From Raillietiella orientalis (taxonomy: Eukaryota): a DNA stretch of 64,000 nt. Positions within the stretch are counted from its first letter, which is position 1; every line of letters begins with the position of its first letter. Location of the stretch: contig JAYWIR010000003.1 in assembly GCA_036172245.1 (NCBI GenBank), forward strand, positions 1,178,001-1,242,000, given 5' to 3'. The translations under genes were made by a program, and so were the position numbers. Of this stretch, positions 1 to 64,000 are shown in pieces. Under the pieces are notes generated by a model that did no database searches, was not told the DNA's origin, and worked only from the letters and a program-made list of their open reading frames with translations.

Positions 1-1565
1 ACTTAAAGCAAAGAGAAACGAACAAACCTAATCTGATTTCTCGAAAATGATCGGCCTACTTAAACCTCGAAGTTTTTCAACTCGGGTCTCACGGGCAAGG
101 AAATTTTCGTGAACACGAGTACAGGAGAAATGCAGCTACTTTTGGGGCGCCAGATCCAGTCAATTTTACAAAGCTTCAATGAAAAGCGGATTGCCAGATT
201 GGATGCAATAAGCATTTTATGAAAATCGTTCATGCAAGAACAATTCCACACTTAAGTGATTTGCGTCTAGTCTATATGTGTATACATATCGGAAATGCCG
301 TACACTTTTTTCTTACAAGTGTTTCTGCAATTTCTACAAGACTACGAGGCTACTGATTCCTTGCATCCCACTTTTCTGTAGATTTGATAACTGGCGATAG
401 CAGTCGTTGACCCACAGGCTACGCAGGTTCAAGAGTAAAAAGAAAAAAAAAAGAAAAAAGTGAGCATGTATGAATGGTTTTCAAACTTTCTTGTCAATTT
501 GCAATATTTTTGTGATGAAACTAATTCACTGTGTACTCTGCATCCAGGCTTTCCACGTGCATATGCCAAGATACACCGTTAAAGGCGAGAAAATTAAGAT
601 CGTAAAGTGATTCCCCTTTTTGTTGGAAATCAATCGCCGGTCGTCAATTAATTTTCATTCTTACTCAATCCTCCAAATTTCATATGAAATTATTGAGGAC
701 TTTCATTCTAAATTATAAAAGAGAAATCCCTTAAATGTTTACGGAAGTTGCGAGCAGCACCTGGAAATGGATGGTTTCTAAGAACTTGTCAATTCAGTAC
801 AATTCAATAAATTCGAACAAATAGACTGACAGTAAATGAATCCAGAGTTCAATATACAACCACGTGCTGAATTAAGGTTCCATGTTTTCTGAACTATTTA
901 CATCTTATAAAAGTGTGAAAACATTGAAAAATCTATCTACCCTTCTCTCCAAAACAGTAGGCTGCTAATTACGAAGATCCACGTTGTCTTGGCGCCAAAT
1001 CCTACGTTTTTGCATGCAACTCTTTTGTGATTAAAAAGTAATGCGTGTCATCAATTGTGAATATACACTTTTTTGTACCTTGCACAAAGGTTATAAATAA
1101 ATCTCTGTAGTGTCAGTTTTATATAATTCATGAAACTCAATTCTTAACGTTGGTTAACACATGTAACTTACCCGATAGGTCATTAATGCCCGTCATAACA
1201 AATACATTCGTGTATTACTCGTGGTTATGATTCAATGCATGCACGAGCTGATATTTTGAATGCTCTCAGAAGGGTGAAAGGAAAATCATGCTGCTGATGT
1301 GCATACTAATCAAAGGTGAAAAAATTTTCAACAGCTTGTATTTATTTCTTCTTGTTTTCTGCAAAGTCCTTGTTAATAAAGAGACGTGAATTCTGAAAAT
1401 ACATTCACTATATTGAAAAAAAAAAAAAAAAAAAAAATCAATTGCACAGAGATATGGTATCTTCCAGTGTATATTTAAATTGAAAGAAATAATCCTGTGT
1501 AGGTGCGTTCATATCACAATGTAGTCACACAATTATTTTCATCACATTCTTGAGTAGTTACCTAA

Positions 1566-4500
1566 TCATAATATGAGGCAGCATTTACAATAATGTTGCC
1601 TGGAGCCTCCAACCGCAGGTGGTGTTTGTGGAGCAAAATATGCATGCACTACAATATTAGGTAAATGATTCTAAAATAAAAACGTAATGAAATTTACCAA
1701 AAATCATTGCTGATTACCTTCAAACGTCGTATTCCTGAGCGAGTAATAAGCTGGCAATCATACAGTTCAATTCTTTGGAGATTATGACAACTAGCCAGAT
1801 GCTCTAGAGAATTATCAGTTATTAGAGGACAATTGTCCAGTTCCAGAACTGTTAAGTGTTCACTGGAACACGTGGACATTCCAAGGTACCGGATCCCTTC
1901 ATCGGTTATTAATTCACAATGGGACAAGGTCTGGAAAAGGCAACTAGACTTCCTACATAGATTTTTTTTTTTCTTTTCAAATAGCACTACAATGCAGTCA
2001 GAAAACCATGCTTTTAAAAAGAACTGAAAGTGAGCTGATTTGTACTTTGAACACCCTTAAAAAAAAAAAAAAAAAAAAGGCCGTTTCAAGAATAGTAATT
2101 CCATTTTTGCAGTAAATTCATGGTGTGTGTGTACACATTGCGGTGCATGAGGTCTGCATTTTTCACAGCCTCGGTGGTCCCCACGTCAATGTACCGGCGC
2201 GCGCAGAGGAACTATGTACATTCCTTAAACTGTACACAAAGCAGTGTAACTGAATCCGGTTGCCAAGAAAGGGGGTTTCGGGCAACTCGTGTTTTTGCCC
2301 TCTGTCGAGATTCCGAGATGGACGCGATGATCAAACAAAGTATCGCAATCAAGTTTCGTATCAAAGCTGGCATGCCTGCTTGGGACACGGGGTGCCACTG
2401 GTCCCAAAGGCTGAGCCACGAATCGTTCAAAATTCTTCGGTGGCACGCGCGATTTGGAAATAAAAGACAGTCGGTGAAAGACGACGGCGACGAACGTAGC
2501 CGCCGTCTGATGACAACAAGAACCGGCAATAACATTACCGCCGTCGCAAAACTGCTCAAAGAGGACCGACGACTGACCTCGAACGACAGTGGAAACTCTT
2601 GCTGTACCGAAAACTGTGACACTACACGTTTTACACAAAGATTTGAAGAAACGAAAACTGTGGGTACGATTCGTCCCGCGTTCCCCGTCACGAGAGCCAA
2701 GATACACGAGAGTTTTCGGCGCAAATACAGATCCCGACGTTGAACCATCTCCCTAGTACTCGCCAGGTTTGTCTCTGGACCATTTCCTACTCCGAAATTG
2801 CAGCTGAAAGGAGTCCCATTTAATACCATCGGAAACATTCATATAGCTGTGACAGAAAGGTTGAAGGAAATCCCTGTAAAGGGCTGCCAGTGCCATGCAG
2901 AAGTAAGAATCAAGCACCAATCAGTGTACAGAGTCAGATGAGTCCTATCTTGAATAAACAGAATGTAAAAGAATTACTCTGGGTTTTTAAAGTTCTTAAT
3001 AATCTTAGCCCCAATAGTTTGGGACTGCACTGGGTACAGATCTTACATATACATATAAACGATTGCTGAAAACATAGCAAGGAAAGTATGTAATCTGTTT
3101 CTAAATTCATGTACATATACTCAGCTAATTTCAAGGTAAAACAACTTAAGTAAATCAAAATTCAGTCTCTGATTCAAGTAAATGTCATTGGTTACTAGCA
3201 TTGTCTGGATGTCAAATTTAAAATTACTACATACTCTAATACTTTTAAATGCTTTCTAATCCTGGGCTTTGCTAAAACTTTTTCAAAGTTTTTGTATTTC
3301 AATTATTTACTAAAATGAAATTAAATGATGATGGCAAACAGTTGCAAAGCAATATTAAGGGAAACTCTACTACAAAATTCCTGTTACTTGTAAGACTAAT
3401 TAAGAATCATAAATACAGCATACTAATTTTTCCAAACGTGGGCATCCAGAAGACAAATAATTGAGGGTTTGGTCAGTAATTGCAGAACATTCTTCTAGGT
3501 CCATTTTATCCAGAAATCGACAGTTCTGAAATTGAGAAACCATTGTGTGCATCTGAATACATTCATGCAAAAAAAAAAAAAGGCTGTTTTGAAAGAAAAA
3601 ATCATTTTCTAATTGACATATACATGGTTAATCCAGTAATTTAAGCATTGCATCATAACCTCTGCAAGCTGGCAATTTTTATGAGTTTCCACCTTATGAT
3701 CCGGGCTTAATATTTTCTGTTGATTTAGGATATACTTGTTTCCAATATTAGAACATAAAAATTGAGTTATCAAAACTTTTTTAAAACCTTGTAAGTCCTA
3801 TGCACATGCATAATTCAAATGCTGCTATTTTTTGAATTAGGTACATTAGTTTTGTCTCAAAGTTGCTGGCTGCTTATTTCACAAAAATGAGGATCATTTT
3901 GCATGGTATTCACTCTAATATTACATGTTTGCAGAAAATGCTGGACAGCTCATTAAAAAATTAATCTATTAGATCGAAATTTCCGATTGCCAATTTCCAG
4001 TGATTATTTTAAAATGTTTGAGAATGGTTGGTGTTTGTATGTGAGCAGCCAGATGACATTTCGTTAATTAATGAATTACAAAATTAGAACTTTAACTAAT
4101 TAGAAGCAAAAAGTAATTGTAGATTAATAATACAATTCACACTTATACATGCTGCAGATAGCTCCTGCTTATCTTGTAATAACTGTTAATACATCAAAGT
4201 GATGGGAAACTTACTTTAGCCAGTGCTTGAAAACCAATATCTGTCAATTGGGAACATTGAGCTACTTCAATTGTATTCAACTGACGGCAGCTGGAGCTTA
4301 GAGCTATCAAGGATGCATCAGTCAGGTTTACACATCCTGATAAACATATATACCTCAAACAGGGACAGTTTTTGCTTATGCTCTCAGTTGCTTTATCAGT
4401 TAATTCCTAAAATAGATTCCATCTCAAGAATTGGCTTGGTTACAAGTCTAACTAAATGAATAAGTTTCATCAATTAATGTTTAGGAAAAATCCATAGCAT

Positions 4501-6054
4501 ATAACTCATACATGTTACTGCAAGTAAAAAATGCCTTACTCATCTACTTATAACACATTTGAAAGAAGCGCAGTCATGTTTTTATTTTTACAAAAACCAA
4601 AGAACAGGAATTACCTCACATCCTTGTAAATTAAGTACCCTAAGACCTTTACATCTGTTAGTCAGTTGAGATATTGCAGAATCAGACATGTGAGGAAGGT
4701 ATTTGGCAATAAATGTTTTCAGTTTAGTGCAACCTCTGACCAATGCTTGAATTCCTAAGCACAGTGATTTTCTTTAGTGCTGGAATGTCAAATTTACTCA
4801 CCATCTTCAGTGATCAGTTCACAATGAGATATGTTGACATGTTCAAGATTAGGACACCCATCAGCTAATGCTTTCATTGAGAGATCACTTATTGCAGAAC
4901 AAGATGAGAGGTCTAATTTTTGTAGCTTTCCACAATATTCACTCAAGGCATAGCATGTACTTAGGTAAAAAAACAAATCATTTTAAAAAATAAAAAGTAC
5001 TATCCCCTTGATTAAGCAAATAAATGTGATTCTTACTTATCTGTTATCTTTTTGCATTTATTTAGATTTAGTACTTCAATGTTGCTACACAGTTGGGCAA
5101 ATGCCTTAAGACATCCATCTCCTACAGATTGGCAACCAAATAAACTTAATTGCTTCAAAAAGCCACCACACCTTTTGGCAATGTTTTCCACAACTGAACC
5201 CTATATCATTTCTCTTTAATTGCAAGAATCTGATTTCATGTCATACATGTAATGTTTGCAATTTTATTTATTACACGTTTATTGTTAAATAATTCTTGCA
5301 TGAAGAAAAAGCATTGGAAATAGAAATATATTAAATGAAAAAAAAATCATTTTTTTGTATGATTTATTAAACAGTCATTAGATATAAATAAAGAACATGA
5401 AAAATAAACCAGAATAATAACATCTACCTCTATATCAGTTTGGAAATCAAACAAATCAATTTGTTGCCAATTAGATCCATCTAATGCCAAAACATTCCAT
5501 AATTTTGACACTTGAGCACAACGGCATAAAGAAACGGTATCTAGATATGAAAAAATTCGAAGCAATAATTCTTTTGGTAGTTTCCGATTAATTAAAGCAT
5601 CTTCTTCTGTGTTTTTTTTTGATACCTAATTAACAGTTTGACATTTACTAAGCATACTATCAAGCACTTAAATCCAAACATAAGCAAACAATAACACCTG
5701 ATTTTGAAAATTTTATGAAAAATTATTAAAGCAAATCTTGAAATAAATAAATAAAACTTGGCAATTTTAAGAACCCTTATTATTTTTTAAAAATCATCGT
5801 GAAATATAAGATTAATGTTATGAGTGTTCCAGAGGCTATAACTACTTTCAACGAATACGAAAACATATTCAGAATTTTCCTGTAATTAAAACAATAAATT
5901 GGTAGTAATGTACTTTATTTTACTACGAAAGAATAAATAATCCTCATGAAAACTTTCACCATTTACAAAATTGCCTCTAAGCAAAGTTACTTACAACAAT
6001 GTTGAAACTTATTTCTTTGTCAGTGCATCCAAAATGATTTACCTTAGAGCTCAT
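1566..6054 (-). CDS. FBXL20: F-box/LRR-repeat protein 2/20 (multi-exon)
   Basis: F-box LINRKLPKELLLRIFSYLDTVSLCRCAQVSKLWNVLALDGSNWQ (exon 5625-5428); several LRR exons (about 5201-5037, 4960-4799, 4756-4614, 4388-4215, 3525-3424, 1930-1718); last exon 1670-1566 ends HAYFAP...CKCCLIL* (CaaX box typical of FBXL2/20). The first coding exon (ATG 6054, MSSK|GT) is tentative. FBXL2 and FBXL20 cannot be told apart here. Confidence 0.92.
2079..2975 (+). mobile_element. Decayed, internally deleted mariner (Tc1/mariner) transposon in an FBXL20 intron
   Basis: N-terminal HTH-like QSIAIKFRIKAG...ILRWHARF...VKDD...VAKLLKEDRRLT; linker LWVRFVPR (WVPHEL-like); then a jump to YSPGL (YSPDL-like) and LKGVPFNTIGNIHIAVTERLKEIP. 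Most of the DDD domain is missing and there are frameshifts. Confidence 0.8.
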
Positions 6055-8559
6055 TTTTGTTTACAGCGGACAGCTGATAGTCAGCTGTGGTTGTACATTC
6101 GGCCATAAGTAATTATTTTATACTCTTTTTACAAAGAACCAAATTGACATCTTATCTCTTTTGATTCTAGTAAAATATAGCACCAGCATCCTTTGTACTT
6201 AGTAATTTCCAACGGCAGGCATTGAAGAATTCATTGCGAACTAGGAAAATAAAATGAGCACATCCTACTTGTTAAATTATGTGATTTCCTCTTTTGGTGT
6301 TCGTTTAAATGTTAGAGAATTCCAAACCAATAAAATTTATAATCGTCACTTACTTTCATAAACAGTCATAATACATAGGAATTCGGAATAGTAAAATCCT
6401 TACATATCGTTATTAATTTGAATACTTTCGTAATGAATGTGAGGAATTTCGTAATGTGCTTATCAAGCAACTTACGAAAATTTATTTATCGGGAAATGCC
6501 ACATTTTCAAATACAAGAGTCCAAAATCCTGCTACTGAATAAAATGTTATTTTCTGAATTCAATCTTCATGAAATAATCATTATTAACTTACTTTCGTTG
6601 TCTAAATACAATCATACCTAGAAGTAGTGAAAACGAAGTTTAGCTCTAAGACAGATTAGGTGAAAAAATGAGGCTTATAGGTCCTTCATGACAAATTTAG
6701 TCAGATTTATTTTATTCAAGTGCCATCCATCTTCCAAACTAGTTGCATAGAGGAGAGCAGTTGTACTCACAAATACTTGAAGTGTACAAAACCACTGGAC
6801 GTATCAAGAATGAACTGAGGAACTCAGTTTACAATAGCAGATCCACTAAATATTGTTCTGTTCTAATCACCTTTCAAGCATGTGTTTCTTTTACCTATGG
6901 CAAATGTATTTCACAAACATGTATACACTTGTTGAAGAAAATGAGTAAAAAAGTGTGCACTTGAAGAAGATCTAGGCATATGAAATTTTTCATCAGACTG
7001 CTTTAAAAGTGCAAATAAAAAAAAAACTGGAAGAAAAAAAATGTATCAAAATTCTGTAGGTAAACTGGGTTGTTTAGTAGGATCACAGACTGTTGGTTTT
7101 AGGAAAACCAGATTGATACTTTTAATTGTGCCTGAAGAGCCAATGATGTAGTCAGCAATACGATAATTACAAATAAAGGCACTAAATTTGCTAGCTGGTC
7201 CAAGAGAGGAAACTGTCTGAATTAATAAATTGGAAGTCGCTGGGAAAACAGAACTGAGAAAGCAATTTGAAGAATGTAATAGAAGGTTGATTTAAGAAAT
7301 CAATTAATAAGGCATCAGCTTATCGAGAATTTTTGAAGACTTTTGTAGTTGTCCACGTTTCTAAGCTAATAATTTTAGGTTTTGAATGACATAATTTAAT
7401 ATAATTTTAATATAATTAATATCTTTCTGCGAACGTTATTTGTTTCTAGAATACATTAGAATACATTTAGTTCATCTACATGTCTTTGCCAACACTAGAT
7501 GGCTTTTCTGGCTTACATCTTCATAGTGTTTCCGTGAATTTTAAGACTTTTCTGAAGCATTCAAGTTATTTATGTAGCAGGTATTCTCGTATGCAAAAGT
7601 TTTCCATTGAAAGGATTGCTGAACATAAGATAAATTTAATTAAATTAAAGAAAGAAAACTATATTCAAAACTGTTTTTTAGTCACAACAATGCAATTGTG
7701 TTTATGATTTTGATTTCTTTTCCTGTTCTAAGCATACAGTACATGAAGTAGCGCTTTTTTTTTTCTTCCAAAGTGATGGACAGTAACATGAGAACTAAGA
7801 ATAGAATTTCCCGTTTCTTTCTGGTCTGCTTTATTCTCCTAATCCACTTTCAATTAATTACATCATATACAGTTCCTGCAGCTATGCAATAAGGATACAT
7901 TCTTTTCCTTGAAATATGTGAAAAAAATTAGCATACTTATCTGAATTAGCTAACAGTTCTTGCAATGATCGAATATTAAAAAATCGTGTATTCTAATTTC
8001 TAAAGAACAAACTGGAATGTCATTACAGTGTAATACCTGAAAACCGAAAAATATTTTATCATTTCTCGCCACGAGAGAAGATCCACTGAATCAACATAAA
8101 AATGATTTCCTTTGAAACTATTGAATCAAATTTGTTAACTAATAAAAGGATATAGGAAAAGTCATCAAAAATCGATAATCACTTTTAGAAAATTGATATG
8201 ATGATGGAAGACTAAAGTGGGAACTCCAAGAGTGTGTAAACATGACGAATCTCACTCGCAATGCAATGTACACACAAAAACGATTTTTCGAGATAGCACC
8301 GAAAACTATAACCCTTTTAAAATGCTATGAATTATACCAATCGAGTAACAGGAAGTAATTGATGCTTTCTTACAGAGTACAGAGACAATCATCTAAAGTG
8401 GTATGATCTTCTGAATTACAAAACTACGATACTTGTTTAACGTATAAGAAATAGATTGAGATGCTACATGCTGTACACAAAATTAAGGTCTCTCAAGGTC
8501 TCATAAAAGGCCTTAGTTTCATGCCAGAGAATTGAAAATTGCACTAAACATGGTGCTTA

Positions 8560-9640
8560 ACAGTTTCATTTACAATCGTCTGATGGAATACGCTGTTTTA
8601 AAAATGGCAAAGTTGAACAAAACTGAAAATGCGTTTATTTGCACTGTTTTTCTGATACAGAAAAGCACCAAACTAGATCAGATGCATCGCGAGTTAACCA
8701 ACAGCCTATGTTTATTTTAGAATGAACCCAGAATGCTGTTAAATGGTGCTGATTTTTCAACGACGCCAGTAGGAAAGCCGAGAAACGGCTAACTGAAAAT
8801 ACCAAAACCTGGAGAATGTCACACATATAAACAATGTCGTTCTTCAAAGCCAAAGATTCATAATTTACCAACTAAACGAAACAAGGTTCTATCGTAGAAC
8901 ATTTTATTACTGTCCATGATGATGTAGCTTTTTAAAAGTTCCGAGCTTTTGGGTCACTAGGATACCAGAATTACAGAACAGCAAGATCAGTAATTGATAA
9001 GCGGTCCTGCATTGCTATGACTCCTGAAGGAAAGTGAGTTTCTAGCATTTTGGCCGAAAAGTTAAGGTCACAATCATGTCACGATCATGCTTTGGAAGCA
9101 AACCACTTCTCTATGCAAAGAAAGTCCATAACTTCTGTTCAGACAGATAAAGGGGGTGGACACTGTTTTGAAAGGTCCTTAGAAAAGTGCTTTTTCTTAT
9201 CAAAAGGAACAACATTCAATGCTACTAAAGGTTATATCCAAAAATTGTTAAAACGGCAACAAGCATCCTGAGTTGCTGAGCCATGCAGTTATTATTTTGA
9301 ACGTGTTTTTTAATTTTGCTCATTCTGTCATGTGTAACAGAGCAGGACTAACACAAAACAAACTGGGCAACTTGAAATATAAGCGACTCAAACAGCTTGC
9401 TTACAATGCCGATTTGGTTCCCAGTGAAACTGGATTTTTCCAGCCTCAAACAAGCACTTGGCTAACACTTTTCGATGATCAGGTGGCAAATTCAATGAAA
9501 ACCGGTTTTTCAATTTGGGAGGAATATTCTGTTAGGACAGCATGAGAGAAGCAGATCGTATTTGCAAAAGTCCGTAATCGAAAGGCAATTGCGTAGAAAA
9601 TGGTGAAAGTGAAATAGAGAGCTTTCCATGCTGAGTAGCA
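8560..9640 (+). mobile_element. Highly decayed mariner-like transposase remnant
   Basis: KVPSFWVTRI near 8933-8965 resembles KVSARWVPR; TQNKLGNLKYKRLKQLAYNADLVPSETGFF (9350-9440) resembles HPPYSPDLAPSDFHLF. Boundaries approximate. Confidence 0.55.
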
Positions 9641-9786
9641 GGGACATTTATTTGCTAGAATAAATAAAAATCCCATCAGACCATATCGGATGCAATACGA
9701 GGTCCTCAAAATAGCCTACAAGTGCAAAGTGTGGACCAGTCAGGAAAGATCCAATGAATAAATAAATAAGGGGCTTCTCTTGCAAG

Positions 9787-10190
9787 TGTGGTTCACGAGA
9801 GGCAGCGCCAGTAAGGGTTACACCATGAAGGAGCGTGCGGCCACCGGTTTGCCGGCTCTCGGTTGCCTGACTTCTCGGAGGCATCTTTGAACCTTCATCC
9901 AAGCATCAGGCTGCCCGTTCGTTTTGGGTGAATGCGGTAGTCCAACACTCGAAGATACTGGGAGTGGTGCCAATGCTCCTCTACTGCTACGATGCGTCGC
10001 TCAAGTGACCTATTAACATGTTGGCTGCAGACAGTGCCAGCGAGGTGGATACACCAGTAAGTATGTGGTGCCCTTCGAGCGAGTCAATACCCATTGCACT
10101 AGAGGCAGTAAACAATAAAAGCGAAGACGAGTTTCGTGGCATTCCATCAACGACGAACTTTCCTGTATCCCGAAAGTTGTTTCACCTCTA
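9787..10190 (+). mobile_element. Possible solo LTR (about 400 bp)
   Basis: GC-richer island starting TGTGG, with AATAAA at 10114-10119 near its end, flanked by GCAAG on both sides (9782-9786, 10191-10195). The terminal CA is imperfect. Confidence 0.4.
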
Positions 10191-11140
10191 GCAAGAGCAC
10201 GGACTCTCCAAAAATAGTTTTGCATCAATCTGCGCACTTTGATTAAGGAGAGCTGAAGTTGAAGAAAAATATATGTGTACATATATGTATTAACAGAGAG
10301 CCAAGCATGAATATTTTACACACGTAAATCTGATCTTGCAGACTAAACCATTGTCATACGGCCCATGTTCTGCCATTCTTTGTTTAATAAAACGAACGTC
10401 TCAGGAACTTGGGGTTTGTCGATCTTTTGGGTGGGAGCAGCCCTTCATTACCATGACAATAAGCAGTCATGGCGGCATAGGTTTTGCCACATAAAAAAAA
10501 AATGTGCAAGAATGGTCCGCCAACATATCGATTTAAACTTTCCTAAGTAGAAACAACTTTTCTACTTCGGATAAATAGCCATCCCAGCATCAGGGCACTC
10601 CACATCACAAAGTAAACCTTTTTTATTGCAGGCATAGATTAGGTTGCAAAGAAATTAGTAAATACTCTCAATTTTACATTTGGGATTGCGGGCACTTACA
10701 CAGCTGGAAATATATTTCATATTTATTTTATGTCATCAAATACTACGAAATTAGGCACAGTTCCCAAATCATCAATTTATAATTAAAAAGTTTTGCTGGG
10801 TTCTGATACTGAAATCTTTAATTACTCCACAACAAAAAACGAAAAACTGAAATCAAACAAGCAATCAAACTTTCATGTAGAATGCTGTAATCAATACTCC
10901 AAAACACAATCAATTTTGTTTACAGAACAAAGTTGGCACGTGTTTTCAGTACTCAGTGACACAGTGTCAATTATAGAGACTGAACTTCTGCAAACTAATT
11001 CATTAAACTATGCTGATCTTTGAAATGTTCCGATCATAATTATGACTGACAGAAATGGAATTAGGAAATCAGCTCTAAACAGATGAATAAAGACCGACAC
11101 TATGGTAACTTAAATGCTATGGGTATAATGAGCATCCCAT

Positions 11141-12660
11141 TCAAAGAGCAAGCTCTTCTTCTTCTGCACTAAGTAACTGCACTTTTCTCACATCTTCAGT
11201 AAGAAGATTGTCAGCTTCTTCAGAATCCTCTACAATATCACAAGGACAAGGGCAGCCTTTCTCATACAACTTTTGTAAAAGGAGCTCATAATCAATATTG
11301 GAATGAAGTTGTGCATGACGCTGGTACATCTGCAAAGCAAAAGTTCATTCTACTTCATCATTTCTTTTTGATAATGTAACCCACCTGCTCCAGTTGACAT
11401 TCTGCAAAACTATTCACAGGAGTAAAAGGATAACTTCCAGGTTCATAAGCTTCTGACCCTTCACAATCTTGCAATTTGCCTCTTTTATTTCTAATTTTTT
11501 CAATCATATCACGAGAATTGAAACTTGGTAAATTGAGCATATCTGAGCTCAGATTTCCTTCATCCATACAGCTGTGGACAGGGGTATATGGACAAGAATT
11601 ATATGCTGAACTTTGAGAGCTTCCTCCCTGACTAAAAGGATCACTGACACTCAAATAATTCGAGGCCAAAGCCATGGCACTAGAATGAATCCCATTAGAA
11701 ACAGTAGGCCGAAAAAAGTGGGCAGATGGTGACAAGCATTCTTCACAATTGTCAAACGTTGTTCTTAAAGGAGAAACACACGATGGTGATAACTCTCCAT
11801 GAGAATCTATGCTAAATATAGAAAAGAGAATATGCTTAATAATATCAACCTTCACTACAACGATCCAAGGACTGCAGATATCTTGACAAAAGGGTAATAA
11901 CCACTTTTGGGGAAACAGATGTATTATCCTGAGCAAATAAACACACTTGTTCAAGTGAGCAAGGCAAAGGTGATAATTGTAATGAAGGATTATTGGTGCC
12001 TTGTAGCACAGCTATCAGCTGTTGATATGATATTGTTTTGAGTCATTCATTAGCTTGCTTACCTGTTGTGTCAAGGCACTACTAAGTGCAAAAATGGCTA
12101 TATCTTTAACAACAGGTAGGCTTTCCTCTCCTGATATGCTAATGCCCATCATGATTAAGGCATGAACATTGGCAGATCTACATAGAGTCTCCAAAACATT
12201 TGGACTTGTCAATTGATTAAGAATATTCTACAAGTCTTTACAGTAATACATCTGTCAAAAGAAATTTACCTTGCATAATGAAGGGAGAGAAGAAACTGCA
12301 ATTTTCAAATTATCATAAACATCAATAATTTTCAGATCTTTTCTTAAAACCTGCACAGGATTAAGTCCTGTTACATTCATTGTGGTGTGTTTAAGGAGAG
12401 CAGGCAGTTGACTTCTATTGAAAGATACAGAGAGGCACTTTTCAATTTGCACAATGGTGATGTCTCTTGAAATTATTTGCTCAGCAAGTGGATCAGGAAC
12501 TTAGCAGGATAGTTGTGCAAAGAACTACTTTTGAATGCATTTACCAGAGACTGCATTATTTAATGCATGCATTTCTCACAAGGAAATTATCCAGAACAGA
12601 ACTATGCAAAATAAGTCTTACCATGCAACAACTGAACTATAGTATACTTTTCTAAGAATC
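11141..12660 (-). CDS. prune: Prune-like protein: intact DHHA2 domain plus Ser-rich/acidic C-terminal tail
   Basis: Spliced translation ...NVTGLNPVQVLRKDLKII...KIAVSSL...HALIMMGIS...KDIAIFA...LQGTNNPSLQLSP...AQDNTSVSPKVVITLL matches the PRUNE DHHA2 pattern as I recall it (DVSGLTTEQMLRKDQK...QGNTQVSRKKLLPLL). GT-AG introns, e.g. 11384-11330 and 11849-11807; stop 11143-11141. Start uncertain. Confidence 0.75.
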
Positions 12661-12870
12661 TGGAATAGGAATCGATGAAATAAAGAAGCAATTAATTCAA
12701 TTATTACAAAACAACAGGAAGCCTCAAAGCTGATAGATATTTCAGCTTTTATCAGTGTATGTTGATTTGTAAAGTGCTCAATAACTTTCAAAAATGATGA
12801 TTCCAATTCATTATCACATTACAGTAAGTCATAATGATAATCTCAAATAATCAATGAAAGACGCTTTGTC
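12661..12870 (-). pseudogene. Decayed DHH-domain remnant of the prune-like gene
   Basis: TKRLSLII*DYHYDLL*CDNELESSFLKVIEH...EASCCFVIIELI resembles LTLILVDHH...LEEAVAEVLDH...VGSCATLVTERI, with stops at 12845-12843 and 12821-12819. Confidence 0.55.
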
Positions 12871-15800
12871 AGCTTAGAGGTTTTTGGGCTGCTTCCTCAA
12901 TTTACTGAAAACAGCTATTATCTTAATGACATTATTCACCCTAAGCGTGCCACTTTTTTTTTTTGTAAGTTCAAGTATTTTGAAACAGAAACAGCAAAAA
13001 ATTTATAATTAAACACGCAAGCAGGCAAAATGAAACGATACACAGCGAACCATCGCACATACAATAACCACGGATCATTGCTTCATTACACTTGCATTGG
13101 AAAGCACAACTTAAAAAGGATGTTCAAAGAGGAACTCCCCAAACTCAATGTTACATCTACACAAAAGTTTGGAAATCCACCAAGACTTCCTTCTCTTACG
13201 ACACAATCATTTGGAGAAATACTTAACATTCACACTCACTGTTGCAGAATCTTCTTGGAGGCAACATAAAAACAAGGCATACAAAAGTCGGGATACAGCT
13301 GAGTCCAAATCACATATTTATTTCCCTATACTGTATGAAGTTTTGCACACATTCTGCGCTCGTAACTTATCTTCAAGTGTCTAAAGAATTCATAAGCTAC
13401 GAATGATTACTTGATATGCAGTGTTTGTTACATGCTGACATGTTTATTACGTCCATTCGAATGCAAAAATGACTAACACAAGATGCATGTAGCGCCCGTT
13501 TTCGCTTTCCAATTACTCAAATTTGGAAACCACAAGGCAACATCAAACAATACACATTTATAGCACTAACTATACTAACTTTCTGCTACATTTTTTGCTG
13601 TATGCATATCCTCGTCATACTTACGATTACCTGAAAACAAACTACAGGAAGTAAATTTTGATAAAAGCAACCTTCAGGACGACAAAAGATTGGATGCATT
13701 GGATGTTTTAGTGTTAAACAAGACACCAAAATTCCCAAATAAATACTTGCGGAATTCGATAATCTGCAGCATTCGTAAACCAACACTGAATCGCACAATC
13801 TTAGGTGATTCTTTGATGTCTTTGCTGCAAAAAGAATACTGTAGAAATTTCATTCCAATTCTTAACTTCATTTTTTTCCCCTACTGCGAAGTTTATTATA
13901 AGTTGTGAGGGTTCTTAAAAGGAAACAACACACCGTTACTTCATGTTTCACACCCTAAATGCAGCTTTTCACGTCGTAATGCACGTCAACAAGGAATTCT
14001 TGGTCGGTATTCATTCGATACTCTTTTCGTATACTTCTTCGGTTACTCTTTTACTAAATCGTAGCAAAAGTAGCATCAGCAAGATGTGTTTTGAAAACGC
14101 ACAAGTATGCTTTTTGAAGTTCAACTGGTTGTTGAAGTTTATGTAAATCGTTTCACAACAAACAAAGCAAATAAATTGAATGAACGTTGAGACATTAAAA
14201 TTATTCCAGACATACATTGTATAAAAATATAAAACAAATCGGTGATTCTATATCAGTTTTACCAGCAAAACAATGTCTAAATTCTAAATAATAAATTCAA
14301 GTCTTGTATTCCGCAAAACAAAAGCAAAAGGGATATGTAATCAACAAAATAGTACAAAGAAAATGAGGAAATGTAAGAATTTTAGCAAAATCCTTAATGT
14401 TTACTTTAAAACACCTCGTATGCATATCGCTAGATTAAACTGATTACATTACCTTTGATTTTGAAAATAATTATTTTTGATGAAAAATAATCATAGAATT
14501 AGTAATCAAAAAGGGATTAAGATGACAGAAAGTCCTTATGTGCGTCAAGTTCCTTGCTTTTCTAACTGACACTGGCAACTAGAAAAGTAACGAAATTTTA
14601 AATTGAAATTATCTTCAAATAATTTGATAATTTTCAATCTTAATTTTAAAAAGGTTAAAAAACAGAGCATTATTATGCACTTTTCATGGAAAATGCAGGG
14701 TTGCGTGTCTCAAAAGAAAGAAATAAGTAGCAGAAGACATTGCTGCTGAAATCGGTCTATAATAATTATATGCCGATAGAATAAATGCCTTCATTTTGGT
14801 AAAACAGTTTATGTCTTCGATCCCCAGTGTTCTTTTCAGAAACTGTGAGCAAAAAGCGGATGTTGAAATTTTATCCAACGTAAAAACAAATGAGCATACA
14901 ATCCCATAGGCAAATGGTTAGAACGTGGATCGTAAGCAAGACACACATCAACATTTGAGCATGCAGAACTGATTAAGAGAACTAAAAAAGAAAATTGATC
15001 GGAACGAAATTAGTGATTCTCGGGTGGATACTATCATTTTGGTGAAAACGAAATGCTGGCGGAAGAACAAAGTTGTGGGGAAAACGAATAAAAAAAAGAA
15101 CTTGTGATGACTTGCATTTACATAAATTCCATACATGGATGTATCGGTCACAATAATACACATGCATTTAATCATACACGAATGCATCCCCAAATATTTT
15201 TCTCAGAACCCACTCAGTTTCGTGCAGCATGTGTGCAGTTTTCCTGAAAACAACGCGCACTTTCGAAAAGAAACCAGAATTTCAGAACATAGAAAAACTA
15301 CAAGAATTTCTCTAAAAGTAAGCGACGCTTATAGATTAGGAGGATGCTTTCAAAGTAGTTGACATTCCCTATTTTATAATTACTAAGAACACACAAACAG
15401 ATCTGCAATCTAAGAACTGAAACGGTTCCTCCTCACATTGCAAATTCTAGAATGAAATGTCTTTCAAGATAAAATTAGAATTTCGAAAACAGTCATTCAG
15501 TATGTAATGATTTCTTCCCCATTTTGTGAAATGTAAGGTCTTGTTAAACTGCGCAGGTTCTTACCAAGTAAGTCTATCAAATTCTGATGACTTCAATCTG
15601 GTGAGAAGATAAGGAAATCCGAAAATCATGTTTCCATCGATTACAGGATACACGTGGATCCAATTTCACAGTCTAGTATTAGCTATTAAAATACATCAGA
15701 TCGGAAATAAGTGATAGTTGGAAAGTCATCACGTGAATATGTTTTCAAATATTTTAGAAAGGAAGACAGAAAACCAAGAGAACGGATCATTTTTTCAGAA

Positions 15801-17329
15801 AAGGCACGATACTTATGCATCTCGGAGTCATCATACTTTTTGGTTTGATGAGGTGGGAAATGGATAAGAACAATTATATTTAAATCACATTATTTTTTTT
15901 TTTAAAAAAATGCGTGACAGTTGATGTGGAGTTTTACCGAGGCAGTCTGGAATACTAATCACACACAATAGTGTTTTGGCAAGAAATGATTTAGAAGATT
16001 CGCCAGTAGTTCACGATAGTTGCAAAAGGAATCCCATGAAAGTTTTAAAACTTGCTTGCACACGAGCAACGCACTCTCATTTACATTCTTCGTGATCTGC
16101 ACGGGCAAATTCAAATTGTGAGAATGTTTACAATGATGCCAAGGCATCTCGAAACGGCAGCAAGCAATAGTAAGACATCCACCCACGAGTTACAGGAGGA
16201 GCCTTGTCCCCAGCTCCAAGAACACAGGGTAAAATCAATAGGGAAGATGTGAAAGGCGGAATTTTCGTGTCAGATGTTTGGCAATCTTGTGAAAGCCCTT
16301 GTCTCCTAAAACTGGGTCCAATCAAATCCAAGACAACAACTTGTTTTAAAAAGCGAATAGTTTTAGTGGGAAATGCTTTTTTCCCATGCTTTAAGTACGA
16401 GCATATAATTATTTGCTCACTCTACACTCTATTTGATGCAACTCGTAAGAGTTTGCAACACTCAAGTGCAAACCCTTTTGTACCTTCATTAACTTCATTC
16501 CGGAAACGTACAGCGGATGAAAATTTCGTACATTGACAATTTATGAGAGACGATTCCTTTACTTACATATGCTTCTAGGTTTTATGAATGTTCTCTAATT
16601 CACCGGCGCAGCTATTAGATTACTTTTCTTACTCGGATAAGGATAGTGCTGGGAATGGATTCCATGCAGCATGAATAAAAGAGAGAAGAATAAGCTAACA
16701 GTCACATACAGTAAACCATGAAACAACGCAATTGTGGGGGATGAGCAAAAGAAAATGTTTACATGGAACCTTAATAGTCACTTATTTCTCAAATAACTGA
16801 TTGTTAAGGTATCTCCTTTAATTAAATTTCCAACCACCAATATGTTTTGCCAAGTTGATTGAATATATGCTTTATACCTTGCTATAAGAAGTTCACAGTT
16901 TTTCAATAGTTGCAAAAATATTTGAAGGTACATATTGGTTATATGTGCTTCCACCATCCCTCAATGTAATGTATGCCACAGTAAAGTGCGAAATGGAAGT
17001 GGTATAAAATATTAGTCTTTATCAGCTGACTGTTTACCGTTGTGGCTGATTGGAAATGGCATCTTAATGAGGTCTGTCTTGTGAGAGATCGTATCTGTCA
17101 GAGTTGGTTGCGAAGATTTTCACGTGTGAATGTACTCCTATTCCTTCCTTCCTACTTACCGCCCGCCACTTTTGAGAACGCTTCACACTGAAGCACAGCT
17201 CCAAACGAGGCACGCATTCTCAAGAATTCCCCCTTTTATATATATATATATATGTATAAAGGATACTTTTCCTTCTGTAAAGGAACTTAAGTCTTGTAGA
17301 ATCCATTTGGTGGGTGTGGAGTGAATCCT

Positions 17330-18610
17330 AAGTGGATCCCCAGCCGGCTTGCGGATCCATGAGATCGTTCTGAAAAGCTGAAGTCTGTAAGTCAGCTCTG
17401 GCTGTACCAGGAATGGAGTACGAAGAAGCTGCAATCCCATCTGAATCTCGTCAAATAGTGGGAACCGGTTCCCCCCCCCCCCCCCTCTGTTCTACGATTT
17501 GACATTCCTTCGTTCCCGTATTTCGCACTAGATGCCAGACCGGTCGGTCACAGTGTGGGGGAGACGTCTCGGAAGTGTTTGGGAAGCTGCCTTTCCACCA
17601 TTCCGGGGCTGCTCGAGAGTTTGCGACATTGCAATAGAGTGTGTTGACTGAGGCCCAGGACCTTGAGGTTGATTGGGCAGTTCTGCCAAATGGACGAGGA
17701 TATCTGCTAGGAGTGCCCAAGTGACGACCGAGCTGTGTTTTTGCGCTATCATTAGCCTCTCACCAAGTGCCCAAGAGAAGGAAGCAATGTTTCGAACATC
17801 GCAGCCGCTCAGATTATTCACCGCCTCGTTAGTTCTGTCGGATTCTCGGGAGGCTGGGGAGGGGGATGGGGGGGGGGCTCGTAATTTCGAACGGCCCAAG
17901 TCCTGCCTGGGCTGGAGATCTGAACAGCTGCTGGAAAAGCACTTTTTGACAGCAACCTTTCCTTCCGAGTGTGATTCGAGATACTCGGCGATTGCATCTC
18001 TGAGTGCGTGGCTTGCCTACACGATACTGGGTTTTTGTCGTTTACTGCTGCTGCAGCTCCATCGTCCGTTTCCGAAACTCGCTCCCAACTCCACGTCACG
18101 ATTCCCACTTGTCTTCGTTTTAGTGCGGCGAAATGTCTCTTTCGGCGCCGGATTTTCTTCCTTTTTTTTTTTTTTTCCTTCTTTTCCCTGGATGCGTCGG
18201 ACTCCCGACAAATAAAGCGTACGGCTTTCCCATTTCCTGCTAAGGGGAAAAAAATTTCTTGGCCAGTCCAAACGGAATCAAACTGTCGGCCCTTTCTTTC
18301 CTCCTTGCCACTAGTGTCTAATATTTGAGAACTATGTACACACGTTTGCAGTGTTGTGCTACAATGTTGCCAAATCTCGAAACGGGAAAAAAACAAATAA
18401 ATCCGCTGAGCGGCGTCCACGGATTTCGGCACACTGCTGGAGCACGTGAACTTGAAGCTTGTCCTTTCGGGAAACTACATCCCGTGAGCACGAATTTGGA
18501 AATTTGCACTGGCCAGACCCATGAAGAGGAAGTTAAATAAATGAAGTCTTGCTGACCTCCACAGATGGACTCCGCACGGCTGCTAATGTCTGCTTTCGGA
18601 GTCCACATTC
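17330..18610 (-). mobile_element. Possible decayed LINE remnant (ORF1 end / endonuclease start)
   Basis: GC-richer block. Basic low-complexity linker (KETFRRTKTKTS), a degenerate knuckle-like ICFFPVSRFGNIVAQHCK and an endonuclease-start-like VNTLYCNVANS. Motif support is weak. Confidence 0.3.
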
Positions 18611-19963
18611 TCCTATTAAAGCTGCATTGAAAAGGAGGAATGCACCCTACATTGCACCTTCGTTTGACCTCTCCGGAGACACAAGTTGATACCCTAATTC
18701 GACAAAATTACAAAGTTTTCTTGCTTTACACCATCATGGGTTAAAGCGAAAGTATTCTGCAGCCTGAAATGAAAAAAACAACTTCAGTTAAGATTTTCGC
18801 TGTCTCGTGACGTGCTGAAGATATCGATTTGGTTCCATGAGAAAAAACAAAAAAAAAAATCCCTCTACGGGACAGAAGATCTGTTTTTTTTTTCCTTCTA
18901 AATTCCTGCTTCGAAAGAAATGAGGGGTCTCTAAGTGCATCACCAGAGTTCACCTTAGGGCATTCGAACCTGCAAACATACCAAAAACAAGAAGGATAAT
19001 TTGCAGGTATTCAAGAATGAAACAGATTTTTCTTTTTCGAGGGAGAGAGAAAGAGGGAGCACTGAAATATGTCTTCATATCAAAGTTCCATTCCGAGCAG
19101 CATACACGAATCGAAAAATATAAAGACTGGTGATTATTTTCAATGATATTCCAATCTGCTGTGTTCGCACATCCCTAAGTTCTTCAGCACAGCCCTTCAA
19201 ACGTCACGTTTCAAAATATGGAGTTCTGACGTTCATCTTCATAACGCAATTATCGCTTGGTTATTCGTGTTGAGTGGTTTTCGGTCCATATTTCTATCAT
19301 CTCTGGACCTGTTTGTGGGCGCCGTTCGTCCAAAGTCTTCCCTCTGATTTTCCTTTTCCATCATGGCCGGCCATTGCCTGCACGCTTCCCCTTTCGAAAA
19401 AACCTCCAGCTGAGAGCAATACAAGATGCTTCTTGGATGCGCGTTTTCCAACTATTCTGTGCAATTTGGGGAAATTTCTGGCTTCTCCGACTCTCTAACC
19501 AATTGGCATCTTCTCTCCTCATAGAGCCACTAGAAGGTTGATCTTTTTTTTTCTCTGGGAAGCTTTCTGGTGATGCTTTTGTTTGAGAAAGGGGGGAGGG
19601 GGGGGTTGGCAAGTTGATGATAACCCCAAACGCAGTAGCAGTGTTTCTGCTCGTCTTTTTCTTCCTTGACTCGATTGCCTATTCGACCCTTCGACCTCGA
19701 AAATGTACAAAACCTCCATTGAGAATACAGAAGGTATTTTTTGAACAGTTAGAAAGACTGTGAACTGTGCATTGGTGATGCTTCCTTTTCCACATTTTCG
19801 TCAGTGGTAAAGATATTGGTGATGAGATGAGAACGTTGATAATTTCAGCTGGTACATCTTGACGATAATTCGTAATCATTCTTCATTCGCCTTTTATGTG
19901 AATCCACTTCTAATCCTTTCTATCATACTCGTATTGCTCCATCTCCCGATTCTTCTTCTTACT

Positions 19964-20033
19964 TCGCTAAGGTTGGTAGTCAAAAAAGGATCGAGAACGG
20001 TAGAAGTACCTTTTTGACTACCAACCTTAGCGA
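19964..20033. repeat. Perfect 23 bp inverted repeat (70 nt hairpin)
   Basis: tcgctaaggttggtagtcaaaaa (19964-19986) is the exact reverse complement of 20011-20033. Confidence 0.95.
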
Positions 20034-20122
20034 TCACCTCCATCCTGTCATTCATCAGAGGAACCCATGTTATGTATCACTTTTTTCCTTCTTACAAATT
20101 ATTCCCTTATCATCATTTCCAG

Positions 20123-20157
<35 letters not shown>

Positions 20158-22199
20158 TGATTTTGTGAACTACAAATCAAAAAGTTAGGTTTCCTTAATC
20201 CAGGAAATTGGTTCCACCGGAGCCCTAGGAAGTCAGACGCATCCCATGAATTGGCGAGCTTACAAAAGATATCCAAGGGCCCCTCGACACCTACATCTCT
20301 ACCTGTAAAAGCATCAAATGAAGTCTGTACCATCGTCAACAACAACAACAACGCGTATCTATCAAAAAAAAAAAAAAAGAAACAGCGATAAATTAGAGTG
20401 CGCACAGCTTCGCTGTACTCCCATCCCACCATAATCAACACTATCAAAGTATTTTAGCCACAGAGTAATCCACCCTTATCGGCTTCTACCAATCCAATCC
20501 TAAAACCTTCGTGGAACGTATTCTCCTTACTTCTCTCCCGTCCCAGCCTCCTTTAAAACGTAAAGCGGAACGAAACTGCCTCGTTAGCAACGGGTGCTTC
20601 CCGTCGCTTTATCTGCCACATCCTTCTCTCTCCAAGATTGCCGTTCCGACCAGTTTTGTGAACGGGTTTCGATCTCAAACGCTGCCAAGAGCACCATCGT
20701 TTGGGATCAGATCTCCCAATTTGCCGTCGAGAAGCATCAGTGACTGCATTCTCAGGTTGCCATCGGCAACCGCTTTCTCTCGACGTTTCATGCTTTCCGT
20801 GTTTCACGCTCTAAGGTGAGGCTTTCTTTTAAGGCGGAGCATTCCTCGTCCCTGAATCCTCCTCAGAACAACAACAGCAACAAAATGCAACAAATTCTAT
20901 TCTGTTCTATTCTTTGGGAAAGGATTAGGAAGGGATTGGATTGACACGTCTTGAGTTAGGCCGACATATCTACACGGTACATTGTCTTTAACTCATCTCA
21001 ACCGCTCTAAGCGGATCGATGTTTTTCCCATTGTTGAATAGAAGATGATTTGCAAACATCTTCTATGCCATTCCGTATTATGGATCGCTTAGAGCAGTCA
21101 ACCTGAACTAAAGGGAAAATTCATGAGGTTCCGTTTTCCGGAGAGGGAAACCGAATCTCGTGAAAGACATTTCCTTCTAGAGAGTTGTTTTGCAAGCATC
21201 AGCAATCTTAAAACAACTTTATCGTTCGAATCAACAGTCCTATTAATCCCTAGGGGTCATTGTGGACCCATAGGTATCATTAATTCTACTGGTTTACATA
21301 GTGATTTCCCAATTTGTGCCAAAAATTCGTTTTCTTAAATACATATGAGCCATAAAAAAATTGGAGATCAAAATTACCAGATCTTCCTTCCCGATGGATT
21401 TCTTCATTTCCCCTCCCCCTCTCACAAAACCAAGATTTTCGTTGACTAACCATCCTCATCCCTACAGTGCACCGTTGTCATGCTGCTGATCATCGAACTA
21501 TTTCTCATCCAGTCCACGAGCCTCAGTAGGACGTCTTCCAGAGATAACTCTGGAAGCATTATCTTCCTACAGACTAGAGAACGCTTTGCATCCGAGAAAA
21601 ATGCTCCAAGGAACATTATCCAAGGAATATCAGGGAAGAACCAATCATCAGCCTTGCTAAAAATCGCCGAGTGCGTTTCTTGGTCAGCATCTCACTGGAG
21701 TTTACGGATTAACAGCATCGAAACTTTTCATTAAAGAAGGTCCTCAGGGAAATTCGGTCGTCAAAGCGCATCCGCGATCGATAAATAGGATCAAAAACAG
21801 CTTCTGATGTTATTTGGCAATTCCCATTCTTTACACTATGAACCCCGTCATTTTATTTTTCTTCTCCGTGTTGTTGTGCTTGAGGACAGATGGTGGTTGT
21901 GCTGAGTGGAATTTGGGTGTACGGGGTTCAGAGACATGACCTCGGCGAAAGCAATGAGATGAAGAAACACCGAACCTTAATGAGGAATGTCCATCAAAAA
22001 AGATAGAGATTTCTCTGATAAGAAGCCACTAAGAACAGCTGGTTAATCAGCAACCCTTCTGGCATGCACAATCTCAAAACAGAAACTCCATCTAAGCTTA
22101 AAAGGAGCCGAGAAACAGCCTCACTCCTTCCTTCATTCTATTTCTCTTCGTGCGTGGCGGGTTCGGAGTTTCTCCTCAAACGGCGCTGGTTGGCCTAAT

Positions 22200-22805
22200 C
22201 ATTCGGGCGTGGCATTGGTGGTGGATTAAGGCGGAGGCCCCCGATGAAGGCCGGAACAATGGGAGTCGACCTTCGGGTCCTCCCAGGAATCAAGGAGTGG
22301 GGAGTTCCCCCTCCGGTGTGCAAAGGAGAGTGGACCCCCGTCACCAGGGGACAGCCTCCGGTTTCAAGATGGAGCAGGAGCCCTCACGGGCACCTCTCCA
22401 TTTGTTCAAAGGAGCGGACCCCCCTGTTGCGGGGGGAACTCTCCGAGTCGTTGCCTCTTCACAGAGTGCCCAAGGAAGCAAGCGAGAGCGATTCCCCTGC
22501 GGGAAGCTGCAGCGCCCCTTCTGAGTTTCGGAAGCGTCCCTTCGGGGTTCTCTTCAGAGGAGTGAACAGGAGCGGTTCCCTCCGGAGAAGAAATTGCTAC
22601 TAGAGGATCCGGGTTCCCTTCGGAGAAGATGAAGTGGAGAGGACCGCTCCCCTTCCGGGGGGTTCCTCCGGAGAGAATGAGGAAGGAGATTCCCTTCTGG
22701 GTTCCCCTTCGGAGACAACCAGGGTGGGAGGTGAGATCCCCCCCGTCCGGGGGTTCTCTCCCCAAGCGTGAGAGGAACGGACCCCGAGCCTTTCTGGATT
22801 CCGCG
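22200..22805. repeat. GC-rich dispersed repeat, copy A (inverted relative to 28729-29213)
   Basis: Its reverse complement shares blocks such as ctggttgtctccgaag and ttcctgg(g/a)aggaccc with copy B. Internal short subunits of the form ttcccttcggag. Confidence 0.75.
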
Positions 22806-24560
22806 GGACGAAATTCTCCTCGACTCTCTTCGTGGAATCAGGAGCATGCCTTCAGCCGGAGTTTCGTAGATTCTGCTCCTGAAATGTCTTTCCACTTGAC
22901 GGAGGGCGGTGCTCCTCGTTCGCAGACTCCTGTTTACGTCGGAGTGAGGCTTTTTCTTGTAGGAAAATACGCGACTAGTGGGTGGCGCGCACGGGATGCT
23001 GGGATTTATTTACGCGAGGATCGTTACCAGAAATTCTCCGTTCGACTGTCAAGGCAACGCTCCCGTTGTGCACACGGGAATACTGACGTAATGCATCAGC
23101 ATTCCGGCAGTGGTGATTGGATGATGTTCCCTCTTTGAGCGCAGCGATAGTTGTCATTAGCAACTGTTGATAAAAGCTGCAATTAGGAGCCGGCGATTGC
23201 GGTTCACACGCACCGCATTCAATCAACACATGCTCTGAAGATCTGAATAATGAAGCCGGTGGTGGTTGTGCTTCCATTAATAAGTGGGCTGTAGCAGAAT
23301 GAAGATCTCCGGTGCGCACGATGGAAAGGCAAAAGGAATTCTTTCCTGATAAGAATGCATCCAGAAGTCTGTGCAGCAAGCAACACATTCCACGAAGAAT
23401 TTTCCGAAACAGCTCCCGAGTGGTATGAAGCATTTACGTACTACACATGGAAATACATAGTATATCGCATTCATGTCAACGCTGTTGAAATACATAGTAT
23501 GTATGTAATATACGATTTCTATGCTTCGCATGCACAACACATCATCCGCTATTTATGCATACACTATCTTATTTGTTATATACAGTAATCAACGGTAATT
23601 CCTCACTCCTCCGAAGGCAGACCTCACGGCAATTTATGGGATGCGTGAATGGGGCGTTTGAAGATTTGCAAGTGATTCCGTGTACGGGAGTGAGCTGTCG
23701 GAGGAATTTCTTTTGGAACACATGGGGGGAGGGGGTTAAGAAATCAGTACGCCGTGATTCGACGGACAGTGGAGAATGGAGAATGGACAGTGAAGAATCT
23801 CAACTCAGACACCCCTTTGAGAACGCGTGGTCTTTCCTCTCCAATGGAGGTTGGATGAGCAGCAATGTGCTGAACCCGTGGAGAAAGGGCGTCGAAGCTC
23901 TGCTGCCGTTTCAAACCATTCAACCGCGAGTGAGCTTTTTGATCTGAAGCTGAGAATTCAGTCCACCCGGAAGAAAAATGAAATCACGACGACACTTCAA
24001 AGAAAGAAGGAAGGGCAGAAAGGAGCTTCTACAGTCCTGTGAGTTTGTCGGTGAGCTCATCTCACAGTACGTAGACGCAAAGGGTAAAACAGGAACCATC
24101 AATAACTGTTTATTTTATAATTCAAATGAAAATACAGTGGGCCCTCGTGTTATACGAGCCGTTTGGGTTATGCTTGGATAATAGGATGGTATCAAAAAAG
24201 GATACAAGATCCATTTTAGACGTTATAATAGCAGGGGGAAAAAGTGCGTGTTTATGATTTAAATTGTACAATTTTGCCGAAGCTTTCACAGTTTTGTTGA
24301 TCTTTGATCAACTCTTCAGACCATTTTATGGTTTCGGCTCTATCGTCCTCGTTATTCAAAAACGCATCTTCTTGTGTCTTTTATCCACGAACATCCGAGT
24401 GAAATACAATTCAGCTTGAATTCACTCATCGGTGTGCTTTCTAAGAACGGCTGAACAGAACAGTCTACCACAAAAGTCAAATTCATCCACAGCTCCGCTG
24501 GTACGGGACGGACAGACCTCGTTGAACGAGGACTGCAGCCATTTGTTCATCGCGTTATAC

Positions 24561-25390
24561 CAGTGATTCCCAAAGTGGGCGATGCCGCCCCCTCGTGGTC
24601 GCTGGGACGATTCGGGGGGGAGGAGGGGGTGATAGTAGCCTCAAGAGCAATTGGAGGACGTTGAATAAAAATAGAGGGCGCGGTGAAAGAATAAAGAAAG
24701 AGGAGAAGATCAGAAAATTAAAAAAAAAAAAGAGTTCGTACAAGTTTCACCTGTTGTGTACCATGAGAAGTCGTAGTCAGGTTAGGTACTTTGTTTCCCA
24801 AATAAACACACAAAATGCAAGTTGTCATCGGTCCGTGGTCAAGTCTGCAAAGAGGTCTCGTCAAGCAAGTGTTGACAGACAAGCGTGTCGCGCCTTTTCT
24901 GAAGATCCAGCATCCATCTGTAGGAATATCTGAGTGTAATTACTCGTTTACAAAACGATACTATTAATAGGAGAGAAATTATGAAATCAAATTTAGATGG
25001 TTTGCGAGCTGTGTGAAAAACAGTTAAAAAGCGCATTAAGTTTTACAATAGTTTTGATAAAGCAGCAAGTTACACGTGTGTATATATATACATTTACTTA
25101 CACATCTACCATACATTTCTGTCTTCTAGTCTTTACTACTAATAAAATTGTTGCAGACTTGTGTCGGTGCAACACTTTTTGAAGTGAGTTGATGCCTTTG
25201 TCAAATTTTTTATTACAATATTGACGAAAGTAGGAGAGGGAAATCGTAAAAAAAACTGTTGACCATTGACATTTATTTATATTTCTATCGAATCATTTGT
25301 GTTAATTGGTAATAAGAAGGTACATTTCAGGGGGGTGCTGAGTAATTTTTCAACTGAAAAAGGGGCGGTAGACCAAGTTTGGGAACCAAC
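24561..25390. mobile_element. Non-autonomous hAT-like (Charlie/SPIN-type TIR) element
   Basis: Left end CAGTGATTCCCAAAGTGGGCG...CCGCCCCC; right end AGGGGCGGTAGACCAAGTTTGGGAACCA is its approximate reverse complement. The right TIR is clipped and no TSD is visible. Confidence 0.55.
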
Positions 25391-25399
25391 CGGCGGCGT

Positions 25400-26560
25400 A
25401 TGTCGGTGCTCTCCTCCTTGGCTTCCTCTTCCAGCCGTCCTGATGTAGGTGGCTGCCATCCTAGTGACCTCCCTTTGCTGTATGATGTTTAATAGCACTT
25501 GTCGGGCCCCAACGATGGCACGGATGCAACCCATGGTGGCAGTAACAGAGCCCGTCGAGAGGCCTCTCGGCACGAAGAACCGCTGCAGCACGTCTCGGGA
25601 GGTGTCCTCCTGGTGCAGGAGTTCTGTTGTCAGCCTCCGCCACAGTCCTTGGAGGGCACTGCGCTCCAAAAGCAGTTGCGAGATCGACTCCGTTGACCCG
25701 CACCTGGCACAGTTCGGAGGTGCATCCTCTCTGGAAACTCGATGCCGTCGCTCGTTACACTGGAAAGCCCATTGGATGAAGGGCAGTACTGCCTGCTTCT
25801 AGACGAGGGGGAACAACAAACTCCTCCACACAGTGGGGATGGACCACAAGTTCTTCGGGTGAAACACTCAAAAGTTGGCCCCACCGAAGTTGTCCCTTCG
25901 CTACAGAACGCGGAGTGGCAACATCCACCAACTCACGAGCCTTCCAGGCACCGAGGAGTTATGTTTTTCCCGCGCTGGTGCAGGAAAACTACCACTTCTC
26001 CGGTTGACTACTGTCATCTCTTGCTCTGAGGGCCGATAGCGATGCGGCGAGGGTTCTGGCGGCCAGGGTCGAAGACTTCACCGCGTCCTGCACCATCACT
26101 TCCAGTGGTGGTGGCAACAGATGTCGCAAAGGGTGAAGATCTTGAGGGAGCATTCCCTCGAATGCAGCCCAGGATTCAACAGCCTCTTGCCTCCAGACAT
26201 TGTAGTTCACTGGGCGGCAGGAGATTGACGGTTGGGCTTCCACTAGAGGAGCGAGTTGCCTCAGGGGGAAGCCAAACCCCTGCATCCTGTAACGGGAGCT
26301 CGGCAGCAACGACAGCAGTGCTTCGTCTCCCCCGCATCTCCGAAGGATGATGCGTGCTGGTGCACACAACGGGGAAGTCCAATCTGGGCACAAAGTATCA
26401 GCATTCGGAACTGCACTTGCAGCCCGATTCGCTCCAGAGTCAGGATGCCTAAGCCATCATCTCGACGCGGAGCTGCCAAGAGATCCTGGATCACCTAAGT
26501 AGTTCGGCTGCAACGAAGTGTGTCCTCCAGGGACCGGGCCAGGCACTCGCACTGCTGTTT
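25400..26560 (-). mobile_element. 5'-truncated Tx1/L1-clade LINE ORF2 3' portion
   Basis: Post-RT LLAAPRRDDGLGILTLE (compare LCRPREHGGIGMKLLE in the full element) and C-terminal knuckle PNCARCGSTESISQLLLE.SALQGLWRRL. Confidence 0.75.
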
Positions 26561-26989
26561 TGCGGCTACAGCTGCGGCTCCCTTGGGCAGTTGCAGTCGT
26601 TCGATGGCCATGAGACGTTCGGGTGCTTCCCTTTCTGGTCGGCCATATCCCGGATTGTGATACATTTTTCCCGTCAAACAAGTCCCGACAGTCGATCGAG
26701 AGACGTTAACGCACACCACCGTCCACATCTCTCGCATACTCTCTGCCTGCCACCACTTCTACACCGAACACAGCCGTTCTTTGTTCCACGTTTTCATCCC
26801 AGATCGCAAACGCTTACCTCTGTGCGTGCCAATCAGAAGGAGAGAGAATACCAGAATCTGCAATGAGAGTCCTGATGCAGGAGCCACGAGCAGCATTTTT
26901 TTGTTGTTGTTGTCTCGACAGACCTCAGGTTCGTATGTATATTTTTTTTCTTATAAAAGGCCAGTAGCAACCTCATGGGGGGATAGTTA

Positions 26990-27545
26990 CCATTGTCCAA
27001 GGATGATTATCACCTGGTTCTACCGGAGCATTTATTACTTATGTGGGATCGACTCTCGACGATTGTGAACATTCCGGTGGGCGACCCAAAAGACATTTTC
27101 CGTCGCCTGCGATGCGGAACGCCCTGCCAGCTGCCGCGTGTGTTGCAGTTCTCTGCTGCATACGCTGAATACTGGAGAAGTGGAATGCATCGAGGAGGGG
27201 ACATCGAAGCCGGAATGCCATTCATTGGGCAGTCCTCTCCATGGAGGAGGCATGCCGATGGCGCCGGTTACGGACAATTCAACCGACACTTGCCCGTATC
27301 CGAAACCGGATGCAGAGGACTCCTCCCGGAGATCAGTGATCCCATCCCATCCCTCCCCACCCCATAAAACTTTGTCCCCCCGGCGTTTTTGTTTTTTGTT
27401 CTTTTTTTTTTGGTTTTCCCGGCCCCTTCGCCCGTGGAGAGGACCTCATCGGCCTGAGGGTTGGTAATGACAAGTGCAAAAAGACAGCCAGAACCATGTG
27501 TTTCGACTGGAGCAATGCACAAAAGACTAGATTTAATTTTAACAT
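26990..27545 (+). mobile_element. Short Tx1/L1-clade LINE 3' fragment
   Basis: HLLLMWDRLSTIVNIPVGDPK resembles the post-knuckle segment of neighbouring copies (RPLWGRLAATLG); followed by a C-rich and then a T-rich 3' UTR. Confidence 0.55.
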
Positions 27546-27568
27546 ATCATGTTGTATTTTAGAAAGAA

Positions 27569-28260
27569 GTCCCGGCTTATCCGGGTGAGAAATTTATTAT
27601 ATAAAGCAATAAAATACATTTTTGTGGTAGAACCGTTGGTTTTACCACGCACAACGAACCTGCCGAAGCAGACCAGCGAGGTATGCTTCGGCAGCGTGGG
27701 AAGAGGGAAAACCAAAGCACACACAGAAAAATAAACAAACAAAACGGTGGAAGGAAGATTCTACACGGTGAGGGAGGGGGGGACCGAGGAAGGGATCGCG
27801 GTAAGCTGCCAGGCGTCCTCTGCATCCCGTTCAGGATGCTGGCAAGTTGCGTTCTGATGTTGCCCCGGTGGGGTCATCTCGAGGCAGTCCTCAGGAAGAT
27901 CCGCGCCCAGTGGATGGCGTCCCTGCCATTCTAGCCTCTCCTTCCCGCGTTCCAGGCTGCACGATTCCGCGAACGCAGCAGCGGACTGCGAGGGACGTGG
28001 CTGGCGGTAGAGCGGCACGCGCGAAGAGACGTTTCCAAATGTACCTGGGGGGCCCTCCCAAAGGGATTCCTAGGATCGTCACTAGGCGATAACAAAAGGG
28101 TCGGAGGGCAGTACAGTCCAACACCAGGTGCGGGAAGGTCTCCTTCTTCCCACACCTGTCTCGCACTGAGCCTCCACGCTCCCTCCCCCCCGTGTCCAGA
28201 GGTGAAGACGCGCTTCGCACGGGATTCTCCCATGCGCCAACAGCAATGCCGACTCCACTT
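27569..28260 (-). mobile_element. Tx1/L1-clade LINE 3' fragment with intact 3' terminus
   Basis: Knuckle RCGKKETFPHLVLDCTALRPF; C-rich and T-rich 3' UTR; ends AATAAA-TTTCTCA-CCCGG-ataag-CCGGG-AC. Confidence 0.75.
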
Positions 28261-28728
28261 TGATCTTAAACAAAAGGCTGAGAAGCGACTCCTGCCACTG
28301 AAGAGGGGGCACTGTTCCAGCACGCTAAGGATCACTTCACCTCCTCCAGAGGGATGTCGAGCAGGTCTCCCCAGCGTACCAGTCCTTGAGGGTGCAACAC
28401 TCGAGGTCGCAGCGTCCGTCACTTCCGGAGTTGTCTATGCCCCCAGAAGTTTCGTCTTTGCTGCTATGAAACAAGTCACTTTCCACCTTGCCGGAATCAC
28501 GCTGTCCTCGGCTCAGGATAGAAATCCTTCTGGAGGTTTTCTGCTTTCTCTGCGTTCCTTCTAGATTGTTTCCTTTCTTTTCTTTCCTTTTTCGTTCGCC
28601 AAGTGCTGCAGAAGAACCGTTTGCCTCCTTTGGTGGCTCACGAAGCTCTTACATTGTTGTGTCCACACCACCTGAGAGTGTGTGACACTCTTCAGGATAG
28701 GGGATACCCAGGGAGGGGACCGCCCTAT

Positions 28729-29213
28729 GAATCCAGGAAGACTGCGGAGGGAAGGAGTCCGTTTTTCTTATGCTTGGTGGGGAATCCTCGCTCTGGTTGT
28801 CTCCGAAGAGAATCCCGAAGGGAACCTGCTTCCTTATTTGCTCTCCAGAGGAAAGACACTCCTCATTTTCTTCTCCGGAAGGAACCCGCGAGGGAACCGC
28901 TTCTCGTATTCCTTCTCTTCTGAAGAGAACCCCGTCGGGATGCTTCCCAGTTTCCCCGAAGGAAGCAGCGCTCTTTGACACTCGGGAGAGGCATCAACCA
29001 GCTGCGTGGAACGCGATGGTGGGTCAAGAGAAGGGAAGGGACAGCTCTAAGGTTTCATAACCCTAAAGGGAATCACCACCTCCTCTTCTTTTTCGGAGTT
29101 TTCTTTTTTTTCGGCTCCTCAATTCCTGGAAGGACCCCGGAGGATCGGCTTTCAATCCTGACCCCTCAGCAGGGGCATGCGGTTGTTTCCGTCTTCCACC
29201 AGTGCCGCACCCG
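28729..29213. repeat. GC-rich dispersed repeat, copy B
   Basis: Inverted homologue of 22200-22805; both translate to similar EENPEG-containing junk peptides. Confidence 0.75.
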
Positions 29214-29214
29214 C

Positions 29215-29889
29215 CGGCATCTGTGGACACGGCGGTGAGTGAACCCAAACTGTGCAAGGTGCGGGGAGCAGGAATCCTTCCCGCACCTCCTGGTAGACTG
29301 TGTTGCCCTCCGGCCCCTTTGGGGACGCTTGGCCGCGACCCTTGGAACTTCTGGCGGCAAAGCCAGAGGCGCTGTAAAGTATTTCTTCCCCCGAGACGCC
29401 GTCTCGCCGGTCGCATCCCCAGCAGCACTTTGCTGCCCACGTGGTGTGACCGTGGCTACATGGAACAGCAACGTCAGAGGAGGCCAAAACGACAGGGACG
29501 CCATCTATTTTACTGTCCTCTTCATGAGGACAGCGTCAGGATGGCTCCATCTGGGAGTCTTGAAACAGGAACTTGCCGACATCCTTACAAGGATGCAGGG
29601 GGCGCCCTCCAGCACATAGTGATTCCTTCCCGAACTCCCCTCCCCCTTCCTTCATCTTTCTTGACTGCAGTTTTTTGTTTTGTTTTCCTTTTTTTGTTTG
29701 TCTTCCCTTCCCTCGTGCTGCTGAGGCGCACCCTGCTGGCCTGTGTGCCAGATCCCGGCAGGTTCCTTTTCGTATTCATACGTAACATGGCAGGGTCAAA
29801 CGTCCTGCCACAGACATGTAGGTTTAGAAGTAAACGCCCTGGCGTGACCGGGTGTCAACCAGTGCCACACCCGAAGCCTACCGGGACAA
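29215..29889 (+). mobile_element. Tx1/L1-clade LINE 3' fragment
   Basis: NPNCARCGEQESFPHLLVDCVALRPLWGRL (CCHC knuckle), stop at 29619, C-rich and T-rich 3' UTR, terminal CACCCG...CGGGACAA. Confidence 0.8.
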
Positions 29890-29936
29890 CGGCGTCATCC
29901 CGCGGGAGAAACTCGAAACCCACGGCTCACCCCCTC

Positions 29937-30151
29937 TAGACGTCGATCCTACACCGGGGGATTCGCGCCCGCAACGACTCGCACCACGAGCGCGGCGACC
30001 GCCGCCACACAGCCGCCAGCACAGGAAACGTTCACATTGAACGCAGGGTTGTGTGAACGTTTCCTGTGCTGGCGGCTGTGTGGCGGCGGTCGCCGCGCTC
30101 GTGGTGCGAGTCGTTGCGGGCGCGAATCCCCCGGTGTAGGATCGAAGTCTA
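29937..30151. repeat. Palindrome with 100 bp arms and a 15 nt loop
   Basis: 29937-30036 and 30052-30151 are reverse complements with one mismatch near the base. Confidence 0.97.
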
Positions 30152-31676
30152 AATACAGGCATCTTAGATACAGCCTATTCATCCGACCGCAGAGCCCCTC
30201 TCGTGCGTAAACCGCATGTGCGGTCCTAGGGAAAGACCGGTTTCATAAAAAGCAAGATCATATCACGGTTAATGTCCGTCTTGCTTCCATCGACCTAATT
30301 TCAACGAGGCCGAGTTCGAACATGCAGCCACGAGCGCTCGAGCTTTCCCTTTTATCAATTCCGAGCTGCTACCTTCATCTTAATTTCCTTTCCAGCCAGC
30401 GTGCCATTCTCAGTTCCACCTGTTTTATTTGGGGGGCAAACTCTTGGGTGTGGATTCTGCAAATGTGCTTTTGCCGTCGAGAGCGCATGGGGAAAATGTC
30501 TGATGAACGAGAGAGCTGCCCTCGGTGGACGATCACGCAAGAAGCGGAAAAAAGTCTTGAGCTTTCCTTGCAGAGGTGGTCTTTAAAAGGGGGAGCCTGT
30601 CGCATCGGAATCGTTCGACTATAAATACCACCTGGCACAAACGCTAGCTGACTTTCCCAACTTCTGAGGTAATATGACGCGGGTAACCCTTTCTCAAGAA
30701 GTGCATATGGAAGGAGATCGAAATTACCTTGTGGCTCTGCTCGTCAAAAGGGCAACAGGTTCATCTTTCCAAGCAATCACGCTTGCCAACAAGGAACAGT
30801 CCACTTGCCAACAGTCCGTTTGATCATTCTGTTGAGGCATTTTTTTTTTTTTTTCCAATGCGTACATTATGGAAGAAGGCAGCTTTGACCAGCAACATTT
30901 TGCAATTTCGTTATTTCCTATGAAGGCTTGTGTGTACACGCTTCCTACCTTCGCGTAGCATCACTGAATCTCCTCAGAAAGGACGTTCGTCCCCGAGATG
31001 TGCGTTTTCTGTTTGGTCCTACGAGGAGTTGAAAACACTGTCCTACTCAGTCTCGCGGTGGCTTTGGAATTATCGCCTTCAGATGGCAGCTTTTCAGCAA
31101 AGCTTTTCGTCCTCAGTACCATATCTCTTCAGGGTCTAAATCTACCCACCACTGCCTGATCCTTTTCGAATCATTGCTTCGAGATGTTAAATCCCTTGCA
31201 GCTAAAATAATCTTCAGTCGTTCATTCTGTTGAGTAACTTAAATACCAGTTCATGAATTGCCGGGTAATTTATTCTTAGATGTCAGATCAAGGTCTCTCT
31301 GATTCTCGTGCACCAGACTTTAGAAAGAGATGAGTTTTTCTAAAGGTGAGAAAATAACTGTCTGGATTTCTGAAGTTGAAAACTTGGTCAAAATCTCAGG
31401 TTGTTGTCATAGTGATGCTTCACAGGATAGTCCGGTGAATGAAAATGGCATCTTTCAAGTACGGTGCTAAATTAATTTCAAAGAATCATTAATACCTTCA
31501 TATTTCCATTGTGCAAAAATTCCGTTCTTAATCTCCCAGAGTTATCTCTAAAATTCAAAGGGATATATTTTATGCGATCGATGTTTCAAGGTGTGTAACA
31601 TCGTTAAGAAAATATGGGGTTCGTATGCTTAAGGAATAACTAATGCAGAAAGCATATTATGGGAAGCAATGCATCT

Positions 31677-32370
31677 TTTAACACGCTGACTGCCACGTTG
31701 GTCACCAGTGACCGGAGATTGTTTCCTTTATGGGGCCATGGTGGCCATCAGCGACCGGAGTGCCTTGGACGTTAGAATAATTAAAATAAGACGAATATGG
31801 TCAACTAAAAAATTTTTAACATCATAGCTAACTAGACAATGTTATGAAATAAAAAAATGCAATATTCAACAATTAGAGATTCAAATGAAAACATTATATA
31901 TTGAATTACAAAACTTAAATACAGTGTATTGTATTAAAACATCTGAGGCTGGCCATCGTTTGTATCCATATCTTTCAAGGGTAATCTATGAACATGATTA
32001 TGAACAGATTTCACAAAATAATCGTAAATATCGCTCTATAATCGTAAAATCTAAGGTAGAAGTATACACATCCCTTATTATTATAGAAATGAACAGACAC
32101 TGTTTACTAATGTCTTGCACAACGCTTTCTCACGATTTTTACGATCCCTACCATACAAATTCTCACGACTCACCAACTAATGGGGATGTATTTGGCAAAA
32201 GAAATGAAGGGTTGTTTGTTACGGTTGCTACGATACCTTTCGAGGTGTATTACCATATCACGTAAACGCCATAGATAGCCATTTTCCTATATTTGTAAGA
32301 AAACATTCAAAAAAAGTAATCAAAGGTGAGTGCACCAAGGGTCCAAGGTGGTCACCCGTGACCATCGGCA
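31677..32370 (+). mobile_element. Possible decayed piggyBac-like element
   Basis: Starts TTAA-CACGCTGACTGCC...GGTCACCAGTGACC; a partial inverted copy GGTCACCCGTGACC...GGCA lies at 32349-32369; internal GLFVTVATIPFEVYYHIT* resembles a piggyBac C-terminus. Confidence 0.35.
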
Positions 32371-34447
32371 AGAGAAACCTACTGTGGATAAGGGCACGAT
32401 CTTATATAACCATATTTCTTATTATTTTGTCATTATATACTTAGAAAAATGAAAGTTCTCTTGTGGCCCTCTGAGAGCATCATGCATATCTGGTAAGTTA
32501 ATAAGTACTTTGAACATAATCAGGTAGTTTCTCAGACATCCAACTTGAACTCATTGTATTTCATTTTGCTCTGTATTGCATATTAAAAACTGAAGGAGTA
32601 AATACTGTTTCTTGATCAAGCTCCTTCTACGCTATTCATCACGTTGCATTATTCATCTTAAATGACCATCGTTGCGTTGAGGATTTTCAAGGAAATTGCA
32701 TTGCATCCATCCTTCTGTTTTTGAATCTTCTGAGGTGTGACATGAGAACATGAACGAATTTAAGGTGCTCTTGAAAGGAGGAGGCAGGGAACACTACTTT
32801 CGATCATCAACGAAACTCAGTTTTTTAAAAAAAAAAAAAAAAATTCAAATGCCATTTAACCGTAATGATTGTGGATATCTTTTATCCGCCTTTAGAAAAA
32901 GGTGTGTTTCTTACTTGCCTTTTCACTTCCCTTCTGATTCCAAAGAATTTAGTCACAGCCTCATTTTGATATTAGCGATTAACTTCTCTGTTTCTTAGTA
33001 TCGAAAAACTAATTCTCATCTATGAGGAAAACATCCAATCGGCATTCCTTTTCGAATTCCCTCGTATTCATGACCTTTCGTGTCATGACTGCGTTCAGGC
33101 ATGAGTCAAACGTTTTGCAAATCTTAATATGCTTTAAGTGTGGCAAAGCATAAATTCAGTTCTATGCAGTCTGCTACATGCTTTTCCTTCTGTTTCCTTT
33201 CCATCCTTTCAGAAAATCTCCGTTCTGCCACTCTGAAATTTTGGGATTCCCCAAAACGATTTCTTGCCTCAGATTTTTACTTTCTCTGTTTATCGTTCAG
33301 TCAATTTTGTTACCGACTCTGAAAAAGACGTTCTTGAAAGACTTTGACACATGACATGTATTCACGGGCTAAGACTTTCCTGAAAAGTACTTCGGACTCG
33401 TTTCTAGGAAATTATTCAGCAAAGCAAATAGGTGAATTTTTCTTGCATTTAGAAATAAAATGCCAGCATATGTCGTATCGTTGCACTCAAGGCTTACATC
33501 TGAGTGCTGCTATTCATAGAATGGAGTCATAGCAGGTGATCTTCATATGCACCCCAGTTGTATCTGAGCGTTTCTCCCTCTCTGAATAACTAAAATTCAA
33601 ACTTCTAAAGGGAGTGCTGCTTGCTATTTGAACATATGTGAACATGAAACTGTCTCGAATGATACATAGAGCACTTTCTTTTATAATTCCTTCTCTCAGG
33701 GAACAGTTGATTTTTCATGTCTATGGCTAGACGCTTGCAAATTATTCCCGTTGCTTGAGAGAATCACGAACACGTGGATTCGCAGTTACATTTCAAATGG
33801 GCAAAAATTTCTGTGAGGAAGATCATCGCTTATGAAAAAACAAATGAGGTTTTTTTCTATTTTCCAAACTTTTAGCTCCCATATCTCTGTCAGTGACTCA
33901 CCAAGTGGAGATCCCCTATTCGATGCTCGAAAGCGTGCCCCTATTAGCATCATGGTTTGCTTGTCACAGGTGCTCTTCATTGCTGGAAAATGATCTGAAG
34001 TTTCTCGTACTCCTCTGAGACAAAAAAAAAAAACAAACAAACGCGGATCTGCTGAAGTAAATTATTAATCTCTAAAATAAACACATCCCTTGAAGATAAG
34101 GCTTCCGCAATAGCGAGTTGCTTCTCGCAAATTCATGTTTGTCTTTGCCTGTGCTTTGCAATTCAGTAGTTTTATCCGAAATTTGTCCTTCACGAATTCG
34201 AATACATACATCTGGAACGAACAGGCGTGCTCCTAAGCACTAAGCTCTTCCCTTTGTGAGGATCATTTTAATTGACGAATCTTCACATACTGTTGGAGAA
34301 ATCAGTGCAATGAAAGGGATTTCCGACTTCATGAATAAATTTGTAATGGATTCGTTGCCTCCTGAGTTAAAAACATGATTACCACATGCATAATTAATGG
34401 AAGTGTTCCTAAATTTTTAAAATATAGCATTATTGTTTACTAGCTTT

Positions 34448-34594
34448 AATAAGAAAGCTATCAATGAGTTACCATGCAATGTTTTCAGAGCTTTCAATAC
34501 GAAAGCATTGCATAGTAACTCACTGATATTCATAGTAACTCATTGACAGCTTTCTTATTGAAAACTCTGAAAACATTGCATAGTAACTCATTGA
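34448..34594. repeat. Mixed inverted/tandem duplication
   Basis: catagtaactca occurs at 34511, 34531 and 34579, with a near-exact inverse at 34465; 34461-34499 is a near reverse complement of 34556-34594. Confidence 0.85.
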
Positions 34595-37500
34595 GATCTC
34601 GAAAAATTTTCTGAACAGGACCACAAAAAGATTTTTTAAAAACACAATCGTTCAAAGAATGTATAATGATTCTTTGTTGATGTTCTCTGAATAATATGGA
34701 ATTGTCTCAAATACTTCTCCTTTCTTTTTTTCTAGTACATTTTTCGGACTTAAAGCACATTAACCACCTGTAAACATGTGTAAAAATATGTATCATTTTT
34801 TATTGTTATAGTATCTTTTTAAGGGATAACCTCAACAAAGTTCACAAAACATATGTTTAACTCCGAGCATAGACCTGAAGAAGACGCATGACAAAAAAGT
34901 GTCCTCAGTTGGTTTACTGATTTTTCGTTTTATATTATTGCAAAATCTCATTAAAAAGATTTCTGTTACTTGGAATCTTATGCTTTAAAACCACTGGGCC
35001 TTTAAAGAGATTTGAAACTGAAATATTGATTGAAATAACAAATATTAGATCATGTGATATTGAAAAGCAACAAGTCAGAATCTCCTTTTTTAATGGATGA
35101 AACAATTTTCAGAAACTGTGGATATGTGACTACAATGAAAAGCATACTGTTTTCAATACGAATAAGTTTCCAACTCATTTCTCTGGAATATAAAGAGCTT
35201 ACGAAGTCTAGAGCGTAGACTTTTGAAGTTATAATTCTCCTTACAGTGCCTTAATTGGAAGATAAAAATAAAGTCACTGATATTGCTAAAATATATGAAT
35301 GATAGATATTATACCAAAATATGTTATGTGAATCTCTTAACTCTGGTCTATCTCCGATTTATTCTAAACCTCATTGGAATAAGATTTATTACTTTCACGT
35401 TATTTTAGGACGATGTTGGGATCTAAAAACTGAGTCCTTCGAGAATGTTTTGCTCAGAACAATCAAGAATTGTTCCTCATAAATCATTCGATGACGTCCG
35501 TATTTGCAATGTGGAGTTCTTTTCGTGCAAACGATTAAAGCACTAAAAAGACCCTTCCCTATGTAGTATCTTCACATAAGGAGATGCTGAAATCCAATGT
35601 TATACCAACAAATACAGATTTCCTTTTATACTATGAAATTCCACTACGCAAGCCAGTCTTGGATTAGAATAGCTGAAGTTCCAATTATAATGGCAGAACT
35701 TTTAATAACTTACTTCGTGAAGCTATAAGGATGCGTCATAAGTAATCCTTATAGAGTCACTGAAACCATTCAACTAGATAATTGGTGCTATGAAATGATA
35801 CGGTACAAATTTCTATTGCCGCCGACAATTTTACACATCATTCAGAGACTGCCATGATCAAATCAGATGTCGTTATATTTGTTACTCTGAATCAGCTTAA
35901 GTTTATTTCAGCTATATACAGCTTATACTAGGATAGACATTTAAAAGGAATATCAAATGAGCAGGAATTTGACAAAGTTGAAATCATGAAATTAAAAATG
36001 TAAATGAAATTTCCTGTTTAGTTAGTGTAATAAAAAAAAAACTAACCCTATCAAATTAACTACTGAGGAAAATTGAAATGTATTGAATTGTGAAATGCTT
36101 GTAAAGCCAACACATGATCAGTGTAACGGATGTATAATACCATTAGTCTAGCACTCCGAGAAAACTTTCAGTTTCAACTATGTAGAAAAAGAAAACCTTT
36201 TGATGTAAGCGAAATCAGTCTAAAACTAGATAAAAGAAAAAAAATAAAATAAATTTACTTAATCCAATCTTTGCCCACATGCAGCTCCAATATTGAATTT
36301 TTGGAAATGAGGTTGCTTTTCAAATGAAATACATTTTACTGTCAATATTCGTTTTGCTGAGTTCCAGCTGTATTATTACTAGTCCCATTCACACAGTGGG
36401 AATGAATTCGGAAGTAATGTCCGATCTGGAAATTAGATTATATTTTGTGGAAACACTGCAAGCAAATAATGAGGAACTTTTCGTACTACCTTGTGAATGA
36501 AGATAGATCTTAATTTACACTGATCTCAATTTAAATTCTTTAATCTCAATCTGTTTATTAATTTCATGGCATTAGAATGCTCCAGAAAAATCACAGAGTT
36601 TTATTATTGGAATCAAAAGACTGATTGCATAAACTTTGATTTTTAACGAGCAATCTGTTTTTGCATTAAATTTAAGTACTTATAATGGTGTATGTTGCTT
36701 GTAAGTGTTTCCAATGTTTGTATGTATTCTCTGTTGTCCAAAGAGTGTACACAGAAATAATGATTTTAATTACTGAAACTATCACAGCCATCAGGCAATA
36801 TAAACATGTATATATCATAGAAATAGATTTATACTTACGTGCATGCGTTTCTAAAGAAAAGGATTCTCTTTATTTTGCAAACTATGATTCATATCACTTA
36901 TCACTTATAATTTGTCATTTTATAGCATATTTCGAGGAGGGCATTTTGTAACCAATGAAGATTTCTTGCATTGTATCTTCATTTTCATTAATTTTATAGC
37001 TTTTAGAATTTTCCTCATTTTCAACCTTGCTCATTTCTAAAAGGCCGTGAGTGGTATGACAGGAATTTTCAACTAATAGATAAAAAAGGAACGGCATCTT
37101 TCCTGGAAGTTAAAGGCGGTTGCATGAAGGAATTTCAAGCTTTTTATAGTAAAGAGACAATTATATGTGTAAGGACGATTCTTTTGAAACTATAGGTGCA
37201 ATCAGTTCGCATAAATTCCCTATTCGTATTTTCCCTCATGTGTGGTGGTTCATTATTTTTCGGCAGATCGTCGGCCTTAGTTTGATATCGCTAAACAGAG
37301 TTTCTATTGGTTATCTTTGTGTACTATAGGAGTGGTAAACCAAAAAATCCTAACTTCCGATAATGAAAATGTATTTGATTCGGCGGCCCATAAGATATTT
37401 TTTTTCCATCGAAACACTTGATTTTATTAGTAATTTCACTGCCTATAAATTAATTGTCCTGTAAAGATATATCTAATGCAGTGATGAACACACGTTCATG

Positions 37501-38404
37501 CTCTTAAAACAAATTCATCAAAGTTAGTTGCTTCTTCCCTAAAAACTGTATCACCTAGGGTGTGGTAGAAGAAATCTAAATCGTTGAATTTTGAATGCTT
37601 TCGTAAATTAGATAATGAGGAATACTGAGATTTTGTAAAGATTTATGAGATCTGCAACGTTTGACCCAACCTCCGGAACGTATAATAGTAGTTCATGTAG
37701 ATCGAGTGACATCTACAGGATCTATACAAATCATAAAATCCCGTTCCCGAAGGGAATTTTTTCTCTTCAAACTGCTCCTGGTAAAGTGTGGGTTGCTAGT
37801 TGGGCATTTCGTGCAGCGTGATTTTCATTCGTGCAGATGAGCAAAGATTTGAAGAGAGAACTTTTTTTTCCCCTTCTGTTGCTCGAAGTGGCATGTAGCG
37901 AAATCTGCTCTTTCGTGGTTACATATTTGCGCCAAATTCATACCATTTTCAATTTACATCACCAGTTTTTTTTTTTTTTTAAAAAAAAAGAACATCGGTT
38001 TATTGCAATGCCTAATCAAGGAGTCGGTAAAATAATAATTTGAATGAATCGTTGTTTTTTTTGTCTTTCCCAACTTCCGGTGAAGGGAGGTATATCCCAA
38101 AATCGTTCAGAAGAGATTGTAAATTTTTTAGTTAATACTTGAATTTCAATTTGTGTTTTAGCAATTAATCCGTAAATTGTGATATGTGGTCTTATGTGTT
38201 CAAGAGTTGATTATCAAAGGATGTGTTTTTTTTATATTCAGTGGAGGAAGTTTAGCCATTCTGAGCACTAAGGTCAGCATAAAATTTCCAAGAATTATAA
38301 TGACAGCAATTCCGCATGAATTGCCTTATTTACTTTTATTTGCAACTTGGTTAGTTCAATGAAGTGATCTTTCTGGAGCTCCGGACATTGCTGTCTGCAA
38401 TAAC

Positions 38405-39754
38405 ATGTCAGCTTTACTTGTTGTAGCAGTTTTGTTGATTTTATTGGTTTTGAGCCTGTTAAAAGTATCAGAACCTATAGAAATACCAAAAATTTATGGA
38501 CATGATAAATTTCTGACAGCCTTACTTGAAAGCTGTTCAACTCTTAACTATCCTTTTGAACCAACATGGCTCTGGGGAAAGAATGGACATATACAAACAA
38601 TTGTTCATGCCATAGTAGGTCGTGTCTGTTGTCCACAGCCAAAGGATAGTAAACGATATGAAGTAGTTTTACCTGATGGTGCTACTATAACTTATGACTT
38701 GTATAACCCTCTTGGTCTGCATTCTGCTGGTGATGTTACGTTAGCTATCTGTCCTGGCATAGCTAACAGTAGTCAGTCAGTCTATGTTAGAGCTTTGCTA
38801 CGCCTTGCTCAAGGTGAGGGATGGCGCTGTGCTGCCCTAAATCATTTAGGTGTTATCGATGTTCCATTGACAACCCCTCGCATTTTTGCCTATGGTGAGT
38901 AAGCAATCATTTCATACTTTCATTGTTTGTGTAGGAAATACAGAAGAGCTGGCACACATGTTAGATGATTTAGTAATTTTATTTCCACAAACACGGATTG
39001 TGCTTGTGGGATTCAGTATGGGAGGAAACATAGTAGTGAAATATTTGGGGGAAAAGAGAAAGCATCCTGCTCAAATTGTTGCTGCCATATCTATCTGCCA
39101 AGGATATGATGTTCTCTTGGGAATTCAGCTACTCATGCAGCTAACTGGAATCATGGCTCGTATTTATTTGCATGGCTTAACTGAGGCTATGCGTAGACTT
39201 GTGATGCGCCATCGTTCTGTACTCTTGGCAGAATCAGTCAGACAGGAGTATGATCTACCAGAGGCAGCACGTATCATAGCAGCTCCTTCTATTAGGGAAC
39301 TTGATGAATTGTACACTAGGTGAGTAAATGAATAATTAACATACATGCATGGTATGTGTAGGCGAGTTCATCGCCATTCTGATTTGGAAGCATTTTATGA
39401 TTCTCAAGGCTCTGTCCATTATCTTGACAGTGTTATGATTCCTTTAGTTTTAATTAATTCCAAGGATGACCCTCTAGTCCCATTACCTTTACAGCAGATT
39501 GCACACAGATCTGCTGGTAAGCCATATTTCTGTTCATCCATTATTGTAAAGTGCTTTTCATTGTAGAGAAACAAAATGGCATAGTTCTTGTGGAAACAAA
39601 ACATGGGGGCCACTTGGGGTTTTTTGAAGGAGGCATACTTTATCCAAACCCAGTGACATGGCTTGATCGTGTTATTGTGGAAGTTGCAGCAACATTAGCT
39701 CAGCTTCCTAAAGGCTACATATTGAACTTAATAGGACAAGAAGCTTCTACTTGA
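38405..39754 (+). CDS. ABHD2: Alpha/beta-hydrolase domain protein 2 (monoacylglycerol lipase ABHD2-like)
   Basis: N-terminal hydrophobic anchor, WGKNGHIQT, CPGIANSS, GFSMGG nucleophile elbow, SKDDP, HGGHLGFFEGG. Exons 38405-38894, 38935-39319, 39362-39516, 39567-39754. Confidence 0.93.
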
Positions 39755-40395
39755 TTCCGAGGAAAATAAATTGTTCTTCCGGTATATTACTTGAAGATTT
39801 AGAACAGTGTTGGAAGCACATGTAGATAAATATTTCCAGTGCTAAAAGAGAAAGCATCAACATAATGAGAACCACGTTTATGTGCTCAATATCAGGAATC
39901 CAAACATTAAAATGAAATGATTACAGACACCCTTCCTGTTTATGTGTATGTTCGAATTTTATGATATGAAGCTTGAACATTTAATTCAGTATCATTAAAA
40001 AATTGGTTTGCCAAGTGGTGCTTTATCAGTTACAAACTGGCCGTCGTCCTTCCACCGTTTGTTGACTGTTGATTGTTTTCCGATGTTGGCTGTTTGATTA
40101 TCCGAAATTTCGAAAGATGAATTGTTTGCATCGTTAGCTTATTAACGGTTCCCAATTGTTAGCTTTGTGTAAGGATGGAATTATATAAAGTATTATTTGG
40201 AAATATATGAATACTTCTAAACTGTTTTCTTTGGGTATGCAACTGACGGCAAGGGTTGCATGGCAAATTCATCACCTGCTCATTTGCCTCAGAATTCAGT
40301 AACTAGTGCGCTCATCCCAAAATCTACAGGAAAAACGCTTTCAAAGTGGATATGGTATTGAAAACGAACAGCGGCTGAAAGTGACTCGTTTTTCA

Positions 40396-41000
40396 GATAC
40401 TCATTCCATCCAACTTTGCGTGAGAAGACGTTCTCCCGTTCCAGCACGAACGTAGTTTCCGCATGCATCGAAGCCGCCTTGATGGATGTTGGCAGTGTTT
40501 ACTCACGTCATCAGTGAGAAGCAAGTCTTTCCAATTCGTAGAAGGTTCCCGATATAAGTTACCCACAAAGTTCGCAAACTTCAGTTTGTCAAAGCTTTTC
40601 CTTTCTAGGAGAAAATTGTATAATACGGGCGAACCGCGGGTGATGCGAATAATTCAACGAGCCGTCGCCTTCTTCCGATTCGCACTGTTCGAGCATACGT
40701 TGATTGCAAAATACGTAATCGGTTCCGGCTTAACAGAGGTAAGAAGTCCTGGAAGAAGCCCCCGAGAAACTCGTTCGCAGCCTCGTCCTGTTCGCCCAGG
40801 GGCTGCTGACCTCCGCGAACCCCAACTTCCTGGCTCACCACAGGAACGCTTCCGGGAGCGTGTCCCCGGAGCCGGGGAAGCCACAGAAGCTGATGAGCAT
40901 GGAGGAGTACGACCGGCCCAACATCCGCAAGTTCTCCGTGGCGGGGCGCCACCGTCAGCACTCTGGGGGAGGCCCTACCGGAGGAGGGGACCTAGGGCGC
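40396..41000 (+). pseudogene. NDRG-family (invertebrate NDRG-like) gene relic
   Basis: VLEEAPEKLVRSLVLFAQGLLTS...SMEEYDRPNIRKFS (40749-40937) resembles the C-terminus of invertebrate NDRG-like proteins. Upstream pieces are frameshifted, and no intact start or hydrolase-fold exons are visible. Confidence 0.55.
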
Positions 41001-41299
41001 CGGCCGCCGACAGGCTCCCCCGCCTCCACCCACGCTCCCACCTTCCGCAGCTGTGGTCATCCGAATACACGTGCGGCTGCGGAGGTAAAAAATGAAATAA
41101 AATAGAGGTGAGCAGTGAAAAATTTCAAAGTCAGGTTTTTGCTTGCCTGCCAGCGAAACGTTGCTATGAAAAAAAATCAAGAGAATCTTCTGAAAATCTA
41201 AATTTATTGTCAACAAGGCATAGAGTAGTTATAGAGAGCAAAATAAGAACATGAAAATTCTAAATATTATCCATAAAGGCAAGCATACGCGGACGAAAG

Positions 41300-41830
41300 T
41301 ATTTTCATCGTTTTGCAAAATATTTTAGCAGAGGAAAATGAGCTCTTTTATTTTTCTTCAAGTCTGCATGCATAGGTTTGTAGACGCAGAATGCCACCGA
41401 CTTCTCGCCGATTCAGAGCTTCGACCGAGGTTAGGATCCGCATCCGTCTTGTTTTGCCTCAGAATTCCTACAGCCTGAAAGATATCTCGAATTCCTTGCA
41501 GGTGAACTACTTCACTTGCACATCATCACAATCTTTGACATTCTTGTCGGCTTCTTCAAGTGCTCTTGGTTTATGTAAAAGCAGATCATCATCAGTTAAC
41601 TGTTCCGAATGTTCCCGAACATCTTCATTTTCTAATTCGTCAATTTTTCCAATGCTCTTTTGGTATTCGCATTTTCTTCCACAGCAGCTTTTCCTTGGGA
41701 ATCAAATTTTTGCTGATGCAGTAACATGTCTCTTCTGTTTTGCACTCGTAATGTGCAGAATCCTCTTAGCCATTTTCTTGAGGCGCTTTTCAAAACAAGT
41801 GAAACAAACCATGAAAAGTGATGAGTAGTA
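41300..41830 (-). mobile_element. Tigger/pogo-like transposase C-terminal remnant
   Basis: IDELENEDVREHSEQLTDDDLL and DADPNLGRSS resemble pogo/Tigger C-terminal segments; stops and frameshifts present. Confidence 0.5.
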
Positions 41831-44176
41831 CGATAGGCAGTAGTACAAGCACACGCGAGGATGAACAGCTTCAGCCAGAGGTGGCAGCATCTAAAACTCT
41901 AACGGGAACCTGCCAACATTAACTGAGCAACTTTTGCTGCGCTGACCCACATTAGCTGAATTTTGGTTCTCATTAAACACGTTCTGGATTCTTGAATAAG
42001 TTGGCATGAAAAGTGGACTTTCTGTATATCTAAATGAATAATGTATAGATTCAAAATTTCGAAAGTTTTGTAATTTGCACCTTTCAAACAACGTTCTATA
42101 ACCCAACCATAGGCTCATTTGATTACTAATTTCACATATTGTTTCAAATTAAGTAAATTAATGCAATGTGTATCTCATGTTTGAAACTTTGGAGAAGTAG
42201 ATAAACGTATCAAGTGAATGATGCATTTAAGAAGTTGCATTTTCTGATCAAAGACAGGTACAAATTCTAAAGAGCAGCTTCTGACAGGATAATGATTCCA
42301 CAGAAACGTAAATCTCCTTATAGCATGTAAAACTTACTAACACAGATAACTTTTGAAATTGATGGATTTCTAGGATAAAGATGAATACATGGATTTCGTA
42401 AAAATAAATGATGTTGTCTGTATTCATTATTTAGAATACCATTATTGATGAAAATAAGTGAACACATAGCGTCAAAAGATGATACGCATCCGTAATATTT
42501 CCACATTATTTTACAATTTGCTCATTTCTACTAAGATATAAAAAATGAACTAATGGAATTTTCAATAAGTAAAAATATACAGGAAATGGATCTTGGATAT
42601 CTCAAAGAAATGCATATTAAGTGACAGTCGACATAATGCGATGACTAAATATTAATTCATCTGAAATTTGCTCTTGTACTTTTTAATCACGACAACTGAA
42701 GCACATATGAACTTGTACATCCAATTTTCCAATAGGCACTCAGCTATGTGTTAAAGGACATAAAAGAATCTGCAGATTAACATAAGTGGAAAAAAATTAT
42801 ATTTCCTGTTTCAGTTGTGTAGTTGCCTGATTCTATAATTGCTGAAAAATATTAGCATTCTTCATATTTAGTTATATAATCTGAGTAAATCCGATCCCAT
42901 GAGTCAAAAGTCATTTGTGTCACCATCCAAATAAATTTATAAATTAACCTCAAACATCCGTCTCTGAATCCTAAAACTTTATGCCTACACTCTGGAAGCC
43001 ATGTTCTTTATTAGGAAACAGCTAATTCCTACACTCTGTGCATACTCCATTTTCTTATATAAGTCTTCGAAAAAACTTTCACCATCAAATTTTGGATTGG
43101 CTTGATGTAGAAATGTTCATCTCTTGTTTATGCTAGTGTAGAAGATGCAGTATCAGATGCTTTAGTACTAGGTGCTTTGAATGAAGTCATCCAACAATTA
43201 ACGACAGATCAGATTAAAGATACGTTTCTTACATTTTGCAATTGCAGGAAATAACAGTCTTTAGTAATCCGATCCTTTAGACGAATTAGCCTTTGAATTC
43301 CTTCATTTTTTGAATCTTTTTGTTAAGAATGCGAAAAGTTAGAAACTAAACATGGGAATAGATTATTTGAGGTTTCAGTTTTTTTCAGAGAATGCATGTC
43401 CATTAGCAAAATTAGGAATATTCAAAAGAAAGCAACTAACATTTCACCATGCCATGGACAATCGTTATCCTTCTCATTTTTATTTTATAATAAAAGGAAT
43501 ACACTTGTTTTTACGGCATGGTAATTTAGAAGGAAAGACTGAATCTCAACCTACCTAATTTCTATATTTCAAAAGTTTCCAAAATTAATAGCTACCTTTA
43601 TAAATCAAAAATTTATTCATAGTGTTGAAATAGAAATGCATACTTAATGGCTGAAGGATGGCTTGATTATATTACAAAAATGCTCGAAAAAAAAAAAAAA
43701 ACTATAGCGTGGAGACTCTTAGATATCGGATTGAAAAGACAAAGTATCGATTAGTTTGTTTACCAAAAAAACTTAAGAAGAGGTGTTTCGTATCTTTAAT
43801 TATGAGAATATCTTAAAAAATAGAAAAAAGGATGTATAAGAGGGTTAATCTAGAAAAACGTTGTTGGAGGATTTGCCTAATATTCTTGCTCTTTTGTAGA
43901 TGAATACGAATGTATCCTTAGAAAAACTAAGTGATGAAACTAGAATGTGGAGAAGTAATGTTCAATGGAGAATGCATAATGTTATAAATCTACTGATTAT
44001 TTGAATGAGTGCGATGGAGATATTAAAATAGCACATATTTATCTTGATATGATAAACTCTGGTATCTCTGTTGAAGCGCGAAAATAGTCGTCTCTGAGTA
44101 GTTGAAATTTTGTTCTGGATTACTATAGTGTCTCTGTTGGCTGATCTTTACGTTTTGTGGATTGTTTCCTGGCACA

Positions 44177-45895
44177 ATGACATTACAGGAGGATTGTTTA
44201 CAGTTTTTTGGAACCTCAGATTTATATCAGATACTGAAGATACGGAAAACTGCAAAACCTAGAGAAGGTGATTTTATGATTCTATAATTATAATTATGTG
44301 AACCTTAAGAATTATATCACTACAGTCTTGATGCCAGTGTTTCTTTTACTTTTTGAATCTGACTTTCATAACTCCTGGAAAATACAACGTTTTGCACATT
44401 TTTATTTATGAGAATATTTCTAAGTATGCTTTCACTGGATCACATTTTAATAAGTTATAAGCTGATGTTATTTTTCAAAACAAATTATGACTGCAGGAAT
44501 AAAAAAAAAAATTGAACATGCACCTTTATTTTGAATTACGATTAACTTTAATTAAGGATTTCCCAGTCGGAAGCATGTAAAATGTGTAGTGCAGTTGCAT
44601 TTTCTAGTGCTAGTAAGAAGATAAATTTAGTGATTTTGTTGTCAAAAATGCATTAACTTTAGAAAATGTAAACGTTCTTTACAGTTGCAATGTATGTTTA
44701 ATGTATACAAATTCTGATTATTTCCCATGTTTGCAACTTGTGTGACAGTAGCTGTTTTTATAGTGAAAAAAGCATATTATTCAGCCTCCTTGAAAATTCA
44801 TCCAGACAGAGTTCCTCCAGGAAGAAAAGAACAGGCTACCAGCCAGTTTCAACTGCTCCTAAAAGTATATTCTGTACTCTCTGATCAGCAGAAGCGTCTG
44901 CTATATGATGAGTCAGGTGAATTTTAAAAACATGTTTTGTTTTTTAAGTTTCAATTAGGCCAAGTGGATGATGAATTCAGTATTAACATAGAAGACTGGA
45001 GAGGATATTGGAATACTTTATTTAAGCCTGTGACAAAGGAGTTGATTGAACAGTTTGAGAAGGAATACAAAAGTAAGTTGGATTTGCAGTTAATTTGAAA
45101 TCATTTAAGTATGCAGATTCTGAAGAAGAACTGATGGATTTAAAGGCAGCATATCAAAAATGCAAAGGAGATATGAATGCTATTGTGCAACATATATTTT
45201 ACAGATATGATGATGAGCCTCGTATCTGCAGTCTCATTCAAAGAATGATTGATAGTCAAGAAGTGGAGGCCTTTCCAGCTTTTACTCATGAACCCAAGAG
45301 CAAGAAGGAACGTCGATGGAAGCGATGGGCGAAAGAAGCTCAGGAAGTGGAAAGAGAGAACAAGCATCAAAATCTAGATACAAAAGAGCAGTTAATAGCA
45401 GCTATTCAAAATCGGAAGTCATCAGTAGAAAACTTCCTTCATAACTTGGAGGCCAAATATTGTACTTCTGCAACTAATCAGAAAGCAACCAAAAAAAGGG
45501 CTGTAAACAAATCTTTGCCTAAAACTGAGGGTAGGGAATCAGGTAAAAGGTCGAAGAAAGCATTAAGTCTCGAAAAAACAATGATTGCTCCCCAAATGGA
45601 TACCATTTCTGTTAATAGTAATCAACACATGGATGGGTCAGCTGCCTCTGATCATCAGAAACCAAAGACTACCACTTCAAAATCTAATCAGATGAAAAAA
45701 GTGTCACAGAAAAAAACAAAATCCAATGAGGACTTAAACACAAGTGATGTAGCTCCCACTAAAGGTACACTTAATAAGAAAAAAGTCATTAAAAAAAAGA
45801 ATGCTGTTCCACAAACAAAGCAAGTGGTGAAGAGTGGAACAGATGAAATGCATAAGGTGTATCCAACCAGAACTAGGAAACAACTTTTATTATAA
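44177..45895 (+). CDS. DNAJC9: DnaJ homolog subfamily C member 9
   Basis: FFGTSDLYQIL, J-domain SLKIHPDRV, SEEELMDLKAAY.KCKGDM, LIAAIQ, FLHNLEAKY. Exons 44177-44267, 44764-44917, 44959-45072, 45117-45895. Confidence 0.92.
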
Positions 45896-45946
45896 CATAT
45901 TTGGAATTTATTTTTAAAGAACATTGCTATTTCCCAAACTTTCCTA

Positions 45947-46736
45947 TTACCGACGATTCCCTCTTCCTTGTTTCTTTTTCTTTGATGACGGATTACTGTC
46001 TTGAGCTTGTTTCAGAGCAGGCTTTAATGTTGTTTCTGTCCCACTACGTTGGCAACGAGTTTTCAGTTTTGGAATCATTTCTCCTAGATGTAATAATATA
46101 GCCTTTTCTACAAAAACATTTACTGCCATAGATGACTTATCATTGTCCTTACTTGTTGGCAGGGCAGGATTCTCTGGCTCACCATCATCATTTCGTATTT
46201 GCACTCTTATTCGCCCTTGACAGGTTGCTTCTTTGGTTCTTTCATGGCAGTAATTTTTTTTTTCTATAATAGGATTAAATCCTGCTACTGCTAGTACATC
46301 ACGCATCTCCTCCACACAGGGATTATCTACAGCCTACAAACAAATCTTAATTGGAAAATATTTTCAGCTAACCTTGCTTTTAGGTATTCTTCTACCCTGA
46401 TCCAGTGTTCTCTTGTTATTGATGTAAGCAGGATACAAACATGCCCACCTGATGATACAGTCATTTAGTTATATATAAATAACATTACTATTCAAAAGTA
46501 TGCAACAACTTTTACTGGATGGCACGTGAGAGCTTATTTACTGTCTGAGAGAGTAAATCACGGTTACTTAGAACCCAAACTTGATATACGTGTTAAGTTT
46601 CCAATTTTGTTTGACTACAATTTTTAGTATCGTTACCAATACGAAAAAGCTAACTTCCAAATCATCTGAAACAGAAATATGCCACACCTAACCTTTCTAT
46701 ATCTGAATACTTTTTTTCAGGGTTCCAGAAACTCAT
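45947..46736 (-). CDS. SRP19: Signal recognition particle 19 kDa protein
   Basis: RWACLYPAYINNKRTLDQGRRIPK, AVDNP, GRIRVQIRNDDG, EMIPKLKTR, basic tail; ATG at 46736, four exons. Confidence 0.95.
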
Positions 46737-48868
46737 TATTGCACCTCGATATGCAGCACCTGTAAAGCAAAACAGTCAGGGTTGCTCTGCATAGCTTTTA
46801 TAAAAATCATATTTGCAAGCAGTAAATGAGAATGATCCATAATGTAAATAATTGCTTTACCGATTAATGATTTTCAAATAATAGCTAATGCACGATTTTT
46901 ATATGCACTCAACATGATTTGCTTCTCCATAAGATTGGAAGCAGAAGGTATTAAGGGCGTTTGACCCGTCCTTTCCAGATTTTTTGTTTCTTTACAAGAG
47001 CAGCAATCTCAATAACAGTTGTGTACCTTTTTCATTCATTCTCTTTATAGAAATCTTTTTTTTTAAAATGAAACCGCCATATAGTAGTGCTCTGTTATAA
47101 TCATAATTGAACTTCTAACGGATTTTTGCTTTGGATAAGTTTTTATATTCCTAACTTGCAACTTCGCATGTAGTGCGGAATCTTAGTTTCTTTTCCAGGT
47201 CAAACCAATTACATATAAATATTATATTTCACACCTCATTTAGCATTCCCTGCTTTACAACAAGGTTTCTATTTAGAATACTAAGCAATGGATTCTTCAT
47301 ATTTGAAAACTTCCTAGTTAGTGCCTTGTACACTCACACCTACCTCTAGAGGCACTTAATCTTTGTGAAGGCAATTAATTCTTTAAGGACTATTCAGAAA
47401 TATCTGATTTATCATGTGGTTTTGTTTTCTACGAATGTTCAGCAATCCGCAGACTGAAGCACAACTGCAACTTCATGAAATCACCTTACTGTGCGCTCCA
47501 TATGTTCCCACGTATAGAAAATGAGAAGAAAGCAGCCAAAAGTAATAAATGGCTAGATATGTTCAGTGCTGTTGTATTATAATTAATATCTTATCTATAC
47601 TGTCTTTACAAAGATACTTTTTAGCAAGGGGAAATTCACATTTCGCGGTCACCACGTGCCGGATCCGGAAACCTATAAACGTAATTCAAGACGCTACAAC
47701 GCCTCTATCTTTTTGTTCTAAAATCTGCTTGAAACCTTGTTGTAGAAAGCATTCATGCCGCTTTTGGCTATGATTAAGAAACTCCTAAATTGAAGTTGAC
47801 GCTAGGAGAGATGAAACGGATGACTGGTGTGCTCGAATCTAAGATAACACCCAACCAGCTTTGATTGTTTATCATAGTTTACTGCACCGGTCATCGATTT
47901 CTGTCAAGTCCATTAGTTATTGAAAGTTGGAGTTTTGTGTCATCCAGGAATCTGGATTGCATAAACAAAATAATGGGGCAACTTCGAACTTCACAGCCAC
48001 CGGAGAGACAATATGGAAGAAGGGTGTGCATAAACAGTGATATTGAATAACACTCGATCAGTTGTTCCACATTGTGAGGAATCGCATGCTGTGGAATTAA
48101 TCGTGTTGTACACAATAATGTCCACTCTGACCGTAACATGGTTTTCATTACAATTCACCAGAATCATCATTTAAGAATTGCATGCTTCGATTTCTCCAAT
48201 ATCGTCCATGTAGTCCGCAAAAAACTTTCGACAAACGATTTTTTGGTTGCTAATTTTCCCCCTTTTTGTGGATTAGATTCGTACACATAAAAATGGAAAC
48301 GACAGAAAATGACAAATGAGGAGAACTGTGGAATGCTAAAATCCTAAATTACTTAAATGTTTGCAACGGATGCAACTATTCACGTAGTACTCGATCATCA
48401 TGAACGAAATACGCATCGCAAGCGTTCAGATTTCAGTCCGAATTATTAATATCCTTACTAATTCCATAACTTCAGAATAAGAACCAAATTTTCATCATTG
48501 CTCACGTTATTTTAGGCTATGGATTGCATCGTAAAAATCTAGTTTAGTTATGCAGAACCAGTCATGTCACCCAAACTACAAGTCACCGTATTTAATTTTT
48601 TGGTCCGTAAGTATCCTGTTTCTTGGCATACACTTGCTTGCATTGATACCTGTGGTTCAGTGATAATAGTTTGCTCCTTCATATACATACATACAGTAGA
48701 TATTAATTACAAATTTTACATTCAAGCTAAAGTTAGAAACTAATAATGCAGTACTGATAATCCAGTACATGTTAGATGAACAAACAAATTCCTGAATAAT
48801 TCATCATTTTTCATTCATAACAAGATTGAAGTGCATTTTATTGTCTTACTGCAATTGAGAATTCAAGA

Positions 48869-49516
48869 CTAATTGGCAGTTTTTTTCCAAATCAAAACCT
48901 TGTTGTTTGCAGGCATGTCATGAATGGATTCCAGCTTCAAGTGAAGGCTTTCTGAAATTTTTTCAAGTTCGCATACATCTTTTATTCCCCAAAGTGGATT
49001 AGTCTGCTTCAACTGTTTATCAAATTGTACATTACTCTCTGGAACGAGCACACCATTCATCCTGTAAGGGCCATAGGTACAAAGTATGCCTCTGGATTTT
49101 AACAGAAAATCTGAAGCTGCAAACAGATGTTCACTACACTTGATAGGTGTCACATGAATCATATTAACACACAATATAAAATGAAAACTATCAGGTAAAA
49201 ATATATCAGCATCCCATTCCATTGGAGGCTTACATACATCTACTTGAATGGGTGGATGAACATTATTTAATTTATAATGTTCAATATATTTTGCAATACT
49301 GTTTAAACAATGGCTATCAAGCTCTGTAGGATACCAATAAAAATTTGGAAATTTTTCAGCCATAACTTGCATATGTTGTCCTGAACCAGCTGCAATTTCT
49401 AATCCCCTGAGTTTTTCATTTGAATCACCAAAATCAACACTTAGTGAGTTTAGATAAGGAGAAATGGTTTCTAAGATATATTTCTTATTTCTCTCAGGTG
49501 CTGAATAACACAGCAT
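48869..49516 (-). CDS. METTL26: Methyltransferase-like 26 (UPF0585/DUF938)
   Basis: Single-exon 215 aa ORF: APERNK, LEIAAGSGQH, NMIH, TYGPY, SNVQFD, WGIKD, DMPANN. Confidence 0.93.
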   Translation of the reverse strand: MLCYSAPERNKKYILETISPYLNSLSVDFGDSNEKLRGLEIAAGSGQHMQVMAEKFPNFYWYPTELDSHCLNSIAKYIEHYKLNNVHPPIQVDVCKPPMEWDADIFLPDSFHFILCVNMIHVTPIKCSEHLFAASDFLLKSRGILCTYGPYRMNGVLVPESNVQFDKQLKQTNPLWGIKDVCELEKISESLHLKLESIHDMPANNKVLIWKKTAN

Positions 49517-51247
49517 TTTGTTGTGAAGTCTAGTATGTGATGAATTAATAGGATGATTACCTGTGAAAAATCATTTCAAATACTGCACTAAGGTTACTTT
49601 CATATTAATTTTTAGAGATTTTCGAGATTTCAATATAATAAAACCCTAATTCAATTGCAAATTTTGAAATCCCAAATTCATCGATAAATGGAAAACTATT
49701 TACATCAACCAAAATAATAGCAACTAGTGCGGGGATCAGCAATATTTCCTTCATAAAAATGAATCAAACTATAAACCGGTGTCATAACAGATTTCGACAT
49801 CAATTAATTTATGATAACCATCAACTACTTTCGGTGGCAGCTTGCTCACATGAGTAATTCATGGTCGGGTCTATCAAAAATGGACTTGCTTGGAAATTTC
49901 CTCATCTTCAAAAATTATAGATAATTAAATAAATGCATGCGCTGTTGGGTGGTTTACATTAAAAAAAGGTCCTAAACACACCACAGATGAGAGATCTGCA
50001 CGCCATCTTGCAATGTTTCATGAGGCGATAATAACACAGAAAAATAATTACACACATCCGCAATGGGTCATGAACGACTAATTTTTTTAACTTAAATCTA
50101 AAGTGGTTTAGCACCTTATTGACATACCAGGGCTTCAAATCTGGGAGCAACCACAGGCCCCTGTGGGATGGCCAAGACGATTCCTGTCGCAACGGGAAAG
50201 TTCCTCACGGAGGAGAAATCAGGCCCGCAGGTTCGACAAGTGAGCCATGGAAAACAAAACAGTGGGGGAGAAGGTGCCTGTTAATTCCTGAGCAGAATTT
50301 CTCCATGGACACAACAAGTTTGTTTCCATATGTACTCTTAACCGTTCCACATGCGATCGAATTTTGCTACTCTCGAATTTTTTTCTACTTCATTCTAACT
50401 GTACGTTCTTCATTCAACGGGAAATCTTCCAGCAAAGATAATACATTACCTATTGGACTTTTTATGTCAAAGGATACACGAATTCAGTCACAGCCACACT
50501 TGTCACTTATTTTAAAATTTTAAAATGGCATTGTTTTAATCTTCGATAGGCCATTGATCAGCAATTTAAAAGATAGGCGGTGGCTCCAGTCCGATGAAGC
50601 TGATATACTTTTGAGTGAATAACGACTTGAAAAATATGAATAAATTGCCAATAAAGTCTCATTTGCTTCATTCGCAACACACAATATGGGACCATGATAA
50701 CTAAAGTAAGAAACAAAACTGAAACAATTTAATCCTTCTAAGCCACGAGCGAATATCAAGTCTATACAAGTTGACTACTCGGAGTGGATTTTACAGGATC
50801 TGATGCAAGTATCGATTTAAACATCGTCTGCATAAAGTCCAATAAGTTTATATTTTCTAATTTCTTGATATCTACGTGAAAATCTCCAACTAATATGATG
50901 GGTATATACGGATCACTGAAGTTCTTCGTTATTCGAAACACCACTGAAAACCTGGATTGTCCCCAAGTCCGACAAGCGGTGGGGTGAATTTATTAAAATT
51001 CTACCAACGCACAAACAATCAACACGCACTCAGTTGAGTCTTTCAGGACTTCACAGTCCACTATTGCACAGATTCGCAGTTTTACTTAACATATCGTGAT
51101 CACTTCACTTGGTTTTCCAGATTTCAAGGTAGGGGAAGGGGAGGGGAATCGTCCCTTGTGCCCGGATGTATTCTTCCATCTTGAGAAGGATGTACCGGTA
51201 CGTCCAGGCTGGGATCTTGCCGCAGCTCCTGATCCCTATTTCCTTTT

Positions 51248-54200
51248 TCACAAGGCCGCTGACAATGTCTCATGCAGGCACTTGAGGTGGAAGGGCGCCC
51301 TCTTTATCACAATGGCAGTGATAAAGAGGGCTAGCGTGGTCAACACCATCGGGTTGTAGAGGGGAACAACTCCCGTTCCCTGAAACAAACCCGACAGGAT
51401 TTGTTCGTTCGTCTTCCTCTGTAGGCAGGTTATTGCCTTTACCGCATGCCAATCGGGACGTAGTGTGGGGCAAGTGAACACGTGAAGTTGAGTTTCCTCT
51501 TCTCCGCACGCCTTGCAGAGTCCATCTTGATGGTTTCCTGTCCAATGACACAAGCTGGAGCCACTCAGTCTCCGTTGTAGAACAACAGGTAGTCGTCCTG
51601 CGTGTCCGGGGGAAGGTCACTCCCCATGAGGGCAGCCCCTACGGTCAGCACATTAGCGTGCGCGGGGCCGTAGCGTCTCGAGGCTGCCTTAAGGGCATCG
51701 AAGTCTTGTTGCTGTTTTCCTAATTCAGTCCTCATGTTGGCTTTGGTCATGAACAGCCACGCCTGGTGCGGCTGTTCTTTCCAAGGCTCCCGGGTTCGAT
51801 GGTTGTTAGAACCCCGCAAAGCCGTGGTCAAGCGATGCAGTCGCAATTGGTGCCGATTGGCACTGGTGGGGAACTGCACGCAACGTCAAATATTCAAGCG
51901 TGGCCTTTGGTGTAATCAGCTCACAGTCTCCCTTGGGATCGGGATAAAGTGAGGTATCACCATAGCACGCTCTTCATCCCATGCTTCAGAGCTCCTAGGC
52001 ACGATTTTGAATCGGTGAGTTGTCACCAGTGCCTGTTTACGTATCCATGTAGGGTCGATTTGTATCCAATCTCCAGTGGCGCCTGTGAGCACTGACATCA
52101 GGTCCCTCGAGTTGTTCAACAGTTTCGAGTACGCCCAGTGCGCTGCATAGGGCCACTCATCCCAACTTCTCGTGAGATCCAGGAGTTGCCGCGCATCCAT
52201 GGTCTCCACGGAATGTTCCAGCAGCTTCATACCGATCCCACCATGCTCACGAGGGCGGCACAGCAATTCCAGCCGAACCCTCAGTCGATATTCACGCCGT
52301 AGGAGCTTCCTTTGCACTTTTTCCAACTCCACTTTTGTCTTCTTGCCGATTCGGCAGGTCTCCCCATAGAGAACCTTGGGAAGGAGAACTCCGTTCCACA
52401 AGGTGGCTCTTCGCGTCATCTTGAAGTCGACGCAGGTGTACTTGGTGGCTTCATCTTGGATCATGCCTAGGATTTCCTTCCACAGGCAAAGTGACGCAGT
52501 CTCGTCTCCGAGTGGATTCCCAGGTATTTCACTGTTTCTGCTGCTCAAAATCCAGCCTCTTGCAGTGTAGAGAGGTCCATGATCCCGATTGGCAACAGGT
52601 GGCTCTTCCTGGTGTTGATTTTGAGGCCTAGTCCTTATTCCATCTGTTTGACCACACCTAGGAATGCTTGTGAGTCTCCTTCGTCCTTAAGGAAGAACAA
52701 GAGATCATCCGCCGACGCCAGGTGGGTTAACTGCTGGCCGTCTATTCGAATTCCTTGGAGACGGCTGCCTCGATCCACGATCGTCGACACCGCCTCCATG
52801 TATAACACGAACGCATCGGGCTCAGGGGGTCGCCTTGGCGAACTCCCCTCTCCATCCGAATTGCTGCCGTCTCCAGACCGTTGATCCCGATGTTTACTTT
52901 TTGCACCGCGAGGGTCCACTCCAGGTATTGCAAGAAGCTTGGGAAGCCCAGTTTCCTCAAGATCTTCAATAGCATCCCATAGTCCACGGTGTCGAATGCT
53001 TTCTCCATATCAGTGAACCCTAGCACCAGGTCTCCGCCTACATATAGGAAATACCCGATGGTGGCCAGGGCACACTTCACATTCGCAGACAGGCATCGTC
53101 CGGGCATCGCGCATGTCTGCGTAGGAGACACGACTGATGGCATCGTGATGTTTAAGCGGTTGGCCCAGATCTTGGCCAACCACTTGGCATTCGTGTTGAG
53201 GATGGTGATCGGCCGCAATTGGATGACTTCCAACAGGTCGCCTCCCTTCGTGGAACGATGGAGTGAGGCTGTCTTCTTAAATGGCACTTGTGAGTTCGCG
53301 GAACAGGCGAAGGTAGGCGTGCAGGTAACGCTGATAGTGCGTGATTGGAACACTATCGGGTCCAGCCGCCACATCCTTGCGCAGTCCAGCGAACTCAATC
53401 TTGATTTCTTCTGCGGAGATCTCTTCTTCCAGCTTCTCTCGATATTCCTGTTTTACTCGTGGGTGCAGGTACCGCAGGATGCTCTGCTTTTCCGCTGGGC
53501 GCAGATCTCGTCGTCGGAAGTGCGAGGTGTAATGATGGTGGAAGGCTTCCGAGATTCCTTCCGACGTGTGCCTGAATTCATCTGCGTGCCGGATGGAGAA
53601 GACATCGGTGGCGATGCTTCTCTTTTCCAGTACTCCAACTTCCCCTTTGACGGTCTTGAACACGTACGGGCTCTCCTACTGTGGCTAGTATTTCGAAAGC
53701 GAGCAGTCTTGGTGTTCAAGCTCAGGTACGCTTCGGATCTCATCTTCCTGTCGCCGAACTGCGCGTTACTGAAGAGATGGATTGTGCGCTTCAACCTGTC
53801 CCAGTCGGCGACCCGGAGGATGGTAGTATTCCGCAGAATCGCTTCGATTAAATACTGGTGACAGAGATGCGTCTCGAACTATGCGGGCATGCATACTAAC
53901 GCAGAGCTCCCGCCTGTCTTCGTCAGAGAGTTTTCCGTTCTTAGCGTGAATCGTAGCAAGGGATGATTCGAGAGCACACATGGAACGTCCTGGAAGCCTT
54001 GCAAAGGATTCGCGATGTCATCGCTGTATAGGACATGGTCAATCGGCTTGCTGCTGGCAGTTAGCCATTGTAGGCCGAACTCGTCCGTCAGCCGCTGATA
54101 GGCCATTCTTCCCCATGCATCCATGGACTGAGTTATCTTGTCCAGCATGTTGAAGTCTCCCACGACGATCACTATGTCCTTCGCCGAGGCCTTGCTCCGT

Positions 54201-54403
54201 AGCAGAGCCTGTACGGCTTCCGCGCAGCGATGTTTGCCTCGGTGCGGCCCGTACACGTTCACCAGGAACAGGTGCACGTGAAGGCAGATGATATGATCTC
54301 GCTTAATGGACCGTGTGACCAGTCTTTTCTCTTGATTAGACAATCCATTTACGTTCCAGGAGGAGATATTGATGCTCCTGGCCGTCGACAGGAAGGTGGT
54401 CAT
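51248..54403 (-). pseudogene. LINE ORF2 (APE endonuclease, reverse transcriptase, CCHC)
   Basis: SWNVNGL, VGDFN, IDH; LRPITILN, QTCAMPGR, DMEKAFDTV, GVRQGDPLSP, ADDL; CKACGEEETQLHVFTC. Multiple frameshifts and deletions. Confidence 0.92.
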
Positions 54404-54409
54404 CAGGGT

Positions 54410-56017
54410 CTAGTTGGAGTACCTGCTTTTCTTCTTTTTGGGGGACGTTGTGGTCCTCCTCTTTTCACCTCGCGTGTCACCCATGTCGCTCTCCGACTCG
54501 GCGTAGTCAGTGCTTTAGGCGACTGGGTGTGTAGCGTATGCGGTGACGTTTTGAGGGCATAGCATGAGGCAACTCCTCAAGCTCCCCGCTGGCGTATCGC
54601 TTCTTAATCTCCAGCATCCTGTCCTCCAGTTCGAACCGCTGAGCATCATCGGGAACGCGCTCGTTGATGGAGATCTCCACCCGGCATATGCGCTCCAGAG
54701 TTTCTGCTCGTGCCTCCTTAGTGATTGCATCCTTCACCAGTTCTTCTACATGTGCAATTTCTGCTGCTGCGTTGGCAAGTTCCGCCAACTCCGCAGCTGC
54801 CATTTCCGTCACCTCGGCTGGCTCGGCAACTTCCGCCGGCTTTTCCGAGGTAGGCTGGGGTAGTGTCTTCCTTTTTCCCTTGATGTTCTTTTTCTTCACC
54901 TCAGTGAATTCTGCCTCCGTGGCAATCACCTTGGCCTGTGGAACCTTCTTTTGTGCCACATTTCCTGGTGCCACCGGTAGGGGTGGCAACCCCTGTGCGT
55001 CCCTCCACACCGCGTATCGTCTGCATTCCTTCTTGAAGTGCCCAGACAGACGGCAGAAGTAGCACATTATCGGCTGGGCCCACATCCTGTAGAAGTGGCC
55101 TTGCTGGCCGCAACGGTGCCACTGTGTCCTGGGGCATGCCCCAACGCGGTGTCCGAACGCCTTACAGCCCACGCAGAAGATAGGCTATTGCCTGTACTTC
55201 AGCCACACGGCTTGGGAGTATGCGTCCATGTATGCCACCCCTGGCATCTTGGCATCCTCGAAAGGACGCATTTTAGCAAATCCTTCCCCGGAGAAGATCT
55301 CGCCAAACTGGTTGCGAAGTTCCAGATGGTGGACTTCCCTGTACTGGGACAGGAAGTTCTTTATAATTTTGCTGGTGTTGAAGTCGATCCCCTTCATGTA
55401 GACTGTTATCGTGAAGGTTTCTCCCACTCCACGTATCAGCCGTCCATTTATCGACAGACCGTGTTCCGCCAATGCTCCGATTAGGGGGTCGCATGCTGTG
55501 TAGATGGTAAACTCATGCGCACAGGGGATTATCACCTTGATTACGTCGAAGTCGACGTTCTGGTGAAGGGCGATGTATATGTCCTTCACGTTAGCCATAC
55601 GTAGGGGCCTGTATTGAAGACTATCGGTTTAAACTCCTCGTCCATCGTCAGGATGGGCTCGTCCTCATCGTCGAGGACGTATACTGAAGGTTTGAGCGGT
55701 GTCCGCTGTTTCGCTGGGTGCACCCTGGGAAAACCGCTTGATTTTACCGCGGCTGCGTAGGAAGGGTAAGATGGCGTCGCCGCGTAAGACGCTGGACGCG
55801 TTGCTACCGACGCTGCGGGCGTTGCTACGGTCGCCAATGCCACGTGCGCCGCATGCGGCATTTCCGCAGACGCCATCGCTGTTACCTCCTTATCTGTAGT
55901 GGTAGCGTCCATCGCCTCCATCTGACCCTCGCGGGGCGAGTCCACTTGGGGAGTGTCCTCCACACTTGGATTGACTGGGGGAGGGGCAGGGTCCAGTGTT
56001 CTTCCGGGATAGGGCAC
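54410..56017 (-). pseudogene. LINE ORF1 (gag-like, three CCHC knuckles)
   Basis: CKAFGHRVGAC, HRCGQQGHFYRM(W), CYFCRLSGHFKKEC; Ala/Pro-rich N-terminus; probable end ...PKKKKSRYSN* at 54412-54410; first ATG at 55921; frameshifts present. Confidence 0.85.
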
Positions 56018-56065
56018 TGATCACTATACACTCACAGTAGAAGCACTCTTTTTAGCACTTTTTTG

Positions 56066-56228
56066 CAGGAGTCCGCGCGAACGCAGTCTCCCAGCTTAAA
56101 AATTATGCTTCCGAGTAACCCACGTCTGGGGTTATCGCAGAGATCAGCCCGATCGCAGTGCAATGATCGAACCTCACTCTGGAGGGATCTCCATGGTGAT
56201 CAAGATCGCCTCGAAGCCAGGTAAGTAT
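56066..56228 (-). ncRNA. U1: Full-length U1 snRNA copy (163 nt), apparently promoterless
   Basis: ATACTTACCTGG 5' end, SL1 loop GATCAC, SL2 loop ATTGCAC, SL3 TAACCC/GGGTTA, Sm site ATAATTTTT, SL4 GACTGCGTTCGCGC, ends CCTG. Confidence 0.97.
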
Positions 56229-57596
56229 GCAACTGAAACCGGGACAAAGACACGACCATATTGCCAGCCAAGAGAAATTCAATTTGATCCATTGTCAAGT
56301 TTTGAGAAATGTAGACAGTAACCAACAACGCCTTCGACCATCTGATTTCAAACTTCAGCAAAGCAAATATCTCCTCAGTGATCCTGTACTTCCATTTGTG
56401 TCATAAGATCATTATTGTCCACTAACATTGGGAGCACACACATCATGGTTGAACCTTTTTAGTTGTGAATACAGACTCTTCCGAATCTCACTAACGATCT
56501 TTTGGATTCAGTAATGCATTTATCGCCAAGAAAGTCAGTTCCCTTATCTTCCCAAGCCAAGTTTCATTTGCTGATGGAATATTTCACTGGATAAGGATCG
56601 TACCTGTAACAATATCTTCGTGATGAAGCTTCAAGGTCTGAACATTTAACGTCTCCAATTTCACAGTGTTGGATATCAAAGCCCTGTTACAAAACTGCAT
56701 CCCCTCAACAGAGAGTTTTGAGAAGATGGTAATTCAACCGCTTGAACTCAGTTCGAAGATCTTGCATCTTAGGCGATAGTGTGATCTTGATGTTCGTCTG
56801 ATTTATGTTCGTAACTTTGACATAGCAACTCAGACGAGTTGTTGTTCAAGACCTTAGTCGTATTCCAAAACAAGCTCTCCAAACATTCCACCCTGAGACT
56901 TATGGACTGTCATAGAACATGCTTTAACTAAAAGAAGTTGAATTCTTTTGCATTTCAACAACTTGGTCTTGAAAGACACTAATGAGGATCGTTTGGTTGT
57001 TGAAGTCCAATCGGTCTTAAAGACAGCAGGATGCGATACTACAGGAGCTTTAAGACGGCTTTTGGCTTCCATCTTCTTACGGTCCAACTGTAACCATAAT
57101 CTTCTGATGTCCACATCTACCGTTCCAACATGCTGCAAAGTTCCAATTGCTCCGTTAACTAAACCATCTTCTATATCGATGTTCACTGTTATCATGCATT
57201 ATTTTCCTTTTGATAAATGTAATGTAAATGGAAGTCTCTATATACAGAATAGTCTCGTTTGATGAAACTTCCTTCTCGCGCCCATCAGTTGCTTGCTGGT
57301 CTTATATTTAGACTACAGTCCACTACACTGTGGTGGCTTTGAAATGCTTGAGCATTGTATTGTAGGACATCGTTGCTACGATGAAACAGGATAGAGTTTG
57401 GCAAACAGATAGAGCTGTTCCAAACCAACTTTCGATCAAAGGATTTCTCATTCGTGTCCAGAGACCCATCGATTCCAATTTTGTTAATGTGGAAGGGGAC
57501 ACAAATCCATTTTGTCTCATGGCCTGGACGAGTGGAAAGGAGCTTAAAGAGTGCCACAAGATTGCATCTCCAACCGAGTTCTTATGTGGTCTGAAT

Positions 57597-57637
57597 ATCA
57601 AAGTGTAGTATCTGTTCTTATCAGCTTAATATCTGAT
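57597..57637 (+). ncRNA. U2: U2 snRNA internal fragment (branch-point recognition sequence plus stem-loop IIa)
   Basis: ATCAAAGTGTAGTATCTGTTCTTATCAGCTTAATATCTGAT, about nt 26-66 of metazoan U2; neither the 5' end nor the Sm site is present. Confidence 0.92.
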
Positions 57638-60600
57638 TAGCGTCGACTGCAGGCAACATTATATTGAACCCACTGAACTCTCGATCGAAAGCAACGCTGA
57701 TTTCTTGCACTCTTGAATTTATAATATGGAATATTTCATAGTCCGTCTTCCTCAATTCTCCCAAAATGATGATTTGAATGTCTCAGAAGCTGTTTCGATA
57801 CAAGTGGAGTATTTTTTTTACGGAAGACCTAAGTGCATTCTAGACATTCCAATTTTAAATACAGAATGAATCCTCGTACTGTTTATCGCGACACAGATCT
57901 TTCCTATCAGCACTCAAGAGACGAATGAGTTATGAATCAAATTGGGAACTTTACTAAAGGGATTGTACGCTTTTATAATTACCTTCAAGGTGAATGTTTT
58001 ATCACAACCTGCTGGACTGGTAAAGAGTATTTGAAGCGGTTTCGTATTCTGCTGATCTATTATCTAATTTTTAACTTCCAGACCAAGTTCTGTCTGTTCT
58101 CTATTCGTCAGTCTAAGAAGTTTACAGCATTCTTCTCTTGACATGTCATTCACTTGTTCCGAACAACAGACGAAAGAGATCGTGTGGATATTGATTAGGT
58201 GTCAACGTAATTCACTTGCGATATTGAGGCTTCTTCAGCTGCTCTGCTCTGAACTTCAATCTTAGCTCGTTCATCTTCTTGTTCGACTATCTCACCGCGC
58301 GGTTTTCTAAGAACTCCAATGACTTCTCAGCATCGATTTCCGACTCGTAACGCTTTCTACAATTTATGATACACTCTTCATTCTCTTCGTACATTTGTAG
58401 AACCTTATTTAAATCCAAAATGCCGACCATATCCTTTTCAAAGGGACAGTAAATAAAACCATTTCTCATTTGTATTCATCTAGTTCAGACATTTCATAAT
58501 GACGGTAACAAATGATCTTCATCTGCTTTCTAATCTTATGTTGCTTCTTGATGATATATTTCATGACAAAATCTGCTAAAAAAATCTTCCAGTTCGTCTT
58601 TTTTTGGACGATTCTGGTATTTATGAATGATGTTTTCATTTTATGCGTCAGTTGAATCATTTTCTATATCATCTTCAGTTATTTTTTCTTACTTTTCTTA
58701 TTCCTATGCCACTTATGTAGTCAGGTTGTCGGGATGTAAGCCAGTTTTCTGCTCGCTTCAGAAATAGGTTGTAGAAGAAGATATCATGCAGCCTCTTGAA
58801 ACTCATCGCCATGCTGCTCAAGATTTTGATGCTTACTCATTCCAAGAGATCAGTGTAATTTTTTTCAGGAAGCTCTTGCAATTTGATTAACTCTTTGTGA
58901 AAATGACTTGAGGTTTGGTTCTTTTTTTTGACGTATTCAACTACTGTTTTTTTTGACGTATAATACACATTTTTCCCAAGTAAACTGTAAATCCATGGAT
59001 TAAACGTATGAGTTCAAAATTTTCATGGAGATATAATGTTCTCCAAGAGATTCATCGAATGACTAGCAATGCTTTTCTTCCAAATCTTTCGTAAACTGCT
59101 TAAATTCCTGCCTAAAATTCTATGTGTGATTTTCCTGCAAATTCATCATTGTTAATATTTTCGTTTCGTTCATAGGCCAATATGGGATATTAAACCTGCA
59201 TCTATAATCACTTTTGTTGTAACAAGTGAATGCATGCTGTAATATGAAGCTGGAAGGTGCACAGAATCAGCGCAACCGAGATCGTGGGTGTTTGGCATCC
59301 ATCAGAAAGACTTCTGAATCGTTTTCCAGCCGTGACTTGACTTCCCAAACCACGCAGATCACTTTGCAATCCACAGTTTTTTCAAGCTGCTGATGTCACT
59401 AGATCCGGGATACCCTGAGAGCTATAAAGGAGAATCGAATCCTTAAAGGCTCCAACGAGGTGAACTCAAAAGATCAATGTTAGCCTGTACAACATATGAA
59501 CAGACAACCCAAAGAGGACAAAAGCAGTTTGTAGGGGGGGATTTAGAACTTCCCAATATGAAAAGCAGTCAGAACTTTCGACGACAGCAAGCCAAGACTC
59601 ACCATCGGAAAACTCACCTTAGCACGTGAGGAGGAAACAATGTTAGATTATGCATGCCTCAGAGCAGAGAGATATGACGCTTTTTAGAAAATCACCCAAA
59701 CCAGGGAAAAGCAACGTCTGCATAGATCAGCATCGTTCTTCCAGATTCTTTCAACGGTGACTACATGCGTCTCGCAGAATATACTTCGGCTCAGTATCAT
59801 TCCTCTACGAGGAGCAGAGACAGTGCCGACCACATGCACAGGAGGTGTGTGACCTGACAAGAATTCCTTCTCATATTTACTTGCTGCACTCACAATCCCA
59901 TACAGCACGAAGCATCATAACAAATTGGACTAGGAGATCAACAGGGTGAGGTAGACTAATGGGAGTCGCTCACCTATGTTCGGCACCCTCTCAGGACGGA
60001 CTCCAGACTCCGACCGATTTGATTCTACAAAGAAAAGGTAGGGTCACATCTTAGCCGACGTAAATTTTCCTTCAGATGATCAGCCAGGCGCTTTGGAAAA
60101 TGCCTGGAAAAGGAGAAAGAGCAAGTACTGAGGACTGGTGTACACTTCTCATCCCGGGAAAGTTCACGATCGCATTTCGATACGGCATAATACAGCTTCG
60201 TTTGAAGCAAGGTAGTGTGTAAACCTGTCTTCTCTTTCCAAAAAAGTATTATGGTTCACCATCATTTTCGGTTTGTTTGCTTCAGCAACTAATATTCCTT
60301 TTTGTCGTAGCAGTGATGTAATTGCCTTTTATATATGGTTTCTTCCATTTCACTATAAGGGAAAGGTATTGGCAATGGGAGACGTAAATTAGGACTTGAA
60401 TGACCGGAAAAAAATAATATTCAATTACGAAAAGATGAAAACTCCAGCATGCAGATGACAAGATCGTTTTCGATGCGTGCATGTTACATTGAAATACACT
60501 GAAATATTGTAGCACCGTTGTACACTACTCAGTCTTATTGCAAAGCGTTTAGCATATTATGCAACTAACAAGAGAAAATCCTTTATTCACACAGAGATGT

Positions 60601-62119
60601 ATGCGTCTTATATACATGTCCGATGCAAAATAAGAACATATTTATATGGATGTTGGCAATCTGAATAATTTAATTTCTTGGTTGCAATCGTGATCATCTC
60701 CAAGAAGGCTTCCAATCTGTTCATCCTATTAACCAATTTGTTCATCCTATTATTTGTAATAGCAACCGTGAATCCTGATTAAAGTTCAATCTCGTTCATT
60801 TGTTGAATTTGAATCATTTTTTGTTTGAAGGATTTATGGCAAAGTGCTGTTTTGCAGTGTTGTAAACTCTTACCTGGGTGCTTCCGATGCTTTCCATGTA
60901 GCTTGATAAGACGTGCAAAAGATGCAATGAATTGATAGTTTCAGATGATGCACAAGGTTTTGAATTCCCATTGAAAATGCAAGCAGGTACTTTTTTTTTT
61001 TTCCCCACAAACCATTTTTTAATGTATTTTCTGTGGTAAATATTATGCTTAGTTTGGAAGGGAGATTATGTAAGAAGTCTTAAAGTATGCGTCATGACTA
61101 TTTTGATGGCTCTTGTACTTGAAAACAAAAATGAAAATTTTAATCATGATTTCAAAGCTATTCTTTGTATGCTGTGTTTTGTTTATTTGAAAAAAAAAAA
61201 AAACAGTTTTTAAGAAAGTTTTTAATATAATTGTTGCATTGCATGTTTGTACATTAAATTTCCTTTCTCCTTAAGTGCAAACGATTGATGATACAATGTT
61301 TTGTGAATTTACAAACACCCGTAAAAGTTTAACTTTTTTTTTTGATCAAATTTAGCCAAGAATCGAAAAAAGAATTCAATTCTTTTTGGAATGAAGATTA
61401 TAACAACTTTTTATGTTGAGTTTTGGGTTGTTAAACCAAGAAAAATATAGCTCAGCAAGCAAGAACCTAAAGTGAGGCAATTTATGTGTGTTTTCAGGAG
61501 TCCGAAAAAATTTAATACGAATGCATGCACATTGTTTTAGCAAATAGTCAACTTTTTAAGATATTCAGTTAGGGTTGCCTTTTCCCCTTTTTTCAAATAT
61601 GAAAGTTTCGCAATGTGTAACTGATTATTCGATGCAGTTACATGTGTTGGACAATATTAGAAGATTTATGATTTTTATTATTACAGATAAAATGCATTTG
61701 TTGCATATGAAGTCAATAATATGCCTTAGCCGATTGTTGATAAATTGTTTTTGTTTTTGTGTTTATGGTTTTGAATTCTTTTGACATAATTCACTAATGG
61801 ATCCTGTTTCTTTCTGCACAAAACTGATGTCATGATGAGCTTTTATCAAAAGTTTTTATGAATTTAATGTTGTTTTTTTTGACGTCTGCCACATTTTTGT
61901 TAAGGTTGGCATCAGTCATTGGATTTCTATATTTTAATCAATTATTGTATAATTTGACTGTAATTTCTAATTGGATGGTAAATAACTGGTGACTTTTCAG
62001 GATGACTAGGTACACTATCAAATATCTTTAATTAACATACTTTACCATCCTAACAGATTATGTCTTGTGTGGAATGTAGCCTTGTTATCTAATTTATCAT
62101 GTGATTTTCAGGACTAGTC

Positions 62120-64000
62120 ATGACAGACAGGAATATTGGTGAATTGAGATTGTGGATAGGTTTAATTCATAATATACTTACAGTCTTCATTCTGTTTTTT
62201 GTAATTCTGTGTATAGAGTCGAAAGCCTGTGGAAGATCTTTGACTTTACCATTTGGTTAAACATTTTGTTATACATGTCAATAAAATTAATGGATTTGGT
62301 TAAAAAACAATGGCCTCTTTCATTGATAAGTTTAATTAATACCGGGTTTATGTGGAAAAGCAGAGTTATATTTGAGTCTCGTTTTGACTGTTATGGTGGT
62401 GCAGTATTCAATTAGTTTTTGTTAGAGCCAAAAACATGAAACCATAATGTTTTCATGGATTCATGATCCCTGGGTTTGGTTTTCATACGCTGGGATGCTG
62501 TTTATTCGTATTCCCGAATCAAATTTTGCTTTACAGATGTGTATTATAAAACACAATCTTAATGAGCTGTTACATGTGGAGTGCACATGTAACCATTTTA
62601 ACATTATTTTACTTTAGAAATGGGAATGTGGTATTATTTTCTACAATAAAAAATATTTTGATATTTTCATGCAGATAAGGTACAGTTTTGAAAAGCAGTT
62701 GAAGTTCTGAAAGAGGTGTTTTTTTCATGAGCTGTCATATAGTATTCTAATTTAGCTTTCTGGATGTCGTTTTGGGTTTTTATTGAGTTTTCGTCAGGGG
62801 ATTATTGAGTATAAAAATGTGGTTTTAAAACATAAGTCATTCATAAATATAATTTTAAGATTTTTTTTTTTTTTTTTTTAGATTCTGATTACTTTTATTT
62901 TGTTGCAGAATCTTCAGATGCTGAGTCCGGTTTATCTGCTGTGCAGAACTCTGATGATGATGATGCTGTAAGAAGTAATGATGCAGATTCTTCTTCTGAT
63001 GCTTCTGATGTACCAGTTGGAAATGTTCAGAATGGTGGAAATCACTTGCAATCAGAGGAAGATTCTGATGTGGGCAGCTATGAGGAAGAAGATAGCGTGA
63101 ATCATGATGAAAGTCACCGTTTCAAGCAGTCACTAAAGCAGGAAGAAGAAGAATATGAAAATGAAGGTGGACAGAGTGAAGAAGAGTATTATGATGATGA
63201 TGAGGAAAAAAAGCAATCTTCTGATGAGCAGCAAGGTACGTTAAAATATATTTTTGTCTTTTGTTCATGGAAGTCATTTGCAGATGATTCTTCTAGTGAA
63301 GAAGATACAAATAGTAAGCGAAAACGAATTGAGCTTAGCATAGGAAGTGGAAGTGATATGGAAACCAAGAAAGTCAGGGTGCAGGAAGATGAAAGTATTT
63401 TTTGAAGTTTTCTGTTTTTTTCTGATTACAATGATTTGTGTTAGCATCTAGATCACCACTGGGATCTTTTGATGAAGGTGCTGACATGTCCTCTGATGGT
63501 GAAAAACATATGCAACAAAATAATGAAGATCAAGATGCTGCCTCAGAACCAAGAGAAGATGGAGAAGTTGATGAGGATGAGGATGCACTTCCTGAAACAC
63601 GGATCGAAGTAGATATTCCGCGTTTGATTACAGATTTGGGTCGTGAAATCCATTTTGTGAAACTTCCTAATTTTCTGTCCGTCGACCCTCGACCTTTTGA
63701 TCCAGACACTTATGAAGATGAGATTGATGACGAAGAAACTTTGGACGAAGAAGGTCGTGCTCGACTTAAACTTAAAGTTGGAAATACGCTTCGTTGGCGA
63801 TCTGTTTTAAGTGATGATGGGCATTTTACTCATCAAAGCAACGCGCATTTAGTGCGCTGGTCCGATGGCAGCATGTCTTTGTTGCTGGGTAGTGAGGCAT
63901 TTGATGTATGCAAACAGCCTTTGCAAGGAGATCATAATCACTTATTTCTGCGCCAAGGAACAGGACTTCAGGGACAAGCTGTGTTCCGAACCAAATTGAG
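62120..64000 (+). CDS. LEO1: RNA polymerase-associated protein LEO1 (PAF1 complex), runs off the window
   Basis: Acidic Ser/Asp/Glu N-terminus, then [23 protein letters not shown]...GRARLKLKV...[10 protein letters not shown]...[13 protein letters not shown]. Exons 62120-62138 (tentative), 62909-63235, 63284-63394, 63445 onward. Confidence 0.95.

Follow-up and report, generated by a model that had tools for sequence, protein, structure and literature searches.

A complete U1 snRNA sequence and the LINE behind it form one inserted unit on the minus strand of the window (the whole 64-kb stretch of DNA analysed here), and this unit interrupts the endonuclease part of what is, to judge from its sequence, a decayed Helentron. 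We propose, with about even confidence, that U1 was gained as a 5' addition by template jump during one target-primed retrotransposition into the Helentron endonuclease gene. The LINE copy is dead, not functional: its whole coding sequence is broken into 11 stop-to-stop pieces and its endonuclease carries an internal deletion.

Results

The U1 head and the ends of the insert are defined by the following features:

56230..56244, minus strand: upstream (5') copy of the target-site duplication, 15 nt, aligned to the downstream copy
56066..56228, minus strand: U1 snRNA copy, 163 nt (Rfam RF00003, 129.8 bits, E 1.5e-32)
55922..56065, minus strand: linker and 5' UTR, about 144 nt, from reading of the sequence
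50941..50956, minus strand: downstream (3') copy of the target-site duplication, 16 nt, aligned to the upstream copy

The match to RF00003 (gathering score 69.5) runs untruncated from model position 1 to 166 and is the sole Rfam match across the window, in agreement with the initial annotation, which had read a minus-strand U1 from its exact +1 (56228) to its 3' end (56066). The copy fits the family over its full length in sequence and secondary structure, although three stem pairs are non-standard; its Sm-site region reads AAUUUUUAAG. It lies uninterrupted in sense orientation relative to the LINE and on the 5' side of the LINE only. A functional U1 gene has an upstream snRNA promoter (PSE) and a downstream 3' box. 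Upstream of +1 the copy has no promoter DNA, the duplication and the Helentron frame adjoining it instead, and it is thus not a functional U1 gene. Only one base (C, 56229) separates the upstream duplication copy from +1, so the RNA that served as template started at the cap site of U1.

The linker opens with C, A6 and an imperfect direct repeat (AAAAAAGTGCT / AAAAAGAGTGCT) at 56064-56042, and GTGAGT is found further on at 56035-56030. The approximately 144 nt after U1 may be the LINE's own 5' UTR, as the reading favoured below implies, or may derive from the region downstream of a U1 gene. The likeness of the linker to the consensus of the snRNA 3' box is loose and carries no weight here.

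The two duplication copies are identical at 13 of 14 aligned positions, with one 1-nt gap, and 1.6% of 5000 random 76-nt windows score equally against the 30 nt before U1. When the flanks are joined with the 16-nt downstream copy kept, one open frame of 116 aa results, whereas keeping the 15-nt upstream copy shifts the frame. The proposal that these repeats behave as a target-site duplication, and that excision keeping the downstream copy restores the host frame, was therefore confirmed exactly. One duplication brackets U1 and LINE together and no second repeat pair surrounds the LINE alone, which together with the restored frame excludes two separate insertions with their own duplications.

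A search for sequencing runs yielded one DNA run, X1 (share 0.27), and no RNA run; X1 consists of low-coverage contigs, possibly from the same sample as the window's assembly. Among the 55 X1 contigs aligned to the window, 3 are at least 99% alike and 42 less than 90% alike. No X1 contig covers 55825-56045, and the U1/LINE junction at 56066 is likewise uncovered. The Helentron flanks are covered by one exact contig only, which is 265 nt long and spans flank, duplication and U1 nt 1-65. A composite that did not arise in one event, whether through independent insertions of a U1 retropseudogene and of a LINE into one spot, through rearrangement of the DNA or through a false join in the assembly, would fit the uncovered junction and an insert old enough for secondary events (the duplication copies differ at 3 of 16 positions), but it is highly improbable in view of the single duplication, the restored frame and the exact X1 contig, which may however stem from the window's own sample.

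A Helentron encodes a Rep/helicase protein with a C-terminal AP-endonuclease-like domain. Parts of such an element were found on both sides of the insert:

56245..58063, minus strand: upstream part of the putative decayed host Helentron (44% identity to protein P0274, E 2e-16, for 56857-57198)
57917-58063, minus strand: helicase remnant with a P-loop-like word, by sequence comparison
56857-57198, minus strand: helicase remnant with a motif-VI-like word, by sequence comparison
56203-56400, minus strand: first half of the Helentron endonuclease-like domain, colinear with P0274
50523..50940, minus strand: downstream part of the Helentron endonuclease-like domain, continuing the interrupted frame (E 3e-7 to P0274 residues 1718-1747)

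P0274 (1753 aa) contains Helitron_like_N and PIF1 domains; at its C-terminus Exo_endo_phos is matched weakly, at E 0.0029, short of Pfam's cut-off. Sequence from either side of the insert aligns with this C-terminal domain in colinear order. Through this relative and the colinear flank matches, the host is assigned to the Helentrons as a decayed copy. The Rep part was not recognised in this copy, and the window holds no second Helentron copy.

Downstream of U1 and the 144 nt, the insert continues on the minus strand with ORF1, ORF2 and a 3' UTR:

54507..55921, minus strand: ORF1 remnant, start ATG at 55921, from translations
55188-55628, minus strand: RRM-like middle part of ORF1, from the nearest Atlas clusters
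54507-55184, minus strand: three CCHC knuckles and charged tail of ORF1, the knuckles read by eye from translations
51248..54403, minus strand: ORF2 remnant in 8 stop-to-stop pieces (Exo_endo_phos, RVT_1)
53879-54409, minus strand: AP-endonuclease domain of ORF2 with internal deletion (Exo_endo_phos, 1.2e-6)
52635-53452, minus strand: reverse transcriptase of ORF2 (RVT_1, 1.9e-11)
near 51470-51517, minus strand: C-terminal Cys-x2-Cys-x7-His-x3-Cys word of ORF2, by eye from translations
50957..51247, minus strand: 3' UTR with AATAAA at 50994-50989, ending in ...GGGGACAA

ORF1 carries a single frameshift, near 55600, and a single in-frame stop codon, at 55185-55187. Its nearest Atlas clusters are arthropod (score 0.91), with RRM_1 in 18% of the members of one cluster, and the zf-CCHC profile reaches only E 0.12. 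In ORF2 the Exo_endo_phos match covers profile positions 124-210 of 225, and the 55 residues before it are too few for the first 123 profile positions, which points to the internal deletion. The Cys2-His-Cys word is visible by eye, while a search of 51248-51885 gave no Pfam match, zf-RVT included, even at E 10. The LINE 3' end has no poly(A) tail. The 3' hairpin proposed earlier could not be substantiated, as the small predicted hairpin is not better than chance (z 0.45), with 134 of 200 shuffles folding equally well. The description of the LINE as full-length holds for its ends, but not for its fragmented coding sequence with the endonuclease deletion.

With an N-terminal AP endonuclease and a reverse transcriptase in ORF2, the LINE is by its domain content of the L1/Tx1 type, without a close relative. 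The closest solved reverse transcriptase is human L1 ORF2p (2.9e-12), with R2 at 1.4e-7; neither the endonuclease piece nor the helicase piece matched a solved structure. An AP endonuclease is present in 28 and zf-RVT in 19 of the best 30 full-length relatives of the reverse transcriptase. Identity to the reverse transcriptase is at most 39% in the word-based search and at most 43%, over about 145 aa, in the exhaustive HMMER search, where one of 13144 matches lies at E <=1e-30 and is made up of four matched stretches. The names of the 10 top clusters of relatives were uninformative, and a pattern scan of genome contigs with the reverse transcriptase piece gave 60 matches and no relatives. Neither blastn nor tblastn with the 11 ORF pieces detected a second LINE copy in the window.

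Reverse transcriptase alignment was also used to fetch 80 metagenome loci, to which the reverse transcriptase core alone matches, and not the ORF1, endonuclease and C-terminal pieces. These loci include an intact LINE family that occupies a specific site within U1 genes (L002, L008 and L047), in sense orientation and behind a conserved upstream block; L005 belongs to the same clade. A quick tree of the reverse transcriptase core was built from 67 of the 80 loci, the other 13 having been excluded for multiple stops or a length under 180 aa, and in this tree the window's reverse transcriptase sits on a very long branch (1.99) and in no supported group.

Discussion

According to the mechanism we favour, reverse transcription of an L1/Tx1-type LINE RNA would have started at the 3' end and gone on until the 5' end was reached; the enzyme would then have jumped to a U1 snRNA, entering it at its 3' end and continuing as far as nucleotide +1 ('5' addition'). 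Once the staggered nicks were repaired, the 15/16-nt duplication would have remained. The chimeric copy has decayed since. The U1 head may date from this event, or it may have been gained by an ancestral element that passed it on in its RNA. We infer the jump itself from a U1 part that corresponds to model positions 1-166 and stops at the mature 3' end, from the L1/Tx1 architecture of the reverse transcriptase relatives, with human L1 ORF2p as the closest solved enzyme, and from snRNA-headed precedents (Kojima 2015, PMC4494074; bioRxiv 10.1101/2025.02.02.635956). On the other hand, a clean end-to-end jump leaves the A-rich stretch and the imperfect direct repeat unexplained, and the single copy examined shows neither a one-off event nor an inherited head.

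The initial annotation had taken a U1-headed autonomous LINE to be undescribed. This claim fails, because snRNA-headed LINEs are already in print: Kojima (2015, PMC4494074) names the crocodilian Tx1 families Tx1-2_Crp, Tx1-2B_Crp and Tx1-4_AMi with a U1-originated head and Tx1-11_Crp with a U2 head. There, repeated 5' additions of U1 or U2 onto SINEU are ascribed to template switch, and most Tx1-Mar families are described as inserting preferentially into a Mariner DNA transposon and Tx1-4_AMi into LTR retrotransposons (PMC4494074). The U1-headed families among these share with the window copy a U1-derived 5' end on an L1/Tx1 LINE, a position inside another transposable element and the absence of an snRNA promoter. 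However, their U1 head is described as very like that of SINEU-2, with the U1 part ending near position 53-58, whereas the window copy carries the whole 163 nt; moreover, they are families in crocodilians, while the window holds one dead copy from an arthropod-like host, with poly(A) absent. The insertion into a putative Helentron is one case, which does not by itself show a preference for a transposon family.

Chimeric insertions of snRNA and LINE-1 are cited as known for U1-U6, with U6 making up 70.9% of 253 candidates (bioRxiv 10.1101/2025.02.02.635956). Like these mammalian chimeras of the U6/L1 type, the window copy has a sense snRNA 5' of a LINE and one duplication around both, as from a single event. 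In the mammalian cases U6 dominates and the LINE is usually a 3' fragment with poly(A), while here the snRNA is U1 and the LINE extends to the start of ORF1 and includes a 5' UTR. In the human genome, none of 33 U1 copies was seen to be a U1/L1 chimera made by template switch (Doucet 2015, PMC4476161), so U1 seems a poor acceptor, at least for human L1.

Template switch was only the alternative in the initial annotation, which had put forward read-through from a U1 gene, but we consider it at least as likely. Under read-through, a possible but less probable course that amounts to 5' transduction, the source LINE would follow a like-oriented U1 gene at a distance of no more than a few tens of bases, by chance or by family targeting. 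Transcription from the U1 promoter with failed 3'-end processing would yield a U1-spacer-LINE RNA, and its retrotransposition into the Helentron would be an off-target landing. An insert that starts exactly at U1 +1 with the whole U1 fits this course, as do the approximately 24 A-rich nt with the repeat that follow U1, possibly genomic sequence from its 3' side, and the short remainder of the 5' UTR, as expected for an element without its own promoter. Transcription from flanking sequence is discussed for SINEU (Kojima 2015, PMC4494074), and 5' transduction has precedents in SVA-MAST2 (cited in PMC4494074) and L1PA5 (cited in bioRxiv 10.1101/2025.02.02.635956). In these LINE-1/SVA cases, as in the window copy, upstream sequence lies at the 5' end of a full-length element and inside the duplication, but it consists of mRNA exons transcribed from the promoter of a Pol II gene, whereas the window copy carries an snRNA.

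Elements tied to spliceosomal snRNAs do exist, in particular the snRNA-gene-targeting Keno and Utopia (U2), Dada-U1 and Dada-U6 (PMC4640811, PMC8869645), of which Keno is an AP-endonuclease LINE of the Tx1 group in U2 genes (PMC4640811). These elements occupy a fixed position within the snRNA gene, with snRNA sequence flanking them on either side, while the window copy has an intact U1 on its 5' side only and Helentron sequence as its 3' flank. Together with the metagenome family in U1 genes, Keno speaks against template jump insofar as L1/Tx1-type LINEs sited in snRNA genes and able to use snRNA promoters exist; the metagenome family, of like architecture, in sense and behind its conserved upstream block, indicates that such LINEs can depend on the U1 promoter. 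Nevertheless, the window reverse transcriptase does not group with this family in the quick tree, and our literature search found no LINE that specifically targets the flank 3' of U1. By rough estimate, it is very improbable that a LINE inserted by chance no farther than about 30 nt downstream of one of few U1 genes. The Helentron target bears no meaningful resemblance to the U1 3' end and linker, a match of equal quality being reached by 1993 of 2000 random windows, and the idea that it mimics them was dropped.

It is unlikely, though conceivable, that a LINE lineage resides immediately downstream of U1 genes, relies on the U1 promoter for its transcription and uses the whole U1 (cap site, Sm site and stem-loops) as its 5' leader, the Helentron copy being an off-target insertion of the read-through RNA. 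If this were true, the U1 leader could give the LINE RNA snRNP-like handling.

With its clear boundaries and reconstructable empty site, the copy is a well-preserved textbook example of chimeric retrotransposition. If more copies share its junction, snRNA-headed LINEs would extend from crocodilians to an invertebrate, and the head from a partial U1 of about 55 nt to the whole U1. They would then offer a clean case on how promoter-less LINEs are transcribed, distinguishing a borrowed snRNA promoter from heads gained by template jump.

A composite insert in a decayed Helentron

The insert consists of a U1 snRNA and a LINE, both on the minus strand, between two short repeat copies.

Parts of the composite insert, in its own 5' to 3' direction
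56244-56230, minus: 5' repeat copy, 15 nt, followed by one extra C
56228-56066, minus: complete U1 snRNA (Rfam)
between U1 and ORF1, minus: leader of about 144 nt (sequence reading)
3' of the leader, minus: two-ORF LINE and 3' UTR without poly(A) (sequence reading)
53879-54409, minus: Exo_endo_phos domain of the LINE (Pfam, 1.2e-6)
52742-53452, minus: RVT_1 domain of the LINE (Pfam, 1.9e-11)
50956-50941, minus: 3' repeat copy, 16 nt (sequence reading)

Aligned with a single gap of 1 nt, the repeat copies share 13 of 14 positions, and the score against the 30 nt preceding U1 was equalled by 1.6% of 5000 random 76-nt windows. The initial annotation had regarded U1 and LINE as a single unit. In agreement with this, one repeat pair brackets both, and joining the flanks by script with the 16-nt copy retained yields one open frame of 116 aa. 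The 15-nt copy instead shifts the frame, consistent with the length difference of 1 nt.

The proposed location in a decayed Helentron, within its endonuclease-like tail, was also borne out. The flank at 56857-57198 (minus strand) matches P0274, a Helentron-type relative protein of 1753 aa, with 44% identity across 99% of the flank length (E 2e-16). P0274 carries Helitron_like_N and PIF1; at residues 1543-1734 it also matches Exo_endo_phos, but weakly (E 0.0029, which misses the Pfam cut-off). Since the pieces on either side of the insert are colinear with its residues 1617-1654, 1674-1703 and 1718-1747, the last at E 3e-7, the insert interrupts this tail. Pfam alone gave no match to the window copy at 1e-3 (UvrD_C_2 only at E 0.11), and no second Helentron copy was found within the window.

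From one DNA sequencing run, 55 contigs aligned to the window, three of them at least 99% alike and 42 less than 90%, while region 55825-56045 stayed uncovered. The 42 are diverged LINE relatives, mainly over reverse transcriptase (RT) and endonuclease. An exact 265-nt contig spans flank, repeat and U1 nt 1-65, but is not independent support, because the run may come from the sample behind the window assembly.

Host genes surround the elements at 1697-5625, 38871-39320, 45077-46333, 48872-49570 and 63435-63998; they comprise LRR and F-box exons, an alpha/beta hydrolase, DNAJC9, SRP19, a DUF938 methyltransferase-like gene and Leo1. The best named relatives of the DUF938 gene (48872-49570) are from insects (39-41% identity). 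Together with the arthropod affinity of ORF1 (below), this makes the host probably an arthropod-like animal that has no near sequenced relative in the collections searched. The block at 22000-30700 is GC-rich (0.45-0.56 vs 0.30-0.39 around it), holds numerous open frames of 90-290 aa that overlap one another on both strands, gave no Pfam match at 1e-3, and could be another repeat or decayed element.

The U1 head and the LINE

The U1 copy scores 129.8 bits against a gathering score of 69.5 (E 1.5e-32) and covers model positions 1-166 without being cut off; no other Rfam family was matched in the whole 64-kb window. It looks slightly decayed, because it has three non-standard stem pairs and AAUUUUUAAG as its Sm-site region. 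The leader contains GTGAGTGT (56030-56035, minus), 30 nt past the U1 end, which can pair with U1 nt 1-8, and about 60 nt beyond it lies a pyrimidine run ending in CAG (about 55973-55990, minus). Due to this succession, the leader could hold a short intron; GTGAGTGT may also be there by chance, for which we estimate about 1% for an 8-mer over 144 nt, the word having been picked post hoc.

The LINE had been called full-length. It is 5'-complete, with leader and ORF1 start present, whereas the coding sequence is not intact and the copy is dead. The coding sequence falls into 11 stop-to-stop pieces, with ORF1 interrupted by a frameshift near 55600 and by an in-frame stop at 55185-55187. Of the endonuclease profile only positions 124-210 are matched; the domain is partly deleted, since the preceding 55 residues are too few for the first 123 positions. 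The other 10 pieces scanned gave no Pfam match at E 0.01, and no further LINE copy was found within the window.

Among solved RTs, human L1 ORF2p is nearest (2.9e-12, vs 1.4e-7 for R2). Searched exhaustively with HMMER, 1.84 billion representatives returned 13144 matches at E ≤0.001, with at most 43% identity. Among the 30 best full-length RT relatives scanned, AP endonuclease is present in 28 and zf-RVT in 19, which is the L1/Tx1 architecture. The C-terminus of the window LINE itself was not recognised by Pfam; the LINE is a candidate member of the Tx1 clade in the strict sense. For the middle part of ORF1 the nearest ESM Atlas clusters are arthropod (0.91), with RRM_1 in 18% of the members of one cluster. 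Prokaryote genome contigs, scanned by pattern, yielded no relative.

A LINE family within U1 genes

With the alignment of RT relatives, 80 metagenome loci were retrieved, all about 29-40% identical to the window RT core. By sequence reading, three of them carry one LINE family within U1 genes, near nt 15-18.

Stretches that show the U1-site LINE or its junctions
L002:490-6146, sense to U1 (sequence reading)
L008:108-4057, sense to U1 (sequence reading)
L047:3560-3680 and 9430-9550, sense to U1 (sequence reading)

L002 runs from U1 nt 1-17 through an intact element to U1 from nt 3 up to the contig end, so that U1 nt 3-17 are duplicated around the LINE. The downstream U1 matches Rfam U1 positions 1-53 (38.5 bits, E 1.3e-8) and ends at the contig edge. 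The element encodes an ORF1 of 509 aa and an ORF2 of 1201 aa, the latter holding Exo_endo_phos, RVT_1 and zf-RVT, and the family is an intact L1/Tx1-type LINE with APE, RT and zf-RVT, and with CCHC in ORF1. L008 has the same 5' junction behind an upstream block common to both. The block spans roughly -69 to -45 relative to U1, the place expected for a PSE. At both junctions in L047, an element's 3' end is separated from the 5' end of its successor by 11-13 nt of U1 (starting at nt 3); the copies are tandem insertions at one site. Together with L005 the three loci form a clade with support 100 in a quick RT tree of 67 of the 80 loci.

At gathering thresholds, the single Rfam match in the 80 loci was the full U2 gene in L002 (72-263, 190.5 bits). 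It is on the same strand as the occupied U1 gene, 226 nt upstream of it, which hints that U2 and U1 genes are linked in a cluster in this organism. GGTRAGT, 60-70 nt past the U1 fragment, is kept by the 5' UTR in each of four copies of the family (L002:~565-575, L008, L047), which is unrelated to the window LINE. The 3' UTR ends in a conserved hairpin with CATTGCAC in its loop (L002:6041-6095; L047:~3560-3605, ~9430-9478), a word that also forms the loop of U1 stem-loop II and of U1A-binding elements. A putative U1A-type loop is a lead only, because the U1A_PIE match was weak (17.8 bits, E 0.39).

As snRNA-gene targeters known by then, Kojima and Jurka (2015, PMC4640811) name only Keno and Utopia (both U2), Dada-U1 and Dada-U6. 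Our literature search, which did not extend to many subscription journals and Repbase Reports, found no U1-gene-specific non-LTR element, and novelty of the family is unproven.

Origin of the U1 head

The initial annotation knew of no described U1-headed autonomous LINE, but autonomous-type LINEs with a U1 head have been published (Kojima 2015, PMC4494074). There, Mariner-N4_AMi, a DNA transposon, is the preferred target of most of these crocodilian Tx1-Mar families, except for Tx1-4_AMi, which prefers LTR retrotransposons. SINEU-2 heads are partial, since their U1/U2 junction lies at positions 53-58. The recurrent 5' additions were ascribed to template switch, while the mode of transcription was left undecided, with transcription from flanking sequence among the options (Kojima 2015, PMC4494074). 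The window copy differs from these LINEs in its complete U1, its host group and its lack of poly(A). LINE-1 chimeras with U1-U6 are likewise cited, U6 accounting for 70.9% of 253 candidates (10.1101/2025.02.02.635956, 2025 preprint). Doucet (2015, PMC4476161) reports none of 33 human U1 copies as a U1/L1 template-switch chimera; 18 of them have a poly(A) end.

A template jump and read-through from a U1 gene into the LINE alike account for the promoter-less start at U1 +1. We favour, at about even confidence, that the U1 head would have been added at the 5' end by a template jump, because this needs no special genomic arrangement and repeated gain of U1/U2 heads is documented for such LINEs. 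Read-through is less likely; in its favour are the A-rich, partly repeated 24 nt directly after the U1 end, which a clean jump would not explain, the short leader and the occurrence of LINEs of the same architecture within snRNA genes. However, the Helentron target resembles the U1 end and linker no better than chance (equalled by 1993 of 2000 random windows), and the window RT falls outside the metagenome U1-site family in the quick tree (67 of 80 loci; window branch 1.99). The results neither support read-through nor rule it out. A pair of separate events, or an assembly join, is highly improbable given the single repeat pair, the frame restored by excision and the lack, by sequence reading, of a second repeat pair around the LINE alone.

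The composite insert is real and cleanly delimited, a dead single copy, and as an snRNA-headed LINE or chimeric retrocopy it is of an already known kind.
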